Counted from the first letter of the stretch, positions 1 through 55,799 are shown. The stretch is 55,799 nt of DNA from an uncultured Gammaproteobacteria bacterium (GCA_964497245.1 CAZCCC010000002.1:1-55799); one strand, 5' to 3'. The notes: a model not told the origin generated them from the sequence alone. Made by a program: numbers and translations.

Positions 1-307
1 CCCCTGCAAAATGTTTATCTGAAACAGTTCTTATAAAATCATCATTTGAAATGTTCAAGGCCTCGGCTAAATCAATGAACTTTTGCGTGTTTTTATCAAC
101 CAATTGTCTGGTTGAAATTCCTTCTTTCTCGGCCGCCTGGACATTTTTTAGGCTATTTTCATCAGCTCCGGATAAAAAGAAAACGTCATGGGCTTTTTGG
201 CGGTAATAACGGGCCAAAACATCTGTTTGCACAAATTCTAAAGCATGACCGATATGGGGATCGCCATTAACATAAGGTATTGCGGTTGTTATATAAAACT
301 TTTTCAT
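1..307 (-). CDS. metG: Methionine--tRNA ligase, 5' part (runs off the window)
   Basis: Not in the ORF track. Manual translation from ATG at 307 gives MKKFYITTAIPYVNGDPHIGHALEFVQTDVLARYYR...FFLSGADENSLKN, the MetRS N-terminus with the HIGH motif. Confidence 0.95.
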   Translation of the reverse strand, partial: MKKFYITTAIPYVNGDPHIGHALEFVQTDVLARYYRQKAHDVFFLSGADENSLKNVQAAEKEGISTRQLVDKNTQKFIDLAEALNISNDDFIRTVSDKHFAG

Positions 308-332
308 AAAACAAAAAAATAAAAATTAAAAA

Positions 333-995
333 TTATCTACTTATAATTACCACAAACTCTCCCTTAACCTGATCATTATTTAACGACTCCAGAACTTCAT
401 TAATCTTCCCTCTATAAACTGTTTCAAACTTTTTGGTTAACTCGCGGCAGACAACCACTTGTCTTTCCAGGCCAGCATCTCTCAATTGTTCAAGCGCTTT
501 TATAATACGATGGACCGATTCATAAAAAACAACTGTATACTCCGAATTAATAATTTCTTTGATCAGAGTATTCCTCCCTTTTTTGTGGGGCAAAAAACCC
601 AAAAATAAAAATCGGTCTGTAGCTATGCCGGAAACTGACAAAGCGGCAATGACAGCGCTTGGTCCGGGAACTGTTTCAACTTTTATTCCTTCAGCCAAAG
701 CCGCTCTGACAAGCAGTCCGCCAGGATCAGATATGCCCGGTGTCCCGGCATCGGAAACAAGGGCCATATTTCCGCCCTGCTTCAGTTTCCCAACTATAAA
801 ATCAATTTTTCCAGTGCTACTATGCTGATGATAGCTTATTGTCTGATTTTTAATCTGATAATGTTCTAATATTTTTTTTGTAATTCTGGTGTCTTCACAG
901 GCAATTAAATCAACTTCTTTTAAAATCCGAAGCGCCCGCATAGTAATGTCTTCTAAATTTCCTATCGGTGTGGCAACAACAAATAGTGTTCCCAT
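333..995 (-). CDS. rsmI: 16S rRNA (cytidine1402-2'-O)-methyltransferase
   Basis: Motifs VATPIGNLEDIT, ACEDTR, VSDAGTPGISDPG, VPGPSA, RELTKKFE and KGEFV. Sits upstream of metG as is typical. Confidence 0.97.
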   Translation of the reverse strand: MGTLFVVATPIGNLEDITMRALRILKEVDLIACEDTRITKKILEHYQIKNQTISYHQHSSTGKIDFIVGKLKQGGNMALVSDAGTPGISDPGGLLVRAALAEGIKVETVPGPSAVIAALSVSGIATDRFLFLGFLPHKKGRNTLIKEIINSEYTVVFYESVHRIIKALEQLRDAGLERQVVVCRELTKKFETVYRGKINEVLESLNNDQVKGEFVVIISR

Positions 996-996
996 A

Positions 997-1224
997 TTAA
1001 ATTAAATACTTTCTTGCCGTTAAGGCAAAAGTCGTTAAATAATCCTGCCTGCTGTCGGCGTTAAACAAAGCCAATTCGGCATCAGAATGCCATTCGCCAC
1101 CAATGGCCATAATGCCTTTATTTATATCAACTACGGCCTTTATCATCTCTCCTAATAAATCGTTTTTGGTCAATTCCTTGAGTTTAGTTAAAAAAATTTT
1201 ATCGGTTATAATTTTGATGTTCAT
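997..1224 (-). pseudogene. DUF5674-like protein, apparently truncated at the C-terminus
   Basis: MIKAVVDINKGIMAIGGEWHSDAE matches the family core as recalled. The sequence ends after QDYL without the usual WG.N.YP and INIRP segments. Confidence 0.55.
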
Positions 1225-1284
1225 ATAATAAAAATAACACAAAAGCTGTGTTTTTTCAAGCTAATTACTTAATTTTAGCAATGA

Positions 1285-1504
1285 CTAAATAAAAGCTAAA
1301 ATACCGATTACTGTATGGATTAAAGCCAGACAAACAGTACTAATAACCATTACCCGATGCTAAAAAAAATGATTTTTAACAACTCCTTTGTTTTCCCAAA
1401 TATGGCAAAAAAGCCGTAATAAATAAAAAAAATAGAGTCAAAAGTCCGCCATACATAATTAAAGGTTTGCCAAAAATAGGAAAAAAAGCTAGCTGAGTAG
1501 ACAT
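1285..1504 (-). pseudogene. Small two-TM membrane protein with a frameshift and an internal TAG
   Basis: ATG 1504 gives MSTQLAFFPIFGKPLIMYGGLLTLFFLFITAFLPYLGK. A second frame continues KGVVKNHFF*HRVMVISTVCLALIHTVIGILAFI* with TAG at 1360-1362. The 220-nt span is not a multiple of 3. Confidence 0.65.
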
Positions 1505-1654
1505 ATCTTTTATGTAGTTATTTTATCATTAATATAAAAAAAAGAAAATGTTATTATAAATCGTGCTTAGTTATTACTTTAAATTAAAATTTATGATATA
1601 ATATAGTTAGAATTAAAGGGATTTTAAGGTTAAAAACCAACTAATAATTCAATA

Positions 1655-2251
1655 ATGACAGATAATAACCCATACCAAGATATAAGCATTAAAAATATTG
1701 GTACTGGCGGGCATTACACAGCCGGCAGTTTTTCATCGCGAAAACGTCTTGGATTAGCCGGAGAATTGAGAAAAATAGCAAAAGATAAAGGCAGATTCAG
1801 CTTTGGTAAAAATCTTTCTGATAAAAATCTGCGGGATATACAAAATTTAATTGGCAAGGAATTAGCAAAACTGTCAAAACATTCTTCGGGATTAAGCAGT
1901 AAAGCCAGGGTAAGAATAATGATGGCTGGCCGAAAAAAAATGTTGTCTGACCCAACTTTCTCAAGCGCCGACCTAAATGATTTAAGACAAATTACCGCAG
2001 CTTTAGGTCAAATGAAAACTGGGGCTGAAAAAACGACCAGAAAATCCGTAAGTCAGCTTGTCCAAACAAAAAAAGAGCAAATAATTAAAGCCAACATTGC
2101 CCTAGATATTGACCAAGATAATTGGGAAGAGAAAACTGGTCAAAGTCAGATCTCCTATGACCCCAGAAGCGCTTTAGGAAAATTTAAAAGTAATAATATA
2201 GAAAATAATACTGGCAGAACCGGATCAAAAAAAATTGATTTGGTCGTTTAA
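1655..2251 (+). CDS. Hypothetical basic protein
   Basis: 198-aa ORF filling the intergenic space, with a TGnTATAAT-like motif near 1594-1602. No family recognised. Confidence 0.75.
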   Translation: MTDNNPYQDISIKNIGTGGHYTAGSFSSRKRLGLAGELRKIAKDKGRFSFGKNLSDKNLRDIQNLIGKELAKLSKHSSGLSSKARVRIMMAGRKKMLSDPTFSSADLNDLRQITAALGQMKTGAEKTTRKSVSQLVQTKKEQIIKANIALDIDQDNWEEKTGQSQISYDPRSALGKFKSNNIENNTGRTGSKKIDLVV

Positions 2252-2321
2252 AAATATATCTTATTAAAACTGAAAGTAACTAATCTTTTCGCGGCTACGA
2301 TTTATCTTAAGTAGCTGTTTT

Positions 2322-3542
2322 TTAATCCAATTGAGTTTTCCAATCTTTTATTAAATCAAAATAAGCCTGTTTGTTTTCTTCACTAATTCCTTCAGTTGAA
2401 GAAAATTCTTCGGCAAGTGGATTTATTTTTATTCCATTTTTTACCATTTCATAATGAAGATGCGGACCAGTGGAAAGACCGGTTGAACCGACATAACCGA
2501 TGACTTGCCCTTGACTCACTTTCTGTCCGTATTTAACTGCAATTTTTGACATATGGGCATAATTGGTGGTGTAAGTTGAATTATGTCGGACACTTACCTT
2601 TCTGCCGTAAGAACCGTCCCAGCCGGCAAAAACAATTGTCCCATCACCAACCGACCTTATCGGCGTTCCGGCCGGAGCGGCATAATCAATTGCCCGATGC
2701 CCGGTGTAAATATTAAATGCCGAGATATAACGCTGGCCGGTAGTGAACCCTGAGGAAATATATTTGAATTCAAGAGGCGCTTTTAAAAATACCTTTTGGA
2801 CTGAATTGCCTTCTTGATCAAAATAACCTAACTTTTCTTCCGACTCCCGATAATAGAATGCATAAAAATCCTTTCCCTGATTTCTGAATTTACCGGCCAA
2901 AATTCTTCCAGGCATAATATACTCGCCGTCTAAATATCTTTCCTCATAAATAAATTTATAACTGTCGCCGCTTCTAACCTGCCAAGCGAAATCAATGCTC
3001 CATTGAAAAATATTGGCAAAAGATATAATCGCCCGTTCGTCAATTCCTTGGTCTAAACCAGATTCCCACATTGAAGTTTCAATCGTTCCTTCTGCCGTTT
3101 TTATTTTTATTTCATAAGGAATCGGCTTTCTTTCGGCCAGCCAAGTTGACTCGCTGGAAGTTGCTTTTTGCAGAAAAACATAAAGCTTTTCTTCACTGTC
3201 AATTTGGTAGATTAATTGCTGAAATTCTTCAGTTTTAATATCATAAACTAAATCCAATGTTCTTCCAAGCCTGATATTTGTTAAATCATAAACATTTTTA
3301 CTGGCATTAAAAATCGCTTGACTTACTGCTGGACTTATTTCTGCCTGATACATCAGCTTGCCAAAAGTTGAACCTTCGGTTATTTCAATCTTTTTCGTAT
3401 AACTTGTTTTAATTTCTTCTTCAATATGGTCAAACTGGTCTGAATATTGGATATTGGCTGAATTAGCCCTCTGCCAGATAAAAAAAGCTGAAACTAAACC
3501 AAAAAACACAGCTAAAATAACAATATATTTGATTAATCGCAT
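2322..3542 (-). CDS. M23 family peptidoglycan DD-endopeptidase (MepM/Csd3-like) with N-terminal TM anchor
   Basis: Zn motifs HRAIDYAA (HxxxD) and GPHLHYE (HxH), plus YAHMS and GYVGSTGLSTG. Confidence 0.93.
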   Translation of the reverse strand: MRLIKYIVILAVFFGLVSAFFIWQRANSANIQYSDQFDHIEEEIKTSYTKKIEITEGSTFGKLMYQAEISPAVSQAIFNASKNVYDLTNIRLGRTLDLVYDIKTEEFQQLIYQIDSEEKLYVFLQKATSSESTWLAERKPIPYEIKIKTAEGTIETSMWESGLDQGIDERAIISFANIFQWSIDFAWQVRSGDSYKFIYEERYLDGEYIMPGRILAGKFRNQGKDFYAFYYRESEEKLGYFDQEGNSVQKVFLKAPLEFKYISSGFTTGQRYISAFNIYTGHRAIDYAAPAGTPIRSVGDGTIVFAGWDGSYGRKVSVRHNSTYTTNYAHMSKIAVKYGQKVSQGQVIGYVGSTGLSTGPHLHYEMVKNGIKINPLAEEFSSTEGISEENKQAYFDLIKDWKTQLD

Positions 3543-3699
3543 AGGGTTTTATTATAGCAAAATAAAAATCAAAATTCAAAATAAGATAGCCTCGCTTCAG
3601 TAAGCCTTTAATCATAATGGTAAAAATACTATAGCGTTAAAAAATTTGGGTAAAACGTTTTTTTAATGACCGTAGCTGACTGAAATCAAATATAAAAAA

Positions 3700-5274
3700 T
3701 TATCTTTTATCCCTTAATAATCTCTGATAATTTATCGCAAACCGATGAGCTTCGTTGCGTATTTTTTGTAGCAATTTCAGACTGGCTGACCTTTTAGAAA
3801 GTCGCAATGGATAGCGGTTATTTGGGGTATAAATTTCTTCTTCTTTTTTAGCCAGGGCAATTACCGGCAGCTGCAAACCAAGCTCACGCAAAGAAACCAA
3901 AGCCGCTGTCAGTTGCGGTTTTCCGCCATCAACCATCATTAAATCTGGCAATTTAGCTTTTTCTTTTGTAATTTTGTAATACCGACGATAGATGATTTCC
4001 TTCATGGCATCAAAATCAGATTGGCCCTTAAAAGTTTTGATTTTAAAACGTCGGTATTCATTTTTATCGGGCTTGCCGTCTTTAAAATTTACCATTGAAC
4101 CGACTACGCCGGTTGAACCGAAATTGGAAACATCAAAAGCTTCAATTATCTGTGGCAAACTTGACAGATTTAAAACATTTTGCAATTCAAGCAGACTATT
4201 TTCACCAAGCTTAAGCCCAACAGCAATATTTTTTTTGACCAAATTCAAAAGCTTCAACTTATCACCAATTTTAGGAGAAATAATTTTAACTTCCCTTTTA
4301 GCCATCTTGCTTAAAAATTTCCCAAGCAGAGATTGATCCTCTAAAACAATTGGCAAAATAATTTCTTGAGGAATGTCCTCGGTATAATAATATTGCCTAA
4401 TAAAATCTGCTAAATTTTTTTTTGGATTATTTTCTAGCGGAATTTTAATTTTAAATTCTTTTCGACCTGAAATTATTCCTTTGTTAATGTTAAATAACTG
4501 AATAAAAATTTTATTCGCCTTATAAATAAAATTTACCACGTCTTGGTTATAATTTTTTCTTAATTCAATTTTTTGTTTTTCAGAAATATGCTCTAAAGCC
4601 AGAATTTGATCACGCCTGATTTTAGCATGTTCATAATCAAGCCTTGCGGAATATTTTTTCATTTCTTTTTTCAAAAGACTAATCAGATCTTTAGTCTTTC
4701 CTTTTAAAAGCATCTTTGCTTGATTTATACTTCTTTGATAATCAGTTTCTGATATTTTGCCAATACAAGGAGCGCTGCACTGTTTAATATGATAAAGCAA
4801 GCAAGAACGCTTTGGCAGCCTTTTGCAAATACGAAGTTTAAAAAGACTGTTAGCCAATCTGATTATTTCCTGACGCGAAGAGCCGGAAGAATACGGCCCA
4901 AAAACTTTATCGCCCTTTTTAAAATTACGAGTTGTAATTAAGCGTGGAAACTTATCATTGGTTATTTGGATATAAGCATAACGTTTCCCGCCTTTAAGCT
5001 CAAGATTATATTTTGGCTGGTATTTTTTTATCAACTGAGCTTCTAATAAAAACGCTTCAATTTCATTATCAGTGATAAAAAACTCTACATTAGCAATTTC
5101 AACGACTAAGCTCTTAGTCTTTGAATCAAAATTTTTTTTTCGAAAATAGCTACTGACCCTTTTTTTTATATTCTTGGCTTTGCCAATATAAATAACTTTT
5201 CCGAATTTATTTTGAAATAAATAGCAGCCCGGTTGTACTGGAGCATTATTCAATTTTCTAGCTAAATTTTCCAT
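3700..5274 (-). CDS. uvrC: Excinuclease ABC subunit C (no C-terminal HhH domain)
   Basis: GIY-YIG region (PGCYLF...VIYIGKAKNIKKRVSSYF), UVR domain, and RNase H-like domain (EAFDVSN, VDGGKPQ, RNEAHRFAI). Confidence 0.96.
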   Translation of the reverse strand: MENLARKLNNAPVQPGCYLFQNKFGKVIYIGKAKNIKKRVSSYFRKKNFDSKTKSLVVEIANVEFFITDNEIEAFLLEAQLIKKYQPKYNLELKGGKRYAYIQITNDKFPRLITTRNFKKGDKVFGPYSSGSSRQEIIRLANSLFKLRICKRLPKRSCLLYHIKQCSAPCIGKISETDYQRSINQAKMLLKGKTKDLISLLKKEMKKYSARLDYEHAKIRRDQILALEHISEKQKIELRKNYNQDVVNFIYKANKIFIQLFNINKGIISGRKEFKIKIPLENNPKKNLADFIRQYYYTEDIPQEIILPIVLEDQSLLGKFLSKMAKREVKIISPKIGDKLKLLNLVKKNIAVGLKLGENSLLELQNVLNLSSLPQIIEAFDVSNFGSTGVVGSMVNFKDGKPDKNEYRRFKIKTFKGQSDFDAMKEIIYRRYYKITKEKAKLPDLMMVDGGKPQLTAALVSLRELGLQLPVIALAKKEEEIYTPNNRYPLRLSKRSASLKLLQKIRNEAHRFAINYQRLLRDKR

Positions 5275-5373
5275 AAAATTGGAACACTAAGTCGATTAGT
5301 TTCGCTTAGTGATCATAAAAAACAAAACCATCGTCTCTTTTTTATCCTGCCAACCTTATCTAACAAATATCTA

Positions 5374-8196
5374 CTAACCTAAAAACTTCTTAAGATATTT
5401 TCCAGTATAACTCCACTTCGCGCATTTGGCGATTTTTTCCGGCGTACCTTCGGCAATAACTCTTCCTCCCTTGTCTCCGCCTTCTGGACCCAAATCAATT
5501 ACCCAGTCGGCTGATTTAATAACATCAAGATTATGTTCAATCACCAAAACCGTATTACCCTTGTTGACCAAACGATTTAAAACATCCAAAAGCTTATTTA
5601 TATCATCAAAATGAAGTCCAGTAGTCGGTTCATCCAAAATATAAATTGTATTTCCACCTTTTTTGGAAAGTTCAGAAGTAAGCTTTATCCGCTGAGCCTC
5701 GCCTCCGGAAAGAGTGGTGGCGCTCTGTCCTAAGGCGATATAACCGAGTCCGACATCATAAAGAGCTTGAAGCTTTGATGAAATCCTTGGAATATTCCTA
5801 AAAAAATCCAGAGCTTCCTCAACTGTCATATTTAAGACATCGGCAATACTTTTTCCTTTGTACTTAACGGCCAAAGTTTCCTGATTATAACGTGAACCTT
5901 TGCATTTTTCGCATTCAACATAAACGTCGGGCAAAAAATGCATTTCAATTTTTTTAACTCCATCACCCTCGCATTCTTCGCAACGCCCGCCCGCCACATT
6001 AAAACTAAACCGGCCAACCTTGTAGCCTTTAGCTTTAGACTCTTTGGTTTGAACAAAAAGTTCACGAATATGAGTAAATACGCCGATATAAGTTACAGGA
6101 TTAGAACGCGGAGTTCGACCAATCGGCGACTGGTCAACAATAACTGCTTTATCTAAAAGTCCATACCCTTTTAATCCTTTGTGCTTGCCGGGTTTTTCTA
6201 AACTTGACCAAAAAATTTTATATAAGGCTTTATACAAAATATCATTTATCAAGCTGCTTTTTCCCGATCCAGAAACACCGGTAACACAGCTGAATACTTT
6301 AAGCGGAATTTTAACATTAATATTTTTTAAATTATTTTGGCTAGCGCCGATTATTTCCAAATAGTCAAAAACTTTGCGCCGCCGGGCGGGAACAAGAATT
6401 TTTGCCTTTCTGGAAAGATATTGTCCGGTAAGCGAATTTTTTGATTTTTTAATATTATCGGGCTTTCCTGAAAAAATTACTTCCCCTCCATATATTCCGG
6501 CTCTTGGACCTAAATCTAAAATATGATCCGCTGAAAGAATCGTATCTTCATCATGCTCAACAACCACTACCGTATTGCCTAGTTTTTTAAGCCTGTTTAA
6601 AGTCCTGATTAATTTTTGATTGTCTCGCTGATGCAAGCCGATTGACGGCTCGTCTAAAATATAAAGAACTCCCCTTAATTCGGAGCCTATCTGGGTAGCA
6701 AGCCTGATCCGCTGACCCTCGCCCCCAGAAAGAGTCCTTGCTTCGCGAGACAAAGTCAAATAATCAAGACCAACCTCCATTAAAAAATTAAGCCTGCTGG
6801 AAATTTCAACTAAAATCAACTTGGCTATTTCATTTTCTTCTTTATTTAGTTTTAAATTATTAAAAAATTCAAAAGCTTTATTTATTGAAAATTCTGAAAC
6901 TTCACAAATATTTTTTCCGCTTATTTTTACGGCTAAAACTTCAGGCTTAAGCCTTTTTCCCAGGCAAGCCGGACATTTCCCAAGCCTCATATATTTTTCC
7001 ATTTCCTGTCGGCGATATTCTGAATCAGTTTGTTTATAAAGCCTTTCAATTTGCGGGATAATTCCTTCGAAACGGCCTATCCAATTATAATTTGATCCTT
7101 TTTTACTGGAATGCATATGGAATCTGATATCTTGGTCTGAACCGTACAAAACCATAATTTGAATTTTTTTAGGTAAGTCTTTAAAGGGCAGCCATAAATC
7201 AAAATTGTAATGGCTGGCTAAACCTTCTAATAGCTGGCGCCGCCAACCTTCACCATGAGTCTGCCAAGGCTTAACTGCCCCTTCGTTTAAAGACAGCTCT
7301 TTATTTGGAATTACCAAATCAGAATCAACTTGCTGTAAAAATCCCAAACCATGACATTTTGGACAAGCGCCAAAAGGAGAATTAAAAGAAAACATTCTTG
7401 GTTGTAACTCACCAATTGAAATGCCACAATCAATACAGGCATTTGACTGGGAAAAAATCCGCTCTAAATTATCATTAATAATAACCAAAACTAAACCTTT
7501 TGCTTCAGATAAAGCGGTCTCAACCGCTTCATTAAGACGACTTTCAATCCCTTTTTTAATAATCAGCCGATCAATAACTATTTCAATATTGTGTTTAATT
7601 TGTTTATTTAATTTAAAATTCAAATGATCATCTAAATCCTTAATCTCTCCGTCTAACCTTATTCGCACATATCCGGTTTTTTTCAAATCTTCAAATAATT
7701 TTTCATAAGTTCCTTTTTTACCTCTGACAACCGGCGCTAAAATCTGAATTTTCGTTCCTTTTTCTTCTTTAAGCAATATATCAACAATACTTTCAGCCGA
7801 CTGCGACATTATTTTCCGGTCACAATTAGGACAATGAGGAATTCCGATTCGAGCATAAAGCAGACGCAAATAATCGGAAATTTCCGTAATTGTTCCTACT
7901 GTTGAACGCGGATTTTTAGAAATTGATTTTTGCTCAATAGAAATTGCCGGTGAAAGACCGGTGATTTTGTCTACTTCCGGCTTATTCATTAAACCTAAAA
8001 ATTGCCTGGCATACGCCGACAGTGATTCAACATATCGGCGCTGACCTTCGGCATATAAAGTATCAAAAGCCAACGTTGATTTACCCGAGCCCGAAAGACC
8101 AGTAATTACCGTCAGCTTGTCAATTGGAATATCAACGTTGATGTTTTTTAAGTTATGTTCGCGGGCTCCGCGGATTGTGATGTATTTATCAGGCAT
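5374..8196 (-). CDS. uvrA: Excinuclease ABC subunit A
   Basis: GAREHNLKN, two Walker A motifs ([16 protein letters not shown]), two LSGGE signatures and Cys zinc fingers. Confidence 0.99.
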
Positions 8197-8223
8197 AATT
8201 ATTTATTTATTTATTTATTTCCG

Positions 8224-8269
8224 CCCCTCTCCCCTTTGGGGAGAGGGTGGCCGAAGGCCGGGTGAGGGG
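8224..8269. repeat. GC-rich palindromic REP/boxC-like element between uvrB and uvrA
   Basis: 10-bp stem CCCTCTCCCC-TTT-GGGGAGAGGG, then GGCC-GAA-GGCC, then GGGTGAGGGG, all within AT-rich spacer DNA. Confidence 0.7.
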
Positions 8270-8283
8270 AATTGTATTTTTCG

Positions 8284-10260
8284 CTATCTGTTCTTACTGG
8301 TTCTTTTTCTATATGGTATGGAATCCTTTTTAAGATTTTTTTTAAGTTCCTCAATTTTATTTCGCAATTCAATTGCTTTTTCAAAATTCAACTGCTCAGC
8401 AAAAACTCTCATCTGTCCCTCTAAGTCAATTACCAACTTATCAAAATCAAACTCTTTGCCCTTTTCTCCCGGCTCAATTACTACATCATCTTGAATAATT
8501 GCTTTAATAATACTTTTCGGAGTAACGCCGTGCTTTTTATTATAAGCGGTCTGAATTTTCCGCCGGCGGTTGGTTTCAAAAATCGCTTCTTTAATTGACT
8601 TAGTCATTCTGTCAGCATACATTATTACTTTTGAATCAACATTACGAGCCGCCCGACCGGCTGTTTGAATCAAACTTTTGGTATTGCGCAAAAAGCCTTC
8701 TTTGTCTGCATCCAAAATCGCCACTAAAGCAACTTCTGGTAAATCCAAACCTTCGCGAAGTAAATTAATTCCAACTAAAACATCAAATTTTCCAATTCTT
8801 AAATCCTTAATTATCTTTGTCCGCTCAAGAGTATCTATTTCGGAATGCAGGTAAACGGCTTTAATTTGATTGTCAATTAAATAAGTTGAAAGTTCCTCAG
8901 ACATCCGTTTAGTTAAAGTTGTAACCAAAACCCTGTAGCCTTTACTGATAACATTTTTTGCTTCTTTTATCAAATCCGGCACTTGCCCTTGAACCGGTCT
9001 AATTTCAGTCGGCGGATCAATTAGTCCGGTCGGCCTAATAATTTGCTCAACAATCTGACCACTTTGGATTAATTCATATTCGCCTGGAGTTGCTGATGTA
9101 TAAATAACATGCTTCAAATATTTTTCAAATTCCTGAAACTTAAGTGGACGATTGTCATAGGCGCTGGGCAGACGAAAACCGTAGTCAATTAAATTTTTTT
9201 TCCGGGCGAAATCGCCATGATACATTCCGCCAATTTGTGGTATTGACTGATGACTTTCATCAACTACCAAAAGCCAATCTTTGGCCGCATATTCAAAAAA
9301 ATCAATCAGGGTAAAAGGCGGCTGGCCCGATTTTCTATTATCAAAATGGCGGGAATAATTTTCCATACCCTTGCAATACCCAAGCTGCTCTAACATCTCC
9401 AAATCATATTCAGTTCTTTGCTTTAATCTATATGCTTCAATCGGATCAAGAATGGGCAAATGATCCTTTAGCTCCTGCTTGATGGAATCTAGCGCCGGTC
9501 CAAGTCTTTCTTCAGGAACGACAAACGGTTTTGCCGGATAAATAAAAACATCTCTTAAATTATTTATTTTTTTGCCCGTCATTTTGTCAATATCTGAAAT
9601 ACTTTCCACTATGTCGTCAAACAACTGAATTCTAACTATATTACTGTTGGCCGAGCCTTGAATTATGTCAATACTATCTCCCCTTACCCGAAAACGTCCG
9701 AATCTAATCTCTGCATCATTTCTTTCATATTGAATTTTTATCAGTGCCGCCAATAAATCCTTCTTATCCAGCTTTTGTCCAACAGTCAAATGAAAACTTT
9801 CCCCTTCAAAATCAGCCGGCTGACCAAAAGCATAGATGCAGGAAACCGAAGCCACAACTATTACATCATTTCTTGCCAGCAACGAAGCTGCCGCTTCAAG
9901 TCGCAGCCGCTCAATTGTCTCATTGATTGTTGCATCTTTCTCAATATAAGTATCAGTAACCGGCAAATAACTTTCCGGCTGATAGTAATCATAATAAGAA
10001 ACAAAGTAGCATACCCTATTTTTTGGAAAAAATGCCTGGAATTCTTGATAAAGTTGGGCGGCCAGAGTTTTATTGTGAGACAAAATCAATGTTGGCTTTT
10101 GCACCTGCGAAATAACATTAGCAATGGTAAAAGTTTTGCCGGATCCGGTTACACCTAAAAGCGTCTGCTGCTGATATTTTTTGTATCCATACACCAACTG
10201 CTTTATTGCTTTGGGCTGATCTCCCTTAGGTTTTAATTTTTTATCTAGTTCAAATTTCAT
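8284..10260 (-). CDS. uvrB: Excinuclease ABC subunit B
   Basis: [48 protein letters not shown] and a C-terminal UVR domain. Confidence 0.99.
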
Positions 10261-10394
10261 GCTTTAACTTAAATTCAAAAATATTTTACTTAGTCATTTC
10301 AACCAAGCCACAACGCAATCACAACGATTGATATTTTAAATTTTTCTTTACTAAGACAAACACTCTTATTTATAAAATTTCACAACAACAAATT

Positions 10395-10411
10395 AAGGGG
10401 TAAAACCCCTT
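10395..10411. repeat. Short palindrome AAGGGGT-AAA-ACCCCTT (possible terminator, related to the repeats at 27596 and 53900)
   Basis: 7-bp perfect arms downstream of the TrxB-like gene. Confidence 0.5.
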
Positions 10412-10449
10412 TTTTGGTTAAAATTTAGCTTAATTCAGTTGTTTTAGTA

Positions 10450-11433
10450 TTATAAACAATCTTTTCTTTTTTGACAAGGACTTTGTTTTTTTCTCCCTAG
10501 AATATAGGCATAAGCGGCTAAAGCCGCTTTAATACCGTCTCCGGCAGAAATATTGTTTTGTTTATACGGATTATCAGTTATATCACCAGCGGCAAAAATT
10601 CCCAAACAACTAGTGCTACTATGCTTGGCATCGGTAACTACCTGCCCATATTTATCCAACTTTACCAAATCTTTAGCTATTTCCGAATTAGGCACGCTAC
10701 CAATTTCCACAAATACTCCGCTGACTGGCAGATTATTTATTTTACCAGAAATTATATTTTTATATTTCAATTCACTTACCGTCTTTTTGCCTAAAATCTC
10801 TACTGTTTCGGCGTTAAAAATCAATTGCACTTTTTTATTCTTATTTATCTTTTCTTGACTTACTAAATCAGCTTTTAATTTATTGCTTCTTTGTAGCAAA
10901 TAAATCTTTTTTGCATATTGCAAAAGGTCAATTACCGCTTCAACACCAGCATTGCCACCTCCTATAACAGCTACATCTTTGCCTTTAAAAAGCGGGGCGT
11001 CACAAGTTGAACAATAAACAACTCCTCTGCCCTGGAGCCTATCTTCGCCATCAACTCCCAATCGACGATACCTGGCTCCAGAAGCCAAAATTACCGCCTT
11101 GCCTTTGTATAAATTATTCTGGTTGGTTTCAACCAAAAAATCGCAAATCCTATTTTTCTCTTTACAATTTATTTTTTTTATTTTAACCGCTTTCTCGGGA
11201 ATTCTTATATCAACCGAGTCGGAAAAAAACCGAACATGATCTTCAAGCTTTTTGGCAAGATCAAAACCGGAAATATGTTTTTCTCCAATCCAGTTCTGTA
11301 TATCATCAGAAACTACCGACTGACCGCCAAATGAATCAGCAATAAGAAGGGTTTTTAACTTTTTCCTTGCAGCATACACCGCAGCTGCACTTCCAGCCGG
11401 ACCAGCGCCGATTATTATAACGTCATAAAGCAT
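10450..11433 (-). CDS. Thioredoxin-disulfide reductase / AhpF C-terminal-like FAD oxidoreductase
   Basis: Likely start MLYDVIIIGAGPAG at 11433. Contains CXXC (YCSTCDAP), GGGNAG and FAAGDIT. Confidence 0.9.
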   Translation of the reverse strand: MLYDVIIIGAGPAGSAAAVYAARKKLKTLLIADSFGGQSVVSDDIQNWIGEKHISGFDLAKKLEDHVRFFSDSVDIRIPEKAVKIKKINCKEKNRICDFLVETNQNNLYKGKAVILASGARYRRLGVDGEDRLQGRGVVYCSTCDAPLFKGKDVAVIGGGNAGVEAVIDLLQYAKKIYLLQRSNKLKADLVSQEKINKNKKVQLIFNAETVEILGKKTVSELKYKNIISGKINNLPVSGVFVEIGSVPNSEIAKDLVKLDKYGQVVTDAKHSSTSCLGIFAAGDITDNPYKQNNISAGDGIKAALAAYAYILGRKKQSPCQKRKDCL

Positions 11434-11443
11434 AAAATTAAAA

Positions 11444-11956
11444 TTATTCTTCCAACAAATACGCCAATTTCTCACCAAATTCCTTTGCCGCGCTTGGATC
11501 TTTTGCCGTAACTATCCTGCCATCGGTTTCAACCTGCATACCGGTATATTCCGCCCCGCGCGATTTTAAATTTTCTTCCTCTGCAGGAAAAGCCGTTACT
11601 CTTTTCCCAATTAAAACTCCGGCGTTTGCTAAAATCATAGGAGCAATACAAATTCCACCGATTATCTTGTCGGCTTTTCTAAAAACCTTTACAATTTCAA
11701 GGGCTTGTTGATCATTAAAAAATTGCCTGGCTCCGGCGCCACCAATAAAAATAACTGCATCAAAGTCTTCTTTTTTGATTTCCGCCAATGACAAATCCGG
11801 ATTAATTTCAGTTCCAATCTTCCCAAAAGCTTTAGCCCTGGTTTTAGAGGCTATTTTTATTATGAAATTCCGATTTTCTAAAATCTTTTTTGGCTCCAAT
11901 AGTTCCTCGTCCCTGAAATTATTTTGGGCAATTATAAAAACTATTTTTTTAGCCAT
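11444..11956 (-). CDS. DJ-1/PfpI family protein
   Basis: FRDEE, IFIGGAGA, nucleophile elbow GGICIAP and DGRIVTA. Confidence 0.92.
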   Translation of the reverse strand: MAKKIVFIIAQNNFRDEELLEPKKILENRNFIIKIASKTRAKAFGKIGTEINPDLSLAEIKKEDFDAVIFIGGAGARQFFNDQQALEIVKVFRKADKIIGGICIAPMILANAGVLIGKRVTAFPAEEENLKSRGAEYTGMQVETDGRIVTAKDPSAAKEFGEKLAYLLEE

Positions 11957-12075
11957 AATTTTATTAATTACTAATTTTTAAAAAAAATAAATTAAACTAG
12001 CTATTAAAAATTGACTTATCCTATATTAGCTATATTACTAAATAAACAATATTATTATAACATCAAAATAAAATA

Positions 12076-12109
12076 TAAAGAAGCCCTTAATTATTAAAGG
12101 GCTTCTTTA
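12076..12109 (-). terminator. Intrinsic terminator hairpin after the pilin gene
   Basis: TAAAGAAGCCCTT-8nt-AAGGGCTTCTTTA, a perfect 13-bp stem. Confidence 0.8.
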
Positions 12110-12126
12110 ATATATTGATAAAAATT

Positions 12127-12591
12127 CTATCTTTGAACACTAATATCGCTTGCTCGTTCCGGATTACAGGCTCCTATGGTTATTCTGCCGGCGGCATTTC
12201 TTTCAATATAATAACCCGATTCACCAGTAAAATTAGGATCCTTTGGTATTTCAGCAATATAATTGGGAACCAAAGCGCTTAAATTGGCGACAGTTGCAGT
12301 TGTCTTTGCAGGGCAAGAATCAGTAGGAACAGTTGTTCCCGTTGTTCCGGTGTTTGAAATCATATAGGCGGTTGTTAAGGCAAGATCTGTCGGTTCTACT
12401 CCGGCATTATCAACCGTATACTTTAGATAAGCGTTTAAAATTGAATTGACCGAACTCCAGCGCTGTGCATCTCTGGCCTCCTGAATGCGACGGGCCGGAT
12501 CAACTGCCACATAAATTATTGCTGCCAAGATTGCAATAATTGCAATAACGATTAAAAGTTCTATTAAGGTAAATCCTTTTTGTTTTTTCAT
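12127..12591 (-). CDS. Type IV pilin, probably the major pilin
   Basis: KG|FTLIELLIVIAIIAILA prepilin cleavage/methylation motif, a Cys pair, and last position in the operon before the terminator. Confidence 0.92.
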   Translation of the reverse strand: MKKQKGFTLIELLIVIAIIAILAAIIYVAVDPARRIQEARDAQRWSSVNSILNAYLKYTVDNAGVEPTDLALTTAYMISNTGTTGTTVPTDSCPAKTTATVANLSALVPNYIAEIPKDPNFTGESGYYIERNAAGRITIGACNPERASDISVQR

Positions 12592-12629
12592 AATTTTTCT
12601 AATCCTAATTAATTTTAATTATATATAAA

Positions 12630-14444
12630 CTAATAATTTTTTTCAACCGGTGAAGCATATTCCGAAAAAATCCATCCTTGATTACCTTGGTCATATTCAA
12701 TTTTGTACCAACCGTTTACTTCAGCTAAAACTTGAAATTTTTGACCGGAAGACACCTGTCCAATCTTTTCATTATCAGTGCCGGGTTGGCTTCTTACGTT
12801 TAAATAGCCTGAACTGATATCATTTATCATTACATAATCAAACTCGGCCGATACTCCTCTGACTTCAGGAGACAATTCATCAATTTGTCCGATTTCCAGT
12901 TCAACCAACTCGGCATAAGTGCTTATAACCCAGCCATCACTCTCTTCATCCATACTAATCCGATACCAATCATCTTTTTCTTCAATAAATTTAAAATTCT
13001 GTCCATCAACGGCGCTACCAATCAGCTCATAGTTTGTAGATGGTCCATTTCTAATGTTTAAAGACCCTGCCGGAGTCTGCTTAATCAATACCCTAATTTC
13101 GGTTGTTAATTCAACGCTTCCTTCCTCCTCTGATTCTTTATCAATTAAGCGCCGGCGTAATTCGTCAATTACTCCTAAATCAAAATCCGTGGTTATTTTA
13201 CTTTCATATTTATCTGCCGGAAAAATTTTGCTGTAAAAATCAACTCCAATATTCCTTAAATAAAAAACTCCACCAAAAACAAATAGCAATATTACTAAAA
13301 TTAACAAACGAATATAAAAAGGAATCCATGCTTTAAAATTTGATTTTTCAGGTATAACTTGCAATTTTCTTGTCAAAAACGGCAAAAGATTAATATCACT
13401 TGCCTTTGGATTTCTTAAAATTCCCCTCAAAGCTAGTCCGGAAACATTAGAAAACATTACTCCATATTTTTTTAATTTTTCCTGATTATCGGCTGAAATT
13501 TTAAAAAAAGGATCACCAATACTTGATTTTATTTTAAGACTCTCAAAAAAATATTTATCAATTTTAGGAATCATTGCTGAACCGCCGGCCAAAATTACCT
13601 CATCAACCTGAATTTGATTTTCCAGTTGGTAATACTCAATAAATTTTTTTGCTTCGGAAATTATTTTATTTAATTCACTTTTTAAGGACTTCAAGGCTTT
13701 TGGCTTTTGTTTTTTCTCGTCTAGTCCGTCTTTAACTTTTTTTTCTTCCGCTGATTTTTCTGAAATACCTAAACTTTTTGCTATTGCCTTGGTAAACCGA
13801 TTTCCAGCTGATCTTACAATTAAACTCTGTCTAATTCCATTGCTATCAAAAATTGCCAAATTGGAAGTTCTGGCTCCAATATCAATAATCATTTTGCCCG
13901 GCGATTTTTTATCGGTTTTTAAAAGAGCTCTGGCCAGGCTTATTGATTCAAGATCAAAAGCAACCGGCTTCAACCCGACATTTTTTAAAACCTCAACATA
14001 AGAATCAACTATTTTCGCCGGCACAGCAACATAAAAAACTTCTTGGGAAGAACCATGTTTCTTAATTACTTTAAAATCAAAATAAACCTCTGACGAATCA
14101 AAAGGAATGGCTTCTTCGGCTTTATATGGAATTGTTTTTTTTATTTCATCGTGTCTTAAACCAGCCGGCAACTTAAAAACGGACATAAAAACTTGAGACT
14201 CGGGCAAAGACATTACACAATAAGGAGTTTTAATTGGTTTTGGCTGAGCGGAAGATAAAAGCTTAATAATGCTTTCTTCAAGCTTTTTTGGTTTCTTGAT
14301 CGTTCCATTATTTACAATATCGCCCTTAAGTAATGACCTGGCATAAGAGCTTGCTTTTATTTTACCAAAAAAAGGTTTTTTAAAAATTAAGGCTTCAATT
14401 GAATGGTCTGAAATATCCAAGCCAAATATTTTTCTTTTAATCAT
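12630..14444 (-). CDS. pilM: PilM fused to a PilN-like INLLP/TM segment and two SH3b domains
   Basis: Actin-like PilM motifs GLDISDHSIE, IDIGARTS and LAGGSA. Then DINLLP, a TM helix, and two LN(I/V)R..P.T...IG...GW repeats. Confidence 0.85.
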   Translation of the reverse strand: MIKRKIFGLDISDHSIEALIFKKPFFGKIKASSYARSLLKGDIVNNGTIKKPKKLEESIIKLLSSAQPKPIKTPYCVMSLPESQVFMSVFKLPAGLRHDEIKKTIPYKAEEAIPFDSSEVYFDFKVIKKHGSSQEVFYVAVPAKIVDSYVEVLKNVGLKPVAFDLESISLARALLKTDKKSPGKMIIDIGARTSNLAIFDSNGIRQSLIVRSAGNRFTKAIAKSLGISEKSAEEKKVKDGLDEKKQKPKALKSLKSELNKIISEAKKFIEYYQLENQIQVDEVILAGGSAMIPKIDKYFFESLKIKSSIGDPFFKISADNQEKLKKYGVMFSNVSGLALRGILRNPKASDINLLPFLTRKLQVIPEKSNFKAWIPFYIRLLILVILLFVFGGVFYLRNIGVDFYSKIFPADKYESKITTDFDLGVIDELRRRLIDKESEEEGSVELTTEIRVLIKQTPAGSLNIRNGPSTNYELIGSAVDGQNFKFIEEKDDWYRISMDEESDGWVISTYAELVELEIGQIDELSPEVRGVSAEFDYVMINDISSGYLNVRSQPGTDNEKIGQVSSGQKFQVLAEVNGWYKIEYDQGNQGWIFSEYASPVEKNY

Positions 14445-14506
14445 TTTTTTATTTTTATTTCCAAAAACAAAAGTTTAACAAAGTATTAATAATTTCTTAT
14501 TTAGAA

Positions 14507-14884
14507 TTAATTATTTTTCCAATACACAACATAAAAATTATTATTAACCTTGACCCTAACTTTTTGTTCATAGCCACTAACAACACCTGTTGATTGCAAA
14601 ATCGCACTATTAGCATCTGCTTCTATATTTATTATACAAGAATTTACACCAATGGACAAGGAAGTGGAATAATTAGCCCAATTTGACCTAAGTTTTTCCA
14701 AACCTTCTTCAATACAGGCTTCGGCCAAATTTCTGGCTTTTGCCGCCTGACTAGAATCAAAACTCATCTGAATCTCTTCAATTCCCCGCAGACTAACAGC
14801 AATACCGATAGTTAAAGCTGCAGTCGCCACTATCAACAACGATACCAAAGCGATAAATCCTTTTTGTTCTTTTATTTTTAGCAT
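14507..14884 (-). CDS. Minor pilin, PilX-like (no Glu5)
   Basis: Likely start MLKIKEQKG|FIALVSLLIV, followed by AEACIEEGL. Confidence 0.8.
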   Translation of the reverse strand: MLKIKEQKGFIALVSLLIVATAALTIGIAVSLRGIEEIQMSFDSSQAAKARNLAEACIEEGLEKLRSNWANYSTSLSIGVNSCIINIEADANSAILQSTGVVSGYEQKVRVKVNNNFYVVYWKNN

Positions 14885-14888
14885 AAAA

Positions 14889-15452
14889 TCATCTTCTTCC
14901 CCGCAGTTCAACTGTAAATTCAACTCTTGAGGAAGAATCATAATCCGGAATATTTCCCGGATTTTTATAATTAATTTCTAAATAAACGCCAACATTTTTC
15001 GTTCTATTAAATTTTGAATAGTTAATAAAACCTCCCGTAATTTCAACATTTTCACTATTGATAATTGCTGGCTCAAGACTGCCTATTTGTCTGATTAAAT
15101 TCTTGCTATTTTCATCAAAACTATAAGCAATGTTTTCACTTTCAGCTAAAACTAGAATTAAATTTTCTTCACTTAAACTGGCGATATCCGAAGCAGTTCT
15201 TATGTCTTCAACCATAATGCCAGAAATATACCTAAGTTGATAATTAACTTCCTGATCGGAATAGCTGGATGCTTGACCTTTTAAAATATCCAAAATTAAA
15301 TATGAAATTCCGGTCAAAATAATTCCAACAATAGATAAATAAACAATTAACTCTATTAAAGTAAAGCCTTTACTCCCCTTAAATTCTAAAGCTTCCGCAT
15401 CGGTAGCAAAGGTTTTTTTAAAATTTACAATTTTTTGTTTAAAATTATTCAT
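14889..15452 (-). CDS. Minor pilin, PilW-like
   Basis: KG|FTLIELIVYLSIVGII. ATG at 15452 overlaps the upstream stop (TAATG). Confidence 0.85.
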   Translation of the reverse strand: MNNFKQKIVNFKKTFATDAEALEFKGSKGFTLIELIVYLSIVGIILTGISYLILDILKGQASSYSDQEVNYQLRYISGIMVEDIRTASDIASLSEENLILVLAESENIAYSFDENSKNLIRQIGSLEPAIINSENVEITGGFINYSKFNRTKNVGVYLEINYKNPGNIPDYDSSSRVEFTVELRGRR

Positions 15453-18346
15453 TATGGCGTATAGTTGATTTTTACTTTTTCCAAAATAGGAGTATTGTTG
15501 CCGTCGCCGGCTAGCTCCGCCCGATACCTTATCCATTGATTAAAATTCAGTTCAGCCGGGATTATTGTGCCTAAAGATTCAGTAAAATAACTCCCGCTGC
15601 CGAACTCGCCATACCAGTCGCTCCAACTGCCCGGCACTCCGGCCAAATCAGGAGCGGTCTGAATCTGCATCTTAATATTGCATGACGGGTTGCAGCTTGG
15701 AATTATTTCATCCCATTCAATAATATTAAATGAGGAAGGTGCTGCCGCATTATAAGCCGAGGAAACAAAGTAACCAAAAGTCGCATAACCGCCATTACCG
15801 CTAGACTGGCCCCAGCCAATTCTGACATTCCTTAACTGGATTTGCTGGCTGCCATTGCCAGCTAAAAAAGCCTTAAATACTATCTGACTGGTTGTTGTTG
15901 GATATGAAGAAATATTAGAATTAATTACCTCTGCGGTATTATAATTATCTCCTCCGGCATTAACCCAGCTGGAACCTGACCAATATTGCCAACTTAATCC
16001 ATTATCGCCTGACAACTGATAATATATTTCACCACCATTCTTGTCTGCAGTTTCAACTAAGCTGCTCCAACCTTCCAAGCCGGAAATCGTAAGCGAATTT
16101 ACTGGATGAATACTTGGACTATCAGCCGAATAGGAACCCGAGGTAATCCAACTGCACCCGCTTTGGCTACTACATAATACTTCCGTTAAATAATTTCCAC
16201 AATTATCCGATGTGCCAAAACAAGAACTTGGTTCGCTCCAATTAAGCAATACATTATCAAAAGCCCCGATTGCCGTACTTAAAAAAGAAAAAAGATTATT
16301 ATTATAGGTTCCCAAAACAGCCAGCTTAAGATAATACGTCCCAGGATCTTTAATTTTTGAAGAAATATCAAGATTAGAAATTCTAATCCAGTTTGTCGTA
16401 CCGGTAATTAATGGGCTTTGCCAAACATAGTCAGCTAAATTTGGCGCGCCGTTTTCTGTTTCAACAAAAACATAAAGATAAAAAGATGTTAATCCAAAAG
16501 AAAAATAGGTTGGTACTCGCCAATCAAAATTTAAAGAGCCGTTAAGATCTGCGACACTGATTTCAAAAGATTGCTGCCAATAACCGGAAATTAACCGGTT
16601 CCTTTGACCTCTTATCCTAATATTTATATAGCCATTTGGATTTCCACCAGTTGCCAGCCAATTGCCGTCAACTTGATTTGGCGTCTCCCAAGCGCTAAAA
16701 TTCCAATTATTAAAATTGGCGTCAAAAGAAGGATTTAAAGTGGAACCAAGAGTTCCTACTAGCCATGTACAACCGGCTTGATCTAGGCATAAGGGTGGGG
16801 TACTGAAGCTACTACAATCATCGGCTGCACCGCTGCATGTTCCACTTATTCCTTGATCAACAAAAAAAGCCATATTGTTGTTAACTTGAATTTTTGTCGG
16901 ATCATAAATATAATCTTGTTGCTCGCTAAAAGGCCAATCGTAAATTTTGGCACAGCTGATTTTTATTTCATCCAACATTACCTGCTGAGTGCCATCACCG
17001 GACAAAAAAGCTTTAAAATTTATTTGGCTAGTTGAAGTTGGAAAAGTACTAATATTATCATTAACATCAGATGCTAAATTATAATTATCAACTCCAGCCA
17101 AAACCCAATCACCATCATAATAGTACCAATCTGCTCCGTCGGAAATTTGATAATAAATTTCCCCTCCGCCTTTGTCGGCTGTTTCAAAAAAAGAAGTCCA
17201 ATTATTTATTCCGCTAACTAAATAAGCTTCTTTTGGGCTAACTTCAGGACTATCCGACGAATAACTTTCCAACCAGTTGCAGCCTGACTGATTTAGGCAG
17301 CTAGACTGCTCATCAAAAAAATCACAATTTAAAGGTATTCCGCTACAACTGCTACTTGCAATCCATTGGCACTGGTTGCAATTAACGCACGAATTCTGAT
17401 CAGGAAAAGAAAAGCAGTCAATTGTGCCAATACAATTTCCGCCCTGCCTAATACAACCTGCAGCATTACACCGACTGCATAAACCGGGAGGAATACCACT
17501 GCAAGAAGCAGTAGCGGAATTAGTGCAGTGACTCCCAAGCCAATTACAACCTGACTGATCTTGACAAGACTGCTGGCTCATAAAATGTAAACAATCGGTT
17601 GGAGTTCCTGTACATACTCCTTCTGGCCTCAGCTTGACATTGGAATCTACTATTTCAATTTTTCCTTCATCGTATTCATAATCGTCTTTTTGATCAAAAA
17701 GCCATGATTTTGTTCCACAACCATCGCTGAAAAAAGATTTTAAGCTAATCTGCCCACTAATATTATATTCAATATTAGAATCATCGTAATCATATCTTCT
17801 TTCATTATTCCAAACTGATTGGCCGGGACCGAAAACCCAATCAATTTGGGTCCAATCCCGACTCTGCCATGAAGTAATATAAGATTCAAGCTGAATTTGA
17901 TTGCTAAAACCATTAATACTATCATATTCAACTTTAGAAATGACTCTTTTTGAATATAAATCAATTTCAACTTCCGGCTGGGTACAATCAGCAATGTTTC
18001 CACCCAAATCACGGCAAATATTTTCAATCATAATTACCCTGCTATACTTTCCATCCAACAAATCAGGAGGAATGGTGAATTGCCAATGACCGAAAGATTT
18101 ATCCAGTCCAAACTCTCCATTTTGTAAAAAATTCCAGCCTTGACGGCGAATTGATCTTACTGCTTCAATCCCTTGTTGGGCATAAAAAACCGCTACTTCT
18201 CTTTCTTCTGCCTGAAAATTACTTCCATATGAATTAATCAGCATAAAGATTAAAGGAACGGAAAAAAGACTAAATAAAGCAATGGCTAAAATTATTTCAA
18301 CCAAACTTAGCCCTTTTTGGCATTTAAATTTATATAAATTAGCCAT
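15452..18346 (-). CDS. Giant (964 aa) PilV-like minor pilin with Cys-rich repeats and duplicated beta-domains
   Basis: KG|LSLVEIILAIALF, AQQGIEAVRSIR, repeated C.G....C......C..Q.GC.W modules and two ETADK.GGEIYYQ.S domains. Confidence 0.88.
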   Translation of the reverse strand: MANLYKFKCQKGLSLVEIILAIALFSLFSVPLIFMLINSYGSNFQAEEREVAVFYAQQGIEAVRSIRRQGWNFLQNGEFGLDKSFGHWQFTIPPDLLDGKYSRVIMIENICRDLGGNIADCTQPEVEIDLYSKRVISKVEYDSINGFSNQIQLESYITSWQSRDWTQIDWVFGPGQSVWNNERRYDYDDSNIEYNISGQISLKSFFSDGCGTKSWLFDQKDDYEYDEGKIEIVDSNVKLRPEGVCTGTPTDCLHFMSQQSCQDQSGCNWLGSHCTNSATASCSGIPPGLCSRCNAAGCIRQGGNCIGTIDCFSFPDQNSCVNCNQCQWIASSSCSGIPLNCDFFDEQSSCLNQSGCNWLESYSSDSPEVSPKEAYLVSGINNWTSFFETADKGGGEIYYQISDGADWYYYDGDWVLAGVDNYNLASDVNDNISTFPTSTSQINFKAFLSGDGTQQVMLDEIKISCAKIYDWPFSEQQDYIYDPTKIQVNNNMAFFVDQGISGTCSGAADDCSSFSTPPLCLDQAGCTWLVGTLGSTLNPSFDANFNNWNFSAWETPNQVDGNWLATGGNPNGYINIRIRGQRNRLISGYWQQSFEISVADLNGSLNFDWRVPTYFSFGLTSFYLYVFVETENGAPNLADYVWQSPLITGTTNWIRISNLDISSKIKDPGTYYLKLAVLGTYNNNLFSFLSTAIGAFDNVLLNWSEPSSCFGTSDNCGNYLTEVLCSSQSGCSWITSGSYSADSPSIHPVNSLTISGLEGWSSLVETADKNGGEIYYQLSGDNGLSWQYWSGSSWVNAGGDNYNTAEVINSNISSYPTTTSQIVFKAFLAGNGSQQIQLRNVRIGWGQSSGNGGYATFGYFVSSAYNAAAPSSFNIIEWDEIIPSCNPSCNIKMQIQTAPDLAGVPGSWSDWYGEFGSGSYFTESLGTIIPAELNFNQWIRYRAELAGDGNNTPILEKVKINYTP

Positions 18347-18858
18347 TACTTACTTATTAAACCTAAATTGGTTATTTGTATATTTTTTGATTCGCTGCTT
18401 GCCGAACTGTAAATAAAAACCGTGCCATAAGATGATGGCAGTCCCGAGTTAATTGAAAAATAAATTTCATCGCCAAAATCAGTAGTTATATCAAAAACAT
18501 CAGGATACTTTTCGTTTTGATCATAAGAAGTATCCCTACTGCTATAATTATTGCCTTTGAAAAAAATTATTTTTTTTTCCACATTATTAAAATAAACCCC
18601 CCAATCAGAACCGCTTTTTCCGCTTACTGCTTGATGACGGGCTCGTCTTAAAGTTTTGGCGGTTGTATCGGTATAAGTATATAAATCAGAAGATGTCTGG
18701 AAAATTTGTATAAAAGGAATACTTAATACCGAAACCATGGCAATTATAGCTATTACTAGACTTAACTCTATTAGAGTAAAACCTTTGCCATAAAAAGCTA
18801 GCGGCCGAAAAATAGAAAACAAAAGTTTATCGTCTTTTTCTTTTGTTCTTTTTATCAT
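18346..18858 (-). CDS. Minor pilin, FimT/GspH-like
   Basis: KG|FTLIELSLVIAIIA, LRRARHQAVSG and WGVYF. Likely start at 18858. Stop overlaps the next ATG. Confidence 0.85.
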   Translation of the reverse strand: MIKRTKEKDDKLLFSIFRPLAFYGKGFTLIELSLVIAIIAMVSVLSIPFIQIFQTSSDLYTYTDTTAKTLRRARHQAVSGKSGSDWGVYFNNVEKKIIFFKGNNYSSRDTSYDQNEKYPDVFDITTDFGDEIYFSINSGLPSSYGTVFIYSSASSESKNIQITNLGLISK

Positions 18859-18886
18859 TATTTTAATTTCTAATTGACAGGAATCT

Positions 18887-20113
18887 TTAGTTCCTGAATT
18901 GACCAGTAATTTGATAAATCGGCGAAATAACAGATATCGCAATGAATCCTACTGCTAATCCAACAAAAATTAAAAGCAATGGTTCCAAAATAGTTGTTAA
19001 GTTTTTTGTTGAATTATCCACCTCTTTGCCGAAATATTCCGACAAATATTCAAAAGACTCATCAAGTCTACCTGATTGTTCACCCACGCCAATCATTTTT
19101 ATAACCAATAAAGGAAAAATCGGCTTTCTTTTTGATTGCCTAAACGAGGCCATTGAATCTGAAAATCTTTTTCCTCTCTGAATCTGCGGTAATATTTTTT
19201 TTAATCTATCTTTATAAATAAAATTATTAGTGGTTTCCACGGCAATTTCAACGCCTCGATCAATTGTTAAACCGCTTTTAAGTAAAATCGCCAGAGTCCT
19301 GTTTATTAAAACCAGATTATAATTAATAATTATGCCTCCTAAAATAGGCATTTTAATCAGAGCCCAATGCCACGGTTTTTTAAAAAATCTCTGCCTTACC
19401 AAGACCCTGAATCCAATAAAAAATACCACCAGTCCGGCAAAAATCACCAAGCCATGTTTATCTGCAACTTCTGCGATCCAAAGCAAAAATCTGGTACTTG
19501 TCGGCAAATCAAAACTTAAACTTTTAAACAAGGCTGTTATCTTAGGTAAAACAAAATATACTAAGATAAGGCCCAATCCGAAAGTGGAAATAAATACGAT
19601 AGCCGGATAAAAAGCGGCATTTCTAATATTTTTTTTAAGTTCTAGCCTCTCCTCCATTTCATTGGTTAAATACTCTAAATTTTCTTGCAAAGTTCCACTT
19701 TCTTCGCCAACCTTGATTATATTTATAAATAATGAATCAAATACTTTTGGATATTTTGACATTGATCCGCTTAGACTCTGGCCCTTTTTTACTCCTTCCA
19801 AAACATTTTTTATAATTTTACCAAAATTCTTTGAAGGTGATTGATCAAAAATCACTTCCAAGGCTTCATTCAAATTAATCCCCGACTTAATCATCACTCC
19901 GAGATGTTTGGCAAACAAAACTTTTTCCATTAAAGAAACCCTGCCAATACTTAATTCGGAAAATCCAGTTTTGAATCTTCCCCGCGGAGAAATTTTTTTT
20001 ATAAACCAACCTTGGTCAATTAAAATTTTTGTTGCATCTTTTAAATTTTTGGCTTCAATAATCCCTTTTTCGGTCTGATTATTTTTGTTAAAAGCTGTGT
20101 ATTTAAATTTCAT
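18887..20113 (-). CDS. pilC: Type IV pilus platform protein (PilC/GspF)
   Basis: Two T2SSF repeats (KSGINL..AL / GEESGTL and KSGLTI / GEQSGRLD) and LEPLLL. Confidence 0.95.
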   Translation of the reverse strand: MKFKYTAFNKNNQTEKGIIEAKNLKDATKILIDQGWFIKKISPRGRFKTGFSELSIGRVSLMEKVLFAKHLGVMIKSGINLNEALEVIFDQSPSKNFGKIIKNVLEGVKKGQSLSGSMSKYPKVFDSLFINIIKVGEESGTLQENLEYLTNEMEERLELKKNIRNAAFYPAIVFISTFGLGLILVYFVLPKITALFKSLSFDLPTSTRFLLWIAEVADKHGLVIFAGLVVFFIGFRVLVRQRFFKKPWHWALIKMPILGGIIINYNLVLINRTLAILLKSGLTIDRGVEIAVETTNNFIYKDRLKKILPQIQRGKRFSDSMASFRQSKRKPIFPLLVIKMIGVGEQSGRLDESFEYLSEYFGKEVDNSTKNLTTILEPLLLIFVGLAVGFIAISVISPIYQITGQFRN

Positions 20114-20117
20114 AATT

Positions 20118-21803
20118 TTATTCCCTTGTGGCTCTTAATACTTCTTCAACTGTAGTTAACCCGGAAAGCGCTTTTTTTATTCCATCTTCAATCATTGTTT
20201 TCATTCCCTCTTCTTCCGCCTGTTTTCTTATTTCATCGGCATCGGACCTTTTCATTATCATTTCTCTAATCTTTTCCGAAACTGCCAAAACTTCAAAAAC
20301 TCCAATACGACCGGCATAACCGGTATTAGCACAGAGTTTGCAGCCTTTACCATAATAAAGCCTAATTTTCTTATCACCCTCTTTACCAAAATATTTTTCA
20401 ATTAACTCGGCTGAAAATTTTTCTTTCAATTGAGAAACCGCAATTTGGTTGCTTACGATGCAATTACTGCAAATTTTCCTAATTAGCCTTTGTCCAATAA
20501 TTATATTTACAGTTGAAGCCAATAAAAATGGCTCTATTCCCATTTTTAAAAACCTGGGCAGAGCAGTCGGCGCATCATTGGTATGAAGAGTAGAAAGAAC
20601 CAAATGTCCGGTCATGGCGGCATTAATTGCAATGTCAGCTGTTTCTTGGTCGCGGATTTCGCCAACCATTACAATATCAGGATCCTGACGTAAAATTGAA
20701 CGAAGACCGGCAGCAAATGTAAGATTAGTTTTGGGATTTACTTGGATCTGGTTTATACCGTCCATATCATATTCCACAGGGTCTTCAATTGTTGAAATAT
20801 TAACTTCTCGACGATTTAAGATTTTCAATATTGCATAAAGGCTTGTAGTTTTTCCCGATCCCGTCGGTCCGGTGGATAAAATCATACCATAAGGCTTTGA
20901 AATTTCACGCTTTAATTTAACTAAATCTTCACTGGAAAATCCCAAATCTTCAAGGTTAAACTGTCTGTTCCTCTCAGACAATAAACGTAAAACCACCTTT
21001 TCTCCTTCAATAATTGGAATAATTGAAACTCGGACATCCAACTTATCATGACCAAATTTCGCCCTAATTTTACCATCTTGAGCACTTCGGTGTTCATCAG
21101 TTCTTAATTTTGACAATATTTTCAATCGGGTAACCACTAAATCGTGGACGTTTTTTGGCAAATCAATTATGTCATGCAAAATACCGTCAATCCTGAAACG
21201 AACCAATGTTTTTTCTTCGTATGGCTCAATATGTATATCAGATGCGCCATTTTCATATGCATACTGTAAAACAGTTTCAACAATTTTAATTACTGGCAAA
21301 TCTTCCGCTTTAGAACTTTTTTTAGCCTCGCTGATATTTTCCTGAATTATATCAGCAAATTCATTCTGAATGCCTTTTTGGTAGCGCGACAAAGCTAATT
21401 TTATATTTTTTGAAGTCGTGTAATAAGGAAAAATCTCCAAGCCTGTCTTTTTGTTCATTAAATTAATGAGTTGAAAATCTCCTGGATTAGACATTGCTAG
21501 CTTTATTCCTCTCTCACTCTGTTCAAAAGCAATTACTCCTTGTTTTTCGGCCATAACTTTAGGAATAAGTTGAAGGATATTCTCTTCAATGGTCATTTTA
21601 CTTAAGTCAACAAAAGGATAGCCCATTTCATCGGCAATAATCTGACCGATGTGATCATCAGAAACCAAATCACTGTCAACCAAAATTTTAGCTAAAGGTT
21701 TTTTGTGTTCTTGCGCAGATTTAAAAGCAATCTCAAGCTTATCTTCTGGAATAATATCAAGAGTAGCAATTAAATCTCGTAATTTTTCATTGGAAATTTC
21801 CAT
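20118..21803 (-). CDS. pilB: Type IV pilus assembly ATPase (PilB/GspE)
   Basis: ASDIHIEP, RFRIDG, GPTGSGKTT, TIEDPVE, LRQDPD, TGHLVLSTLHTN and a tetracysteine motif. Confidence 0.96.
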   Translation of the reverse strand: MEISNEKLRDLIATLDIIPEDKLEIAFKSAQEHKKPLAKILVDSDLVSDDHIGQIIADEMGYPFVDLSKMTIEENILQLIPKVMAEKQGVIAFEQSERGIKLAMSNPGDFQLINLMNKKTGLEIFPYYTTSKNIKLALSRYQKGIQNEFADIIQENISEAKKSSKAEDLPVIKIVETVLQYAYENGASDIHIEPYEEKTLVRFRIDGILHDIIDLPKNVHDLVVTRLKILSKLRTDEHRSAQDGKIRAKFGHDKLDVRVSIIPIIEGEKVVLRLLSERNRQFNLEDLGFSSEDLVKLKREISKPYGMILSTGPTGSGKTTSLYAILKILNRREVNISTIEDPVEYDMDGINQIQVNPKTNLTFAAGLRSILRQDPDIVMVGEIRDQETADIAINAAMTGHLVLSTLHTNDAPTALPRFLKMGIEPFLLASTVNIIIGQRLIRKICSNCIVSNQIAVSQLKEKFSAELIEKYFGKEGDKKIRLYYGKGCKLCANTGYAGRIGVFEVLAVSEKIREMIMKRSDADEIRKQAEEEGMKTMIEDGIKKALSGLTTVEEVLRATRE

Positions 21804-21950
21804 AATTTTATTGGAAAATCAATACAAAAGCCAGTATATAATTATTATTTTTAATTATCCAAACGATTGACTGATGGGTAAAATAAATGATAAAAAAGGC
21901 AATGAAACATAGAAGGCTAAAAACAAAAAATATCAACACCCCTTTATATA

Positions 21951-22334
21951 TTATTTCTTTAAAAAAAATTTTATTTTCTTTGCCACTTCGTCAAGGCTGA
22001 AATCGCTTTTTATCAAATGATCAGATGCACCAAGATCTTTTCCGTGTTTAATATCTTCCGGCTGCCCGAGATTTGACATTATTATAACCGGAACCTTTTT
22101 TGTCTTATTATTTTCCCTTATTTCTTTCAAAACTTCAAAACCATCTAAATCAGGAAGCATTATGTCTAATATAATTAAGTCTAAAACATTCCCACTTTCA
22201 ACCTTATCAATTGCTTCTTGTCCGCTTGAGGCTAAAAAAACTTCATAGCTGGAATCGGTAAGCATCCTACTTAACATTTTAGCTAAAAACTTATCATCTT
22301 CAACAATTAAAATTTTTTTATTATTGTTTTTCAT
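21951..22334 (-). CDS. Single-domain response regulator (receiver only)
   Basis: ILIVEDD, LDIMLP (phosphoacceptor Asp), MSN and LIKS. Confidence 0.93.
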   Translation of the reverse strand: MKNNNKKILIVEDDKFLAKMLSRMLTDSSYEVFLASSGQEAIDKVESGNVLDLIILDIMLPDLDGFEVLKEIRENNKTKKVPVIIMSNLGQPEDIKHGKDLGASDHLIKSDFSLDEVAKKIKFFLKK

Positions 22335-22561
22335 AAAAAATATATTCAGATCAAGTTAATTATACCATATTTCTTAAGCAATAGCTACCACTTTCATCGC
22401 TACTACCCTGAACGATTTTAAGGCATTATTAATAAAAATTAAAAGTAGGCAGTTAATAAATCTTAAGAAATCGCTAAATAAGTGGCTTTAAAGCGGAAAT
22501 AATCTAATTTAATATATAATTTTTACAGTAAAAAATAACCTCAAAGCAGGTCTATTCGCTT

Positions 22562-23461
22562 TTAATTGCTAGCTGCCGGCTGAATTGAAACCTGATAAAT
22601 TGCAACAAACAGAATAACGGCTCCAAGCCATTGTGACCAGGAAAGCATATTTCCCCTAATCAGAAATTCTAACACAACTGCCGAGAGAGGAAAGGCCAAC
22701 TCACATATTGCCGAAACTGACGCTTTAACTTTTTTCAAACCATAATAATATAAAAACATAGCTAGCCCGCCTGAAGAAAAAATGATAATAATAAAAATCA
22801 AAAACTGCTTGATAGTAATTTCAGAAATCCTACTAAACCCTCCAAATGCTGCTGTAATCACAATCATAATTAAAGAAGCGAGTCCAAATCTCAAATAGGT
22901 GCCCATTTTAAAACTCACTTTTTGCAAAGCTCTTTTTGAAAAAACCGTTGATGACCCCCAAGAAAAAGCCGCACCTAAAGCAAATAGAGCGGCAAAAATT
23001 GTTTTTTCTCCAGTATTAAAATCCGGTAGAAAATCCTTAAAGGTGACAAAATAAGCAGCAATTATTGCAGTAACCGCCCAAAAGAAAAATTTCTTAGGCA
23101 ATTTTTCTTTTAAAAGTAAACTGGCTAAGGTTAAAGCAAAAACAGGCTGGAGTTTCTGAATCAAAACTACAATTGATAAATTTACATGATGTACATAAAA
23201 AAGAGCTTTTACAATAAACATTGTTCCCAATGCTCCACCAAACAGCGCTACCCAAAAAAATGCCAGCCAATCGGCTTTTCCCAATTCTTTTAACTCTTTT
23301 CTCTGCCTTATAAAGAACGGGAGCATTATCAAAAATGCAAAAAAATGCTCAATAAAAACGACAAGCGGAACCGACAGTCCATACAAAGACGGGCGAAGAA
23401 CTATACCATCAATTGCCCAGAGAAGAGCGGCGGCGATGATAAAAAGAGGTGCATAAATCAT
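22562..23461 (-). CDS. EamA/DMT family transporter
   Basis: About 10 hydrophobic helices in two repeats, with LQPVF..LKEK and GLKKVKAS...ELAFP. Confidence 0.9.
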   Translation of the reverse strand: MIYAPLFIIAAALLWAIDGIVLRPSLYGLSVPLVVFIEHFFAFLIMLPFFIRQRKELKELGKADWLAFFWVALFGGALGTMFIVKALFYVHHVNLSIVVLIQKLQPVFALTLASLLLKEKLPKKFFFWAVTAIIAAYFVTFKDFLPDFNTGEKTIFAALFALGAAFSWGSSTVFSKRALQKVSFKMGTYLRFGLASLIMIVITAAFGGFSRISEITIKQFLIFIIIIFSSGGLAMFLYYYGLKKVKASVSAICELAFPLSAVVLEFLIRGNMLSWSQWLGAVILFVAIYQVSIQPAASN

Positions 23462-23481
23462 AATAATAGCTATTAAAAAAA

Positions 23482-23850
23482 TCAGAAACCAAAAAATCTC
23501 TTGGCTGACTTAATATCCCTTCTAATTTGTTTTTTTAACATATACAAACTCGGAAATTTTTCAACTTCTCTAAATTTAAAAACCAGTCTTTTTGTGACTT
23601 TCGTATCATATAGATTTTCTTTAAAATTTAAAATGTGGGTTTCACATGTTGGACTTAAAAAATTAAAAGTTTTAAGCGGTCCAAGATGGGTTATTGCCGG
23701 ATATAATTTATCGCCAATTTTAACAAGAGAAAAATAAATTCCCCATTGGCTTTTTTTCACCGAACGGGGAACCACTATGTTAATTGTTGAAAATCCCAAC
23801 TTTTTTCCTTGCCTGCGACCGATTTTTACCCTTCCTTCCAAAACTAACAT
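23482..23850 (-). CDS. Stand-alone riboflavin kinase domain (RibF C-terminal half)
   Basis: G.V..G...GKKLGFSTINI, GIY, ETHILNF..NLY and R...KF....L..QI..DI. Confidence 0.8.
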   Translation of the reverse strand: MLVLEGRVKIGRRQGKKLGFSTINIVVPRSVKKSQWGIYFSLVKIGDKLYPAITHLGPLKTFNFLSPTCETHILNFKENLYDTKVTKRLVFKFREVEKFPSLYMLKKQIRRDIKSAKRFFGF

Positions 23851-23851
23851 A

Positions 23852-24640
23852 TCACTTTACGGAAGTGATGGCTCCTAGATTAACAATAAGTAATTCAAAA
23901 GCGCCGGCTAAAATAGAAAGCAAGAAAAATCCTAAAAACATTATCATGAAAGCTCCATTTATTATAAGCCCCAAATTACCTATTAAGATGCAGACAATAG
24001 CAAATACTAGAATCAGCGGCAAAAAAGAAATTAAAACAGCTAATATTGAATTTAAAACTTTATTTTCTTTAAATACATTGCCTAATATTTGTCCGAAACG
24101 ATACCAAAGAACCGCACTTAAACCCGAAAAAATAAAAATTAAAGCCAGCGGGAAAAAAACAAAAAATATTTCTTCAATATCCATTAAGGCCGCCAAGATT
24201 GAAATAAAAATAAAGCTAAAACAAAAAATTAAACCTAGAGAAACATTCAAGCCTAAAAGAATAAAGCCAAATTTCAAAATGGCCAATTTTGCAAGATTTT
24301 TTTTATGCTTCCTTGCTTTTGCTAATGTGTTAAAGTAGTTAAAAATATTTTTAACTACTTTAAATTTAAAAATCTTACTGTATATTTTTTTTAGCCTAGG
24401 GTGAAATCTGCCACTAATTCTGTCATAGCCATTTTTAATCATCAAAGTATAAATTCCCATTGCAAGTCCTAAAAATAAAATTGCCGGTAAAATCGGCAAA
24501 AATATTCCCAAAAAAGCAAGCAACAATACCAGAATTATTAAAAATAACAAGACTACTTCTACAGACAAGGCAAAAATTAAATTGGCTAATTCCCATGTTC
24601 CCATTTTTTTATTTTTTTTGATTTTTAATAATTTTTTCAT
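23852..24640 (-). CDS. Hypothetical multi-pass membrane protein (start uncertain: 24640 or 24604)
   Basis: About six hydrophobic segments. Abuts the riboflavin kinase gene. Confidence 0.75.
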   Translation of the reverse strand: MKKLLKIKKNKKMGTWELANLIFALSVEVVLLFLIILVLLLAFLGIFLPILPAILFLGLAMGIYTLMIKNGYDRISGRFHPRLKKIYSKIFKFKVVKNIFNYFNTLAKARKHKKNLAKLAILKFGFILLGLNVSLGLIFCFSFIFISILAALMDIEEIFFVFFPLALIFIFSGLSAVLWYRFGQILGNVFKENKVLNSILAVLISFLPLILVFAIVCILIGNLGLIINGAFMIMFLGFFLLSILAGAFELLIVNLGAITSVK

Positions 24641-24668
24641 ATTTTTTATTGGTGACATAGAGTGAGTG

Positions 24669-24772
24669 TCCAGCACCCATTTTACGTATCAATGAATAAA
24701 AGCGTTGAATAATTTTTTTAAAAATTAAATAGATTTTTTGATTTAATTGCAACCAATAAAATAGGTGCTGGA
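24669..24772. repeat. 16-bp inverted repeat pair around a 72-bp AT-rich spacer
   Basis: TCCAGCACCCATTTTA (24669-24684) and TAAAATAGGTGCTGGA (24757-24772) are complementary at 15 of 16 positions. Confidence 0.6.
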
Positions 24773-24890
24773 TCGAGCCGAGCCGACAAAAAGCCAAAAA
24801 AGTTTAATAGCCTTTATTAATGACTTGGGTCAAAAAATTAGATCATCTGGCAAAATTTATTAATATAAACCCTTCTATAAAACTAAAAAT

Positions 24891-25697
24891 TTATGGTCTT
24901 TTCTTTTTGTGCCTTTCAAAAAATTTGTTTTTAACAGCATCTAAAAGAAGTCTAAAAACTTTATCATAAATACCAGAATCCGAAGGCACTCCTGAAATAA
25001 GGCTCTTAATTTGTTTTTCAACTTGTTCAATACTCAAGCTGTCAAATATTCCAATATTTGCATTGTTGAGCAAAACTTGTCCGGCATCTCCTATTTGCCG
25101 GACTAAGTCTTCTTTATTATAAATCTTTTCCCCTTGACGAATAACTTTAAAATGATTTAAGACCTGACACAACTGTTCTAAATCTTTTGCCGAGGAGATT
25201 AAATGGATAGTAAAATCATCTTTTTTATTCTCAAAATATTGTTCCATTTCCTGCATCATGAGTTCTCTGGCTTTTTCCTTAATTCCTAAATTATTTTCAA
25301 AAGGAATTAAAGAAAATATCCTTGAAAATTCAGCTTGTTTATTATCAACTTTTTGGGAAATTGTGGATAATATCACTTGATCAATGTTTGTCCTTAGAAA
25401 ATCAGCAGCCGCGGAAATCCTTGTGGCTATTTCTGTGCCATGATAAATAACTTTATTACAATAAATAGTGGGTTCTTTCTCTATAACTGAAATAAGCTCT
25501 TCAATGCTGGAAGCTGATTCTATTTTTCCTTTAAACTCTGAATCCTCAGCCTCTAAAACAGTCGGCCATTTATCTTCTTCCAATTCACTGTCGGCAAAAC
25601 CTTGTCCCTCTTGCAACTGACCGTCAAAATTTTCCTCTTCTTCTAAAAAACGATCTGCCCGATCAACATGATGTCTTCCTAATAATTCTGCTGCCAT
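24891..25697 (-). CDS. Hypothetical protein with acidic N-terminus and an internal ~105-aa duplication
   Basis: IESASSIEELISVI...IP.ENNLGIKEK is echoed by ISSAKDLEQLCQVL...VPSDSGIYDK. Confidence 0.8.
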   Translation of the reverse strand: MAAELLGRHHVDRADRFLEEEENFDGQLQEGQGFADSELEEDKWPTVLEAEDSEFKGKIESASSIEELISVIEKEPTIYCNKVIYHGTEIATRISAAADFLRTNIDQVILSTISQKVDNKQAEFSRIFSLIPFENNLGIKEKARELMMQEMEQYFENKKDDFTIHLISSAKDLEQLCQVLNHFKVIRQGEKIYNKEDLVRQIGDAGQVLLNNANIGIFDSLSIEQVEKQIKSLISGVPSDSGIYDKVFRLLLDAVKNKFFERHKKKRP

Positions 25698-25759
25698 AAT
25701 TATTACTTTAGATGCTTATTGAGCATTTTTATTATAGCACTATTTAAACCTTGCTTCAA

Positions 25760-27526
25760 TTAATCTTTTATAAAACCTCCAGCTTGAAGCTGCCAAAGTC
25801 TTTGGTAAAGACCACTTTTTTTTTCAAGCAATTCATCATGGCTACCATCCTCAATCATTCCTCCATCATCAATAACTATTATCCTATCCATTTTTCTTAT
25901 GGTTGAAAGACGATGAGCAATGGCAATAACGGTTTTATTAACCATTAATTTATCAAGAGCATCTTGAATTAAAAGTTCTGATTCAGAATCAAGGCTTGAA
26001 GTCGCTTCGTCTAAAATTAAAATTGGAGAATTTCGCAAAATCGCCCTGGCAATCGCTACTCGCTGTCTTTCACCACCGGAAAGTTTTACCCCTCGTTCCC
26101 CAACATAAGTATTATAGCCATCTGAAAATCCGGAAATGAATTCATGACAGTGTGCTAATTTAGCCGCATCAATTATTTCCTGATTGGATACTTTCGACCG
26201 GCCATAAGCGATATTTTCATTGAGCGGACGATGGAATAAAATCGGATCTTGAGGCACTAAACTGATATGTCTCCACAAACTTTCTTGAGTAACTTTTGCT
26301 ATATCCTGACCATCAATTAAAATTTGGCCAGAACAAACATCATGCAGTCTTAAAAGCAGACGGACAATAGTTGTTTTGCCGGCACCAGAAGGTCCAATTA
26401 AAGCCAGACGCTGACCAGGTTCAACAGTCAAATTAAAGTCTTTAAGAACTTTTCTGGTCTTGTGATAATAAAAATCAACTCTATTGAATTCAATTTTACC
26501 TTTATTTATTTTCAACTGTTCGGCTGATAAAATGTCTTTTATTTCATGCGGCTGATTAAGAATTGCCACCATCTCCTCTGCATCAGAAAGAGCTTCATAG
26601 GTTTGTCTTAAAATTCGACCAAATTCCCAAACTCGATGAAAAATATTTATTAAATAAGCTTGGATTAAAACAAAATCACCAACTGTAAGAATTCCTTTTT
26701 TCCAAAGTAAAACCGCCAGATAAAATACGCCTAGTTCTAAAACAACCATCATAAAACCCTGCAAAGCTTCGAAAAAAGAGTCCAAATCCCATGTAAATTT
26801 TCTCAATTGCCTCAAATCTTCATTTACATTTTTGAATCCTTTAACTTCTTTATTAAAACCATTAAAAAGCTTGATTGTGATATTGTTGGTTATTGTGTCG
26901 GCTAAAAAACCGGTAGTTTTAGTTTCCGCTTCGCTCCGCATTATATCATACTTTAATTTATATTTGGTAAAAAACCAATTAACAAATAAAAACAATATTA
27001 TCCAAATAAAAACCGCCAGGCTTAAAAGCCAATTGCGGCTTAAAAGAACAAAAATTATTATTAAAACATTAATAACAAGAGGAAATAGATTCCAAGTAAT
27101 TCTATCAACAATTATTTCAAAGGCTCGACTGAACCACTTAATTTTTTTTACCAGTGAGCCAACAAAATTATTATTGAAAAAAGAAAAAGAATGACGATGC
27201 AAATAAACAAAACAATAATTTGCCAAATCAACCATTACTTTTGATTGAAAATAATTGGAGTTAAAAGTCGCTAACCGCCAAAATCCCCAAGAAATAAGCT
27301 GTAGTCCTGCAACCACGAGCAAAATTAAGATTAATTTATTGACAATCAAACCTTGCTCTTGACCTGAAACTAAAACATCAAAAAATCTTTTATAAAAAAG
27401 CGGAACAATAACTCCAACCACCGAAGCGCCAAAAACTGAAATAAAAATAACAGTTACTGAAAATTTATAATTCAGCGAGTGTTGCCAAAAAATCTTTAAA
27501 GTTTTTCTTGTATTGTCTTGTACCAC
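25760..27526 (-). CDS. ABC exporter, fused permease and ATP-binding domains
   Basis: Six TM helices, GPSGAGKT, LSGGERQR, LDEATS and AHRLST. GTG start. Confidence 0.95.
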   Translation of the reverse strand: MVQDNTRKTLKIFWQHSLNYKFSVTVIFISVFGASVVGVIVPLFYKRFFDVLVSGQEQGLIVNKLILILLVVAGLQLISWGFWRLATFNSNYFQSKVMVDLANYCFVYLHRHSFSFFNNNFVGSLVKKIKWFSRAFEIIVDRITWNLFPLVINVLIIIFVLLSRNWLLSLAVFIWIILFLFVNWFFTKYKLKYDIMRSEAETKTTGFLADTITNNITIKLFNGFNKEVKGFKNVNEDLRQLRKFTWDLDSFFEALQGFMMVVLELGVFYLAVLLWKKGILTVGDFVLIQAYLINIFHRVWEFGRILRQTYEALSDAEEMVAILNQPHEIKDILSAEQLKINKGKIEFNRVDFYYHKTRKVLKDFNLTVEPGQRLALIGPSGAGKTTIVRLLLRLHDVCSGQILIDGQDIAKVTQESLWRHISLVPQDPILFHRPLNENIAYGRSKVSNQEIIDAAKLAHCHEFISGFSDGYNTYVGERGVKLSGGERQRVAIARAILRNSPILILDEATSSLDSESELLIQDALDKLMVNKTVIAIAHRLSTIRKMDRIIVIDDGGMIEDGSHDELLEKKSGLYQRLWQLQAGGFIKD

Positions 27527-27595
27527 TTTGATTAATATTAAACTTCTTAAATAGCTAATATGTCATAATTATACACCAAAGTCAATCAAATTAAA

Positions 27596-27615
27596 AATAA
27601 AGGGTATTAACCCTT
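27596..27615. repeat. 20-bp repeat AATAAAGGGTATTAACCCTT, copy 1
   Basis: Identical to 53900-53919. Internal dyad AAGGGT-ATTA-ACCCTT. Confidence 0.85.
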
Positions 27616-27623
27616 TTTGACTC

Positions 27624-27682
27624 CCTGCCTGCCGGTTTTCACGCCATGCAACGGCAGGCAGGCCTACCTACTGACAGGCAGG
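27624..27682. repeat. Tandem CCTGCCTGCCG..GCAGGCAGG-type palindromes
   Basis: Perfect 11-bp inverted repeat (27624-27634 / 27652-27662), then a degenerate copy CCTACCTACTGACAGGCAGG (27663-27682). Confidence 0.8.
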
Positions 27683-28045
27683 CTCGGCTCGGAAACAATC
27701 CGCCAAATAATGGCGCGCTATGCTAATTTAATAATTAACCAAATGCAAAAAACAACAAGCTGCCGTGCTTTTGCATTTATATCTGAATATTAAGTCTTTC
27801 ATGTCAGCCTTCGATACTATTGTGTTCTGGCAGTGTGTCTCGGTCTAGAACCAAGACTTTACAAGCATTATAAGGGTTATTCAACTATTTTACCATAACG
27901 GGATTTGAGCCACTCAGGTCGGGGTAAATGAGATAAATGCAACAGTATAAAAAGGAAAAATGAGTAAAAAAAATTTGACTTTGTATAATTTATAATTTTC
28001 TTAATCTATATTTACTTTTATGGCTAATATATGTAAAATTATAAT

Positions 28046-28876
28046 ATGATAAACGAAAATAACAGTTTAAAATTATGTGCCAAAGGCTCCAGAAAAATGG
28101 GTCATGATTTTATTGAAGAAACAAAATATCTAGCGGGTATAATTGATTGCATAGAAATTGACTTCAACTACCCTCATGACGGTGATTTCAAGAAAGAAAT
28201 GGCATATCTAAAAAAACTGCAAAAAGAAAAAAATATAAAATATACTGTTCACGCCCAATATCTTAGTGGCAACATTAATGACTTCAATGATAAAATCAGG
28301 CAGGAAAGCATAAAACAGATACTTAAATCAATTGATTATGCTTCCCAGTTAAATGCTTCGGTTGTGACTCTTCATCCCGCTTTAGAACCGTATGGGTTGA
28401 AACTTGAAAAAAGAAAAGAGTTAGAAATTGAAGCCTATAAAAAGATAACTACTTACGTCAGCAGAAAGAAGATTCAAATAGGTTTAGAAAATGAGGCGCA
28501 GACTTGCTTTTGGTTTCCTGACAGGGCCTGCAAGTTTAAACTACTCAGTGAGACAATATTAAAAATCAAAAATAAATATTTCGGCATGACTCTTGATATC
28601 GGACATGCCAACGTCAGCGGTGAAGATGCTATTTCAGCCATTAAAAAATACAATTCAAAAATATTTCATATCCATTCCCACGATAATTTCGGCAGGCCAG
28701 AGGATAATTTAAGAAAAACCAACAGACCTGATCCACATTTGGCTCCCGGCAAAGGAATTATAAATTGGAAAAAGGCAATTGATACCTTAAAAAAAATAAA
28801 TTTCAAAGGATATTTCGAACTGGAGTGTGAAATACATGAGATGGCCGAGACGGTTGAATATATAAATAGTCTGTAA
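28046..28876 (+). CDS. Sugar phosphate isomerase/epimerase family protein (xylose-isomerase-like TIM barrel)
   Basis: Metal-binding pattern GLENE, LDIGHAN, HIHSHDN, HLAPGKGIINW and ELE. Confidence 0.88.
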   Translation: MINENNSLKLCAKGSRKMGHDFIEETKYLAGIIDCIEIDFNYPHDGDFKKEMAYLKKLQKEKNIKYTVHAQYLSGNINDFNDKIRQESIKQILKSIDYASQLNASVVTLHPALEPYGLKLEKRKELEIEAYKKITTYVSRKKIQIGLENEAQTCFWFPDRACKFKLLSETILKIKNKYFGMTLDIGHANVSGEDAISAIKKYNSKIFHIHSHDNFGRPEDNLRKTNRPDPHLAPGKGIINWKKAIDTLKKINFKGYFELECEIHEMAETVEYINSL

Positions 28877-28973
28877 TTAAAATCAAAGTCATAAATTCAG
28901 GTATAACAAAAAATCGCTAATTAAACGATTTTTGCTATAGTAAATAGGAGTTAGAAAATAAAGGACGGTTGGA

Positions 28974-29095
28974 TTAACGGTGTCCGCGCGCAAGATAATC
29001 TTGTAAGGCGTCGTATATGCCGGGAATAAATCGATTGGCATTTTCAGGGTTATTTGGGTTGATCCAACTGTAACCACTATATTCTTCGCAAATCT
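28974..29095 (-). pseudogene. Possible 3' remnant of a Nudix hydrolase gene
   Basis: A frame different from the 62-aa track ORF reads (I)KICEEYSGYSWINPNNPENANRFIPGIYDALQDYLARGHR*, resembling the Nudix C-terminal L.EEH..Y.W pattern. No start codon. Confidence 0.4.
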
Positions 29096-30061
29096 TTATA
29101 CCTTCTTGCCAATACTCAACTGATTGGCTAATTTTAGATAATAAGAAGCAATGGCAATATCAAAAACTGCCAAACCCATAGGGTTAAACATTATGTTATT
29201 ATTTTTCAACTTAGTTAAACAATTATTAAAAACTACATCGACCAAGTTATAAGTATCTTTTTGTTTTAATCCTTTCTCTTTAGCTAAAACTTCTATATCT
29301 GTATTCTCACGACAAACTTCCTCCCAATCATCAACAATGATTGATTTTTTAACATAAGGATATATATCAGGCTTAAAATCTCTTAATGAAATATTCAACA
29401 GTGTCGCTCCTGACTTTGGTTTTTGATCAATATATGGTGCTGCTGAAACAGTACAAGTGATAAAAATATCCGAATCTAAATATGATTCTTGCCAATTTTT
29501 TGTTATCACTATTTTACTCCTAATATTTTCATCAATTTCATCTTTAAAAATTATTGGCCTAACGTCATATAAAAAAATTTTTTCTAGGTGATCACCAAAA
29601 ATTGAGGTACATAGTTTAAGATGATTTTGACCGATCGGACCCCAACCGATAATACCAAGATTTATCTTATTTAATTTTTTAACCTTTCGATAATGTTTAA
29701 GAAATAAACCAGTGACAGACGCTGTACGAATTATACTAATTAAAGCTGTATTAATTACGGCCATCGGCTGACCTGTATGACTATCGTTTAAGACAACTAC
29801 ACAACTAGCGCGAGGTAATTTTTTTTTGATATTATCAGGAAAACTAGCAATCCATTTAATCCCAGACATATCTATTTCTCCACCAACATAGGCTGGCATA
29901 GCAATAATCCGATTTTTTAAACTACCATATCTTAAATACGGCTTTAATGGCTGACTAAAATCACCTCTTTTAAGACACAAAGCAGCCTGCTCTATAATCT
30001 TAATACATTTAGGCCAATCTATACCTATCTTTTTAATATCACTTTCATTTAAATAAAGCAT
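29096..30061 (-). CDS. sbnB: 2,3-diaminopropionate biosynthesis protein SbnB (ornithine cyclodeaminase family)
   Basis: QPLKPYLR, NRIIAMPAYVGG, GIKWIASFPDN, PRAS, NISLRD and FNPMGLAVFDIA. Adjacent to sbnA. Confidence 0.92.
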   Translation of the reverse strand: MLYLNESDIKKIGIDWPKCIKIIEQAALCLKRGDFSQPLKPYLRYGSLKNRIIAMPAYVGGEIDMSGIKWIASFPDNIKKKLPRASCVVVLNDSHTGQPMAVINTALISIIRTASVTGLFLKHYRKVKKLNKINLGIIGWGPIGQNHLKLCTSIFGDHLEKIFLYDVRPIIFKDEIDENIRSKIVITKNWQESYLDSDIFITCTVSAAPYIDQKPKSGATLLNISLRDFKPDIYPYVKKSIIVDDWEEVCRENTDIEVLAKEKGLKQKDTYNLVDVVFNNCLTKLKNNNIMFNPMGLAVFDIAIASYYLKLANQLSIGKKV

Positions 30062-30067
30062 AAAACT

Positions 30068-31042
30068 TTAGTTATTTTTTGATTCTTTTTTTAAATTTTT
30101 ACACCAACCTGGATTATAGACAGTAGATGAATATCTTTCTCCCCGATCAGGAAAAATGGCAACAACTATTGGTGGCCTTTTAAATTTTTTATTTTTGAAA
30201 AATGCCTTAACTGCGGCAGTTACGGTACCGGAAGAACCACCAGCTAAAATTCCTGCTTGTTTTAATAACCAATTACAATTCTTAATTGTTTCGAGTTCAT
30301 CAATCATTACAACTTCATCGAAGTTAGCATGTTTTAAGATACTTGGCACTATACTAGAACCAATTCCGGGAATATAACGTGTCTTTTTTTGATCTCCAAA
30401 AATTAATGACCCAACGACATCAACAGCAATCACTTTTGCTTGTGGAAATTCTTTCTTAATTCTTCTTGAGACGCCTGCAATTGTACCACCGGAACTAACA
30501 GCAATAAAAATATAATCAAGTCGTGAACACTGTTCACAAATTTCCCGACCCAAAGAATTATAATAAGCTTCAGCATTATATGGGTTACCATACTGGTTTA
30601 CCCAATATGAATTGGGGTGTTTTTTTACAAAATTCTTAACATATTTGATGCGGTTGATAACGTATCCACCACCTTGATCCGGCTTAGTTATTTTGATCGT
30701 TTTATTGCTCCAAAGTCTAATTATTTTTTCGTTAAATGGTAAAATGTTGGGATCAATAACACAATGAAATTTTAATCCAACCACTTTGCAATAAGCAGAG
30801 AGGGCGATACCAAAATTGCCAGAAGAAGATTCAATAATAATTGTTTTTTTATTGATAATTTTTCTCCGGATCACTTTATTAATAATATGAAAAGCAGCTC
30901 GATCTTTTAAACTACCGGTCGGATTATAAAATTCTAATTTGGCAAAAAAATTGATGTTCTTAAATTCTTTATCTTTAATTTTCACAAGTGGCGTATTGCC
31001 AACAGTCTCAAATAAACTAGAATAAACGTATTTCCCTGACAT
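30068..31042 (-). CDS. sbnA: 2,3-diaminopropionate biosynthesis protein SbnA (PLP, CysK-like)
   Basis: GNTPLV, NPTGSLKDR (PLP Lys), ESSSGNFG, KPDQGGGY...RI, NQYGNP, RYIPGIGSS and PDRGERY. Confidence 0.92.
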   Translation of the reverse strand: MSGKYVYSSLFETVGNTPLVKIKDKEFKNINFFAKLEFYNPTGSLKDRAAFHIINKVIRRKIINKKTIIIESSSGNFGIALSAYCKVVGLKFHCVIDPNILPFNEKIIRLWSNKTIKITKPDQGGGYVINRIKYVKNFVKKHPNSYWVNQYGNPYNAEAYYNSLGREICEQCSRLDYIFIAVSSGGTIAGVSRRIKKEFPQAKVIAVDVVGSLIFGDQKKTRYIPGIGSSIVPSILKHANFDEVVMIDELETIKNCNWLLKQAGILAGGSSGTVTAAVKAFFKNKKFKRPPIVVAIFPDRGERYSSTVYNPGWCKNLKKESKNN

Positions 31043-31056
31043 ATTAATAGTAACGA

Positions 31057-31887
31057 TTAGATGTTAATAGACTCTGCGTCAACAGCGAATTTAATGTTGT
31101 AATCTTGGTATTTTTTTTGTAATTTTATTAAATCACTGTTAGTACGATTATACTTATCTTCAATATGCACAAAAAACACAGCATTAGGATTCAAGGCTTT
31201 AATAATCCTTAAATTATCCCTATCAAATCCAGTAAACTGTCTAATCCTATGATTGGCTGGTAAAATCTTAGCACCCTTCACATTATCCTCAAAAAAACCC
31301 ATATTCATTACCAGTATGTCAATTTTTTGAAACTCTTTTTTTATTGGTAGATCCATAGAATGATCAGGGCAAAGCAAAACTTGCTTCTTGCCTTGTTTTA
31401 AATGGTAGGCAGAGAAAGTTGAATTATTCAATCTTACAGGTTTAATCAAGATATTTTTTATCTGTATTCCTTTTGGAGTTATTTTTTTAATCTTAATATA
31501 ACCCTTGGTTTCAAAATACCACAAACCAGGAACAAACTTTTTAAAATTATTAAAGTCGTAGGCTGGAATATGAATGTTAATTGGTTTTTTCTTCTTGGTA
31601 AAAAATTCGTTTTCTTGTAAACTCTCAACAATTCGAAACCCTAAAGTATGATCCGGGTGCCAGTGGGTGTAAAAAATATTTTCGATTTTTTCAATTTTAT
31701 TAAAATTCAAAGAATCATTAATATCTTCTGGGGTATCAATTAAAGTGCTGATCTCTTCGATAAATAAAGCCGGACCATGCCGTTTTAACGGCCAGCCTTT
31801 TCGTCGCGCTTGGTTACATATTTTACAGCGACAACCAGCTCTAGGGATAGGCAAAAAACCACCTGAACCTAATATTTTAATTTTCAT
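31057..31887 (-). CDS. MBL-fold metallo-hydrolase (PhnP-like)
   Basis: LGSGG...P..GCRCKIC (Zn site), LIDTPED, THWHPDHTLG and VHIE. Confidence 0.88.
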   Translation of the reverse strand: MKIKILGSGGFLPIPRAGCRCKICNQARRKGWPLKRHGPALFIEEISTLIDTPEDINDSLNFNKIEKIENIFYTHWHPDHTLGFRIVESLQENEFFTKKKKPINIHIPAYDFNNFKKFVPGLWYFETKGYIKIKKITPKGIQIKNILIKPVRLNNSTFSAYHLKQGKKQVLLCPDHSMDLPIKKEFQKIDILVMNMGFFEDNVKGAKILPANHRIRQFTGFDRDNLRIIKALNPNAVFFVHIEDKYNRTNSDLIKLQKKYQDYNIKFAVDAESINI

Positions 31888-31967
31888 ACTTAGTCAATTA
31901 ATAAATTTAATTAATTATATTAACAAATGAATATAAAACAAGTATAACAAAAAAGATAAAGAAAAAA

Positions 31968-31996
31968 AAGCTACCACAATCAGGATTGGGTAGCTT
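31968..31996 (-). terminator. Intrinsic terminator of the aaRS cassette
   Basis: AAGCTACC-A-CAATC-AG-GATTG-GGTAGCTT hairpin, followed on the minus strand by a T-run. Confidence 0.75.
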
Positions 31997-32018
31997 GGAA
32001 ATCTTAGACTAAAGAGCC

Positions 32019-32948
32019 TTACGGTAAAAGCTCACTCATAGTGGTTGGCCATTGAGCAGTGTCGAAACCGAACTGCGATAGAAAAACATACGCCATTCGG
32101 CCAAAACCCAAACCTTGGCACCCGCTCCATATATCAGCATTACTTTCAGTTTGCAGACCAAAACCATTGACTAACCGATCATGCGCGATATCGCCACCAC
32201 CTAGTTCTAGCCACTCACCAGTTGCTGGTATCCAGCCTTCAATATCAATGGTAGGAATTTCATCAATGCTGATGGCTTCGTCCAAGTAATGGCTATATTT
32301 TTCTGAGTGCTTGTGGCAACAAGAGGTTCCAACGACGAGGCGCCAATTCATGCCCAGCCGATTTAGCAGCTCTGTCATATGGCGAAGTGTCTGCCAGCGG
32401 ATATCTTTCACTTCTGCAGGGGAACCTAGAAAAACTAGTTCCGCGCCGCAAAACTCCAGGCCAGTGTGAAAACCATGATTGAAGCGCTCTGGTTTTTCGT
32501 TGCGGTATGTCCAACCTCCCAACACCTCGAAAATTTTCAGTGGTAGAAGATCATCTGAGATCTTGCCTTGGCTAAAATAATGGTAGAACGAGGTACACTG
32601 CAAAGGATCAAGCATCCTCGCCTCCAACGGGCGTTCTTCAAGTCGATGTGGCGTGACATCGAATAACTCTAACGGCAAGTTAGGCACAGCCAGCCAGCCA
32701 AATGATTCTAGGCTAGCGGTATGCTGCAAACGAGGAAATATCCATTCCTCGTAGCCGACAGCTGGAACGATATGTCGTCGCAAAGCCTCATGCAAAGCAC
32801 GTATCAGCCGCGCCATCGGTGCCAAGTAGATCCACTGGCCGGTACTGAATGGCTTAACCCAATTAAACCTTACTGCTTCTTCAGCGACATTACCGGTATA
32901 AGGAACCGATACGTCTTCATGCTTTAGCACTTGTCCAACATTAAACAT
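32019..32948 (-). CDS. Stand-alone class II aaRS catalytic domain homologous to methanogen-type (atypical, Zn) SerRS; possible amino acid ligase
   Basis: WVKPFSTGQW, FPRL, PLQCTSFYHYF, LPLKIFE..GGWTYRNE (motif 2), WSGCQGLGFGR (motif 3) and FLSQFGFD..QWP. No N-terminal tRNA-binding domain. Confidence 0.8.
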   Translation of the reverse strand: MFNVGQVLKHEDVSVPYTGNVAEEAVRFNWVKPFSTGQWIYLAPMARLIRALHEALRRHIVPAVGYEEWIFPRLQHTASLESFGWLAVPNLPLELFDVTPHRLEERPLEARMLDPLQCTSFYHYFSQGKISDDLLPLKIFEVLGGWTYRNEKPERFNHGFHTGLEFCGAELVFLGSPAEVKDIRWQTLRHMTELLNRLGMNWRLVVGTSCCHKHSEKYSHYLDEAISIDEIPTIDIEGWIPATGEWLELGGGDIAHDRLVNGFGLQTESNADIWSGCQGLGFGRMAYVFLSQFGFDTAQWPTTMSELLP

Positions 32949-32962
32949 AACGTTACTCCTTT

Positions 32963-34279
32963 CTACGGCGTCACCCGGCTCATTGTCCGGGGAAATAGTG
33001 CCGCTTCTTTGATGCTTGACAGACCAAGAAGCTGCATAGTCAGCCGCTCCAGGCCAAGTCCCAATCCACCATGTGGAGGCATACCGTGCTTGTGAATCTG
33101 TAAATAGGGCTCAAACTCGGACGGGTCATACCCAAAACGCCGAAGCTTTTCGACCTGCATGGCGAAATCGTGAATTCGTTGCCCACCGGTGGTAACTTCG
33201 AGTCCCCGAAACAGCAAGTCAAAACTCAAAGTGACTGCCACGTCCTCGGGATCTTCCATCGCATACATCGGACGCTTAGCCGTCGGATAGTGCGTGACAA
33301 ATACGAACTCGCTGCCTGTTTCGGCCAATACGTGTTCACAAATAATCTTCTCGCTCTTGCCATCCAGGTCATTCCTGTCCAAAATCTCATGCTCGCGCCC
33401 GACGATCTCCAAGGCCTCGGACATCCGCAGAGCGGGAATCTCGCCAATCCTAGGTACAACGACGTCGATCAATTCCAATTCTGCAGCACAAATTTCCGTC
33501 AGTCGAGTGAAAACGTAGTTGAGCAAATACGTCTCAACTTGCATCACATCTTCAAATCCAACAATCGGCCCCATCTCGAAGTCCATCGAAGTGTATTCGT
33601 TGAGATGCCTGGCGGTTTCATGAGGTTCGGCCCGGAAAACCGGTCCGACTTCAAAGACCCGTCCGAACACGCCGACCATCATCTGCTTATAAAACTGGGG
33701 CGACTGTGCCAAAACCAACTGTTTGCCGAAGTAATCAATCTTGAAAACGTTGGCACCGCCTTCTGCTCCGGCAAAAACCAATTTCGGCGTATGGATTTCG
33801 GTAAATCCGACCCGAATCAATCCCTCCCGAAACAGCTGGCCTATTACCGCTTGAATGGTGAAAATCGCCTGCTGCCCGGGATGGCGAAGACTAATGGGAC
33901 GATGATCAAGGTTGGTATCAAGGCTAGCTTTGAGGATCTTGCGATTGATGCTAAACGGCATCTCTTCGGACGGCCTCGAAAGAACCTCGACACTTTCCAA
34001 CTCAATCTCTGCCCCATGGGGAGCGCGTTCTTCCTTTCGACATATGCCGGTGGCAGAAATGTAGTTGCCTTCGGTATACGACTCAGTCGCGATTGAGGTG
34101 TTTTCGGACTCGACCTTGCACTGAATCAGCGACCTGCCATCACGAATGACGACAAAACATAAGCCTCCGAATTGACGGACTTTATGAACGGCGCCACTGA
34201 TAGTCATCCTTTCACCATCGTGTCGCGCTAGTTCTTGAGCATTGATACCCAGATGCGATTCTGCAATAATCCTTCTCAT
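32963..34279 (-). CDS. aspS: Aspartate--tRNA(Asp/Asn) ligase, archaeal-type, non-discriminating
   Basis: OB-fold, AEGGANVF, LAQSPQFYKQ, FRAEPHETARHLNEY, GGQRIH and PPHGGLGLGLERL. No bacterial GAD insert. His in AVHKVR and Pro in RAPHG match non-discriminating determinants. ATG 34279 overlaps the upstream stop (ATGA). Confidence 0.93.
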   Translation of the reverse strand: MRRIIAESHLGINAQELARHDGERMTISGAVHKVRQFGGLCFVVIRDGRSLIQCKVESENTSIATESYTEGNYISATGICRKEERAPHGAEIELESVEVLSRPSEEMPFSINRKILKASLDTNLDHRPISLRHPGQQAIFTIQAVIGQLFREGLIRVGFTEIHTPKLVFAGAEGGANVFKIDYFGKQLVLAQSPQFYKQMMVGVFGRVFEVGPVFRAEPHETARHLNEYTSMDFEMGPIVGFEDVMQVETYLLNYVFTRLTEICAAELELIDVVVPRIGEIPALRMSEALEIVGREHEILDRNDLDGKSEKIICEHVLAETGSEFVFVTHYPTAKRPMYAMEDPEDVAVTLSFDLLFRGLEVTTGGQRIHDFAMQVEKLRRFGYDPSEFEPYLQIHKHGMPPHGGLGLGLERLTMQLLGLSSIKEAALFPRTMSRVTP

Positions 34280-34548
34280 GACGCTTCCTCCTGTTCTTGC
34301 CTTGCTATCGTAGCCTGGCATGGGTTGGTTGAAGAAATAATCATCTCGTACTCCTTAGGGTAGTCTCGCCGTAATACGGCAAGCCAACGACCGGCTTTTG
34401 CCAAGTCGTCATTTCCGGTTTCCGCCAAGACAATGGTATAAGCCGCAGTCGTACTGTTGCTTTGTTGAACCAAATGGATCAGCTCAAATTTGTCCAACAC
34501 AGGCTTGCACCGTGCCTTGACTTCGGATACTGAACGTCCTGTAGTCAT
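34276..34548 (-). CDS. Hypothetical 90-aa protein, first gene of the aaRS cassette
   Basis: AAGGAGGT SD upstream and ATGA coupling to aspS. Confidence 0.8.
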   Translation of the reverse strand: MTTGRSVSEVKARCKPVLDKFELIHLVQQSNSTTAAYTIVLAETGNDDLAKAGRWLAVLRRDYPKEYEMIISSTNPCQATIARQEQEEAS

Positions 34549-34608
34549 AGCGTGGTTACCTCCTTATTTGGTTGTAGTGTACATTGCAAAGGCTTTTGCC
34601 TTCAAATT

Positions 34609-34637
34609 AAAATATCACTAATTGATGACCATGTCAA
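34609..34637 (-). promoter_or_regulatory. Sigma70-type promoter of the aaRS cassette
   Basis: Minus strand reads TTGACA, 17 nt, TATTTT, with an extended TG. Confidence 0.65.
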
Positions 34638-34729
34638 TAGTATACAGAAGAATGTAAAGAAGAAGTAGTATACAGAATTAACAAAAAAACACCAAAAATG
34701 GCGCCATGTCGATTGATTCAATTATACTT

Positions 34730-35722
34730 TTATTTGCTTGTGATGGCAATAATTTTATTAATATAATTTTTATTTATTTTTGTAGATAATTTCGTATTAT
34801 TTAACCCTTCATCTGTCATTTGAATCCATGACATAAAATAGTATAATTTAAATAAATCCTTTAATTCATTAAAACTTTTGTCTACTTTTTTAAATTTTAA
34901 GTAACCATCCCAAAAACTATTAGAAATAGAGTCGATAGAGTAATTTGCTCCAATCTCCAATCCTGCTAATACGAATCTTTGATCTGTAAATCTATAATCT
35001 TCCAAATCAATATGACCATTAAAAACCCATTTACTATCTATGTAATTTACCATTCCTTGTATACCGTCAACATGAGAAAATACATATTCTTTTGGATCAG
35101 TCCATTTATTTTTTTTATTTAAAATAAAAATATCAATTTTTTTTGCACCTTCTTTTGATAAATATTTATTATTAATTAAATGATAAAATCTGATCTCTAA
35201 GGCTAAAAAGAAACTGCTTTTCTATTCAGTTAAATATGGAATTTTTTGATTAGCCCAACCATCATAATATCTTGTTATCCTATTTAGTTTCCCAAATTCC
35301 ATTCCAGACAATTTCAAAAGTTCATCTTTATTTGGATAATTATTTAGAACTAAATGTTCTCTCAGAGAAAAACCTTCCAACTTAGAAATTAATTGATAAA
35401 AATAAGGAATATCTTCCGTCGGTAACCCACTCGACAGAAGTTTATAAGTTTTAATATTATTATTAATCAGTAAATTAAATGAGCTCTTAAAACTATCTGA
35501 CCTTCCACCATAAACTCTTTGCTCAGGTTTTTCTAGCTGTAAAGAATCTGCCCCTATCTTTTTAGATAATTTAATAATAAACTTTTTAATTTTAGATCCT
35601 AAATTAACATCAATAATATAAACAAATCCACTATGGCCTCCTTTTACTTCATGGGATTTTAAAAACTCACCATGTAGTTTTTCTTTTACTATTTGACTTA
35701 TACAAGTGTCATGTTTATTCAT
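34730..35722 (-). pseudogene. APH/choline-kinase-like phosphotransferase interrupted by one in-frame TAG (35222-35224)
   Basis: The two track ORFs share a frame: ...IPYLTE*KSSFFLALEIRF...VFSHVDGIQGMVNY...GHIDLED. G-rich loop GGHSGFVY, IIK lysine, HxD and DxE motifs. Confidence 0.8.
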
Positions 35723-35774
35723 ATATTTATTATTATAACATATACTTAAAAATATGCATACAAATTGTATATAA

Positions 35775-35960
35775 CTACCATAAAAAAAGCCAGCTAATCA
35801 TTAAAAATAGCTGTCTGTTTGAGTTAGGTAAAGTACGTATATAATTTTTATAATCAAAACCTTCCTTTTTTAATATTAAACTATATAACTCAGAAAGAAA
35901 TTCATCTTCTTCAAAGTGAATTATTTTTCTTTTCTCGATCTCTTTTAATAATTTCATCAA
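35775..35960 (-). pseudogene. Truncated receiver-domain gene
   Basis: KIIHFEEDEFLSELYSLILKKEGFDY resembles a receiver N-terminus. The ORF runs into a CAGCTA/TAGCTG hairpin and T-run before reaching a phosphoacceptor Asp. Confidence 0.55.
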
Positions 35961-36354
35961 TTGCTTCCATCACTTCTCTGGGTGTACAGTCTCGTTTGAA
36001 AATATAAGCCACCGCGCCCATCTCTTGGCTTCTCACTCGGTCTCGGTGTGTATCAAGATTGGTAAAAATTACAATCGGGATATCCTTGGTTTTGGGATTC
36101 TTTTTTACCGCCTCCAAATATTCCCAGCCCTGTTCGGCAATGGTATTTTCCGGCTTGGGAATAATGATATCAAGCAAGACCAAATCGGGCTGTTCAAATT
36201 CAGTAACATACAGAGCTTCTTCAATATTGGCAGTTGATAAAAAATCATAACCATTACTCAGTAAAAAATCATGGTAAATGTCAACCAAACCCTGTTCGTC
36301 TTCAACCAAAAGGATTCGGCCTTTGTCTGATTTCATAATATTTGTAGATTTCAT
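35911..36354 (-). CDS. Single-domain response regulator
   Basis: ILLVEDE, PDLVLLDIIIP, FTN and YIFK. Confidence 0.92.
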   Translation of the reverse strand: MKSTNIMKSDKGRILLVEDEQGLVDIYHDFLLSNGYDFLSTANIEEALYVTEFEQPDLVLLDIIIPKPENTIAEQGWEYLEAVKKNPKTKDIPIVIFTNLDTHRDRVRSQEMGAVAYIFKRDCTPREVMEAIDEIIKRDREKKNNSL

Positions 36355-36371
36355 ATTAATTTTGAAATTAA

Positions 36372-38675
36372 TTAATCTTGGTTAAATATGACAATCTTTT
36401 TTTCTCTGGTAACCGGCTTTTCTTGTCCCGTGGCTGTCTGCTGGTTTTTGTAGACAGGAAGAGTGAAGCTGAAAGTTGAGCCTTTGCCTATGCCTTCGCT
36501 GAAACAGGATATTTCCCCGTTGTTTCCTTCAACGATTTTTTTGGCGATAAACAGTCCAAGCCCGGAACCGTCCGGCCGAAGGTCGGTGGCGTTTTGACCG
36601 CGGGAAAATTTTTGAAACAGTTTTTTCTTGCCTTCTTCGGATATGCCCACACCTGTATCTTTAATATTGATTTTCAAATAATCTTTGCCAACCATTTCAT
36701 AAGAAAGAGTGACTGCGCCTTTGCGGGTATAATAAACGGCATTATCTAAAAGGTTGGAAATAACATGAGCGGTTTTTTTGTAGTCACACCAGACAAGGGG
36801 TATGTTTCCACCAGAGGCGGATCCGCCTTTGGTGGAAAAATCAGGCTTTTTAACCGACACTTCCAAATTTCTTTCCTGAGCCAATTGCAATTTCTGCTTT
36901 TCGGGAATCAAACGGTTGACGATTTCCGTAATATCGGTTTTTTGCGGATCCATTTCCATTCTTTCGCCTTCTAGTTCATAGGCATCCCAAAAATCGGATA
37001 CTGTTGAACTAATCCTTTCCAACCCGCCCTTAATTGACTTTATTGCTTTTTCTTTTGGGTAGGAGTCTTCTTCCAGCATGGAAAAATATCCTTTCATTAC
37101 CGATAACGGCGTATTTAATTGATGGTTGACTACCCGCAAAAAATCAGTTTTCATATTAAGCAATTCTTGCAGGTATTTATTTTTTTCTTCAATGTCTTTG
37201 CTTTGGGATTTTATTTCTTTGGTCTGACCGTCAACCTTTTGCTTTAAAGTCTTGTTAAAATCCTGGACCTCCTTATACAGCTTGGCATTGTCAATGGCAA
37301 TGCCGGCTTGATATGATAATGTGCTTAAAAGTTCCAAATCTTCTTTAGTATAGGCATCACCGGAAATTTTTGCACCCAAAACAATAATACCAATCAGCTT
37401 ATTATTGCTTAAAAGCGGAAGACATAAAGATGCTTCAATATGCTCCATGTGATTATAAAGGTTTTTAAATCCCATCTGATCCTTTTTTATTTTGGCGTCA
37501 CGGGCAATTAAAAAAAGTTCATCGCGAACCATTGGTTTTTGATTTTTCTGCAAATATTGAGTCAAAAAATTATCCTGGACCAAACTGATTCCATTCTGCT
37601 CATTGAATCCAATAACCTTGGCAATTTGATAATGAACCGGCTTTTTGTCCGAATTCACCAAGAGTACTCCGGTACGGTTAAGGTTCATCGTCTCTTTAAT
37701 ACTACCAACAATGGAATCAATTATTTTATCCAGGTCAGTATAATAATTAAGCTCCTTGGTCAGCTTATTGATGGTTTCCTGATAGTTGTACAGGCTGGTA
37801 AAAAAATACTTATTAGAAAAATTCTTCAACAACTTGCCTAGCTGGTAAAACGCGACGACAAATAGCGGCGCGATAATTATTCCAGCCAGATAGCTTGTCT
37901 GATTGAATACTCCACCAAACATTTCTTCATAGCTCCAAACAATAAAATAAAATGCCCCATAAGTAAATAGGGCCACTCCGAAATAGGTAAAAATTCTCCT
38001 AGCTACAATTCTAATATCCATCAGGCGATAGCGAAAAATTGCGTAAGCGACGATAAATGGCGAAAAAGAAATAGTGATATTCAAGAAAGGATAAAGGTCG
38101 AACTTATAGACGGGCAGAAAAGCAAAGAAGCCACCAGAAAATCCAATAACCGTAGCGACCAATATATACTTTATTTGATCTTTGCCTACGCCTTTGCTCT
38201 TTTTGAATGCCAGCCAAAGCAAGATGTGGCAATAGATTACCAGCGAAATAAAAAATATCAAAAACAATGAATAAAGCGAGGTGGGTGGCGAAAGGTAATA
38301 AAACTGACCAAAGACAAACCTGACCTGATCAATAAAGAAATCGGTAAACAGATTGGCTAATAAGAAAAGAAATCCAAGAGAGTATATCATCCAGATCAGC
38401 TGCTTTCTAGATATATCCAATAACTTATGAATGAAATGAGTCAATAATATTGGAATAAATATGACTCCAATATAAGAAACCTTCCACCAAAAAATTGCTT
38501 TCTGTGGATCAGTAATAGTAGCTATCCTGAAACCACCAAATCCCCATAAGGCAACGGAAAAAGAAAACAGAGCCCATATGTAATGAAGACTCTTTTTTGC
38601 TCTAAAAAGTGTAAGTAATCCCAAAATAAAACAAGGTACTCCGATTAATAATCCTGATATCGCAAATAGATTCAT
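36372..38675 (-). CDS. Sensor histidine kinase (multi-TM N-terminus, GAF, HisKA, HATPase)
   Basis: H-box VNHQLNTPL, N-box NLLDNAVYY, DTGVGI, GSGLGLFI and GSTFSF. Confidence 0.95.
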   Translation of the reverse strand: MNLFAISGLLIGVPCFILGLLTLFRAKKSLHYIWALFSFSVALWGFGGFRIATITDPQKAIFWWKVSYIGVIFIPILLTHFIHKLLDISRKQLIWMIYSLGFLFLLANLFTDFFIDQVRFVFGQFYYLSPPTSLYSLFLIFFISLVIYCHILLWLAFKKSKGVGKDQIKYILVATVIGFSGGFFAFLPVYKFDLYPFLNITISFSPFIVAYAIFRYRLMDIRIVARRIFTYFGVALFTYGAFYFIVWSYEEMFGGVFNQTSYLAGIIIAPLFVVAFYQLGKLLKNFSNKYFFTSLYNYQETINKLTKELNYYTDLDKIIDSIVGSIKETMNLNRTGVLLVNSDKKPVHYQIAKVIGFNEQNGISLVQDNFLTQYLQKNQKPMVRDELFLIARDAKIKKDQMGFKNLYNHMEHIEASLCLPLLSNNKLIGIIVLGAKISGDAYTKEDLELLSTLSYQAGIAIDNAKLYKEVQDFNKTLKQKVDGQTKEIKSQSKDIEEKNKYLQELLNMKTDFLRVVNHQLNTPLSVMKGYFSMLEEDSYPKEKAIKSIKGGLERISSTVSDFWDAYELEGERMEMDPQKTDITEIVNRLIPEKQKLQLAQERNLEVSVKKPDFSTKGGSASGGNIPLVWCDYKKTAHVISNLLDNAVYYTRKGAVTLSYEMVGKDYLKINIKDTGVGISEEGKKKLFQKFSRGQNATDLRPDGSGLGLFIAKKIVEGNNGEISCFSEGIGKGSTFSFTLPVYKNQQTATGQEKPVTREKKIVIFNQD
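36805..36838. repeat. 34-bp palindrome inserted in-frame in the histidine kinase
   Basis: TTTCCACCAGAGGCGGA|TCCGCCTTTGGTGGAAA with one mismatch. Encodes FSTKGGSASGGN. Confidence 0.9.
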
Positions 38676-38730
38676 AGTTTTGGGAAATTAATTATTTCCC
38701 CTTTATTTTACCATTCTTTAGACAATAAAG

Positions 38731-38760
38731 AAAACCCGTCCGAAACTCAATCCGGACGGG
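38731..38760 (-). terminator. Intrinsic terminator after the methyltransferase
   Basis: 8-bp stem CCCGTCCG/CGGACGGG, followed by TTTTCTTT on the minus strand. Confidence 0.75.
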
Positions 38761-38786
38761 GTAGTGTTTGATATTTAACATGCCTG

Positions 38787-39872
38787 TCAAATTAGGGAAA
38801 GAATATCCCTTCTCCGTTCGGCTTCTTCGGAGCTGATATGTTCTTTTCGAACTACAATTTCGCACACTGGCGAAAGTGGCAGGCGGAGCCACCAGGGCTC
38901 GATCTGAAAATTACGGCGTACTACACTAAACCCCCAGTTCTGCTCGTGTTCGTCGGTATAGGTTATGAAAGGAAGCTGCCAGAAATCCATGGTCGGATCC
39001 TTCCAGCCCCACAGGATCCCTAAGGCAATCGGCACCGTCGACCAGTACCATGTCGCTTGCGCAAATCTCATCATCGGAAATGCCCTCTTGCTCCACGAAC
39101 GATCGTCAACATATCCAGGTATCGGACAATGCATGTCGCTGACAAACAGCTGTCCGCCTTCCTTCAAAACCCGAAGTATCTGCTCAAAAGCCTTTATCGA
39201 ATCCTTGATCCCGCCGATGCCACACATAATGGTAGCGGCATCAAACGTCCCATGATCAAACCGAACCGCTTCGTCTGGATCAACTTGACCATTACCATCA
39301 ACCAAGTTGGTAGCGTCAGAACAACTGAATTCGATCTGTGCACCTGCGGGAAAAATCCTGGATTTTGCACCAGTAAGCATTCTTTTACACAAGTCTATTC
39401 CCATAATCATGACACGATTAGACAAGCCGGCACGACTTACTTTATTGGAAATATACCACGCGGTAAGCCCCGTACCCGAACAAACGTCCAATACTTTAAA
39501 CATGCGGTTACTGCCATTGATTACGTCAATAACGAATTCGGCGGCATGTTTACGCCAAACAGTATCCCACCAATAGGTAGTTAAGTGGTGCTTAATGTCA
39601 TACCATGCCGCCTCCTTGTCATAGACCCGCAGGATTTCCTGGGCATCAAGTTCGCCCAAAGGCTCCTTGCGGGGACGCAAGATGAGGTAGAATGGAATAC
39701 GCAGAAACCACTGACAAAATTTCAACCACAGCCAGATGACTGACCCACATTTGAAGGCCACTTCCTTGAATAAAAATGGCGGAAGGTCCGAAGTCGTAAC
39801 TCCCAGTTCATTAAGTTTTTTGCCTACTGTTCCATCATCCGGAATATAAGGTGGACGAAGTATGTGTTTCAT
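38787..39872 (-). CDS. UbiE/MenG-like class I SAM-dependent methyltransferase with a hydrophobic N-terminal extension
   Basis: YDIKHHLTT.W.D.VWRK, VLDVCSGTG, GIDLCKRML and RVLKEGG. Confidence 0.85.
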   Translation of the reverse strand: MKHILRPPYIPDDGTVGKKLNELGVTTSDLPPFLFKEVAFKCGSVIWLWLKFCQWFLRIPFYLILRPRKEPLGELDAQEILRVYDKEAAWYDIKHHLTTYWWDTVWRKHAAEFVIDVINGSNRMFKVLDVCSGTGLTAWYISNKVSRAGLSNRVMIMGIDLCKRMLTGAKSRIFPAGAQIEFSCSDATNLVDGNGQVDPDEAVRFDHGTFDAATIMCGIGGIKDSIKAFEQILRVLKEGGQLFVSDMHCPIPGYVDDRSWSKRAFPMMRFAQATWYWSTVPIALGILWGWKDPTMDFWQLPFITYTDEHEQNWGFSVVRRNFQIEPWWLRLPLSPVCEIVVRKEHISSEEAERRRDILSLI

Positions 39873-39916
39873 TTCTTCTTATCCTTTCTGTTGTTGCCAA
39901 CCTTGTTGTCAATCAT
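39869..39916 (-). CDS. Possible 15-aa leader peptide MIDNKVGNNRKDKKK
   Basis: AGGAGG SD 6 nt upstream. Its TGA overlaps the methyltransferase ATG. Confidence 0.4.
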   Translation of the reverse strand: MIDNKVGNNRKDKKK

Positions 39917-39990
39917 TGGAAACCTCCTAATCTCTGCTATTGCAAAGACATTTTATATTAGCATAAATAAGCAAAAAAGACACCCGCCCA

Positions 39991-40983
39991 CTAAACGATT
40001 CTTCGCACGACGACCTTCATTTTTGGCGAAGGCCAAGCCGCACAACAAGGAATCGCTCCATGATAAGCTGCCGGAAAAGACGGAAAGGCGTTGGCCCTAA
40101 CACCAACCACGTGATAACAGCTGCAGCCATTATTCTTCAGATGTTCCAGAATCGCCGAATTCGGCTCAGGATAGACCTCGTTGATCACCACCGTGCCCGG
40201 CCAGATTACGTCAAGGTAATCCTTAAGGGCATTATTGAGAGTGATGTTGACAACGACGACTCGCTGTCCGCGAAGATAGTTTGGCCAATCTTTACTGCCC
40301 TGCCCGTCTGACGAGTCAATGCTGAAGACATTGGAATCTTCAAGTAACCCGACTACTCGACGGCCGATAAAACCTCTGCCGCCAAGGACGATGACCGGCG
40401 TATCGTCGCCAAGCGACTCTTCGGCTTTCACCGAATCAATTGCCTGGGCAACCGCATGGGCGGTCAAATCCGCTTCCGGAGCTTCCCGGATGATTTTCCC
40501 TGCGTACAGGACTCCGGGCACTATTCCGGCAAACGTCTTTCTCCCGGCACCAAACAATTGGCGCAGCCTTTCCATTCGATCGGACATCCGACGAAGATTT
40601 TCCGTATTTTGCGGATCAGTGAATTGACCATTGGTCGCGGAAATCATGAACATCACGGTTAATTTTCCGTTTTGCCACAACAATCCGCCGGGGATGGGAT
40701 TCCACTGATTCCAGCGCAAGCGAAACGGATAGACATAAGCCAATCCATATTTCTCATTCGCCGGATAAACCAGAAACACGGACTCAATCAGATTAACCTT
40801 TTTGTTGACTAACCCGACCAACCAAAACAGCAAATCATGATTGATCAGGAGATTCAACATCTCAATGGCAATGCGCCTCGTGTGCAGCTTTACGGTTTTC
40901 AGCCAACTGCTTTTCTTTACGGCTCCCTTAACTGAAGGAGCCGCTTTGACAGATCGTCGCTGAATCGACACATTTCTGTTCAT
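39991..40983 (-). CDS. Rossmann-fold protein, distantly like the acyl-ACP reductase / shikimate dehydrogenase group
   Basis: Start MNRNV with a GGAGGAG SD. VIVLGGRGFIG nucleotide-binding loop, INEVYP and a C-terminal PCCAA. Confidence 0.7.
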   Translation of the reverse strand: MNRNVSIQRRSVKAAPSVKGAVKKSSWLKTVKLHTRRIAIEMLNLLINHDLLFWLVGLVNKKVNLIESVFLVYPANEKYGLAYVYPFRLRWNQWNPIPGGLLWQNGKLTVMFMISATNGQFTDPQNTENLRRMSDRMERLRQLFGAGRKTFAGIVPGVLYAGKIIREAPEADLTAHAVAQAIDSVKAEESLGDDTPVIVLGGRGFIGRRVVGLLEDSNVFSIDSSDGQGSKDWPNYLRGQRVVVVNITLNNALKDYLDVIWPGTVVINEVYPEPNSAILEHLKNNGCSCYHVVGVRANAFPSFPAAYHGAIPCCAAWPSPKMKVVVRRIV

Positions 40984-41100
40984 TTCAACTCCTCCTATGG
41001 GTTGTAATTGTTGACAGACTTTCAAAAGAACCACTTAAATTATACCAAATTCAGGCAACAAAGCATACTAGCATATTTTTCAAAAAATGTCCAGCCAACC

Positions 41101-41129
41101 TTGACTTTTTCAGTAAATAAGAGTATTAT
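41101..41129 (+). promoter_or_regulatory. Sigma70-type promoter for the FadL-like gene
   Basis: TTGACT, 17 nt, TATTAT. A GGGAGG SD precedes the start. Confidence 0.6.
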
Positions 41130-41191
41130 AACCTGTTGAACTGTATCCGGAATGAACCTTAAACCCAAACCCTTCAAAGGGAGGACAAGTG

Positions 41192-42400
41192 ATGAAAAAA
41201 ACAACGATTGCAATGTGTCTGCTGGTCTTGTTGACCGGCAATCTGGCAATGGCAGGAGGAGTCAATCGCGTCAGCGGCAGTGTCGGCCCCAGAGCCATGG
41301 GAATGTGCGGTGCGCAAATCGCCGACTCGGTAGACGCCTCGGCGTTCTACTATAACCCTGCGGGGTTAAGCAACATCAAGCGTACTTCACTGCAGTTTGG
41401 AATGGAGTCAATCATCGCCGAAGGGACATATCAGTGGTCGGAATGCGGACGGGAACTATCCAAAGATTGAGAGGAAGGAATCATCCCTCTACCTTTCGGC
41501 GGATTTTCCACCCATTTGAATGACCGGCTGACAATCGGAGCCGGCTGGCATGTTGTCGGCGGGCTCGGCAGCAAGTACGACGGCGACTTTCCATGGAAAG
41601 AAGGAATGCTGAGCCTAACCTCGCTGGTTCCGGCAGTTGCCTATCAGGTCAATGACGACCTTTCCCTTGGACTCAGCCTGAATATCGGCTACGCTCAGTT
41701 TATCAATGCCGGCAGTCTCCAACTTGGAAACTTTCGGCTGGACATGGCGAACATGGAAGCTGAAGCTGACGGCATCGGACTTGGCGGCGGAATCGGAATC
41801 CTTTACCGGCTCAATGATGAATGGACTGTTGGCGCGTCATACAGTCTGCCTATGGAAGTTCGCCTGAAAGGGTCAACCAGGCTTGAATTGCTGGGTTTGC
41901 CACTCGGCAAGTACGATATGACGGCTTCGGTCTACTTTCCGGGAAGACTCGGACTTGGTTTGAAGTTTGAACCGAACAACAGACTGAGGATTCTGGCTGA
42001 CGCCAACTGGTATGACTATTCGGCGGCCAAACAGATGACGGCCAAAATCGGCGGACTGTTTGAATACGGTCAAAAGCTTAATTGGCACGATAACTTCAGC
42101 TTTCATCTCGGCGCTGAGTATGAACTGACAGAAAAGTGGCTTTTGAGAAGCGGGGTCTGCTGGCATACCGCGGCCATTCCGCGGGAAACCACCACGCCGA
42201 CTGCACCGGAAGTGGACGGCCCGGGAATTTCTTTCGGCCTTGGATACAGACCGAACGACAACTGGGATTTCGATCTCGGCTACACCTACGGCTGGGGCAA
42301 AAGAGAAGTTGAAAAACACTTCGGCTTCCTGGCGCCGGGAAAATACGAAGTCGACGTTCATGTCGTCTCGGCCAGCGTCACTTGGAAGTTTGGAGGATGA
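41192..42400 (+). pseudogene. OmpP1/FadL-family outer-membrane beta-barrel interrupted by one in-frame TGA (41468-41470)
   Basis: Signal peptide, then RAMGMCGA..A...DASAFYYNPAGL, and PAVAYQVNDDLSLG, WHDNFSFHLGAEY and C-terminal VTWKF. The two track ORFs are in frame via SKD*EEGIIPLPFGGF. Confidence 0.88.
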
Positions 42401-42436
42401 AAAAACGACTGGCACAACCGGTCGCAACACAACTGC

Positions 42437-42468
42437 TGAGGACGGAGTCACATCTGTCCTCATTTTTT
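42437..42468 (+). terminator. Intrinsic terminator after the FadL-like gene
   Basis: TGAGGACGGA-GTCACA-TCTGTCCTCA followed by TTTTTT. Confidence 0.8.
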
Positions 42469-42543
42469 ATAAAAACTCAAGTTGCAGAATAATTAAAAAC
42501 AGGGTATTCCCCTATTAATACATAAATAATTTATCTTCAAAAA

Positions 42544-43869
42544 CTAAAATTTTAAAACCCGAGTTTTTGGAATCGGCTTAATGAAATTTTGAGCCAAAGA
42601 ATATGAATAAGCGCCCATATTGGGAAAAACGATTACATCGCCTTCTTTATTTTTTTTAGCATAACAATAATGAGTCCAAAAATCATAGGGCGTGCAAAGC
42701 GGGCCGTAAAGACGGCATTTTATTTCTCTTTTTGCCGGCTGAGACAAATTAATTGCCGGTATATAAAAGTAGTCATAATCATCAGAACCAACCATATTTA
42801 TGCCGCCATCTAAAATTACTATGTCTTTTTCCTTAACATCAACAACCCGAAAAACCAAAAACATTGATTTGGCTGAAAGAATCCGGCCCGGTTCGCAATA
42901 ATATTGACAGTCGACAAGGGGCTTAAGTGCCTCTTTAATTGTTAGACTGATTGTTTCGGCGTATTTTTCCAATGGCACCGATTCGGTTAAATAATATTTT
43001 TCAGCAAAATTCTTAGGCTTGCCAAAATAATCACCGGCAATTTTTATAACTTCGTTTTTGGCCACCAGCCATGGATAATAGCCATCCAGCCTGTTATTTT
43101 CAAACCCGCCGCCGAAATCAATAAATTTAAGAGCCTGACGATCTTTGGCTGAAAAATTATTTTTTATAAATGAAGCAATTGCTAAAAGCATTTTACGATA
43201 TGGCTGGTCATCTTTGCTCCAGCTCATGTGGCACTGAATCCCATCCAAACTGATATTCTTGTATTTCTTGGCTTGCCTGAAAAAAACAGCTAAATCATCC
43301 AAGCTAATGCCGAATTTATTCCAGTTGCCGTGATATTTTGTATAAATTCTGACTCCCGCCCTTATTTTCTTGTTCTTTTTATCTAATAAATTTCCAAGCC
43401 TTCTAAGTTCGCCGAAGCTGTCAATATTGATAATAATTTTTTGATTATTTCTAATTGCCAAATTTAACTCTGATTCGGTTTTACCCGGTCCGCTGAAAAT
43501 TATTTTTTTTGCTTTAGATTCTAAGGCCAAACCAAGTTCGCGGCCAGAAGAAACATCAAGTCCCAAACCATGTCTTACCATTGTTTTAAGCAAATAAGGA
43601 TGGTTGTTTGATTTCACTGCATAAAAAATATCCAGGTTGGGAATATGATGGCAAAATGTTTTTGAAAATTCCTGCACTCTTTCATCAAGAGCTTTTTGGT
43701 CAAAAAGATAAAAAGGCGTTGGGTATTTTTTTGCCAAACTTAAAATATATTTTCGCTTCTGTAGCGTTTGATTAACTACCATATCTACTCTGCCAATTTT
43801 GCCGCTGATTTTTTCTCTAAGTAATTTTAAAACTATTCTTTTATCAATTGATGAAATTCTATTACTCAT
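42544..43869 (-). CDS. PLP-dependent group IV decarboxylase (LysA/ODC/SbnH family)
   Basis: TPFYLFD, FYAVKSN (PLP Lys), KFG, DFGGGF, EPGR, GPLCTPYD and GAYSYS. Confidence 0.9.
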   Translation of the reverse strand: MSNRISSIDKRIVLKLLREKISGKIGRVDMVVNQTLQKRKYILSLAKKYPTPFYLFDQKALDERVQEFSKTFCHHIPNLDIFYAVKSNNHPYLLKTMVRHGLGLDVSSGRELGLALESKAKKIIFSGPGKTESELNLAIRNNQKIIINIDSFGELRRLGNLLDKKNKKIRAGVRIYTKYHGNWNKFGISLDDLAVFFRQAKKYKNISLDGIQCHMSWSKDDQPYRKMLLAIASFIKNNFSAKDRQALKFIDFGGGFENNRLDGYYPWLVAKNEVIKIAGDYFGKPKNFAEKYYLTESVPLEKYAETISLTIKEALKPLVDCQYYCEPGRILSAKSMFLVFRVVDVKEKDIVILDGGINMVGSDDYDYFYIPAINLSQPAKREIKCRLYGPLCTPYDFWTHYCYAKKNKEGDVIVFPNMGAYSYSLAQNFIKPIPKTRVLKF

Positions 43870-43870
43870 A

Positions 43871-45745
43871 TCAAGTTTTATCCTTTAAGGCTTCTAGTAG
43901 AAGCTGAACCTCTTTGGATTTTTCTTGTTTTTTTAATTTTCTTACTCGTTTATCAACATCCTTTGGCAAAGTTTGTAAATCAGTATATAATTTCAAAATT
44001 TCTTCAGCCAGTTCTCCAAGCGCTGAAACCATTAACTTAGAATCTGTTATCTCATACTTGCCATTGGCAGTTATTCTAATTGCCCCAGTTTCAAGTAACT
44101 TGTGAGACATCCCGACTGCCGCATAATAATAACGCTCTGCAAAAGATCCTCTTTCACCTGCGCCATCAAATAGATATTTACATATTACTCCTAATTTTGC
44201 CATGGCCCATTCATTCAAATCCATCGGTAATTCACCTTTTTCTAACATTTCTTTGATCATTGAAGAGCCGAGGATTTCGGCTTTAAATTCTTCAACTATT
44301 GCCGCATTATTCCCTTGTCCCAATCTTTTATTTACCGATTCATCTTCATTAGAAATAATACTGTGACTAGTCTCGTGTATACCAACATCTAGCAAAGCAT
44401 GTTTGACATAATTTTTTTCATCAACCAACTGTCCAGTAATCCTTTCAATCAACGGAATCTCTTGTAATCTTGCACCCTCAACAACAGTATTTCCGTGAAT
44501 CAATGCGAGTTCTCGGTTACTCTCCCCGCTAGTGAACCAAGAAAGGTTGGGACCAAAAGCAAAAGGTTGATAGTTTGCTACAACTGGCGGAACATCTTTT
44601 TGTTCGGCAACCGCCCGAGGAAATCGCTCATTAATTCTTTGAGCACTTTCTATAAATTCTTGCATTGCTTTTTCAAATTCTTCTGACTCTTTGGTAATAA
44701 AACCAAAACGCATTTCAGCATCAACTTTATTGGCATCACCGGCTACTGCTGGACATCCTTGTGGAACCAGCATTATAGGGCAACCTTCTAGAGCTAAATC
44801 TCGAGAAGCAGCATAAAGTTTTTCCCATTGAGTATTTAGCTCGTCCAGAGAAACACTTTCTAAACCATATACTTGACTTACCTGTCTAAGATAAGCCGGT
44901 AAATCTTTATATTTTTCTTCAGATAATTTTCCTTTTTTTAATAAATTTTCTGCTCTCTTAGCCAATCCTTCCAAACGTTTGGCAATTCTGGGCCATTCAA
45001 AAGGAAAGACTTCAGAATAAGTTTTGATACTTATCCCTCTGCCTCCTGGTTTATAAATATCATAAACATTTTCCGCTCCAACTTGGTCTCCTAATTTAGT
45101 CTTGCTTGATCCACCCGGTGCATCTGCCAATTCAATTTGTTTAATATAAGCATGATCAATATATTTTCCTAAGGTACCAGCGGAATCAAGTAAAAAATCA
45201 AATTCTTCTTTGTTAACTCCTATCCTTTGTAAATCTCCAGAATCCAGATTCTCTTTACTCCAATGGCGTAATAAAACGAGAGAAGCAAGCTGTCTTTCCG
45301 AAGAGAGTAAAACTAGAGACCTCCATGCTTCAGGAATAACCCCTCTAAGCTGTTCCAAAAACATGATATCTCTTTTTTTAAATGCCTGTTCTAATTTATC
45401 CGGATTAGAAAATATTTCAATCAGTTTCACCTTTTGTTCTTCCTCCGCCGAACTGGCCTCAATCTGTTTAATCCAATCCTGTCCCTGATCCACCACTAAA
45501 CCGCTGACATATTTATCCCAGCGTTGATTAACCTGTTCTCTTGCGGAATCAAAAATATCTTCCATACCTGACAATTTTTCTGAATCAAGTTCAGGCCATC
45601 CTTCTTTTTCCAATGATTCCTTTAATCTATTCCTTGCTTCTCGACTAAGTTGGACATATTCAGGAAAACTATGTTCTTTTAAAACATCAAGCCGGTTAGT
45701 GGCATCGGGATTAAAATTTTCACCAAAACGAAATCTCTCAGACAT
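43871..45745 (-). CDS. Zincin-like protein (peptidase M49 / CiaB-like C-terminal region)
   Basis: HETSH (HExxH) followed about 24 aa later by EEFKAE. Confidence 0.65.
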   Translation of the reverse strand: MSERFRFGENFNPDATNRLDVLKEHSFPEYVQLSREARNRLKESLEKEGWPELDSEKLSGMEDIFDSAREQVNQRWDKYVSGLVVDQGQDWIKQIEASSAEEEQKVKLIEIFSNPDKLEQAFKKRDIMFLEQLRGVIPEAWRSLVLLSSERQLASLVLLRHWSKENLDSGDLQRIGVNKEEFDFLLDSAGTLGKYIDHAYIKQIELADAPGGSSKTKLGDQVGAENVYDIYKPGGRGISIKTYSEVFPFEWPRIAKRLEGLAKRAENLLKKGKLSEEKYKDLPAYLRQVSQVYGLESVSLDELNTQWEKLYAASRDLALEGCPIMLVPQGCPAVAGDANKVDAEMRFGFITKESEEFEKAMQEFIESAQRINERFPRAVAEQKDVPPVVANYQPFAFGPNLSWFTSGESNRELALIHGNTVVEGARLQEIPLIERITGQLVDEKNYVKHALLDVGIHETSHSIISNEDESVNKRLGQGNNAAIVEEFKAEILGSSMIKEMLEKGELPMDLNEWAMAKLGVICKYLFDGAGERGSFAERYYYAAVGMSHKLLETGAIRITANGKYEITDSKLMVSALGELAEEILKLYTDLQTLPKDVDKRVRKLKKQEKSKEVQLLLEALKDKT

Positions 45746-45808
45746 ATCTTTAAATATAATAACTTAAAATTAATCTTTTTATTTATTGATATTTTTTATT
45801 GTTTTAAA

Positions 45809-47143
45809 CTAAACCAATAAAAAACCATCAACTATTAATCTACTAATTTTATTTATTTCTCCTTTACTACTATACAGAGGAAAATTTGATATTACAATAC
45901 CAATAACTGTGTTAGCTTTATGCTTTTCCCCTTTTTGTGTATCCGAATAAAAAATAAATTCATTTCCTTTACTGGTGATTTCAGAGATATTGGAACTCAA
46001 AAAAGAAATATGTCCTTTGTTTAATTTATATAAACCATTTTTGTATTGCCTTTTTATAATATAACTTTTCTTTGAATCAGGAATTTCTATGTGCAAAACC
46101 GAGCCATCAAAATTTGAATTTATAAAACCAAAATATTTTCTTTTAAACCTAGTTTTAACAGGAGTAAAAAAATAATTAAGATATGAGTCAGAAGTGTTAA
46201 GACCACCAATTGTTTCGGGAAATTGGAGCAACTGAAAAGTAGAAGCGGCAAATCTCGGATTACATTCAATTATATATATTTTTTTATCACTGCCAATTAT
46301 AAAATCAATATTGGCGTAGCCAAAATAGCCTAAATTTTCTAAAAATTGTGTGAGTAAGGAAAAAACAAACTTTACTTTTGATTTTATTTCCTTACTAATC
46401 ATTGAACCTTTAACCCACTGGATTCCAGAAAAACTATACTGCCCGGATCTATTTTTTTCGCCATAACATTGAACCCTTAAGGCGGAAATAGCTGAAGCAT
46501 TAGGTGAAATAAAAATAGTAATCCCAAAAGGTCTGCCGTCAATGTAATGTCTAAGTAAGTATTTTTTTTTCTTATTTAATATTTTTTTTTCAAAAAAATC
46601 TTTTAGTTGCCCAGTGTTTTCTAGAAAATAGGTGCCTTCACCACCGCTTGAACAAGGATCCTGCAAAACCAGCCGACCCTTTATATTTATTATCTTTCTA
46701 CCATAAGAATAAACTTCACTTTTGGGCTTCGGTAGGCAGTATTTAGTTAAAAAATTATCGAAAAAAATTTTATCTTCAAGCTTTTGCCATTTCATGTCAG
46801 GTCCGATTATTTTAACCTTTGCTTTTTTTTGCCAATCATCTAAAAATTTATTTGCCCCGTGGTGCAATAAAAAAAAATTTACCCCTGAATTTTTAATCTG
46901 CTTGGCTATATCTGTATTCTTTAAAACCCCCTCAAAATCCAATTTCGCCATCGAAAGATTTTGATTTTTTAACTTATAGCAAACAATCTGATCTTTCGGT
47001 AAAAAACTTTTTACCCATTTTTCTTCGATTTTATATTTAGGAACAAAATAAATAAATCGGCTGGTATTTTCCTTCGATTTTAAAGCAAACATCAAACTGT
47101 CTATTCCTCCGGGCATCAAACCGATTTTTGCTGATTTTTCCAT
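45809..47143 (-). CDS. ATP-grasp domain protein
   Basis: EDKIFF, SSGGEGT, GYANIDF and IIECNPRF. Confidence 0.85.
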   Translation of the reverse strand: MEKSAKIGLMPGGIDSLMFALKSKENTSRFIYFVPKYKIEEKWVKSFLPKDQIVCYKLKNQNLSMAKLDFEGVLKNTDIAKQIKNSGVNFFLLHHGANKFLDDWQKKAKVKIIGPDMKWQKLEDKIFFDNFLTKYCLPKPKSEVYSYGRKIINIKGRLVLQDPCSSGGEGTYFLENTGQLKDFFEKKILNKKKKYLLRHYIDGRPFGITIFISPNASAISALRVQCYGEKNRSGQYSFSGIQWVKGSMISKEIKSKVKFVFSLLTQFLENLGYFGYANIDFIIGSDKKIYIIECNPRFAASTFQLLQFPETIGGLNTSDSYLNYFFTPVKTRFKRKYFGFINSNFDGSVLHIEIPDSKKSYIIKRQYKNGLYKLNKGHISFLSSNISEITSKGNEFIFYSDTQKGEKHKANTVIGIVISNFPLYSSKGEINKISRLIVDGFLLV

Positions 47144-47155
47144 AATATTTATTGC

Positions 47156-49579
47156 TTAAATAGGTGTAGTTTGAAGATGATAGTAAGGCGGACGATTCCG
47201 ATAACGCCTAATTGCCATATTGATTATATCTTCCAAAAAATCGCCATAGGACATTCCCGTCAACCTAGCTACTTCAGGCAGACAATCACCAATATTAACG
47301 GAGGGGTTTGGATTAAGTTCTAAAACATAAGGATTATCATATTTATCAACCCTGATTTCAACCCGCCCGTAATCATGGCAATCTAAAATATTATAAGTAT
47401 CAAGAGCAATTTCAGTTAAAAGCGAACCTAAGCGCCTGCTGATATTTTTAGGAGGCCTTTGGACCATTACGCCAAAATCCTTTACTGACTTTTTTGAAAA
47501 TTTCATTTCATGAGTATAGATATGCCAGCTTCCTTGTGGCATACTGGAAAAAATAGATCGTGAAAGTGGCAATACTCGCAAATCATCGTCTTCACTTCCC
47601 AAAATTGAAACGTCATATTCATCACCTTCAATATATTCCTCAATTAAAGCCGGACTACCTATTTCAACAATTACCTTTTTCAGCTGTTTCTGGAGTTCAT
47701 CTTTATTGGTGACAACCGACTCATTGGTAACACCAATGGAATTATCTGTATTTGCGGGTTTAACAATTAGCGGATAACGCAAACTTTCATCTATTTCCTC
47801 GCCCATTGAATAAGCATAATCCCAGCGGGGAGTCGGTATTTTATGATGAGCTAAAAGCTTTTTGACTCTTATTTTATCAATACACAAACTCAGAGTTGAA
47901 GGATTAGAACCGGTATAAGGAATCTGCAATATATCAAGCAAGGAGGCCGCATGAGGTTCAAGCAAACTTGAGTTATTAATTCTCTCACAGACATTAAAAA
48001 CCAAATCAACATCGCTTAACTTCAAATCCTGAAAAATCTTCTCAATATCATTAAAATTAAAAAAAGTAATCTTATAGCCTCTGTCTTTAAGGGTTTTTTC
48101 AATATTTTTTCCAACTGACATTAATTCATTTTCAACCGCATTTTCGCTCTCTTCATAAATATTGCAGGCGATTCCGATATTAAGACTTCTCTGCTCTTTG
48201 GGACTTATTTTTCTTAATTTTTCAATCTTGGCGGCATGCATTAAAAAACTTGAATTTAAAGAGGCGTGAGAAAAATTATTTTTCCTTGAGGTTTTACCGA
48301 TTGAAGATTCCGGTGCAAACTTAGCTACTTCATAGTTAATATGCCTGAGAGCTTCCTTAAGGTTGTCGTGAGCATCGGGCATGCTGAATCCGGATACGGT
48401 AATCCAACCCAAATATTCATATCCTTCGGGCGGGACTAATACCGGATCTCCAATTTTTTTAAAAAAATGAATTTCTTCCAAATAATTCTTTTTAAGTAAT
48501 TCGGCATTAATATCAAGCTTTGAAACAATACCGGAATAATCGGATAAAAAATAAACTCCGGTAATATATTTTTTTGGAATTCCGGGCTTATTAATTTTCG
48601 GAATATAAATCCCCATTGCAATCTTTACGGCATTTTCAATCAAGTCAATACCCCATGCACTTTTAACAAAAGAGTAAACTTCATCTCCTCCCATTCTTAA
48701 ATTAATTTCAATGGGCACAGGACCTTTGGGAGTTGATTTGGCTTCAAAATGGATTATTCCATTTTGAACTCCAAGTTTTTCTAGAATTTCTTCGGCTACA
48801 TTTATTAAATCACTTTTAGCTTTGTCTGAAAGTCCGGAAGGAATTGACTGACCGGTTTCAATAAAAAAAGGCTCTTTGGTTTGATAATTATCAGAAATAG
48901 AATAAAACTTGATTTTTCCGTTCTGTAAGACAATGTCAATATCAACCTCATCGCCGACTATATACTCCTCAACAAATATTTCCAAACCGTCAGCCAAAGA
49001 ACTTTCAGCGTTTGCCGAAATATTCTTTTTTATATAATTATAAATATTAGGCAAATCATCTTTAGATTCAACTTTAATTACATAGGCGCTGCTAGAACCG
49101 AATGCGGGTTTTATCACTAATGGAAAATTTAAATCTGACGGCAAATTAAAAACATCATTCAAGGATTTAAGCATGGCATGCTTAGGCGATGGCAAACCAT
49201 TTTTTTGACAAAATTCTCTGAATAAAAATTTATTCCTTATTCTTTTAGCAACACTGTACGAAGTTCCGGAAAAATTAAATTTATCCGTTATTCTGGAAGC
49301 TAAAAGAACATCATCCTCCCAAAAAGTCAAAACTCCACTAATTTTTATATTTGGATTGGCCAAAATAAATTCTCTGACTGCTGAAACTGATTCGCTATGG
49401 TTCGTGGTGTCAGACAAAATCCAATGATCAACATAGGATTGAGCCCAATTCTTTTCTCTATTTAAGCAGACAATTAAAATTCCTAGCTTTTTTAACCTTT
49501 GCAGGATAAAGCGCTTCTTTATTGAACCGGTATTTACCAGTAAAATTACCCCTCCTTCAAGACTATTCCAAGTTTTCAT
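47156..49579 (-). CDS. Double ATP-grasp ligase: L-amino-acid-ligase-like N-half plus D-Ala-D-Ala-ligase-like C-half
   Basis: N-half: PLVIKPAFGSSS, EEYIVG, HFE, IEINLRMGG. C-half: FNVCE, IPYTGS, PLIVKP..DNSIG, EEYIEG, DYGRVE, LELNPNP. Confidence 0.9.
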   Translation of the reverse strand: MKTWNSLEGGVILLVNTGSIKKRFILQRLKKLGILIVCLNREKNWAQSYVDHWILSDTTNHSESVSAVREFILANPNIKISGVLTFWEDDVLLASRITDKFNFSGTSYSVAKRIRNKFLFREFCQKNGLPSPKHAMLKSLNDVFNLPSDLNFPLVIKPAFGSSSAYVIKVESKDDLPNIYNYIKKNISANAESSLADGLEIFVEEYIVGDEVDIDIVLQNGKIKFYSISDNYQTKEPFFIETGQSIPSGLSDKAKSDLINVAEEILEKLGVQNGIIHFEAKSTPKGPVPIEINLRMGGDEVYSFVKSAWGIDLIENAVKIAMGIYIPKINKPGIPKKYITGVYFLSDYSGIVSKLDINAELLKKNYLEEIHFFKKIGDPVLVPPEGYEYLGWITVSGFSMPDAHDNLKEALRHINYEVAKFAPESSIGKTSRKNNFSHASLNSSFLMHAAKIEKLRKISPKEQRSLNIGIACNIYEESENAVENELMSVGKNIEKTLKDRGYKITFFNFNDIEKIFQDLKLSDVDLVFNVCERINNSSLLEPHAASLLDILQIPYTGSNPSTLSLCIDKIRVKKLLAHHKIPTPRWDYAYSMGEEIDESLRYPLIVKPANTDNSIGVTNESVVTNKDELQKQLKKVIVEIGSPALIEEYIEGDEYDVSILGSEDDDLRVLPLSRSIFSSMPQGSWHIYTHEMKFSKKSVKDFGVMVQRPPKNISRRLGSLLTEIALDTYNILDCHDYGRVEIRVDKYDNPYVLELNPNPSVNIGDCLPEVARLTGMSYGDFLEDIINMAIRRYRNRPPYYHLQTTPI

Positions 49580-50949
49580 ACCATTATTTTTTTTATTTCC
49601 TCTTTATAAATATTAATAACTTTACTCCTAATTTCTTTTGGAATTGTTGCTACTTTATTTATTATTAAAAATTTCTTTTTTAGTTCTGACTGCCGGCTTT
49701 TGGCTTCTTTAAGATATACTTTTTCAAATAAAGAAATTAGATCACCTTTTATTCCCCGTTGAAAGGCTAAAAAAAATGCCAGCAGCTGTTCGTCTCTTAC
49801 CGCCTTTGGTTTTTCATAAGCCCTGTTTATTAAAGGATTAAACAAAGGATAAAACCTTTTATATTTCAGCTTGAAAAAATCTTGATTAAAACCAATTTGG
49901 CTTGCTGTTCCACCACAAGCGATAAAATAAAGAAAAGCTTTAGCACACATCGGACAATCATAGCACCATTTGTCGCAATTATTTTTTGGCGAACAAGACA
50001 TTAAATAAGGAAGCAAATAAGAATAACGATTCCGCAAAATTGCCATTTCAACGATATTATATATCGGCTCAACTAAACTGACAATTTGGACGCTGTTTTT
50101 AGTTATTTTTTTAAGATTCTGATTTGTTTTTTTTGAATAAAAAATGCTTTGATCAAAAGATGGATAAACCTTTTTTCCATCCTTTTTAAAATAATCGGAA
50201 AAATTAGCTTCATTTCCAAAAATAATATATTTTGCTCCAAAGCTTTTGACAAAAGGAATCAACTCAAGGGAAAAAGCAAGCATTCCGTTAGTATTTTCCA
50301 GTTCCGCTATATTTTTTTTAAAGCTTCCATTTAAAAATACATTGTCAGCACCGTCAAAGAGGTAATTGATCTGCAATTTCTCTTTTTTTGAAAATTCCTT
50401 AATTATCTTTTTTTTAAAAAACTCTTCAGGATCATTCAAATTATTCTTATCCATTACATAAATAGGATAAATTTTTAAACCCAGCTCTTTGGCTATACCA
50501 TAAGAAAGCAAGCTGTCTTTCCCAAAAGACAATGCTAAAACTGCCTTATTTTGACTCGTCTGCCATGAAAAAATTTTATTTTTATCTTCAATTTTTTTTT
50601 GAAATTGTTCTAAATTGCCACTTTTTTCAAACTGCTTTATAATCTTATTGGCATTTAATTTTTCAAAAAAAGCAATCCGGGGCAGATCCTTTTTTATTCC
50701 ATAATCAATAAAATCTTTCAAATCCGGCTTTGAAAAATTATAAGAAAGCGACTTTCCAGAAACAAGACAAAGCGGTTTTGTCCGACAATAAACAAAATTA
50801 GCGACTAAAATATCTCTGAAATCCTTTGGCAAGGCAGAAAAAATTCCCTTCGAATATTGAACAAAATAATTTTTACCTAAAATATTAAAACCAAAGCTGT
50901 CTTCTTTTTGAAAACCTATAATTTCCAGGCATCTTTTTTTGGCAAGCAT
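49576..50949 (-). CDS. MurL-like / PP-loop ATP-dependent enzyme
   Basis: LALSFGKDSLL PP-loop, FGNE and WCYDCPMCAK (compare MurL GGKDS and WCG.CPKC as recalled). Stop overlaps the next ATG. Start at 50949 or 50955. Confidence 0.65.
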   Translation of the reverse strand: MLAKKRCLEIIGFQKEDSFGFNILGKNYFVQYSKGIFSALPKDFRDILVANFVYCRTKPLCLVSGKSLSYNFSKPDLKDFIDYGIKKDLPRIAFFEKLNANKIIKQFEKSGNLEQFQKKIEDKNKIFSWQTSQNKAVLALSFGKDSLLSYGIAKELGLKIYPIYVMDKNNLNDPEEFFKKKIIKEFSKKEKLQINYLFDGADNVFLNGSFKKNIAELENTNGMLAFSLELIPFVKSFGAKYIIFGNEANFSDYFKKDGKKVYPSFDQSIFYSKKTNQNLKKITKNSVQIVSLVEPIYNIVEMAILRNRYSYLLPYLMSCSPKNNCDKWCYDCPMCAKAFLYFIACGGTASQIGFNQDFFKLKYKRFYPLFNPLINRAYEKPKAVRDEQLLAFFLAFQRGIKGDLISLFEKVYLKEAKSRQSELKKKFLIINKVATIPKEIRSKVINIYKEEIKKIMV

Positions 50950-51120
50950 TCGCAATTTTTATATTAAAACTATATGGATAAATTATAATTGATTTTGCTA
51001 AAAATTACAATTAAAAAAAACTAAGCAGATCTTTAACCAAAATAATAATTAATATAACCTAACATCTTTTTATGAATTTAAAACTAAACAATATTATTCT
51101 AAATCAGACACAAAATTTGT

Positions 51121-51149
51121 TTGTATTATGCTAAATTTTATGTTATAAT
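51121..51149 (+). promoter_or_regulatory. Sigma70-type promoter for the P-type ATPase
   Basis: TTGTAT, 17 nt, TATAAT, with an extended TG. Confidence 0.55.
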
Positions 51150-51212
51150 AAAAACAAATAAATTAATTAAGGAGTGGCTCATATCTTGCGCCATCAATAA
51201 AAATCCAAAAAA

Positions 51213-53888
51213 ATGAAACAAAATTGGTATTCAAAATTGCCGGCTGAAATATTTGAAGAAATTAAAACTACAGAACACGGCTTAACCGAAAAAGAAGCCT
51301 TATACCGACTGGAAAAATTCGGACCAAATAAGCTGCCTGAGGCCAAGGCTGACACTTTATTTAAAATCTTTATTAATCAATTTAAAAGCCCGCTAATCTA
51401 TATTTTAATGATCGCCAGCGTGGTGTTTTTTTTAATGCACGAATACGCCGATGCTTTCATTATATTATTAATCTTATCTTTTAATGCCATTGTCGGCACC
51501 TTTCAGGAAGGAAAAGCCCAAAATACTCTTTTATCCCTGAAGAAATTTGCCAATACCAGTGCTACTGTCTTGAGGGAAGGTAAAGAGTTGATAGTCCCCT
51601 CTGAAGAAGTGGTAGTTGGAGATATTATTATTTTACAAGAAGGGGAAAAAATTCCGGCTGATGCCAGGGTAATTCTTTCACACAATCTTAAAGTTGATGA
51701 AGCAGTTTTAACCGGCGAATCCGAACCAATCTATAAGATAGTTGAACCTATAAAAAAACCTAAGATTGAAATCACCGAACAAAAAAATATGATCTTCAGC
51801 GGCACTCATATATCTTCAGGAAGTGGACAGGCTTTGGTAGTGGCAACCGGCTCAAAGACTTTTATCGGACAAATAGCAAAAGAAATTGAAAACATTGATA
51901 CGGAAATACCATTAAAGGCCAACATTAGGCAACTCTCAAAAATGATTATTGTAGCAGTTGTCGTTATTTGTATTTCTTTGTTTATTTTTGGTATAGCAAC
52001 GGGAAAACCGCTGAAAGATATGTTTTTAACAATGATGTCTTTATGTATATCTGTAATCCCGGCAGGGCTGCCGATTGTTATGACTTTAGTTTTGGCTGCC
52101 GGTGTCTGGCGTATGAGCAAAAGAAATGCCCTGGTAAAAAGACTTCAGGCAGTTGAGGCTTTAGGTCAGGCTAAAATTATAGCGGTTGACAAAACCGGCA
52201 CAGTGACAAAAAATGAACTGATTGTAAAAAATATTTTTGTTAATAATAAAATTTTTAATGTACAAGGTGTAGGTTATGACCCGACAGGTGAAATAATTTT
52301 AAATGATAAAATAGTCAACCCTATTGATTATCCGGAACTTACATTAATTGGCAAAATTTCGGCTTTTTGCTCAAATGCCAGAGTAATGTTTGATGAAGAA
52401 AATGATCAATGGAAAATCAGCGGAGATCCAACTGAAGCAGCAATGCTCATAATGTCAAAAAAACTAGGCTATAATAAAGAAGATCTAAATAAAAAATATC
52501 CGTTGATGAATGAAGTTCCTTTTGACTACAAACTTAAATACCATGCCACTGTACAAAATATGGGAAAAGAAAAAATGCTCTCAGTAGTCGGAGCACCTGA
52601 AGTAATTTTTAACCGATCATCAAAAATCTGGGAAAATGGCAAGGGAAAAAAATTAACCGAAGAAAAGAAAAAAGAACTGGAAAAATATTTCATTAAAATG
52701 TCGCAGAAAGGTTTAAGAATAATTGCGGTTGCTCAAAAAAAAGTAAAAAATGACGAAATAGACAAAGAAAAACTCGGGGATCTTGTTTTTGTTGGGATGC
52801 TTTCAATGAGTGATACTTTGCGGCCGGAAGTTTTTGACGCAATGAATCAGGCTTCTCTGGCCGGAATAAAGGTTGTAATGATTACCGGCGACCACAAAAT
52901 TACTGCTCAGACGATAGCTAAAGAAGCGGGAATATACAAACAAGGAGATATAGTATTAACCGGGGAAGAAATGGATAATTTAAGCGAAGAAAAACTTGCT
53001 AAAATTTTAGACAAAGTAACTGTTTTTGCCAGATTTACTCCTGATAGAAAATTACAGATTATAAAAGCTTACAAAGCCAAAGGTATTATTGTGGCAATGA
53101 CCGGAGACGGGGTAAATGATGCGCCTTCTTTGGTAGCCGCTGATTTGGGGGTGGCAATGGGTAAAATAGGAACTGAAGTAGCAAAAGAGGCTTCGGATAT
53201 AATTTTACTTGATGATAATTTCGGAAGCATAGTTTCGGCAATTGAAGAAGGACGAAGTATTTATAAAACAATAAAAAAAGTCGTTTTATACCTTTTTTCT
53301 ACCGGCATCGGCGAAGTCCTGATAATTAGCGCCGCATTAGTAATGAGGATTCCCGTACCAATACTGCCTGCCCAAATAATTTGGCTCAATTTTGTCACAG
53401 ACGGGTTTTTAGATGTTGCTTTAGGGATGGAGCCAAAAGAAGAAGGCTTATTGACTAAGAAATTCTCCAAACCCAAAAAATATTTAATTGACAAGTTTAT
53501 GTCTTTAAGAATTTTTCTAATGGGTTCAACAATGGCAATAGGCACAATCTTTATATTCCTACCCAGATATCAGCAAGACTTTTACCATGCATTAACAATG
53601 TCTTTTACTGCTATGGCTATTTTTCAATGGTTTAACGCTTGGAATTGCCGATCTGACGAAAAATCAATTTTTCAAGTTAATCCCTTTTCCAATAAATTTT
53701 TATTGGTGGCCACTCCAACAGTGGTAATCCTGCAGTTATTTGCTATCTATAATCCTTTCATGCAAAAAGTTCTAACCACTACTCCGCTCAATTTAAATGA
53801 TTGGATTTTGATAATAATGGTTGTTTTATCAATTGTCTTGGTTGAAGAAACAAGAAAGTTTGCTTTTAAAATCCTAAAGAAAAATTAA
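51213..53888 (+). CDS. P-type cation-transporting ATPase (IIA-like)
   Basis: TGES, DKTGT, GDPTE, MITGD, TGDGVNDAP and QIIWLNFVTD. Confidence 0.96.
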   Translation: MKQNWYSKLPAEIFEEIKTTEHGLTEKEALYRLEKFGPNKLPEAKADTLFKIFINQFKSPLIYILMIASVVFFLMHEYADAFIILLILSFNAIVGTFQEGKAQNTLLSLKKFANTSATVLREGKELIVPSEEVVVGDIIILQEGEKIPADARVILSHNLKVDEAVLTGESEPIYKIVEPIKKPKIEITEQKNMIFSGTHISSGSGQALVVATGSKTFIGQIAKEIENIDTEIPLKANIRQLSKMIIVAVVVICISLFIFGIATGKPLKDMFLTMMSLCISVIPAGLPIVMTLVLAAGVWRMSKRNALVKRLQAVEALGQAKIIAVDKTGTVTKNELIVKNIFVNNKIFNVQGVGYDPTGEIILNDKIVNPIDYPELTLIGKISAFCSNARVMFDEENDQWKISGDPTEAAMLIMSKKLGYNKEDLNKKYPLMNEVPFDYKLKYHATVQNMGKEKMLSVVGAPEVIFNRSSKIWENGKGKKLTEEKKKELEKYFIKMSQKGLRIIAVAQKKVKNDEIDKEKLGDLVFVGMLSMSDTLRPEVFDAMNQASLAGIKVVMITGDHKITAQTIAKEAGIYKQGDIVLTGEEMDNLSEEKLAKILDKVTVFARFTPDRKLQIIKAYKAKGIIVAMTGDGVNDAPSLVAADLGVAMGKIGTEVAKEASDIILLDDNFGSIVSAIEEGRSIYKTIKKVVLYLFSTGIGEVLIISAALVMRIPVPILPAQIIWLNFVTDGFLDVALGMEPKEEGLLTKKFSKPKKYLIDKFMSLRIFLMGSTMAIGTIFIFLPRYQQDFYHALTMSFTAMAIFQWFNAWNCRSDEKSIFQVNPFSNKFLLVATPTVVILQLFAIYNPFMQKVLTTTPLNLNDWILIIMVVLSIVLVEETRKFAFKILKKN

Positions 53889-53899
53889 TTTCAAAATAG

Positions 53900-53919
53900 A
53901 ATAAAGGGTATTAACCCTT
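53900..53919. repeat. 20-bp repeat AATAAAGGGTATTAACCCTT, copy 2
   Basis: Identical to 27596-27615 and in the same orientation. Confidence 0.85.
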
Positions 53920-53957
53920 ATTAACTCTACGTCGCCAATAAAAGCTTTCTGTCAAAT

Positions 53958-55238
53958 ATGCATTCAATAAAACAAAAAATAAAAAAACTGGTGCCTGCTC
54001 CAATACTTAATTGGTATCATTTTTTTATGTCTTTACTTGCAACAATAATTTTCTGCTACCCTTCAAGAAAAATAAAAGTTATCGGAGTAACCGGCACAAA
54101 CGGTAAGTCAACAGTAGTGATGATGGTTTCCAAAATTCTAGAGGAAGCCGGATATAAAATTGCCACATCTTCTTCTGTAGAATTCCAGATAGGCGAAAAA
54201 AAATGGGCAAACAATCTGAGAATGACAATGCCCGGCAGATTTTCCCTGCAAAAATTTTTAAGGAAAGCTGCCTCAAAAAATTGCCAATACGCAGTAGTTG
54301 AGGTAAGTTCCGAAGGCATAAAGCAACACCGGCATCGGTTTATAAACTTTACTGCGGCCATCTTGACAAACGTTACTGCTGAACATTTGGAATCACACGG
54401 TGGCTTTAAAAACTATTTATCAGCCAAAGGCGAATTGTTCCGCCTTAATAAAAATATCCACATTATAAATTATGAGGATTCTAATTTTGAATATTTTGCC
54501 GGTTTTAAAGCCAAAAAAAAATATATATATGGTATAAAACCAAAAAATGAAAAAAATAAAACAGTTTTTGTTTTATTTCCAGGTCAACTTAAGAATCTTA
54601 CTGAGGGTTCAATGTTTAATTTAAATGGATTGGAATTTAAATTAAACTTGCTTGGAGAATTTAATATATATAATGCCTTGTCGGCAATCTGTTTAGGCCT
54701 ATCTCAAAATATAAGCCTTGAAACATGTAAAAATGCTTTAGTAAAAATAAAATCAATGTCTGGACGGATGGAACAGGTAATTTCAAAACCAATAAAAGTT
54801 TTTATTGATTATGCGGTAACTCCTGATTCACTGGAAAAAGCTTATCTGACATTAAAAAATAATTTTCAAGAAAAAAGGTTAATTTGTATTCTCGGCTCCT
54901 GCGGAGGAGGCAGGGACAAATGGAAAAGACCTATTTTGGGGAAAATAGCCTCAAAATATTGTGATAAAATCATTATAACAAATGAAGATCCTTATGATGA
55001 AAATCCTGTCAAGATTATTAATGAAATAGCTGAGGAAAACAAATTGGCTGAAAAAATAATTGACCGGCGGGAAGCAATACATAAAGCCTTAAAATCAGCA
55101 AAAGATGGAGATGTCGTAATCATTACAGGAAAAGGAACGGAAAACTCAATGTGTCTAGATCATGGGAAAAAAATTGATTGGAATGATAAACGAGTTGTAA
55201 TTGAAGAATTCAAAAAAATATCTGAACAATTCAACTAA
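53958..55238 (+). CDS. murE: Mur ligase, MurE-type (UDP-MurNAc-tripeptide synthetase)
   Basis: GVTGTNGKST, EVSSEG, TN...EHL..H, GRME, DYAVTPD, GGGRDKWKRP, NEDPY and GKGTE. Confidence 0.9.
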   Translation: MHSIKQKIKKLVPAPILNWYHFFMSLLATIIFCYPSRKIKVIGVTGTNGKSTVVMMVSKILEEAGYKIATSSSVEFQIGEKKWANNLRMTMPGRFSLQKFLRKAASKNCQYAVVEVSSEGIKQHRHRFINFTAAILTNVTAEHLESHGGFKNYLSAKGELFRLNKNIHIINYEDSNFEYFAGFKAKKKYIYGIKPKNEKNKTVFVLFPGQLKNLTEGSMFNLNGLEFKLNLLGEFNIYNALSAICLGLSQNISLETCKNALVKIKSMSGRMEQVISKPIKVFIDYAVTPDSLEKAYLTLKNNFQEKRLICILGSCGGGRDKWKRPILGKIASKYCDKIIITNEDPYDENPVKIINEIAEENKLAEKIIDRREAIHKALKSAKDGDVVIITGKGTENSMCLDHGKKIDWNDKRVVIEEFKKISEQFN

Positions 55239-55288
55239 AATATTTCAGATACCATTTTATATAATAATTAATAATTAATCTTAACATT

Positions 55289-55723
55289 ATGCGCTATCAA
55301 TATTTTTGGCTTGTAGCAATTATACTGACATTGCCTATAATTGCACTTTTACTGGGACCAACTGCTTTTTCACAAATAGATTCCTCGCTAATTGTGACAA
55401 CTGATGATTTGAGCGCCGCCGGCTTTACTAATCCACGTGCAGTACAGGCCAAAGGTTCTGTCTCGCCGACAGTTTACTATTTTGAAGTGGAAGAAAACTC
55501 AGCAACTAGAAATCCTGACTGGGGAAGTGTCTCAAATCTTGTTGCTGTCACCATTCAAAAAACAACCAACCCTGAATGGCTATACAATGAAGGAATGATA
55601 GAAATAATTGATATTAAAGGACGAACTCAGGCTAGAATTTCCCGTCCAGGCTACTACATTGCAGTGACCGGCCCCGATGTCCAGAAAGTTACTGCATTGG
55701 CAGAAAATATTGCAAAAAAATAA
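55289..55723 (+). CDS. Hypothetical exported or membrane-anchored protein
   Basis: 144-aa ORF with an N-terminal hydrophobic signal. Confidence 0.75.
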   Translation: MRYQYFWLVAIILTLPIIALLLGPTAFSQIDSSLIVTTDDLSAAGFTNPRAVQAKGSVSPTVYYFEVEENSATRNPDWGSVSNLVAVTIQKTTNPEWLYNEGMIEIIDIKGRTQARISRPGYYIAVTGPDVQKVTALAENIAKK

Positions 55724-55774
55724 GGCAAAAAAATGGTAATAACCGCAGGGCAAGCTCCGCCCACTTCTTTTGCA

Positions 55775-55795
55775 GTCCCGACGTAAAGTCGGGAC
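55775..55795. repeat. Palindrome GTCCCGAC-GTAAA-GTCGGGAC
   Basis: 8-bp perfect arms at the window edge. Confidence 0.7.
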
Positions 55796-55799
55796 GGGG

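Follow-up and report, generated by a model that had tools for sequence, protein, structure and literature searches.

A truncated methanogen-type SerRS homolog in a mosaic accessory operon beside putative diaminopropionate genes

The window analyzed here, a single stretch of 55,799 nucleotides, carries on its minus strand a cassette of three coupled genes, which encode a 90-aa protein (orf90), an archaeal-type aspartyl-tRNA synthetase (AspRS2), and a 309-aa protein that we call mini-mSerRS. The third gene belongs to a distinct clade of truncated homologs of the methanogen-type seryl-tRNA synthetase (mSerRS). It recurs together with a PhnP-like MBL-fold hydrolase and SbnA/SbnB, and near an additional AspRS, of the archaeal type. 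The promoter, orf90, and AspRS2 constitute a mobile two-gene module. The cassette is best explained as a mosaic accessory operon gained by horizontal transfer, rather than as a three-protein machine. As to function, we tentatively favor an accessory pathway to a small molecule, in which mini-mSerRS would adenylate diaminopropionate (Dap) or a small amino acid like it.

Layout and boundaries of the cassette

The following features of the window, all on the minus strand, are discussed below.

34609..34637 (-): cassette promoter of sigma-70 type, TTGACA-17-TATTTT with TG before the -10 element (10/12 matches in a promoter scan)
34276..34548 (-): orf90, encoding an all-helical protein of 90 aa whose family has no name; it heads mobile accessory operons, mostly of aaRS genes
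34279..32963, alternative start 34321 (-): AspRS2, a complete archaeal-type AspRS of 438 or 452 aa (NF003483)
32019..32948 (-): mini-mSerRS, 309 aa, a putative amino-acid adenylating ligase with a class II, zinc-type SerRS-like core
31962..31996 (-): intrinsic terminator (hairpin followed by U8) after the last stop codon, closing the high-GC unit
31057..31887 (-): low-GC gene for an MBL-fold hydrolase (PhnP/RNase Z-like) that has a Cys cluster near its N terminus; conserved neighbor of mini-mSerRS or ThiF
30068..31042 (-): SbnA-family PLP enzyme, first step to L-2,3-diaminopropionate (TIGR03945, 385 bits, cut-off 350)
29096..30061 (-): SbnB-family NAD dehydrogenase, second Dap step (TIGR03944, 325.2 bits, just under the cut-off of 326.9)

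The GC content lies at 0.47-0.52 across positions 32000-34599 and at 0.24-0.36 in the flanks on both sides. All three start codons are preceded by Shine-Dalgarno sequences of the AGGAGG type, and the stop codon of orf90 overlaps the start codon of AspRS2 as ATGA. The terminator hairpin has a predicted folding energy of -18.7 kcal/mol (z -3.85), which none of 200 shuffled sequences equaled. The higher-GC unit described in the initial annotation, with its promoter, Shine-Dalgarno sequences, ATGA coupling, and terminator, is confirmed. The promoter and 5' leader are also kept in two Patescibacteria contigs (L028 and L030).

An assembly chimera could be ruled out, as contigs of four sludge-metagenome runs span both GC boundaries with even depth. 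In two independent contigs, the same high-GC cassette is embedded in low-GC DNA. No flanking direct repeats were found around the cassette in the window, and no further copy of the terminator sequence was found in its own genome. A search of positions 28500-36500 against Rfam (E <= 1) gave no T-box and no riboswitch, the sole match being a chance hit to a miRNA, and a tRNA gene search of the window returned none. A literature search yielded nothing on this gene set.

A mobile module of orf90 and AspRS2

The second gene encodes a full AspRS, as had been read from the sequence initially, with an anticodon-binding OB domain (PF01336) and a class II core (PF00152). It scored 514 bits against the aspartate--tRNA(Asn) ligase model NF003483 (cut-off 353), of which “non-discriminating” is a name of the HMM only, and 376.5 bits against TIGR00458 (cut-off 368.4). 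AspRS2 is a second copy, since a bacterial-type AspRS is encoded on another contig (C18) of the same genome, which contains GatB and no AsnRS. None of the 20 genomes of the family encoded an AsnRS scoring over the cut-off. The same search detected a third class IIb gene, at about 200 bits, in only two of them, G000 and G402, and tblastn identified the one in G402 as AspRS2. Because this search showed no such gene in the other 18 genomes, AspRS2 is not required for the formation of Asn-tRNA here. The idea that AspRS2 is the genome's sole route to Asn-tRNA was accordingly rejected, on account of the bacterial AspRS, GatB, and the comparison of family genomes. In Thermus and Deinococcus, an archaeal-type AspRS2 works together with GatCAB in tRNA-dependent asparagine formation. 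The present genome resembles these in having an archaeal-type beside a bacterial-type AspRS, with GatB present and AsnRS absent, but here AspRS2 follows orf90 within a mobile operon of higher GC content. It would be redundant for translation, and may be either a supplier of Asp-tRNA as a second substrate or a protected spare target.

The stretch of 86% DNA identity between the window and the two Patescibacteria contigs begins at the promoter (34639) and breaks off precisely at the stop codon of AspRS2 (32963); AspRS2 itself is 89% identical at the amino acid level, with a dN/dS of 0.07. Beyond the stop codon, the contigs carry an unrelated third gene, of the ThiF family, at the same spacing of 12-15 nt. 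In four further loci (L031-L034), radical SAM enzymes take the third place. AspRS2 was the next gene in all seven of the closest orf90 loci. Of the two contigs, L030 corresponds to C22 in G402, which belongs to the same family as the genome of the window. There, the cassette and an MBL gene lie inside a 6.2-kb segment bounded by direct repeats of about 103 nt, one of them overlapping a tRNA-Asn gene at its 3' end. Genes for tRNA-Asn are found 1.1-1.8 kb upstream in both contigs; in L030, this gene more plausibly marks where integration took place. The ThiF protein of these contigs counts 252 aa, with the ThiF domain at 9-246 and no N-terminal peptide-clamp extension. Both contigs also contain a 374-aa ORF that looks peptidase-like by eye and has no NCBIfam match at E 1e-6.

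The product of orf90 had no matches in Pfam, NCBIfam, PADLOC, or PHROGs, and a search of IMG/VR gave just one partial match of 18 residues. In agreement with the initial reading, neither a DSL-type phosphopantetheine motif nor any other carrier-protein signature, including a PP-binding match, was found in Pfam, NCBIfam, or the alignment. Homologs fall in 30 clusters besides orf90 itself; they keep a length of about 90 aa, evolve at a dN/dS of 0.24-0.29, and share an invariant Ser32-Pro33 at a helix start. The AF2 model (pLDDT 79.8) gave no Foldseek matches in the PDB at E <= 0.001, a best Z of 3.9 in a wide VIA-align search (none at >= 5), and nothing usable in the ESM Atlas. These searches assigned no fold to orf90, of ACP type or otherwise. 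A complex prediction of orf90 with AspRS2 scored 0.00, which is no verdict either way.

Among 80 metagenome loci with an orf90 homolog, 59 have an aaRS-type gene directly downstream, of the PheRS-like, TrpRS-like, TyrRS/TrpRS-family, AspRS-like, or AsnRS/AspRS-like kind. These loci are higher-GC islands within very small genomes. In-frame fusions of orf90 were found with a transketolase (L043) and a PheRS-like protein (L095), and additionally in P0188; a widespread orf90-aaRS fusion was dismissed, as 13 of 15 apparent cases were out of frame. The idea that orf90 is no gene but an RNA leader was rejected, given its dN/dS, its kept length, and two in-frame fusions. The protein may serve mobile operons of this type as a common leader, in a regulatory or adaptor capacity, and would not be the substrate of mini-mSerRS.

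The initial annotation had proposed that the three genes form one dedicated aminoacylation system. This proposal is not supported: orf90 and AspRS2 are a separable mobile pair, the third gene behind them varies, orf90 heads many unrelated aaRS genes, and a locus of another genome (L016) contains the SerRS-like gene without orf90. The trio is therefore not a conserved arrangement, and the shuffling of modules might by itself have brought AspRS2 and the third gene together.

mini-mSerRS and its diaminopropionate neighborhood

The best match of mini-mSerRS in both sequence and structure is mSerRS (NF002120, TIGR00415; PDB 2cim, 2cj9, 3w3s). Conserved between the two are the zinc site (Cys-Glu-Cys), motif 2, motif 3, and the helices at the C terminus. 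Its scores, 171 bits against NF002120 (cut-off 611) and 127 against TIGR00415 (cut-off 490), lie below the cut-offs, and the NF002120 match is limited to positions 312-503 or so of 518, plus a short N-terminal stretch. On the M. kandleri SerRS chain 3w3s (527 residues), the alignment covers residues 190-507, which bears out the suggestion that the tRNA-binding domain, about the first 190 residues, is missing. The AF2 model (pLDDT 90.5) was closest to the SerRSs of M. kandleri and M. barkeri (E 4e-28 and 6e-26, TM 0.85-0.87). A bacterial SerRS is also encoded in the genome.

The proposal that the last gene follows the zinc-type mSerRS catalytic core was borne out by the alignment. PLQC, AELVF, and WSGC are all present. 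The corresponding likely zinc ligands (C118, E170, and C277, by analogy with the M. barkeri enzyme), together with R149, E151, and R284 of motifs 2 and 3, are conserved in 100% of 25 full-length, 9 subclade, and 16 amino acid:[carrier protein] (aa:CP) ligase-like sequences; among the 27 other mini sequences, C118 is found in 96% and the remaining five in 100%. Judged by these residues, mini-mSerRS keeps everything needed for binding zinc and ATP and for forming an aminoacyl-adenylate. The gene is under constraint, and 29 columns are invariant across 15 sequences; a lack of purifying selection, which the initial annotation had named as contrary evidence, was not observed.

The motif 2 strand ERVxEFxRxE has an arginine at both positions in 25/25 full-length mSerRSs. 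In mini-mSerRS, this segment indeed reads HTGLEFCGAE, as originally noted, with both arginines replaced, by T162 and G168. The same replacements occur in 9/9 members of its subclade (among them P0002, P0003, P0005, P0006, P0040, P0045, and P0046). In the aa:CP-like clade, the two positions are occupied by R (94%) and M (94%), respectively. Both positions may line the amino acid pocket. These subclade-specific residues argue against unchanged serine recognition. Because both arginines invariant in true mSerRSs are lost, and because one of the two positions differs in the glycine/alanine-type aa:CP-ligase-like clade too, we infer that mini-mSerRS activates an amino acid other than serine.

Truncated mSerRS-type proteins without a tRNA-binding domain include Bll0957, Bll6282, and Atu2573, the aa:CP ligases represented by NF005479 and PDB entries 3mey and 4h2s. 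They share the class II fold, the zinc ligands, and the motif 2/3 arginines with mini-mSerRS, but differ in having Met and Arg where mini-mSerRS has G168 and T162, judging from the aa:CP-like clade; moreover, mini-mSerRS is adjoined by genes for the MBL protein, SbnA, and SbnB, and not by a carrier-protein gene. It scored 27.1 bits against NF005479, with a cut-off of 357, and its structural identity was 24-27% to mSerRS versus 16-17% to Bll0957 chains (E 1.7e-17). In a phylogenetic tree, it fell in a clade of 42 sequences of about 300 aa. This clade joins, with support 99, a neighboring clade of 23 sequences that we call aa:CP-ligase-like because its members score best on NF005479, the tree being built from sequences other than the experimentally characterized ones. 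Mini-mSerRS lies outside the latter clade and, by its NF005479 score and tree position, is not a ligase of the Bll0957 type; the grouping with known aa:CP ligases that the initial annotation had named as contrary evidence was not found. More distant relatives occur beside radical SAM and ABC transporter genes (L017), or as fusions to an aldo-keto reductase or radical SAM domain.

Downstream of the terminator, the SbnA and SbnB genes are adjacent and co-oriented. In a sample of 401 genomes of the class, SbnA exceeded the TIGR03945 cut-off in only two; in the one besides that of the window, G267, the SbnA-SbnB pair adjoins a Ddl-like ATP-grasp ligase. The MBL gene gave weak matches to RNase Z models (42 bits). 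Members of its family are also found beside other adenylate-forming enzymes, namely ThiF in L028/L030 and, in G394/G356, a fusion of GluTR-like and class IIb aaRS-core parts. An ABC exporter and an EamA transporter are encoded further downstream in the window. As the MBL-SbnA-SbnB genes are low in GC and mini-mSerRS is high, with the terminator in between, the two parts have different histories and are possibly transcribed separately.

In L016, a mini-mSerRS homolog (50% identity) is directly followed by an MBL gene (36% identity), an SbnB-family gene, and an SbnA-family gene, in an order that differs from that in the window and at a uniform GC content; the synteny thus covers two genomes, that of the window and that of L016. 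The SbnA-like and SbnB-like proteins of L016 score 253 (cut-off 350) and 271 (cut-off 327), both below the cut-offs. An archaeal-type AspRS (48% identity) is encoded 4.3 kb away in convergent orientation, in a genome that also has a full bacterial AspRS. No orf90 homolog was found in L016, nor an ACP-like ORF by eye. Additional genes encode a PLP decarboxylase, a methyltransferase, an AMP-nucleosidase/PNP-like protein, and a nucleobase-deaminase-like amidohydrolase.

Candidate functions and significance

The initial suggestion of a non-serine substrate such as Dap gains from the MBL-SbnB-SbnA synteny of L016 and from the arginine losses of the subclade; the activation of Dap itself is something we infer. 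In our tentatively preferred scheme, mini-mSerRS would activate not serine but Dap, or some other small alanine with a beta substituent, and would ligate it to an acceptor other than tRNA-Ser or an ACP-type carrier. The part of the MBL enzyme may be hydrolytic, in release or in recycling, and the end product would be a small Dap-containing compound.

This scheme must be weighed against the possibility, somewhat unlikely in our view, that there is no joint function at all, with orf90-AspRS2 and mini-mSerRS as independently shuffled cargo and the enzyme still activating Ser or Gly for an acceptor encoded elsewhere. The exchange of the third gene at an exact gene boundary fits this, as do the GC contrast and terminator that divide the cassette from MBL-SbnAB and the very different contexts of distant mini-mSerRS relatives (L017; the fusions). 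However, L016 again groups mini-mSerRS with MBL, SbnB, and SbnA, in another order and at uniform GC, the island between the repeats of G402 contains the MBL gene along with the cassette, and T162/G168 are specific to the subclade. A carrier-type system in which orf90 serves as a non-canonical carrier, which corresponds to the earlier option that the enzyme modifies the small protein, seems very improbable. The truncation of the enzyme, the joining of the two clades, and the size, helical character, and Ser32-Pro33 of orf90 are compatible with it, but the NF005479 score, the weaker structural match to Bll0957 (17% identity, against 27% for mSerRS), the L016 enzyme without orf90, and the many other genes headed by orf90, which lacks a PP-binding match, all speak against it.

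Two further explanations give AspRS2 a part. It may produce Asp-tRNA(Asp/Asn), to which, or to tRNA, mini-mSerRS adds adenylated Dap or Ser, the RNase Z/PhnP-like MBL protein then releasing the product. Truncated aaRS paralogs that aminoacylate targets other than the 3' end of a tRNA are known, such as GluQRS/YadB (queuosine of tRNA-Asp), EpmA/PoxA (EF-P), and AsnA, which by description likewise have a catalytic core without a tRNA-recognition domain. The kept anticodon-binding domain and low dN/dS of AspRS2 would suit such a set, and AspRS2 is found near mini-mSerRS in both genomes, each with a housekeeping AspRS. The variable third genes (mini-mSerRS, ThiF, radical SAM) all encode carboxylate-activating or radical enzymes; the weak RNase Z match and aaRS-like neighbors of the MBL family, and the tRNA-Asn genes upstream in L028 and L030, point the same way. 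On the other hand, the window contains neither a transferase nor a tRNA gene, the AspRS2 of L016 is convergent and outside the operon, the tRNA-Asn of L030 is better read as an integration site, and the parallels with GluQRS and EpmA are analogies, so that we consider this unlikely. Alternatively, the genes could form a small biosynthetic cluster whose product, an antimetabolite resembling an aminoacyl-adenylate, is directed at AspRS, with mini-mSerRS or ThiF as the adenylating enzyme, AspRS2 as the insensitive self-resistance copy, and the MBL protein as an immunity or maturation phosphodiesterase. Duplicate aaRS genes serve self-resistance in antibiotic clusters, which by description resemble the present case in having an extra aaRS copy in an accessory gene cluster. 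AspRS2 is redundant and located on a mobile island, L028 and L030 combine it with a ThiF adenylyltransferase, an MBL gene, and the peptidase-like ORF, exporters lie near the genes of the window, and the decarboxylase, methyltransferase, AMP-nucleosidase/PNP-like, and amidohydrolase genes of L016 may resemble microcin C maturation helpers. Yet neither a precursor peptide nor a known model of the McC family turned up, the ThiF protein is without the peptide clamp, and the five aaRS kinds behind orf90 are hard to match with as many inhibitor pathways; this too we hold to be unlikely.

The boldest combination, in which orf90-led operons are undescribed mobile accessory aaRS modules of Patescibacteria and, in addition, AspRS2, mini-mSerRS, MBL, and SbnA/SbnB jointly make a new aminoacyl-tRNA-derived product, with Dap activated and joined to Asp-tRNA or tRNA, is quite unlikely. 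To our knowledge, the truncated mSerRS homologs described so far are ligases that attach glycine or alanine to carrier proteins. Here, a separate clade of proteins of about 300 residues contains a subclade that has lost two arginines and is linked to Dap synthesis and an MBL protein instead of a carrier, which makes it a testable candidate for a new substrate/acceptor pair among aaRS-like enzymes. In addition, orf90 is a conserved 90-residue protein without a family assignment, located directly upstream of accessory aaRS-type copies. Patescibacteria rely on others for most of their building blocks, and the orf90 loci make it approachable to ask why these organisms trade spare synthetases behind a shared leader gene.

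Architecture of the cassette and its host genome

All three genes of the cassette lie on the minus strand, and two short ORFs are located just upstream of it:

34548..34276, minus strand: orf90, a 90-aa ORF
34279..32963, minus strand: AspRS2, 438 aa when read from an ATG overlapping the orf90 stop (extended to 34321, the open frame gives 452 aa)
32948..32019, minus strand: SerRS-like gene, a 309-aa ORF
34730-35053: short ORF of 107 aa with a weak fructosamine kinase match (C-terminal part, E 0.0033)
35222-35722: short ORF of 166 aa

The initial annotation described these genes as a self-contained, higher-GC unit, and this description was accurate with regard to the ORFs and all of the signals. 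The GC content is 0.47-0.52 between 32000 and 34599, versus 0.24-0.36 in both flanks. Sequence inspection and a promoter scan place a promoter sequence (TTGACA-17-TATTTT, with TG upstream) ahead of orf90, all three starts are preceded by AGGAGG-type ribosome-binding sites, the orf90 stop and AspRS2 start overlap as ATGA, and a hairpin followed by eight U is found 3' of the last stop (-18.7 kcal/mol, z -3.85). Mis-assembly was ruled out by contigs from four sludge-metagenome runs that bridge both GC boundaries (e.g., 31870-33350 and 34557-34881), with the high- and low-GC parts at similar depth. Two independent contigs carry the same kind of high-GC cassette within low-GC DNA.

The 150 nt at 31906-32056, covering the end of the SerRS-like gene and the terminator, showed a summed contig depth of 11-15 versus 4-5 elsewhere in the four runs, and other sludge contigs part from the window sequence at 31896 and 31943. 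This segment is therefore also present in other contexts in those samples; no further copy was found in the window's own genome. The two short upstream ORFs may be halves of one broken kinase gene.

The host assembly (1.17 Mb, 46 contigs, 91.5% complete) encodes a bacterial SerRS, a bacterial-type AspRS, and GatB, and the sources of close homologs to the cassette genes label these Patescibacteria or Candidatus Buchananbacteria. Both the anticodon OB domain and the class IIb core are present in AspRS2, making it a complete archaeal-type AspRS (NF003483, 514 bits versus a cut-off of 353). No AsnRS over the cut-off was found in the window's genome, nor in any of the 20 genomes of its family (0/20). 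The same AsnRS-model search detected a third class IIb gene, at about 200 bits, only in the window's genome and in G402, a genome from another genus of the family, where tblastn identified it as AspRS2. As this search detected the gene in only 2 of the 20 family genomes and an AsnRS over the cut-off in none, AspRS2 is an accessory copy, and the same counts led us to reject it as the family's route to Asn-tRNA.

orf90 and AspRS2 as mobile genes

The orf90 family has no assignment among the libraries searched, with no match in Pfam, NCBIfam, PADLOC, or PHROGs, and structural neighbor searches with its AF2 model (pLDDT 79.8; six helices forming a bundle, plus a disordered tail) returned no significant match. 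In a collection of 5.8 billion proteins, the family comprises 30 further clusters, with R5, E9, K11, R13, S32, and the block A50-D62 invariant. Metagenome contigs scanned with an orf90 alignment yielded 80 loci, 59 of which have an aminoacyl-tRNA synthetase-type gene next, although these counts include near-duplicate contigs and are not independent.

Genes directly downstream of orf90 (80 loci)
PheRS-like: 21
TrpRS: 15
Class IIb AsnRS/AspRS-like: 10
Transketolase: 8
AspRS2: 7
416-aa TyrRS/TrpRS-family protein: 6
Radical SAM: 3
IucA/IucC: 2
YcaO-nitroreductase: 1
Inositol-phosphate synthase: 1
Carbamoyltransferase: 1
Contig end or nothing classifiable: 5

The orf90 units are usually GC-richer (0.45-0.53) than their own flanks (0.30-0.40). 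In-frame fusions are rare (to a transketolase in L043, to a PheRS-like protein in L095, and in the 731-aa protein P0188), while distant relatives are found at the head of an operon with an HATPase_c_3 protein or as the N-terminus of a VIT-VWA protein. Given these wide operon contexts and its detection in 10 of the 401 sampled class genomes (own genome counted), orf90 is a leader gene of mobile accessory operons in general, rather than a partner specific to the SerRS-like enzyme.

One recurring module consists of orf90, TrpRS, and a 260-300-aa protein without a Pfam match (12 loci: L050, L057, L058, L061, L064, L065, L067, L068, L077, L086, L105, and L106), followed by a B12-binding radical SAM enzyme in 7 of the 12. 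Several of these modules adjoin the same three opposite-strand genes, as if various cassettes fill one site.

orf90 and AspRS2 form a mobile pair. In all seven of the closest orf90 loci (56-83% identity), AspRS2 follows directly (67-89% identity). Two of these, L028 and L030, share 86% DNA identity with the window from the promoter (34639), including the 5' leader, and this similarity ends exactly at the AspRS2 stop (32963). Their third gene encodes a 252-aa ThiF-family adenylyltransferase; it starts at an equally short distance from AspRS2 and shares the high GC content. A terminator comes next, followed by a low-GC gene 56-57% identical to that of the window's PhnP/RNase Z-like MBL-fold hydrolase (MBL). 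In L031-L034, a radical SAM enzyme directly follows AspRS2. The dN/dS values of 0.24-0.29 for orf90 and 0.07-0.12 for AspRS2 identify the two as functional protein genes.

L030 is identical to contig C22 of G402, in which direct repeats of about 103 nt (5482-5584 and 11686-11788), 6.2 kb apart, enclose orf90, AspRS2, the ThiF and MBL genes, an ORF of 374 aa next to these, and a small ORF. The 3' end of a tRNA-Asn(GTT) and the first repeat overlap, a signature of integrated islands, and the segment thus looks like an island integrated at this tRNA gene. No such flanking repeats were found around the window's copy. In L028, tRNA-Asn(GTT) copies (3079-3153 and 6447-6519) are located just upstream of the cassette, with a GC-rich stretch (3500-4500) and a reverse-transcriptase-like ORF (5235-6257) between them; a fragment resembling a serine-recombinase zinc-ribbon (6578-6988) also lies upstream of orf90.

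The SerRS-like enzyme and its genomic partners

The SerRS-like protein matches models of the methanogen-type, Zn-dependent SerRS (mSerRS) in the catalytic part only. It aligns to residues 190-507 of Methanopyrus kandleri SerRS, and the N-terminal tRNA-binding domain is therefore absent. Only six other close relatives (40-53% identity) were found among 5.8 billion proteins; an exhaustive search of representatives (E <= 0.001) returned 237 relatives, many of them about 300 aa long and interleaved with full-length mSerRS. A quick LG+G4 tree was built from 96 sequences out of the 112 listed hits with a length of at least 280 aa, dropping shorter hits and those covering under about 220 profile positions. 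It separated three groups: the 31 rows of full-length mSerRS; 23 rows of 370-410-aa proteins forming a clade (support 100), of which some scored best on the amino acid:[carrier protein] (aa:CP) ligase model but under its cut-off; and a "mini" clade (42 rows, support 99), in which the window's protein belongs to a subclade of nine (support 99). The latter two clades join at support 99, in a tree without any experimentally characterized aa:CP ligase. The AF2 model (pLDDT 90.5) matched the SerRS of M. kandleri (E 4e-28) and M. barkeri (E 6e-26) at 24-27% identity, and Bll0957 more weakly (E 1.7e-17, 17%).

Residues were compared across four groups picked from the tree (25 full-length, 9 subclade, 27 other mini, and 16 aa:CP-like rows). 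The presumed Zn ligands C118, E170, and C277, motif 2 (R149, E151), and motif 3 (R284) are kept in all four. Two arginines present in 25/25 full-length mSerRS are replaced by T162 and G168 in 9/9 subclade members; other minis mostly carry K or R at 162 and R at 168, and the aa:CP-like clade R and M. Both positions presumably face the amino-acid site; the initial annotation likewise took a lost Arg of this segment to contact the serine hydroxyl. This subclade-specific loss of two family-invariant arginines suggests a changed substrate.

Downstream of the cassette, on the same strand and at low GC, lie the MBL gene and SbnA and SbnB, a putative diaminopropionate (Dap) synthesis pair (385 bits, cut-off 350; 325.2 bits, just under the cut-off of 326.9). 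Scanning species-representative genomes for SerRS-like homologs yielded two loci. L016, from a Patescibacteria MAG with a uniform GC content of roughly 40%, encodes a 50%-identical homolog directly followed by an MBL hydrolase (36% identity to that of the window), an SbnB-family, and an SbnA-family gene (best NCBIfam matches of 271 and 253 bits, both below cut-offs). Upstream are an ATP-grasp ligase and a DAP-decarboxylase-like PLP enzyme; a methyltransferase and an AMP-nucleosidase/PNP-like protein are also nearby. Downstream, on the other strand, are an archaeal-type AspRS (48% identical to AspRS2) and a deaminase-like amidohydrolase, and the genome additionally has a full bacterial AspRS (734 bits). 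No orf90 homolog was found in L016. L017 (Planctomycetota, 31% identity) has a different context: its neighbors are a radical SAM fusion protein and genes of an ABC transporter, the latter as an importer-type operon that follows. In distant mini relatives (P0044, P0052, and L017 5830-8894), overlap with or fusion to radical SAM domains (one viperin-like) or an aldo-keto reductase occurs.

Members of the MBL family are rare, occurring in 8 of 401 class genomes at E <= 1e-10 and in 0 of the 9 family genomes in that sample. In G394 and G356, its homolog adjoins a fusion of a glutamyl-tRNA-reductase-like protein and a class IIb synthetase core. These 667-693-aa fusions (L123 9203-11206 and L124 6080-8161, respectively) combine GluTR-like N-terminal and NADP-binding domains with a class IIb core without an anticodon domain, and may be aminoacyl-reducing enzymes. 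SbnA exceeded its cut-off in 2 of 401 class genomes. The second, G267, carries another Dap-using cluster on a contig that starts at SbnA (C9; L149 44-6367), where SbnA-SbnB precede a Ddl-like (D-Ala-D-Ala-ligase-family) ATP-grasp ligase, a 448-aa protein without assignment, a C39 peptidase, and a class III aminotransferase. Downstream of SbnB in the window, 22562-28876 contains a plus-strand gene for a xylose-isomerase-like TIM-barrel protein as well as genes for a fused ABC exporter, an EamA transporter, and two uncharacterized proteins (268 and 274 aa), which may all belong to the same accessory region.

Interpretation of the trio

The trio is a mosaic. The proposal that its three genes act as one dedicated system is not supported, as the third gene varies (ThiF, radical SAM) and orf90 is absent from L016. 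Rather, recurrence of the four-gene neighborhood in two genomes with different gene order suggests a functional link of the SerRS-like enzyme to MBL and SbnA/SbnB, and the tendency of MBL to adjoin adenylate-forming enzymes strengthens this case. Chance juxtaposition of the cassette genes is kept as a rival: it fits the variable third gene, and the recurring neighborhood speaks against it. As a kind, truncated mSerRS homologs are known for aa:CP ligase activity, and a ligase that uses orf90 as its carrier protein is retained as an unlikely rival; the window's protein differs in its score on the family model of these ligases (27 bits versus a cut-off of 357), its separate mini clade, and T162/G168 versus the R/M of the aa:CP-like clade. 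Two further, less likely rivals involve the synthetase. An archaeal-type AspRS accompanies the enzyme in both genomes, as a tRNA-dependent quartet would have it. Both genomes also encode a bacterial AspRS, as would suit an AspRS-inhibitor cluster with self-resistance.

Judging from sequence, we tentatively favor an ATP-dependent ligase, which would activate diaminopropionate or a similar small amino acid; the activated amino acid would then enter a small-molecule product, with AspRS2 as substrate supplier or spare target. Against this ligase stand the reliance of the synteny on two genomes and the GC break and terminator between enzyme and MBL gene in the window. Full-text literature searches, which covered few subscription journals, returned nothing on the gene set, the trio, or SbnA/SbnB with a synthetase. 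What is new, as a variant of the truncated mSerRS homologs, are the mini clade, the loss of two arginines, and the Dap/MBL context; the mini clade serves several different pathways.
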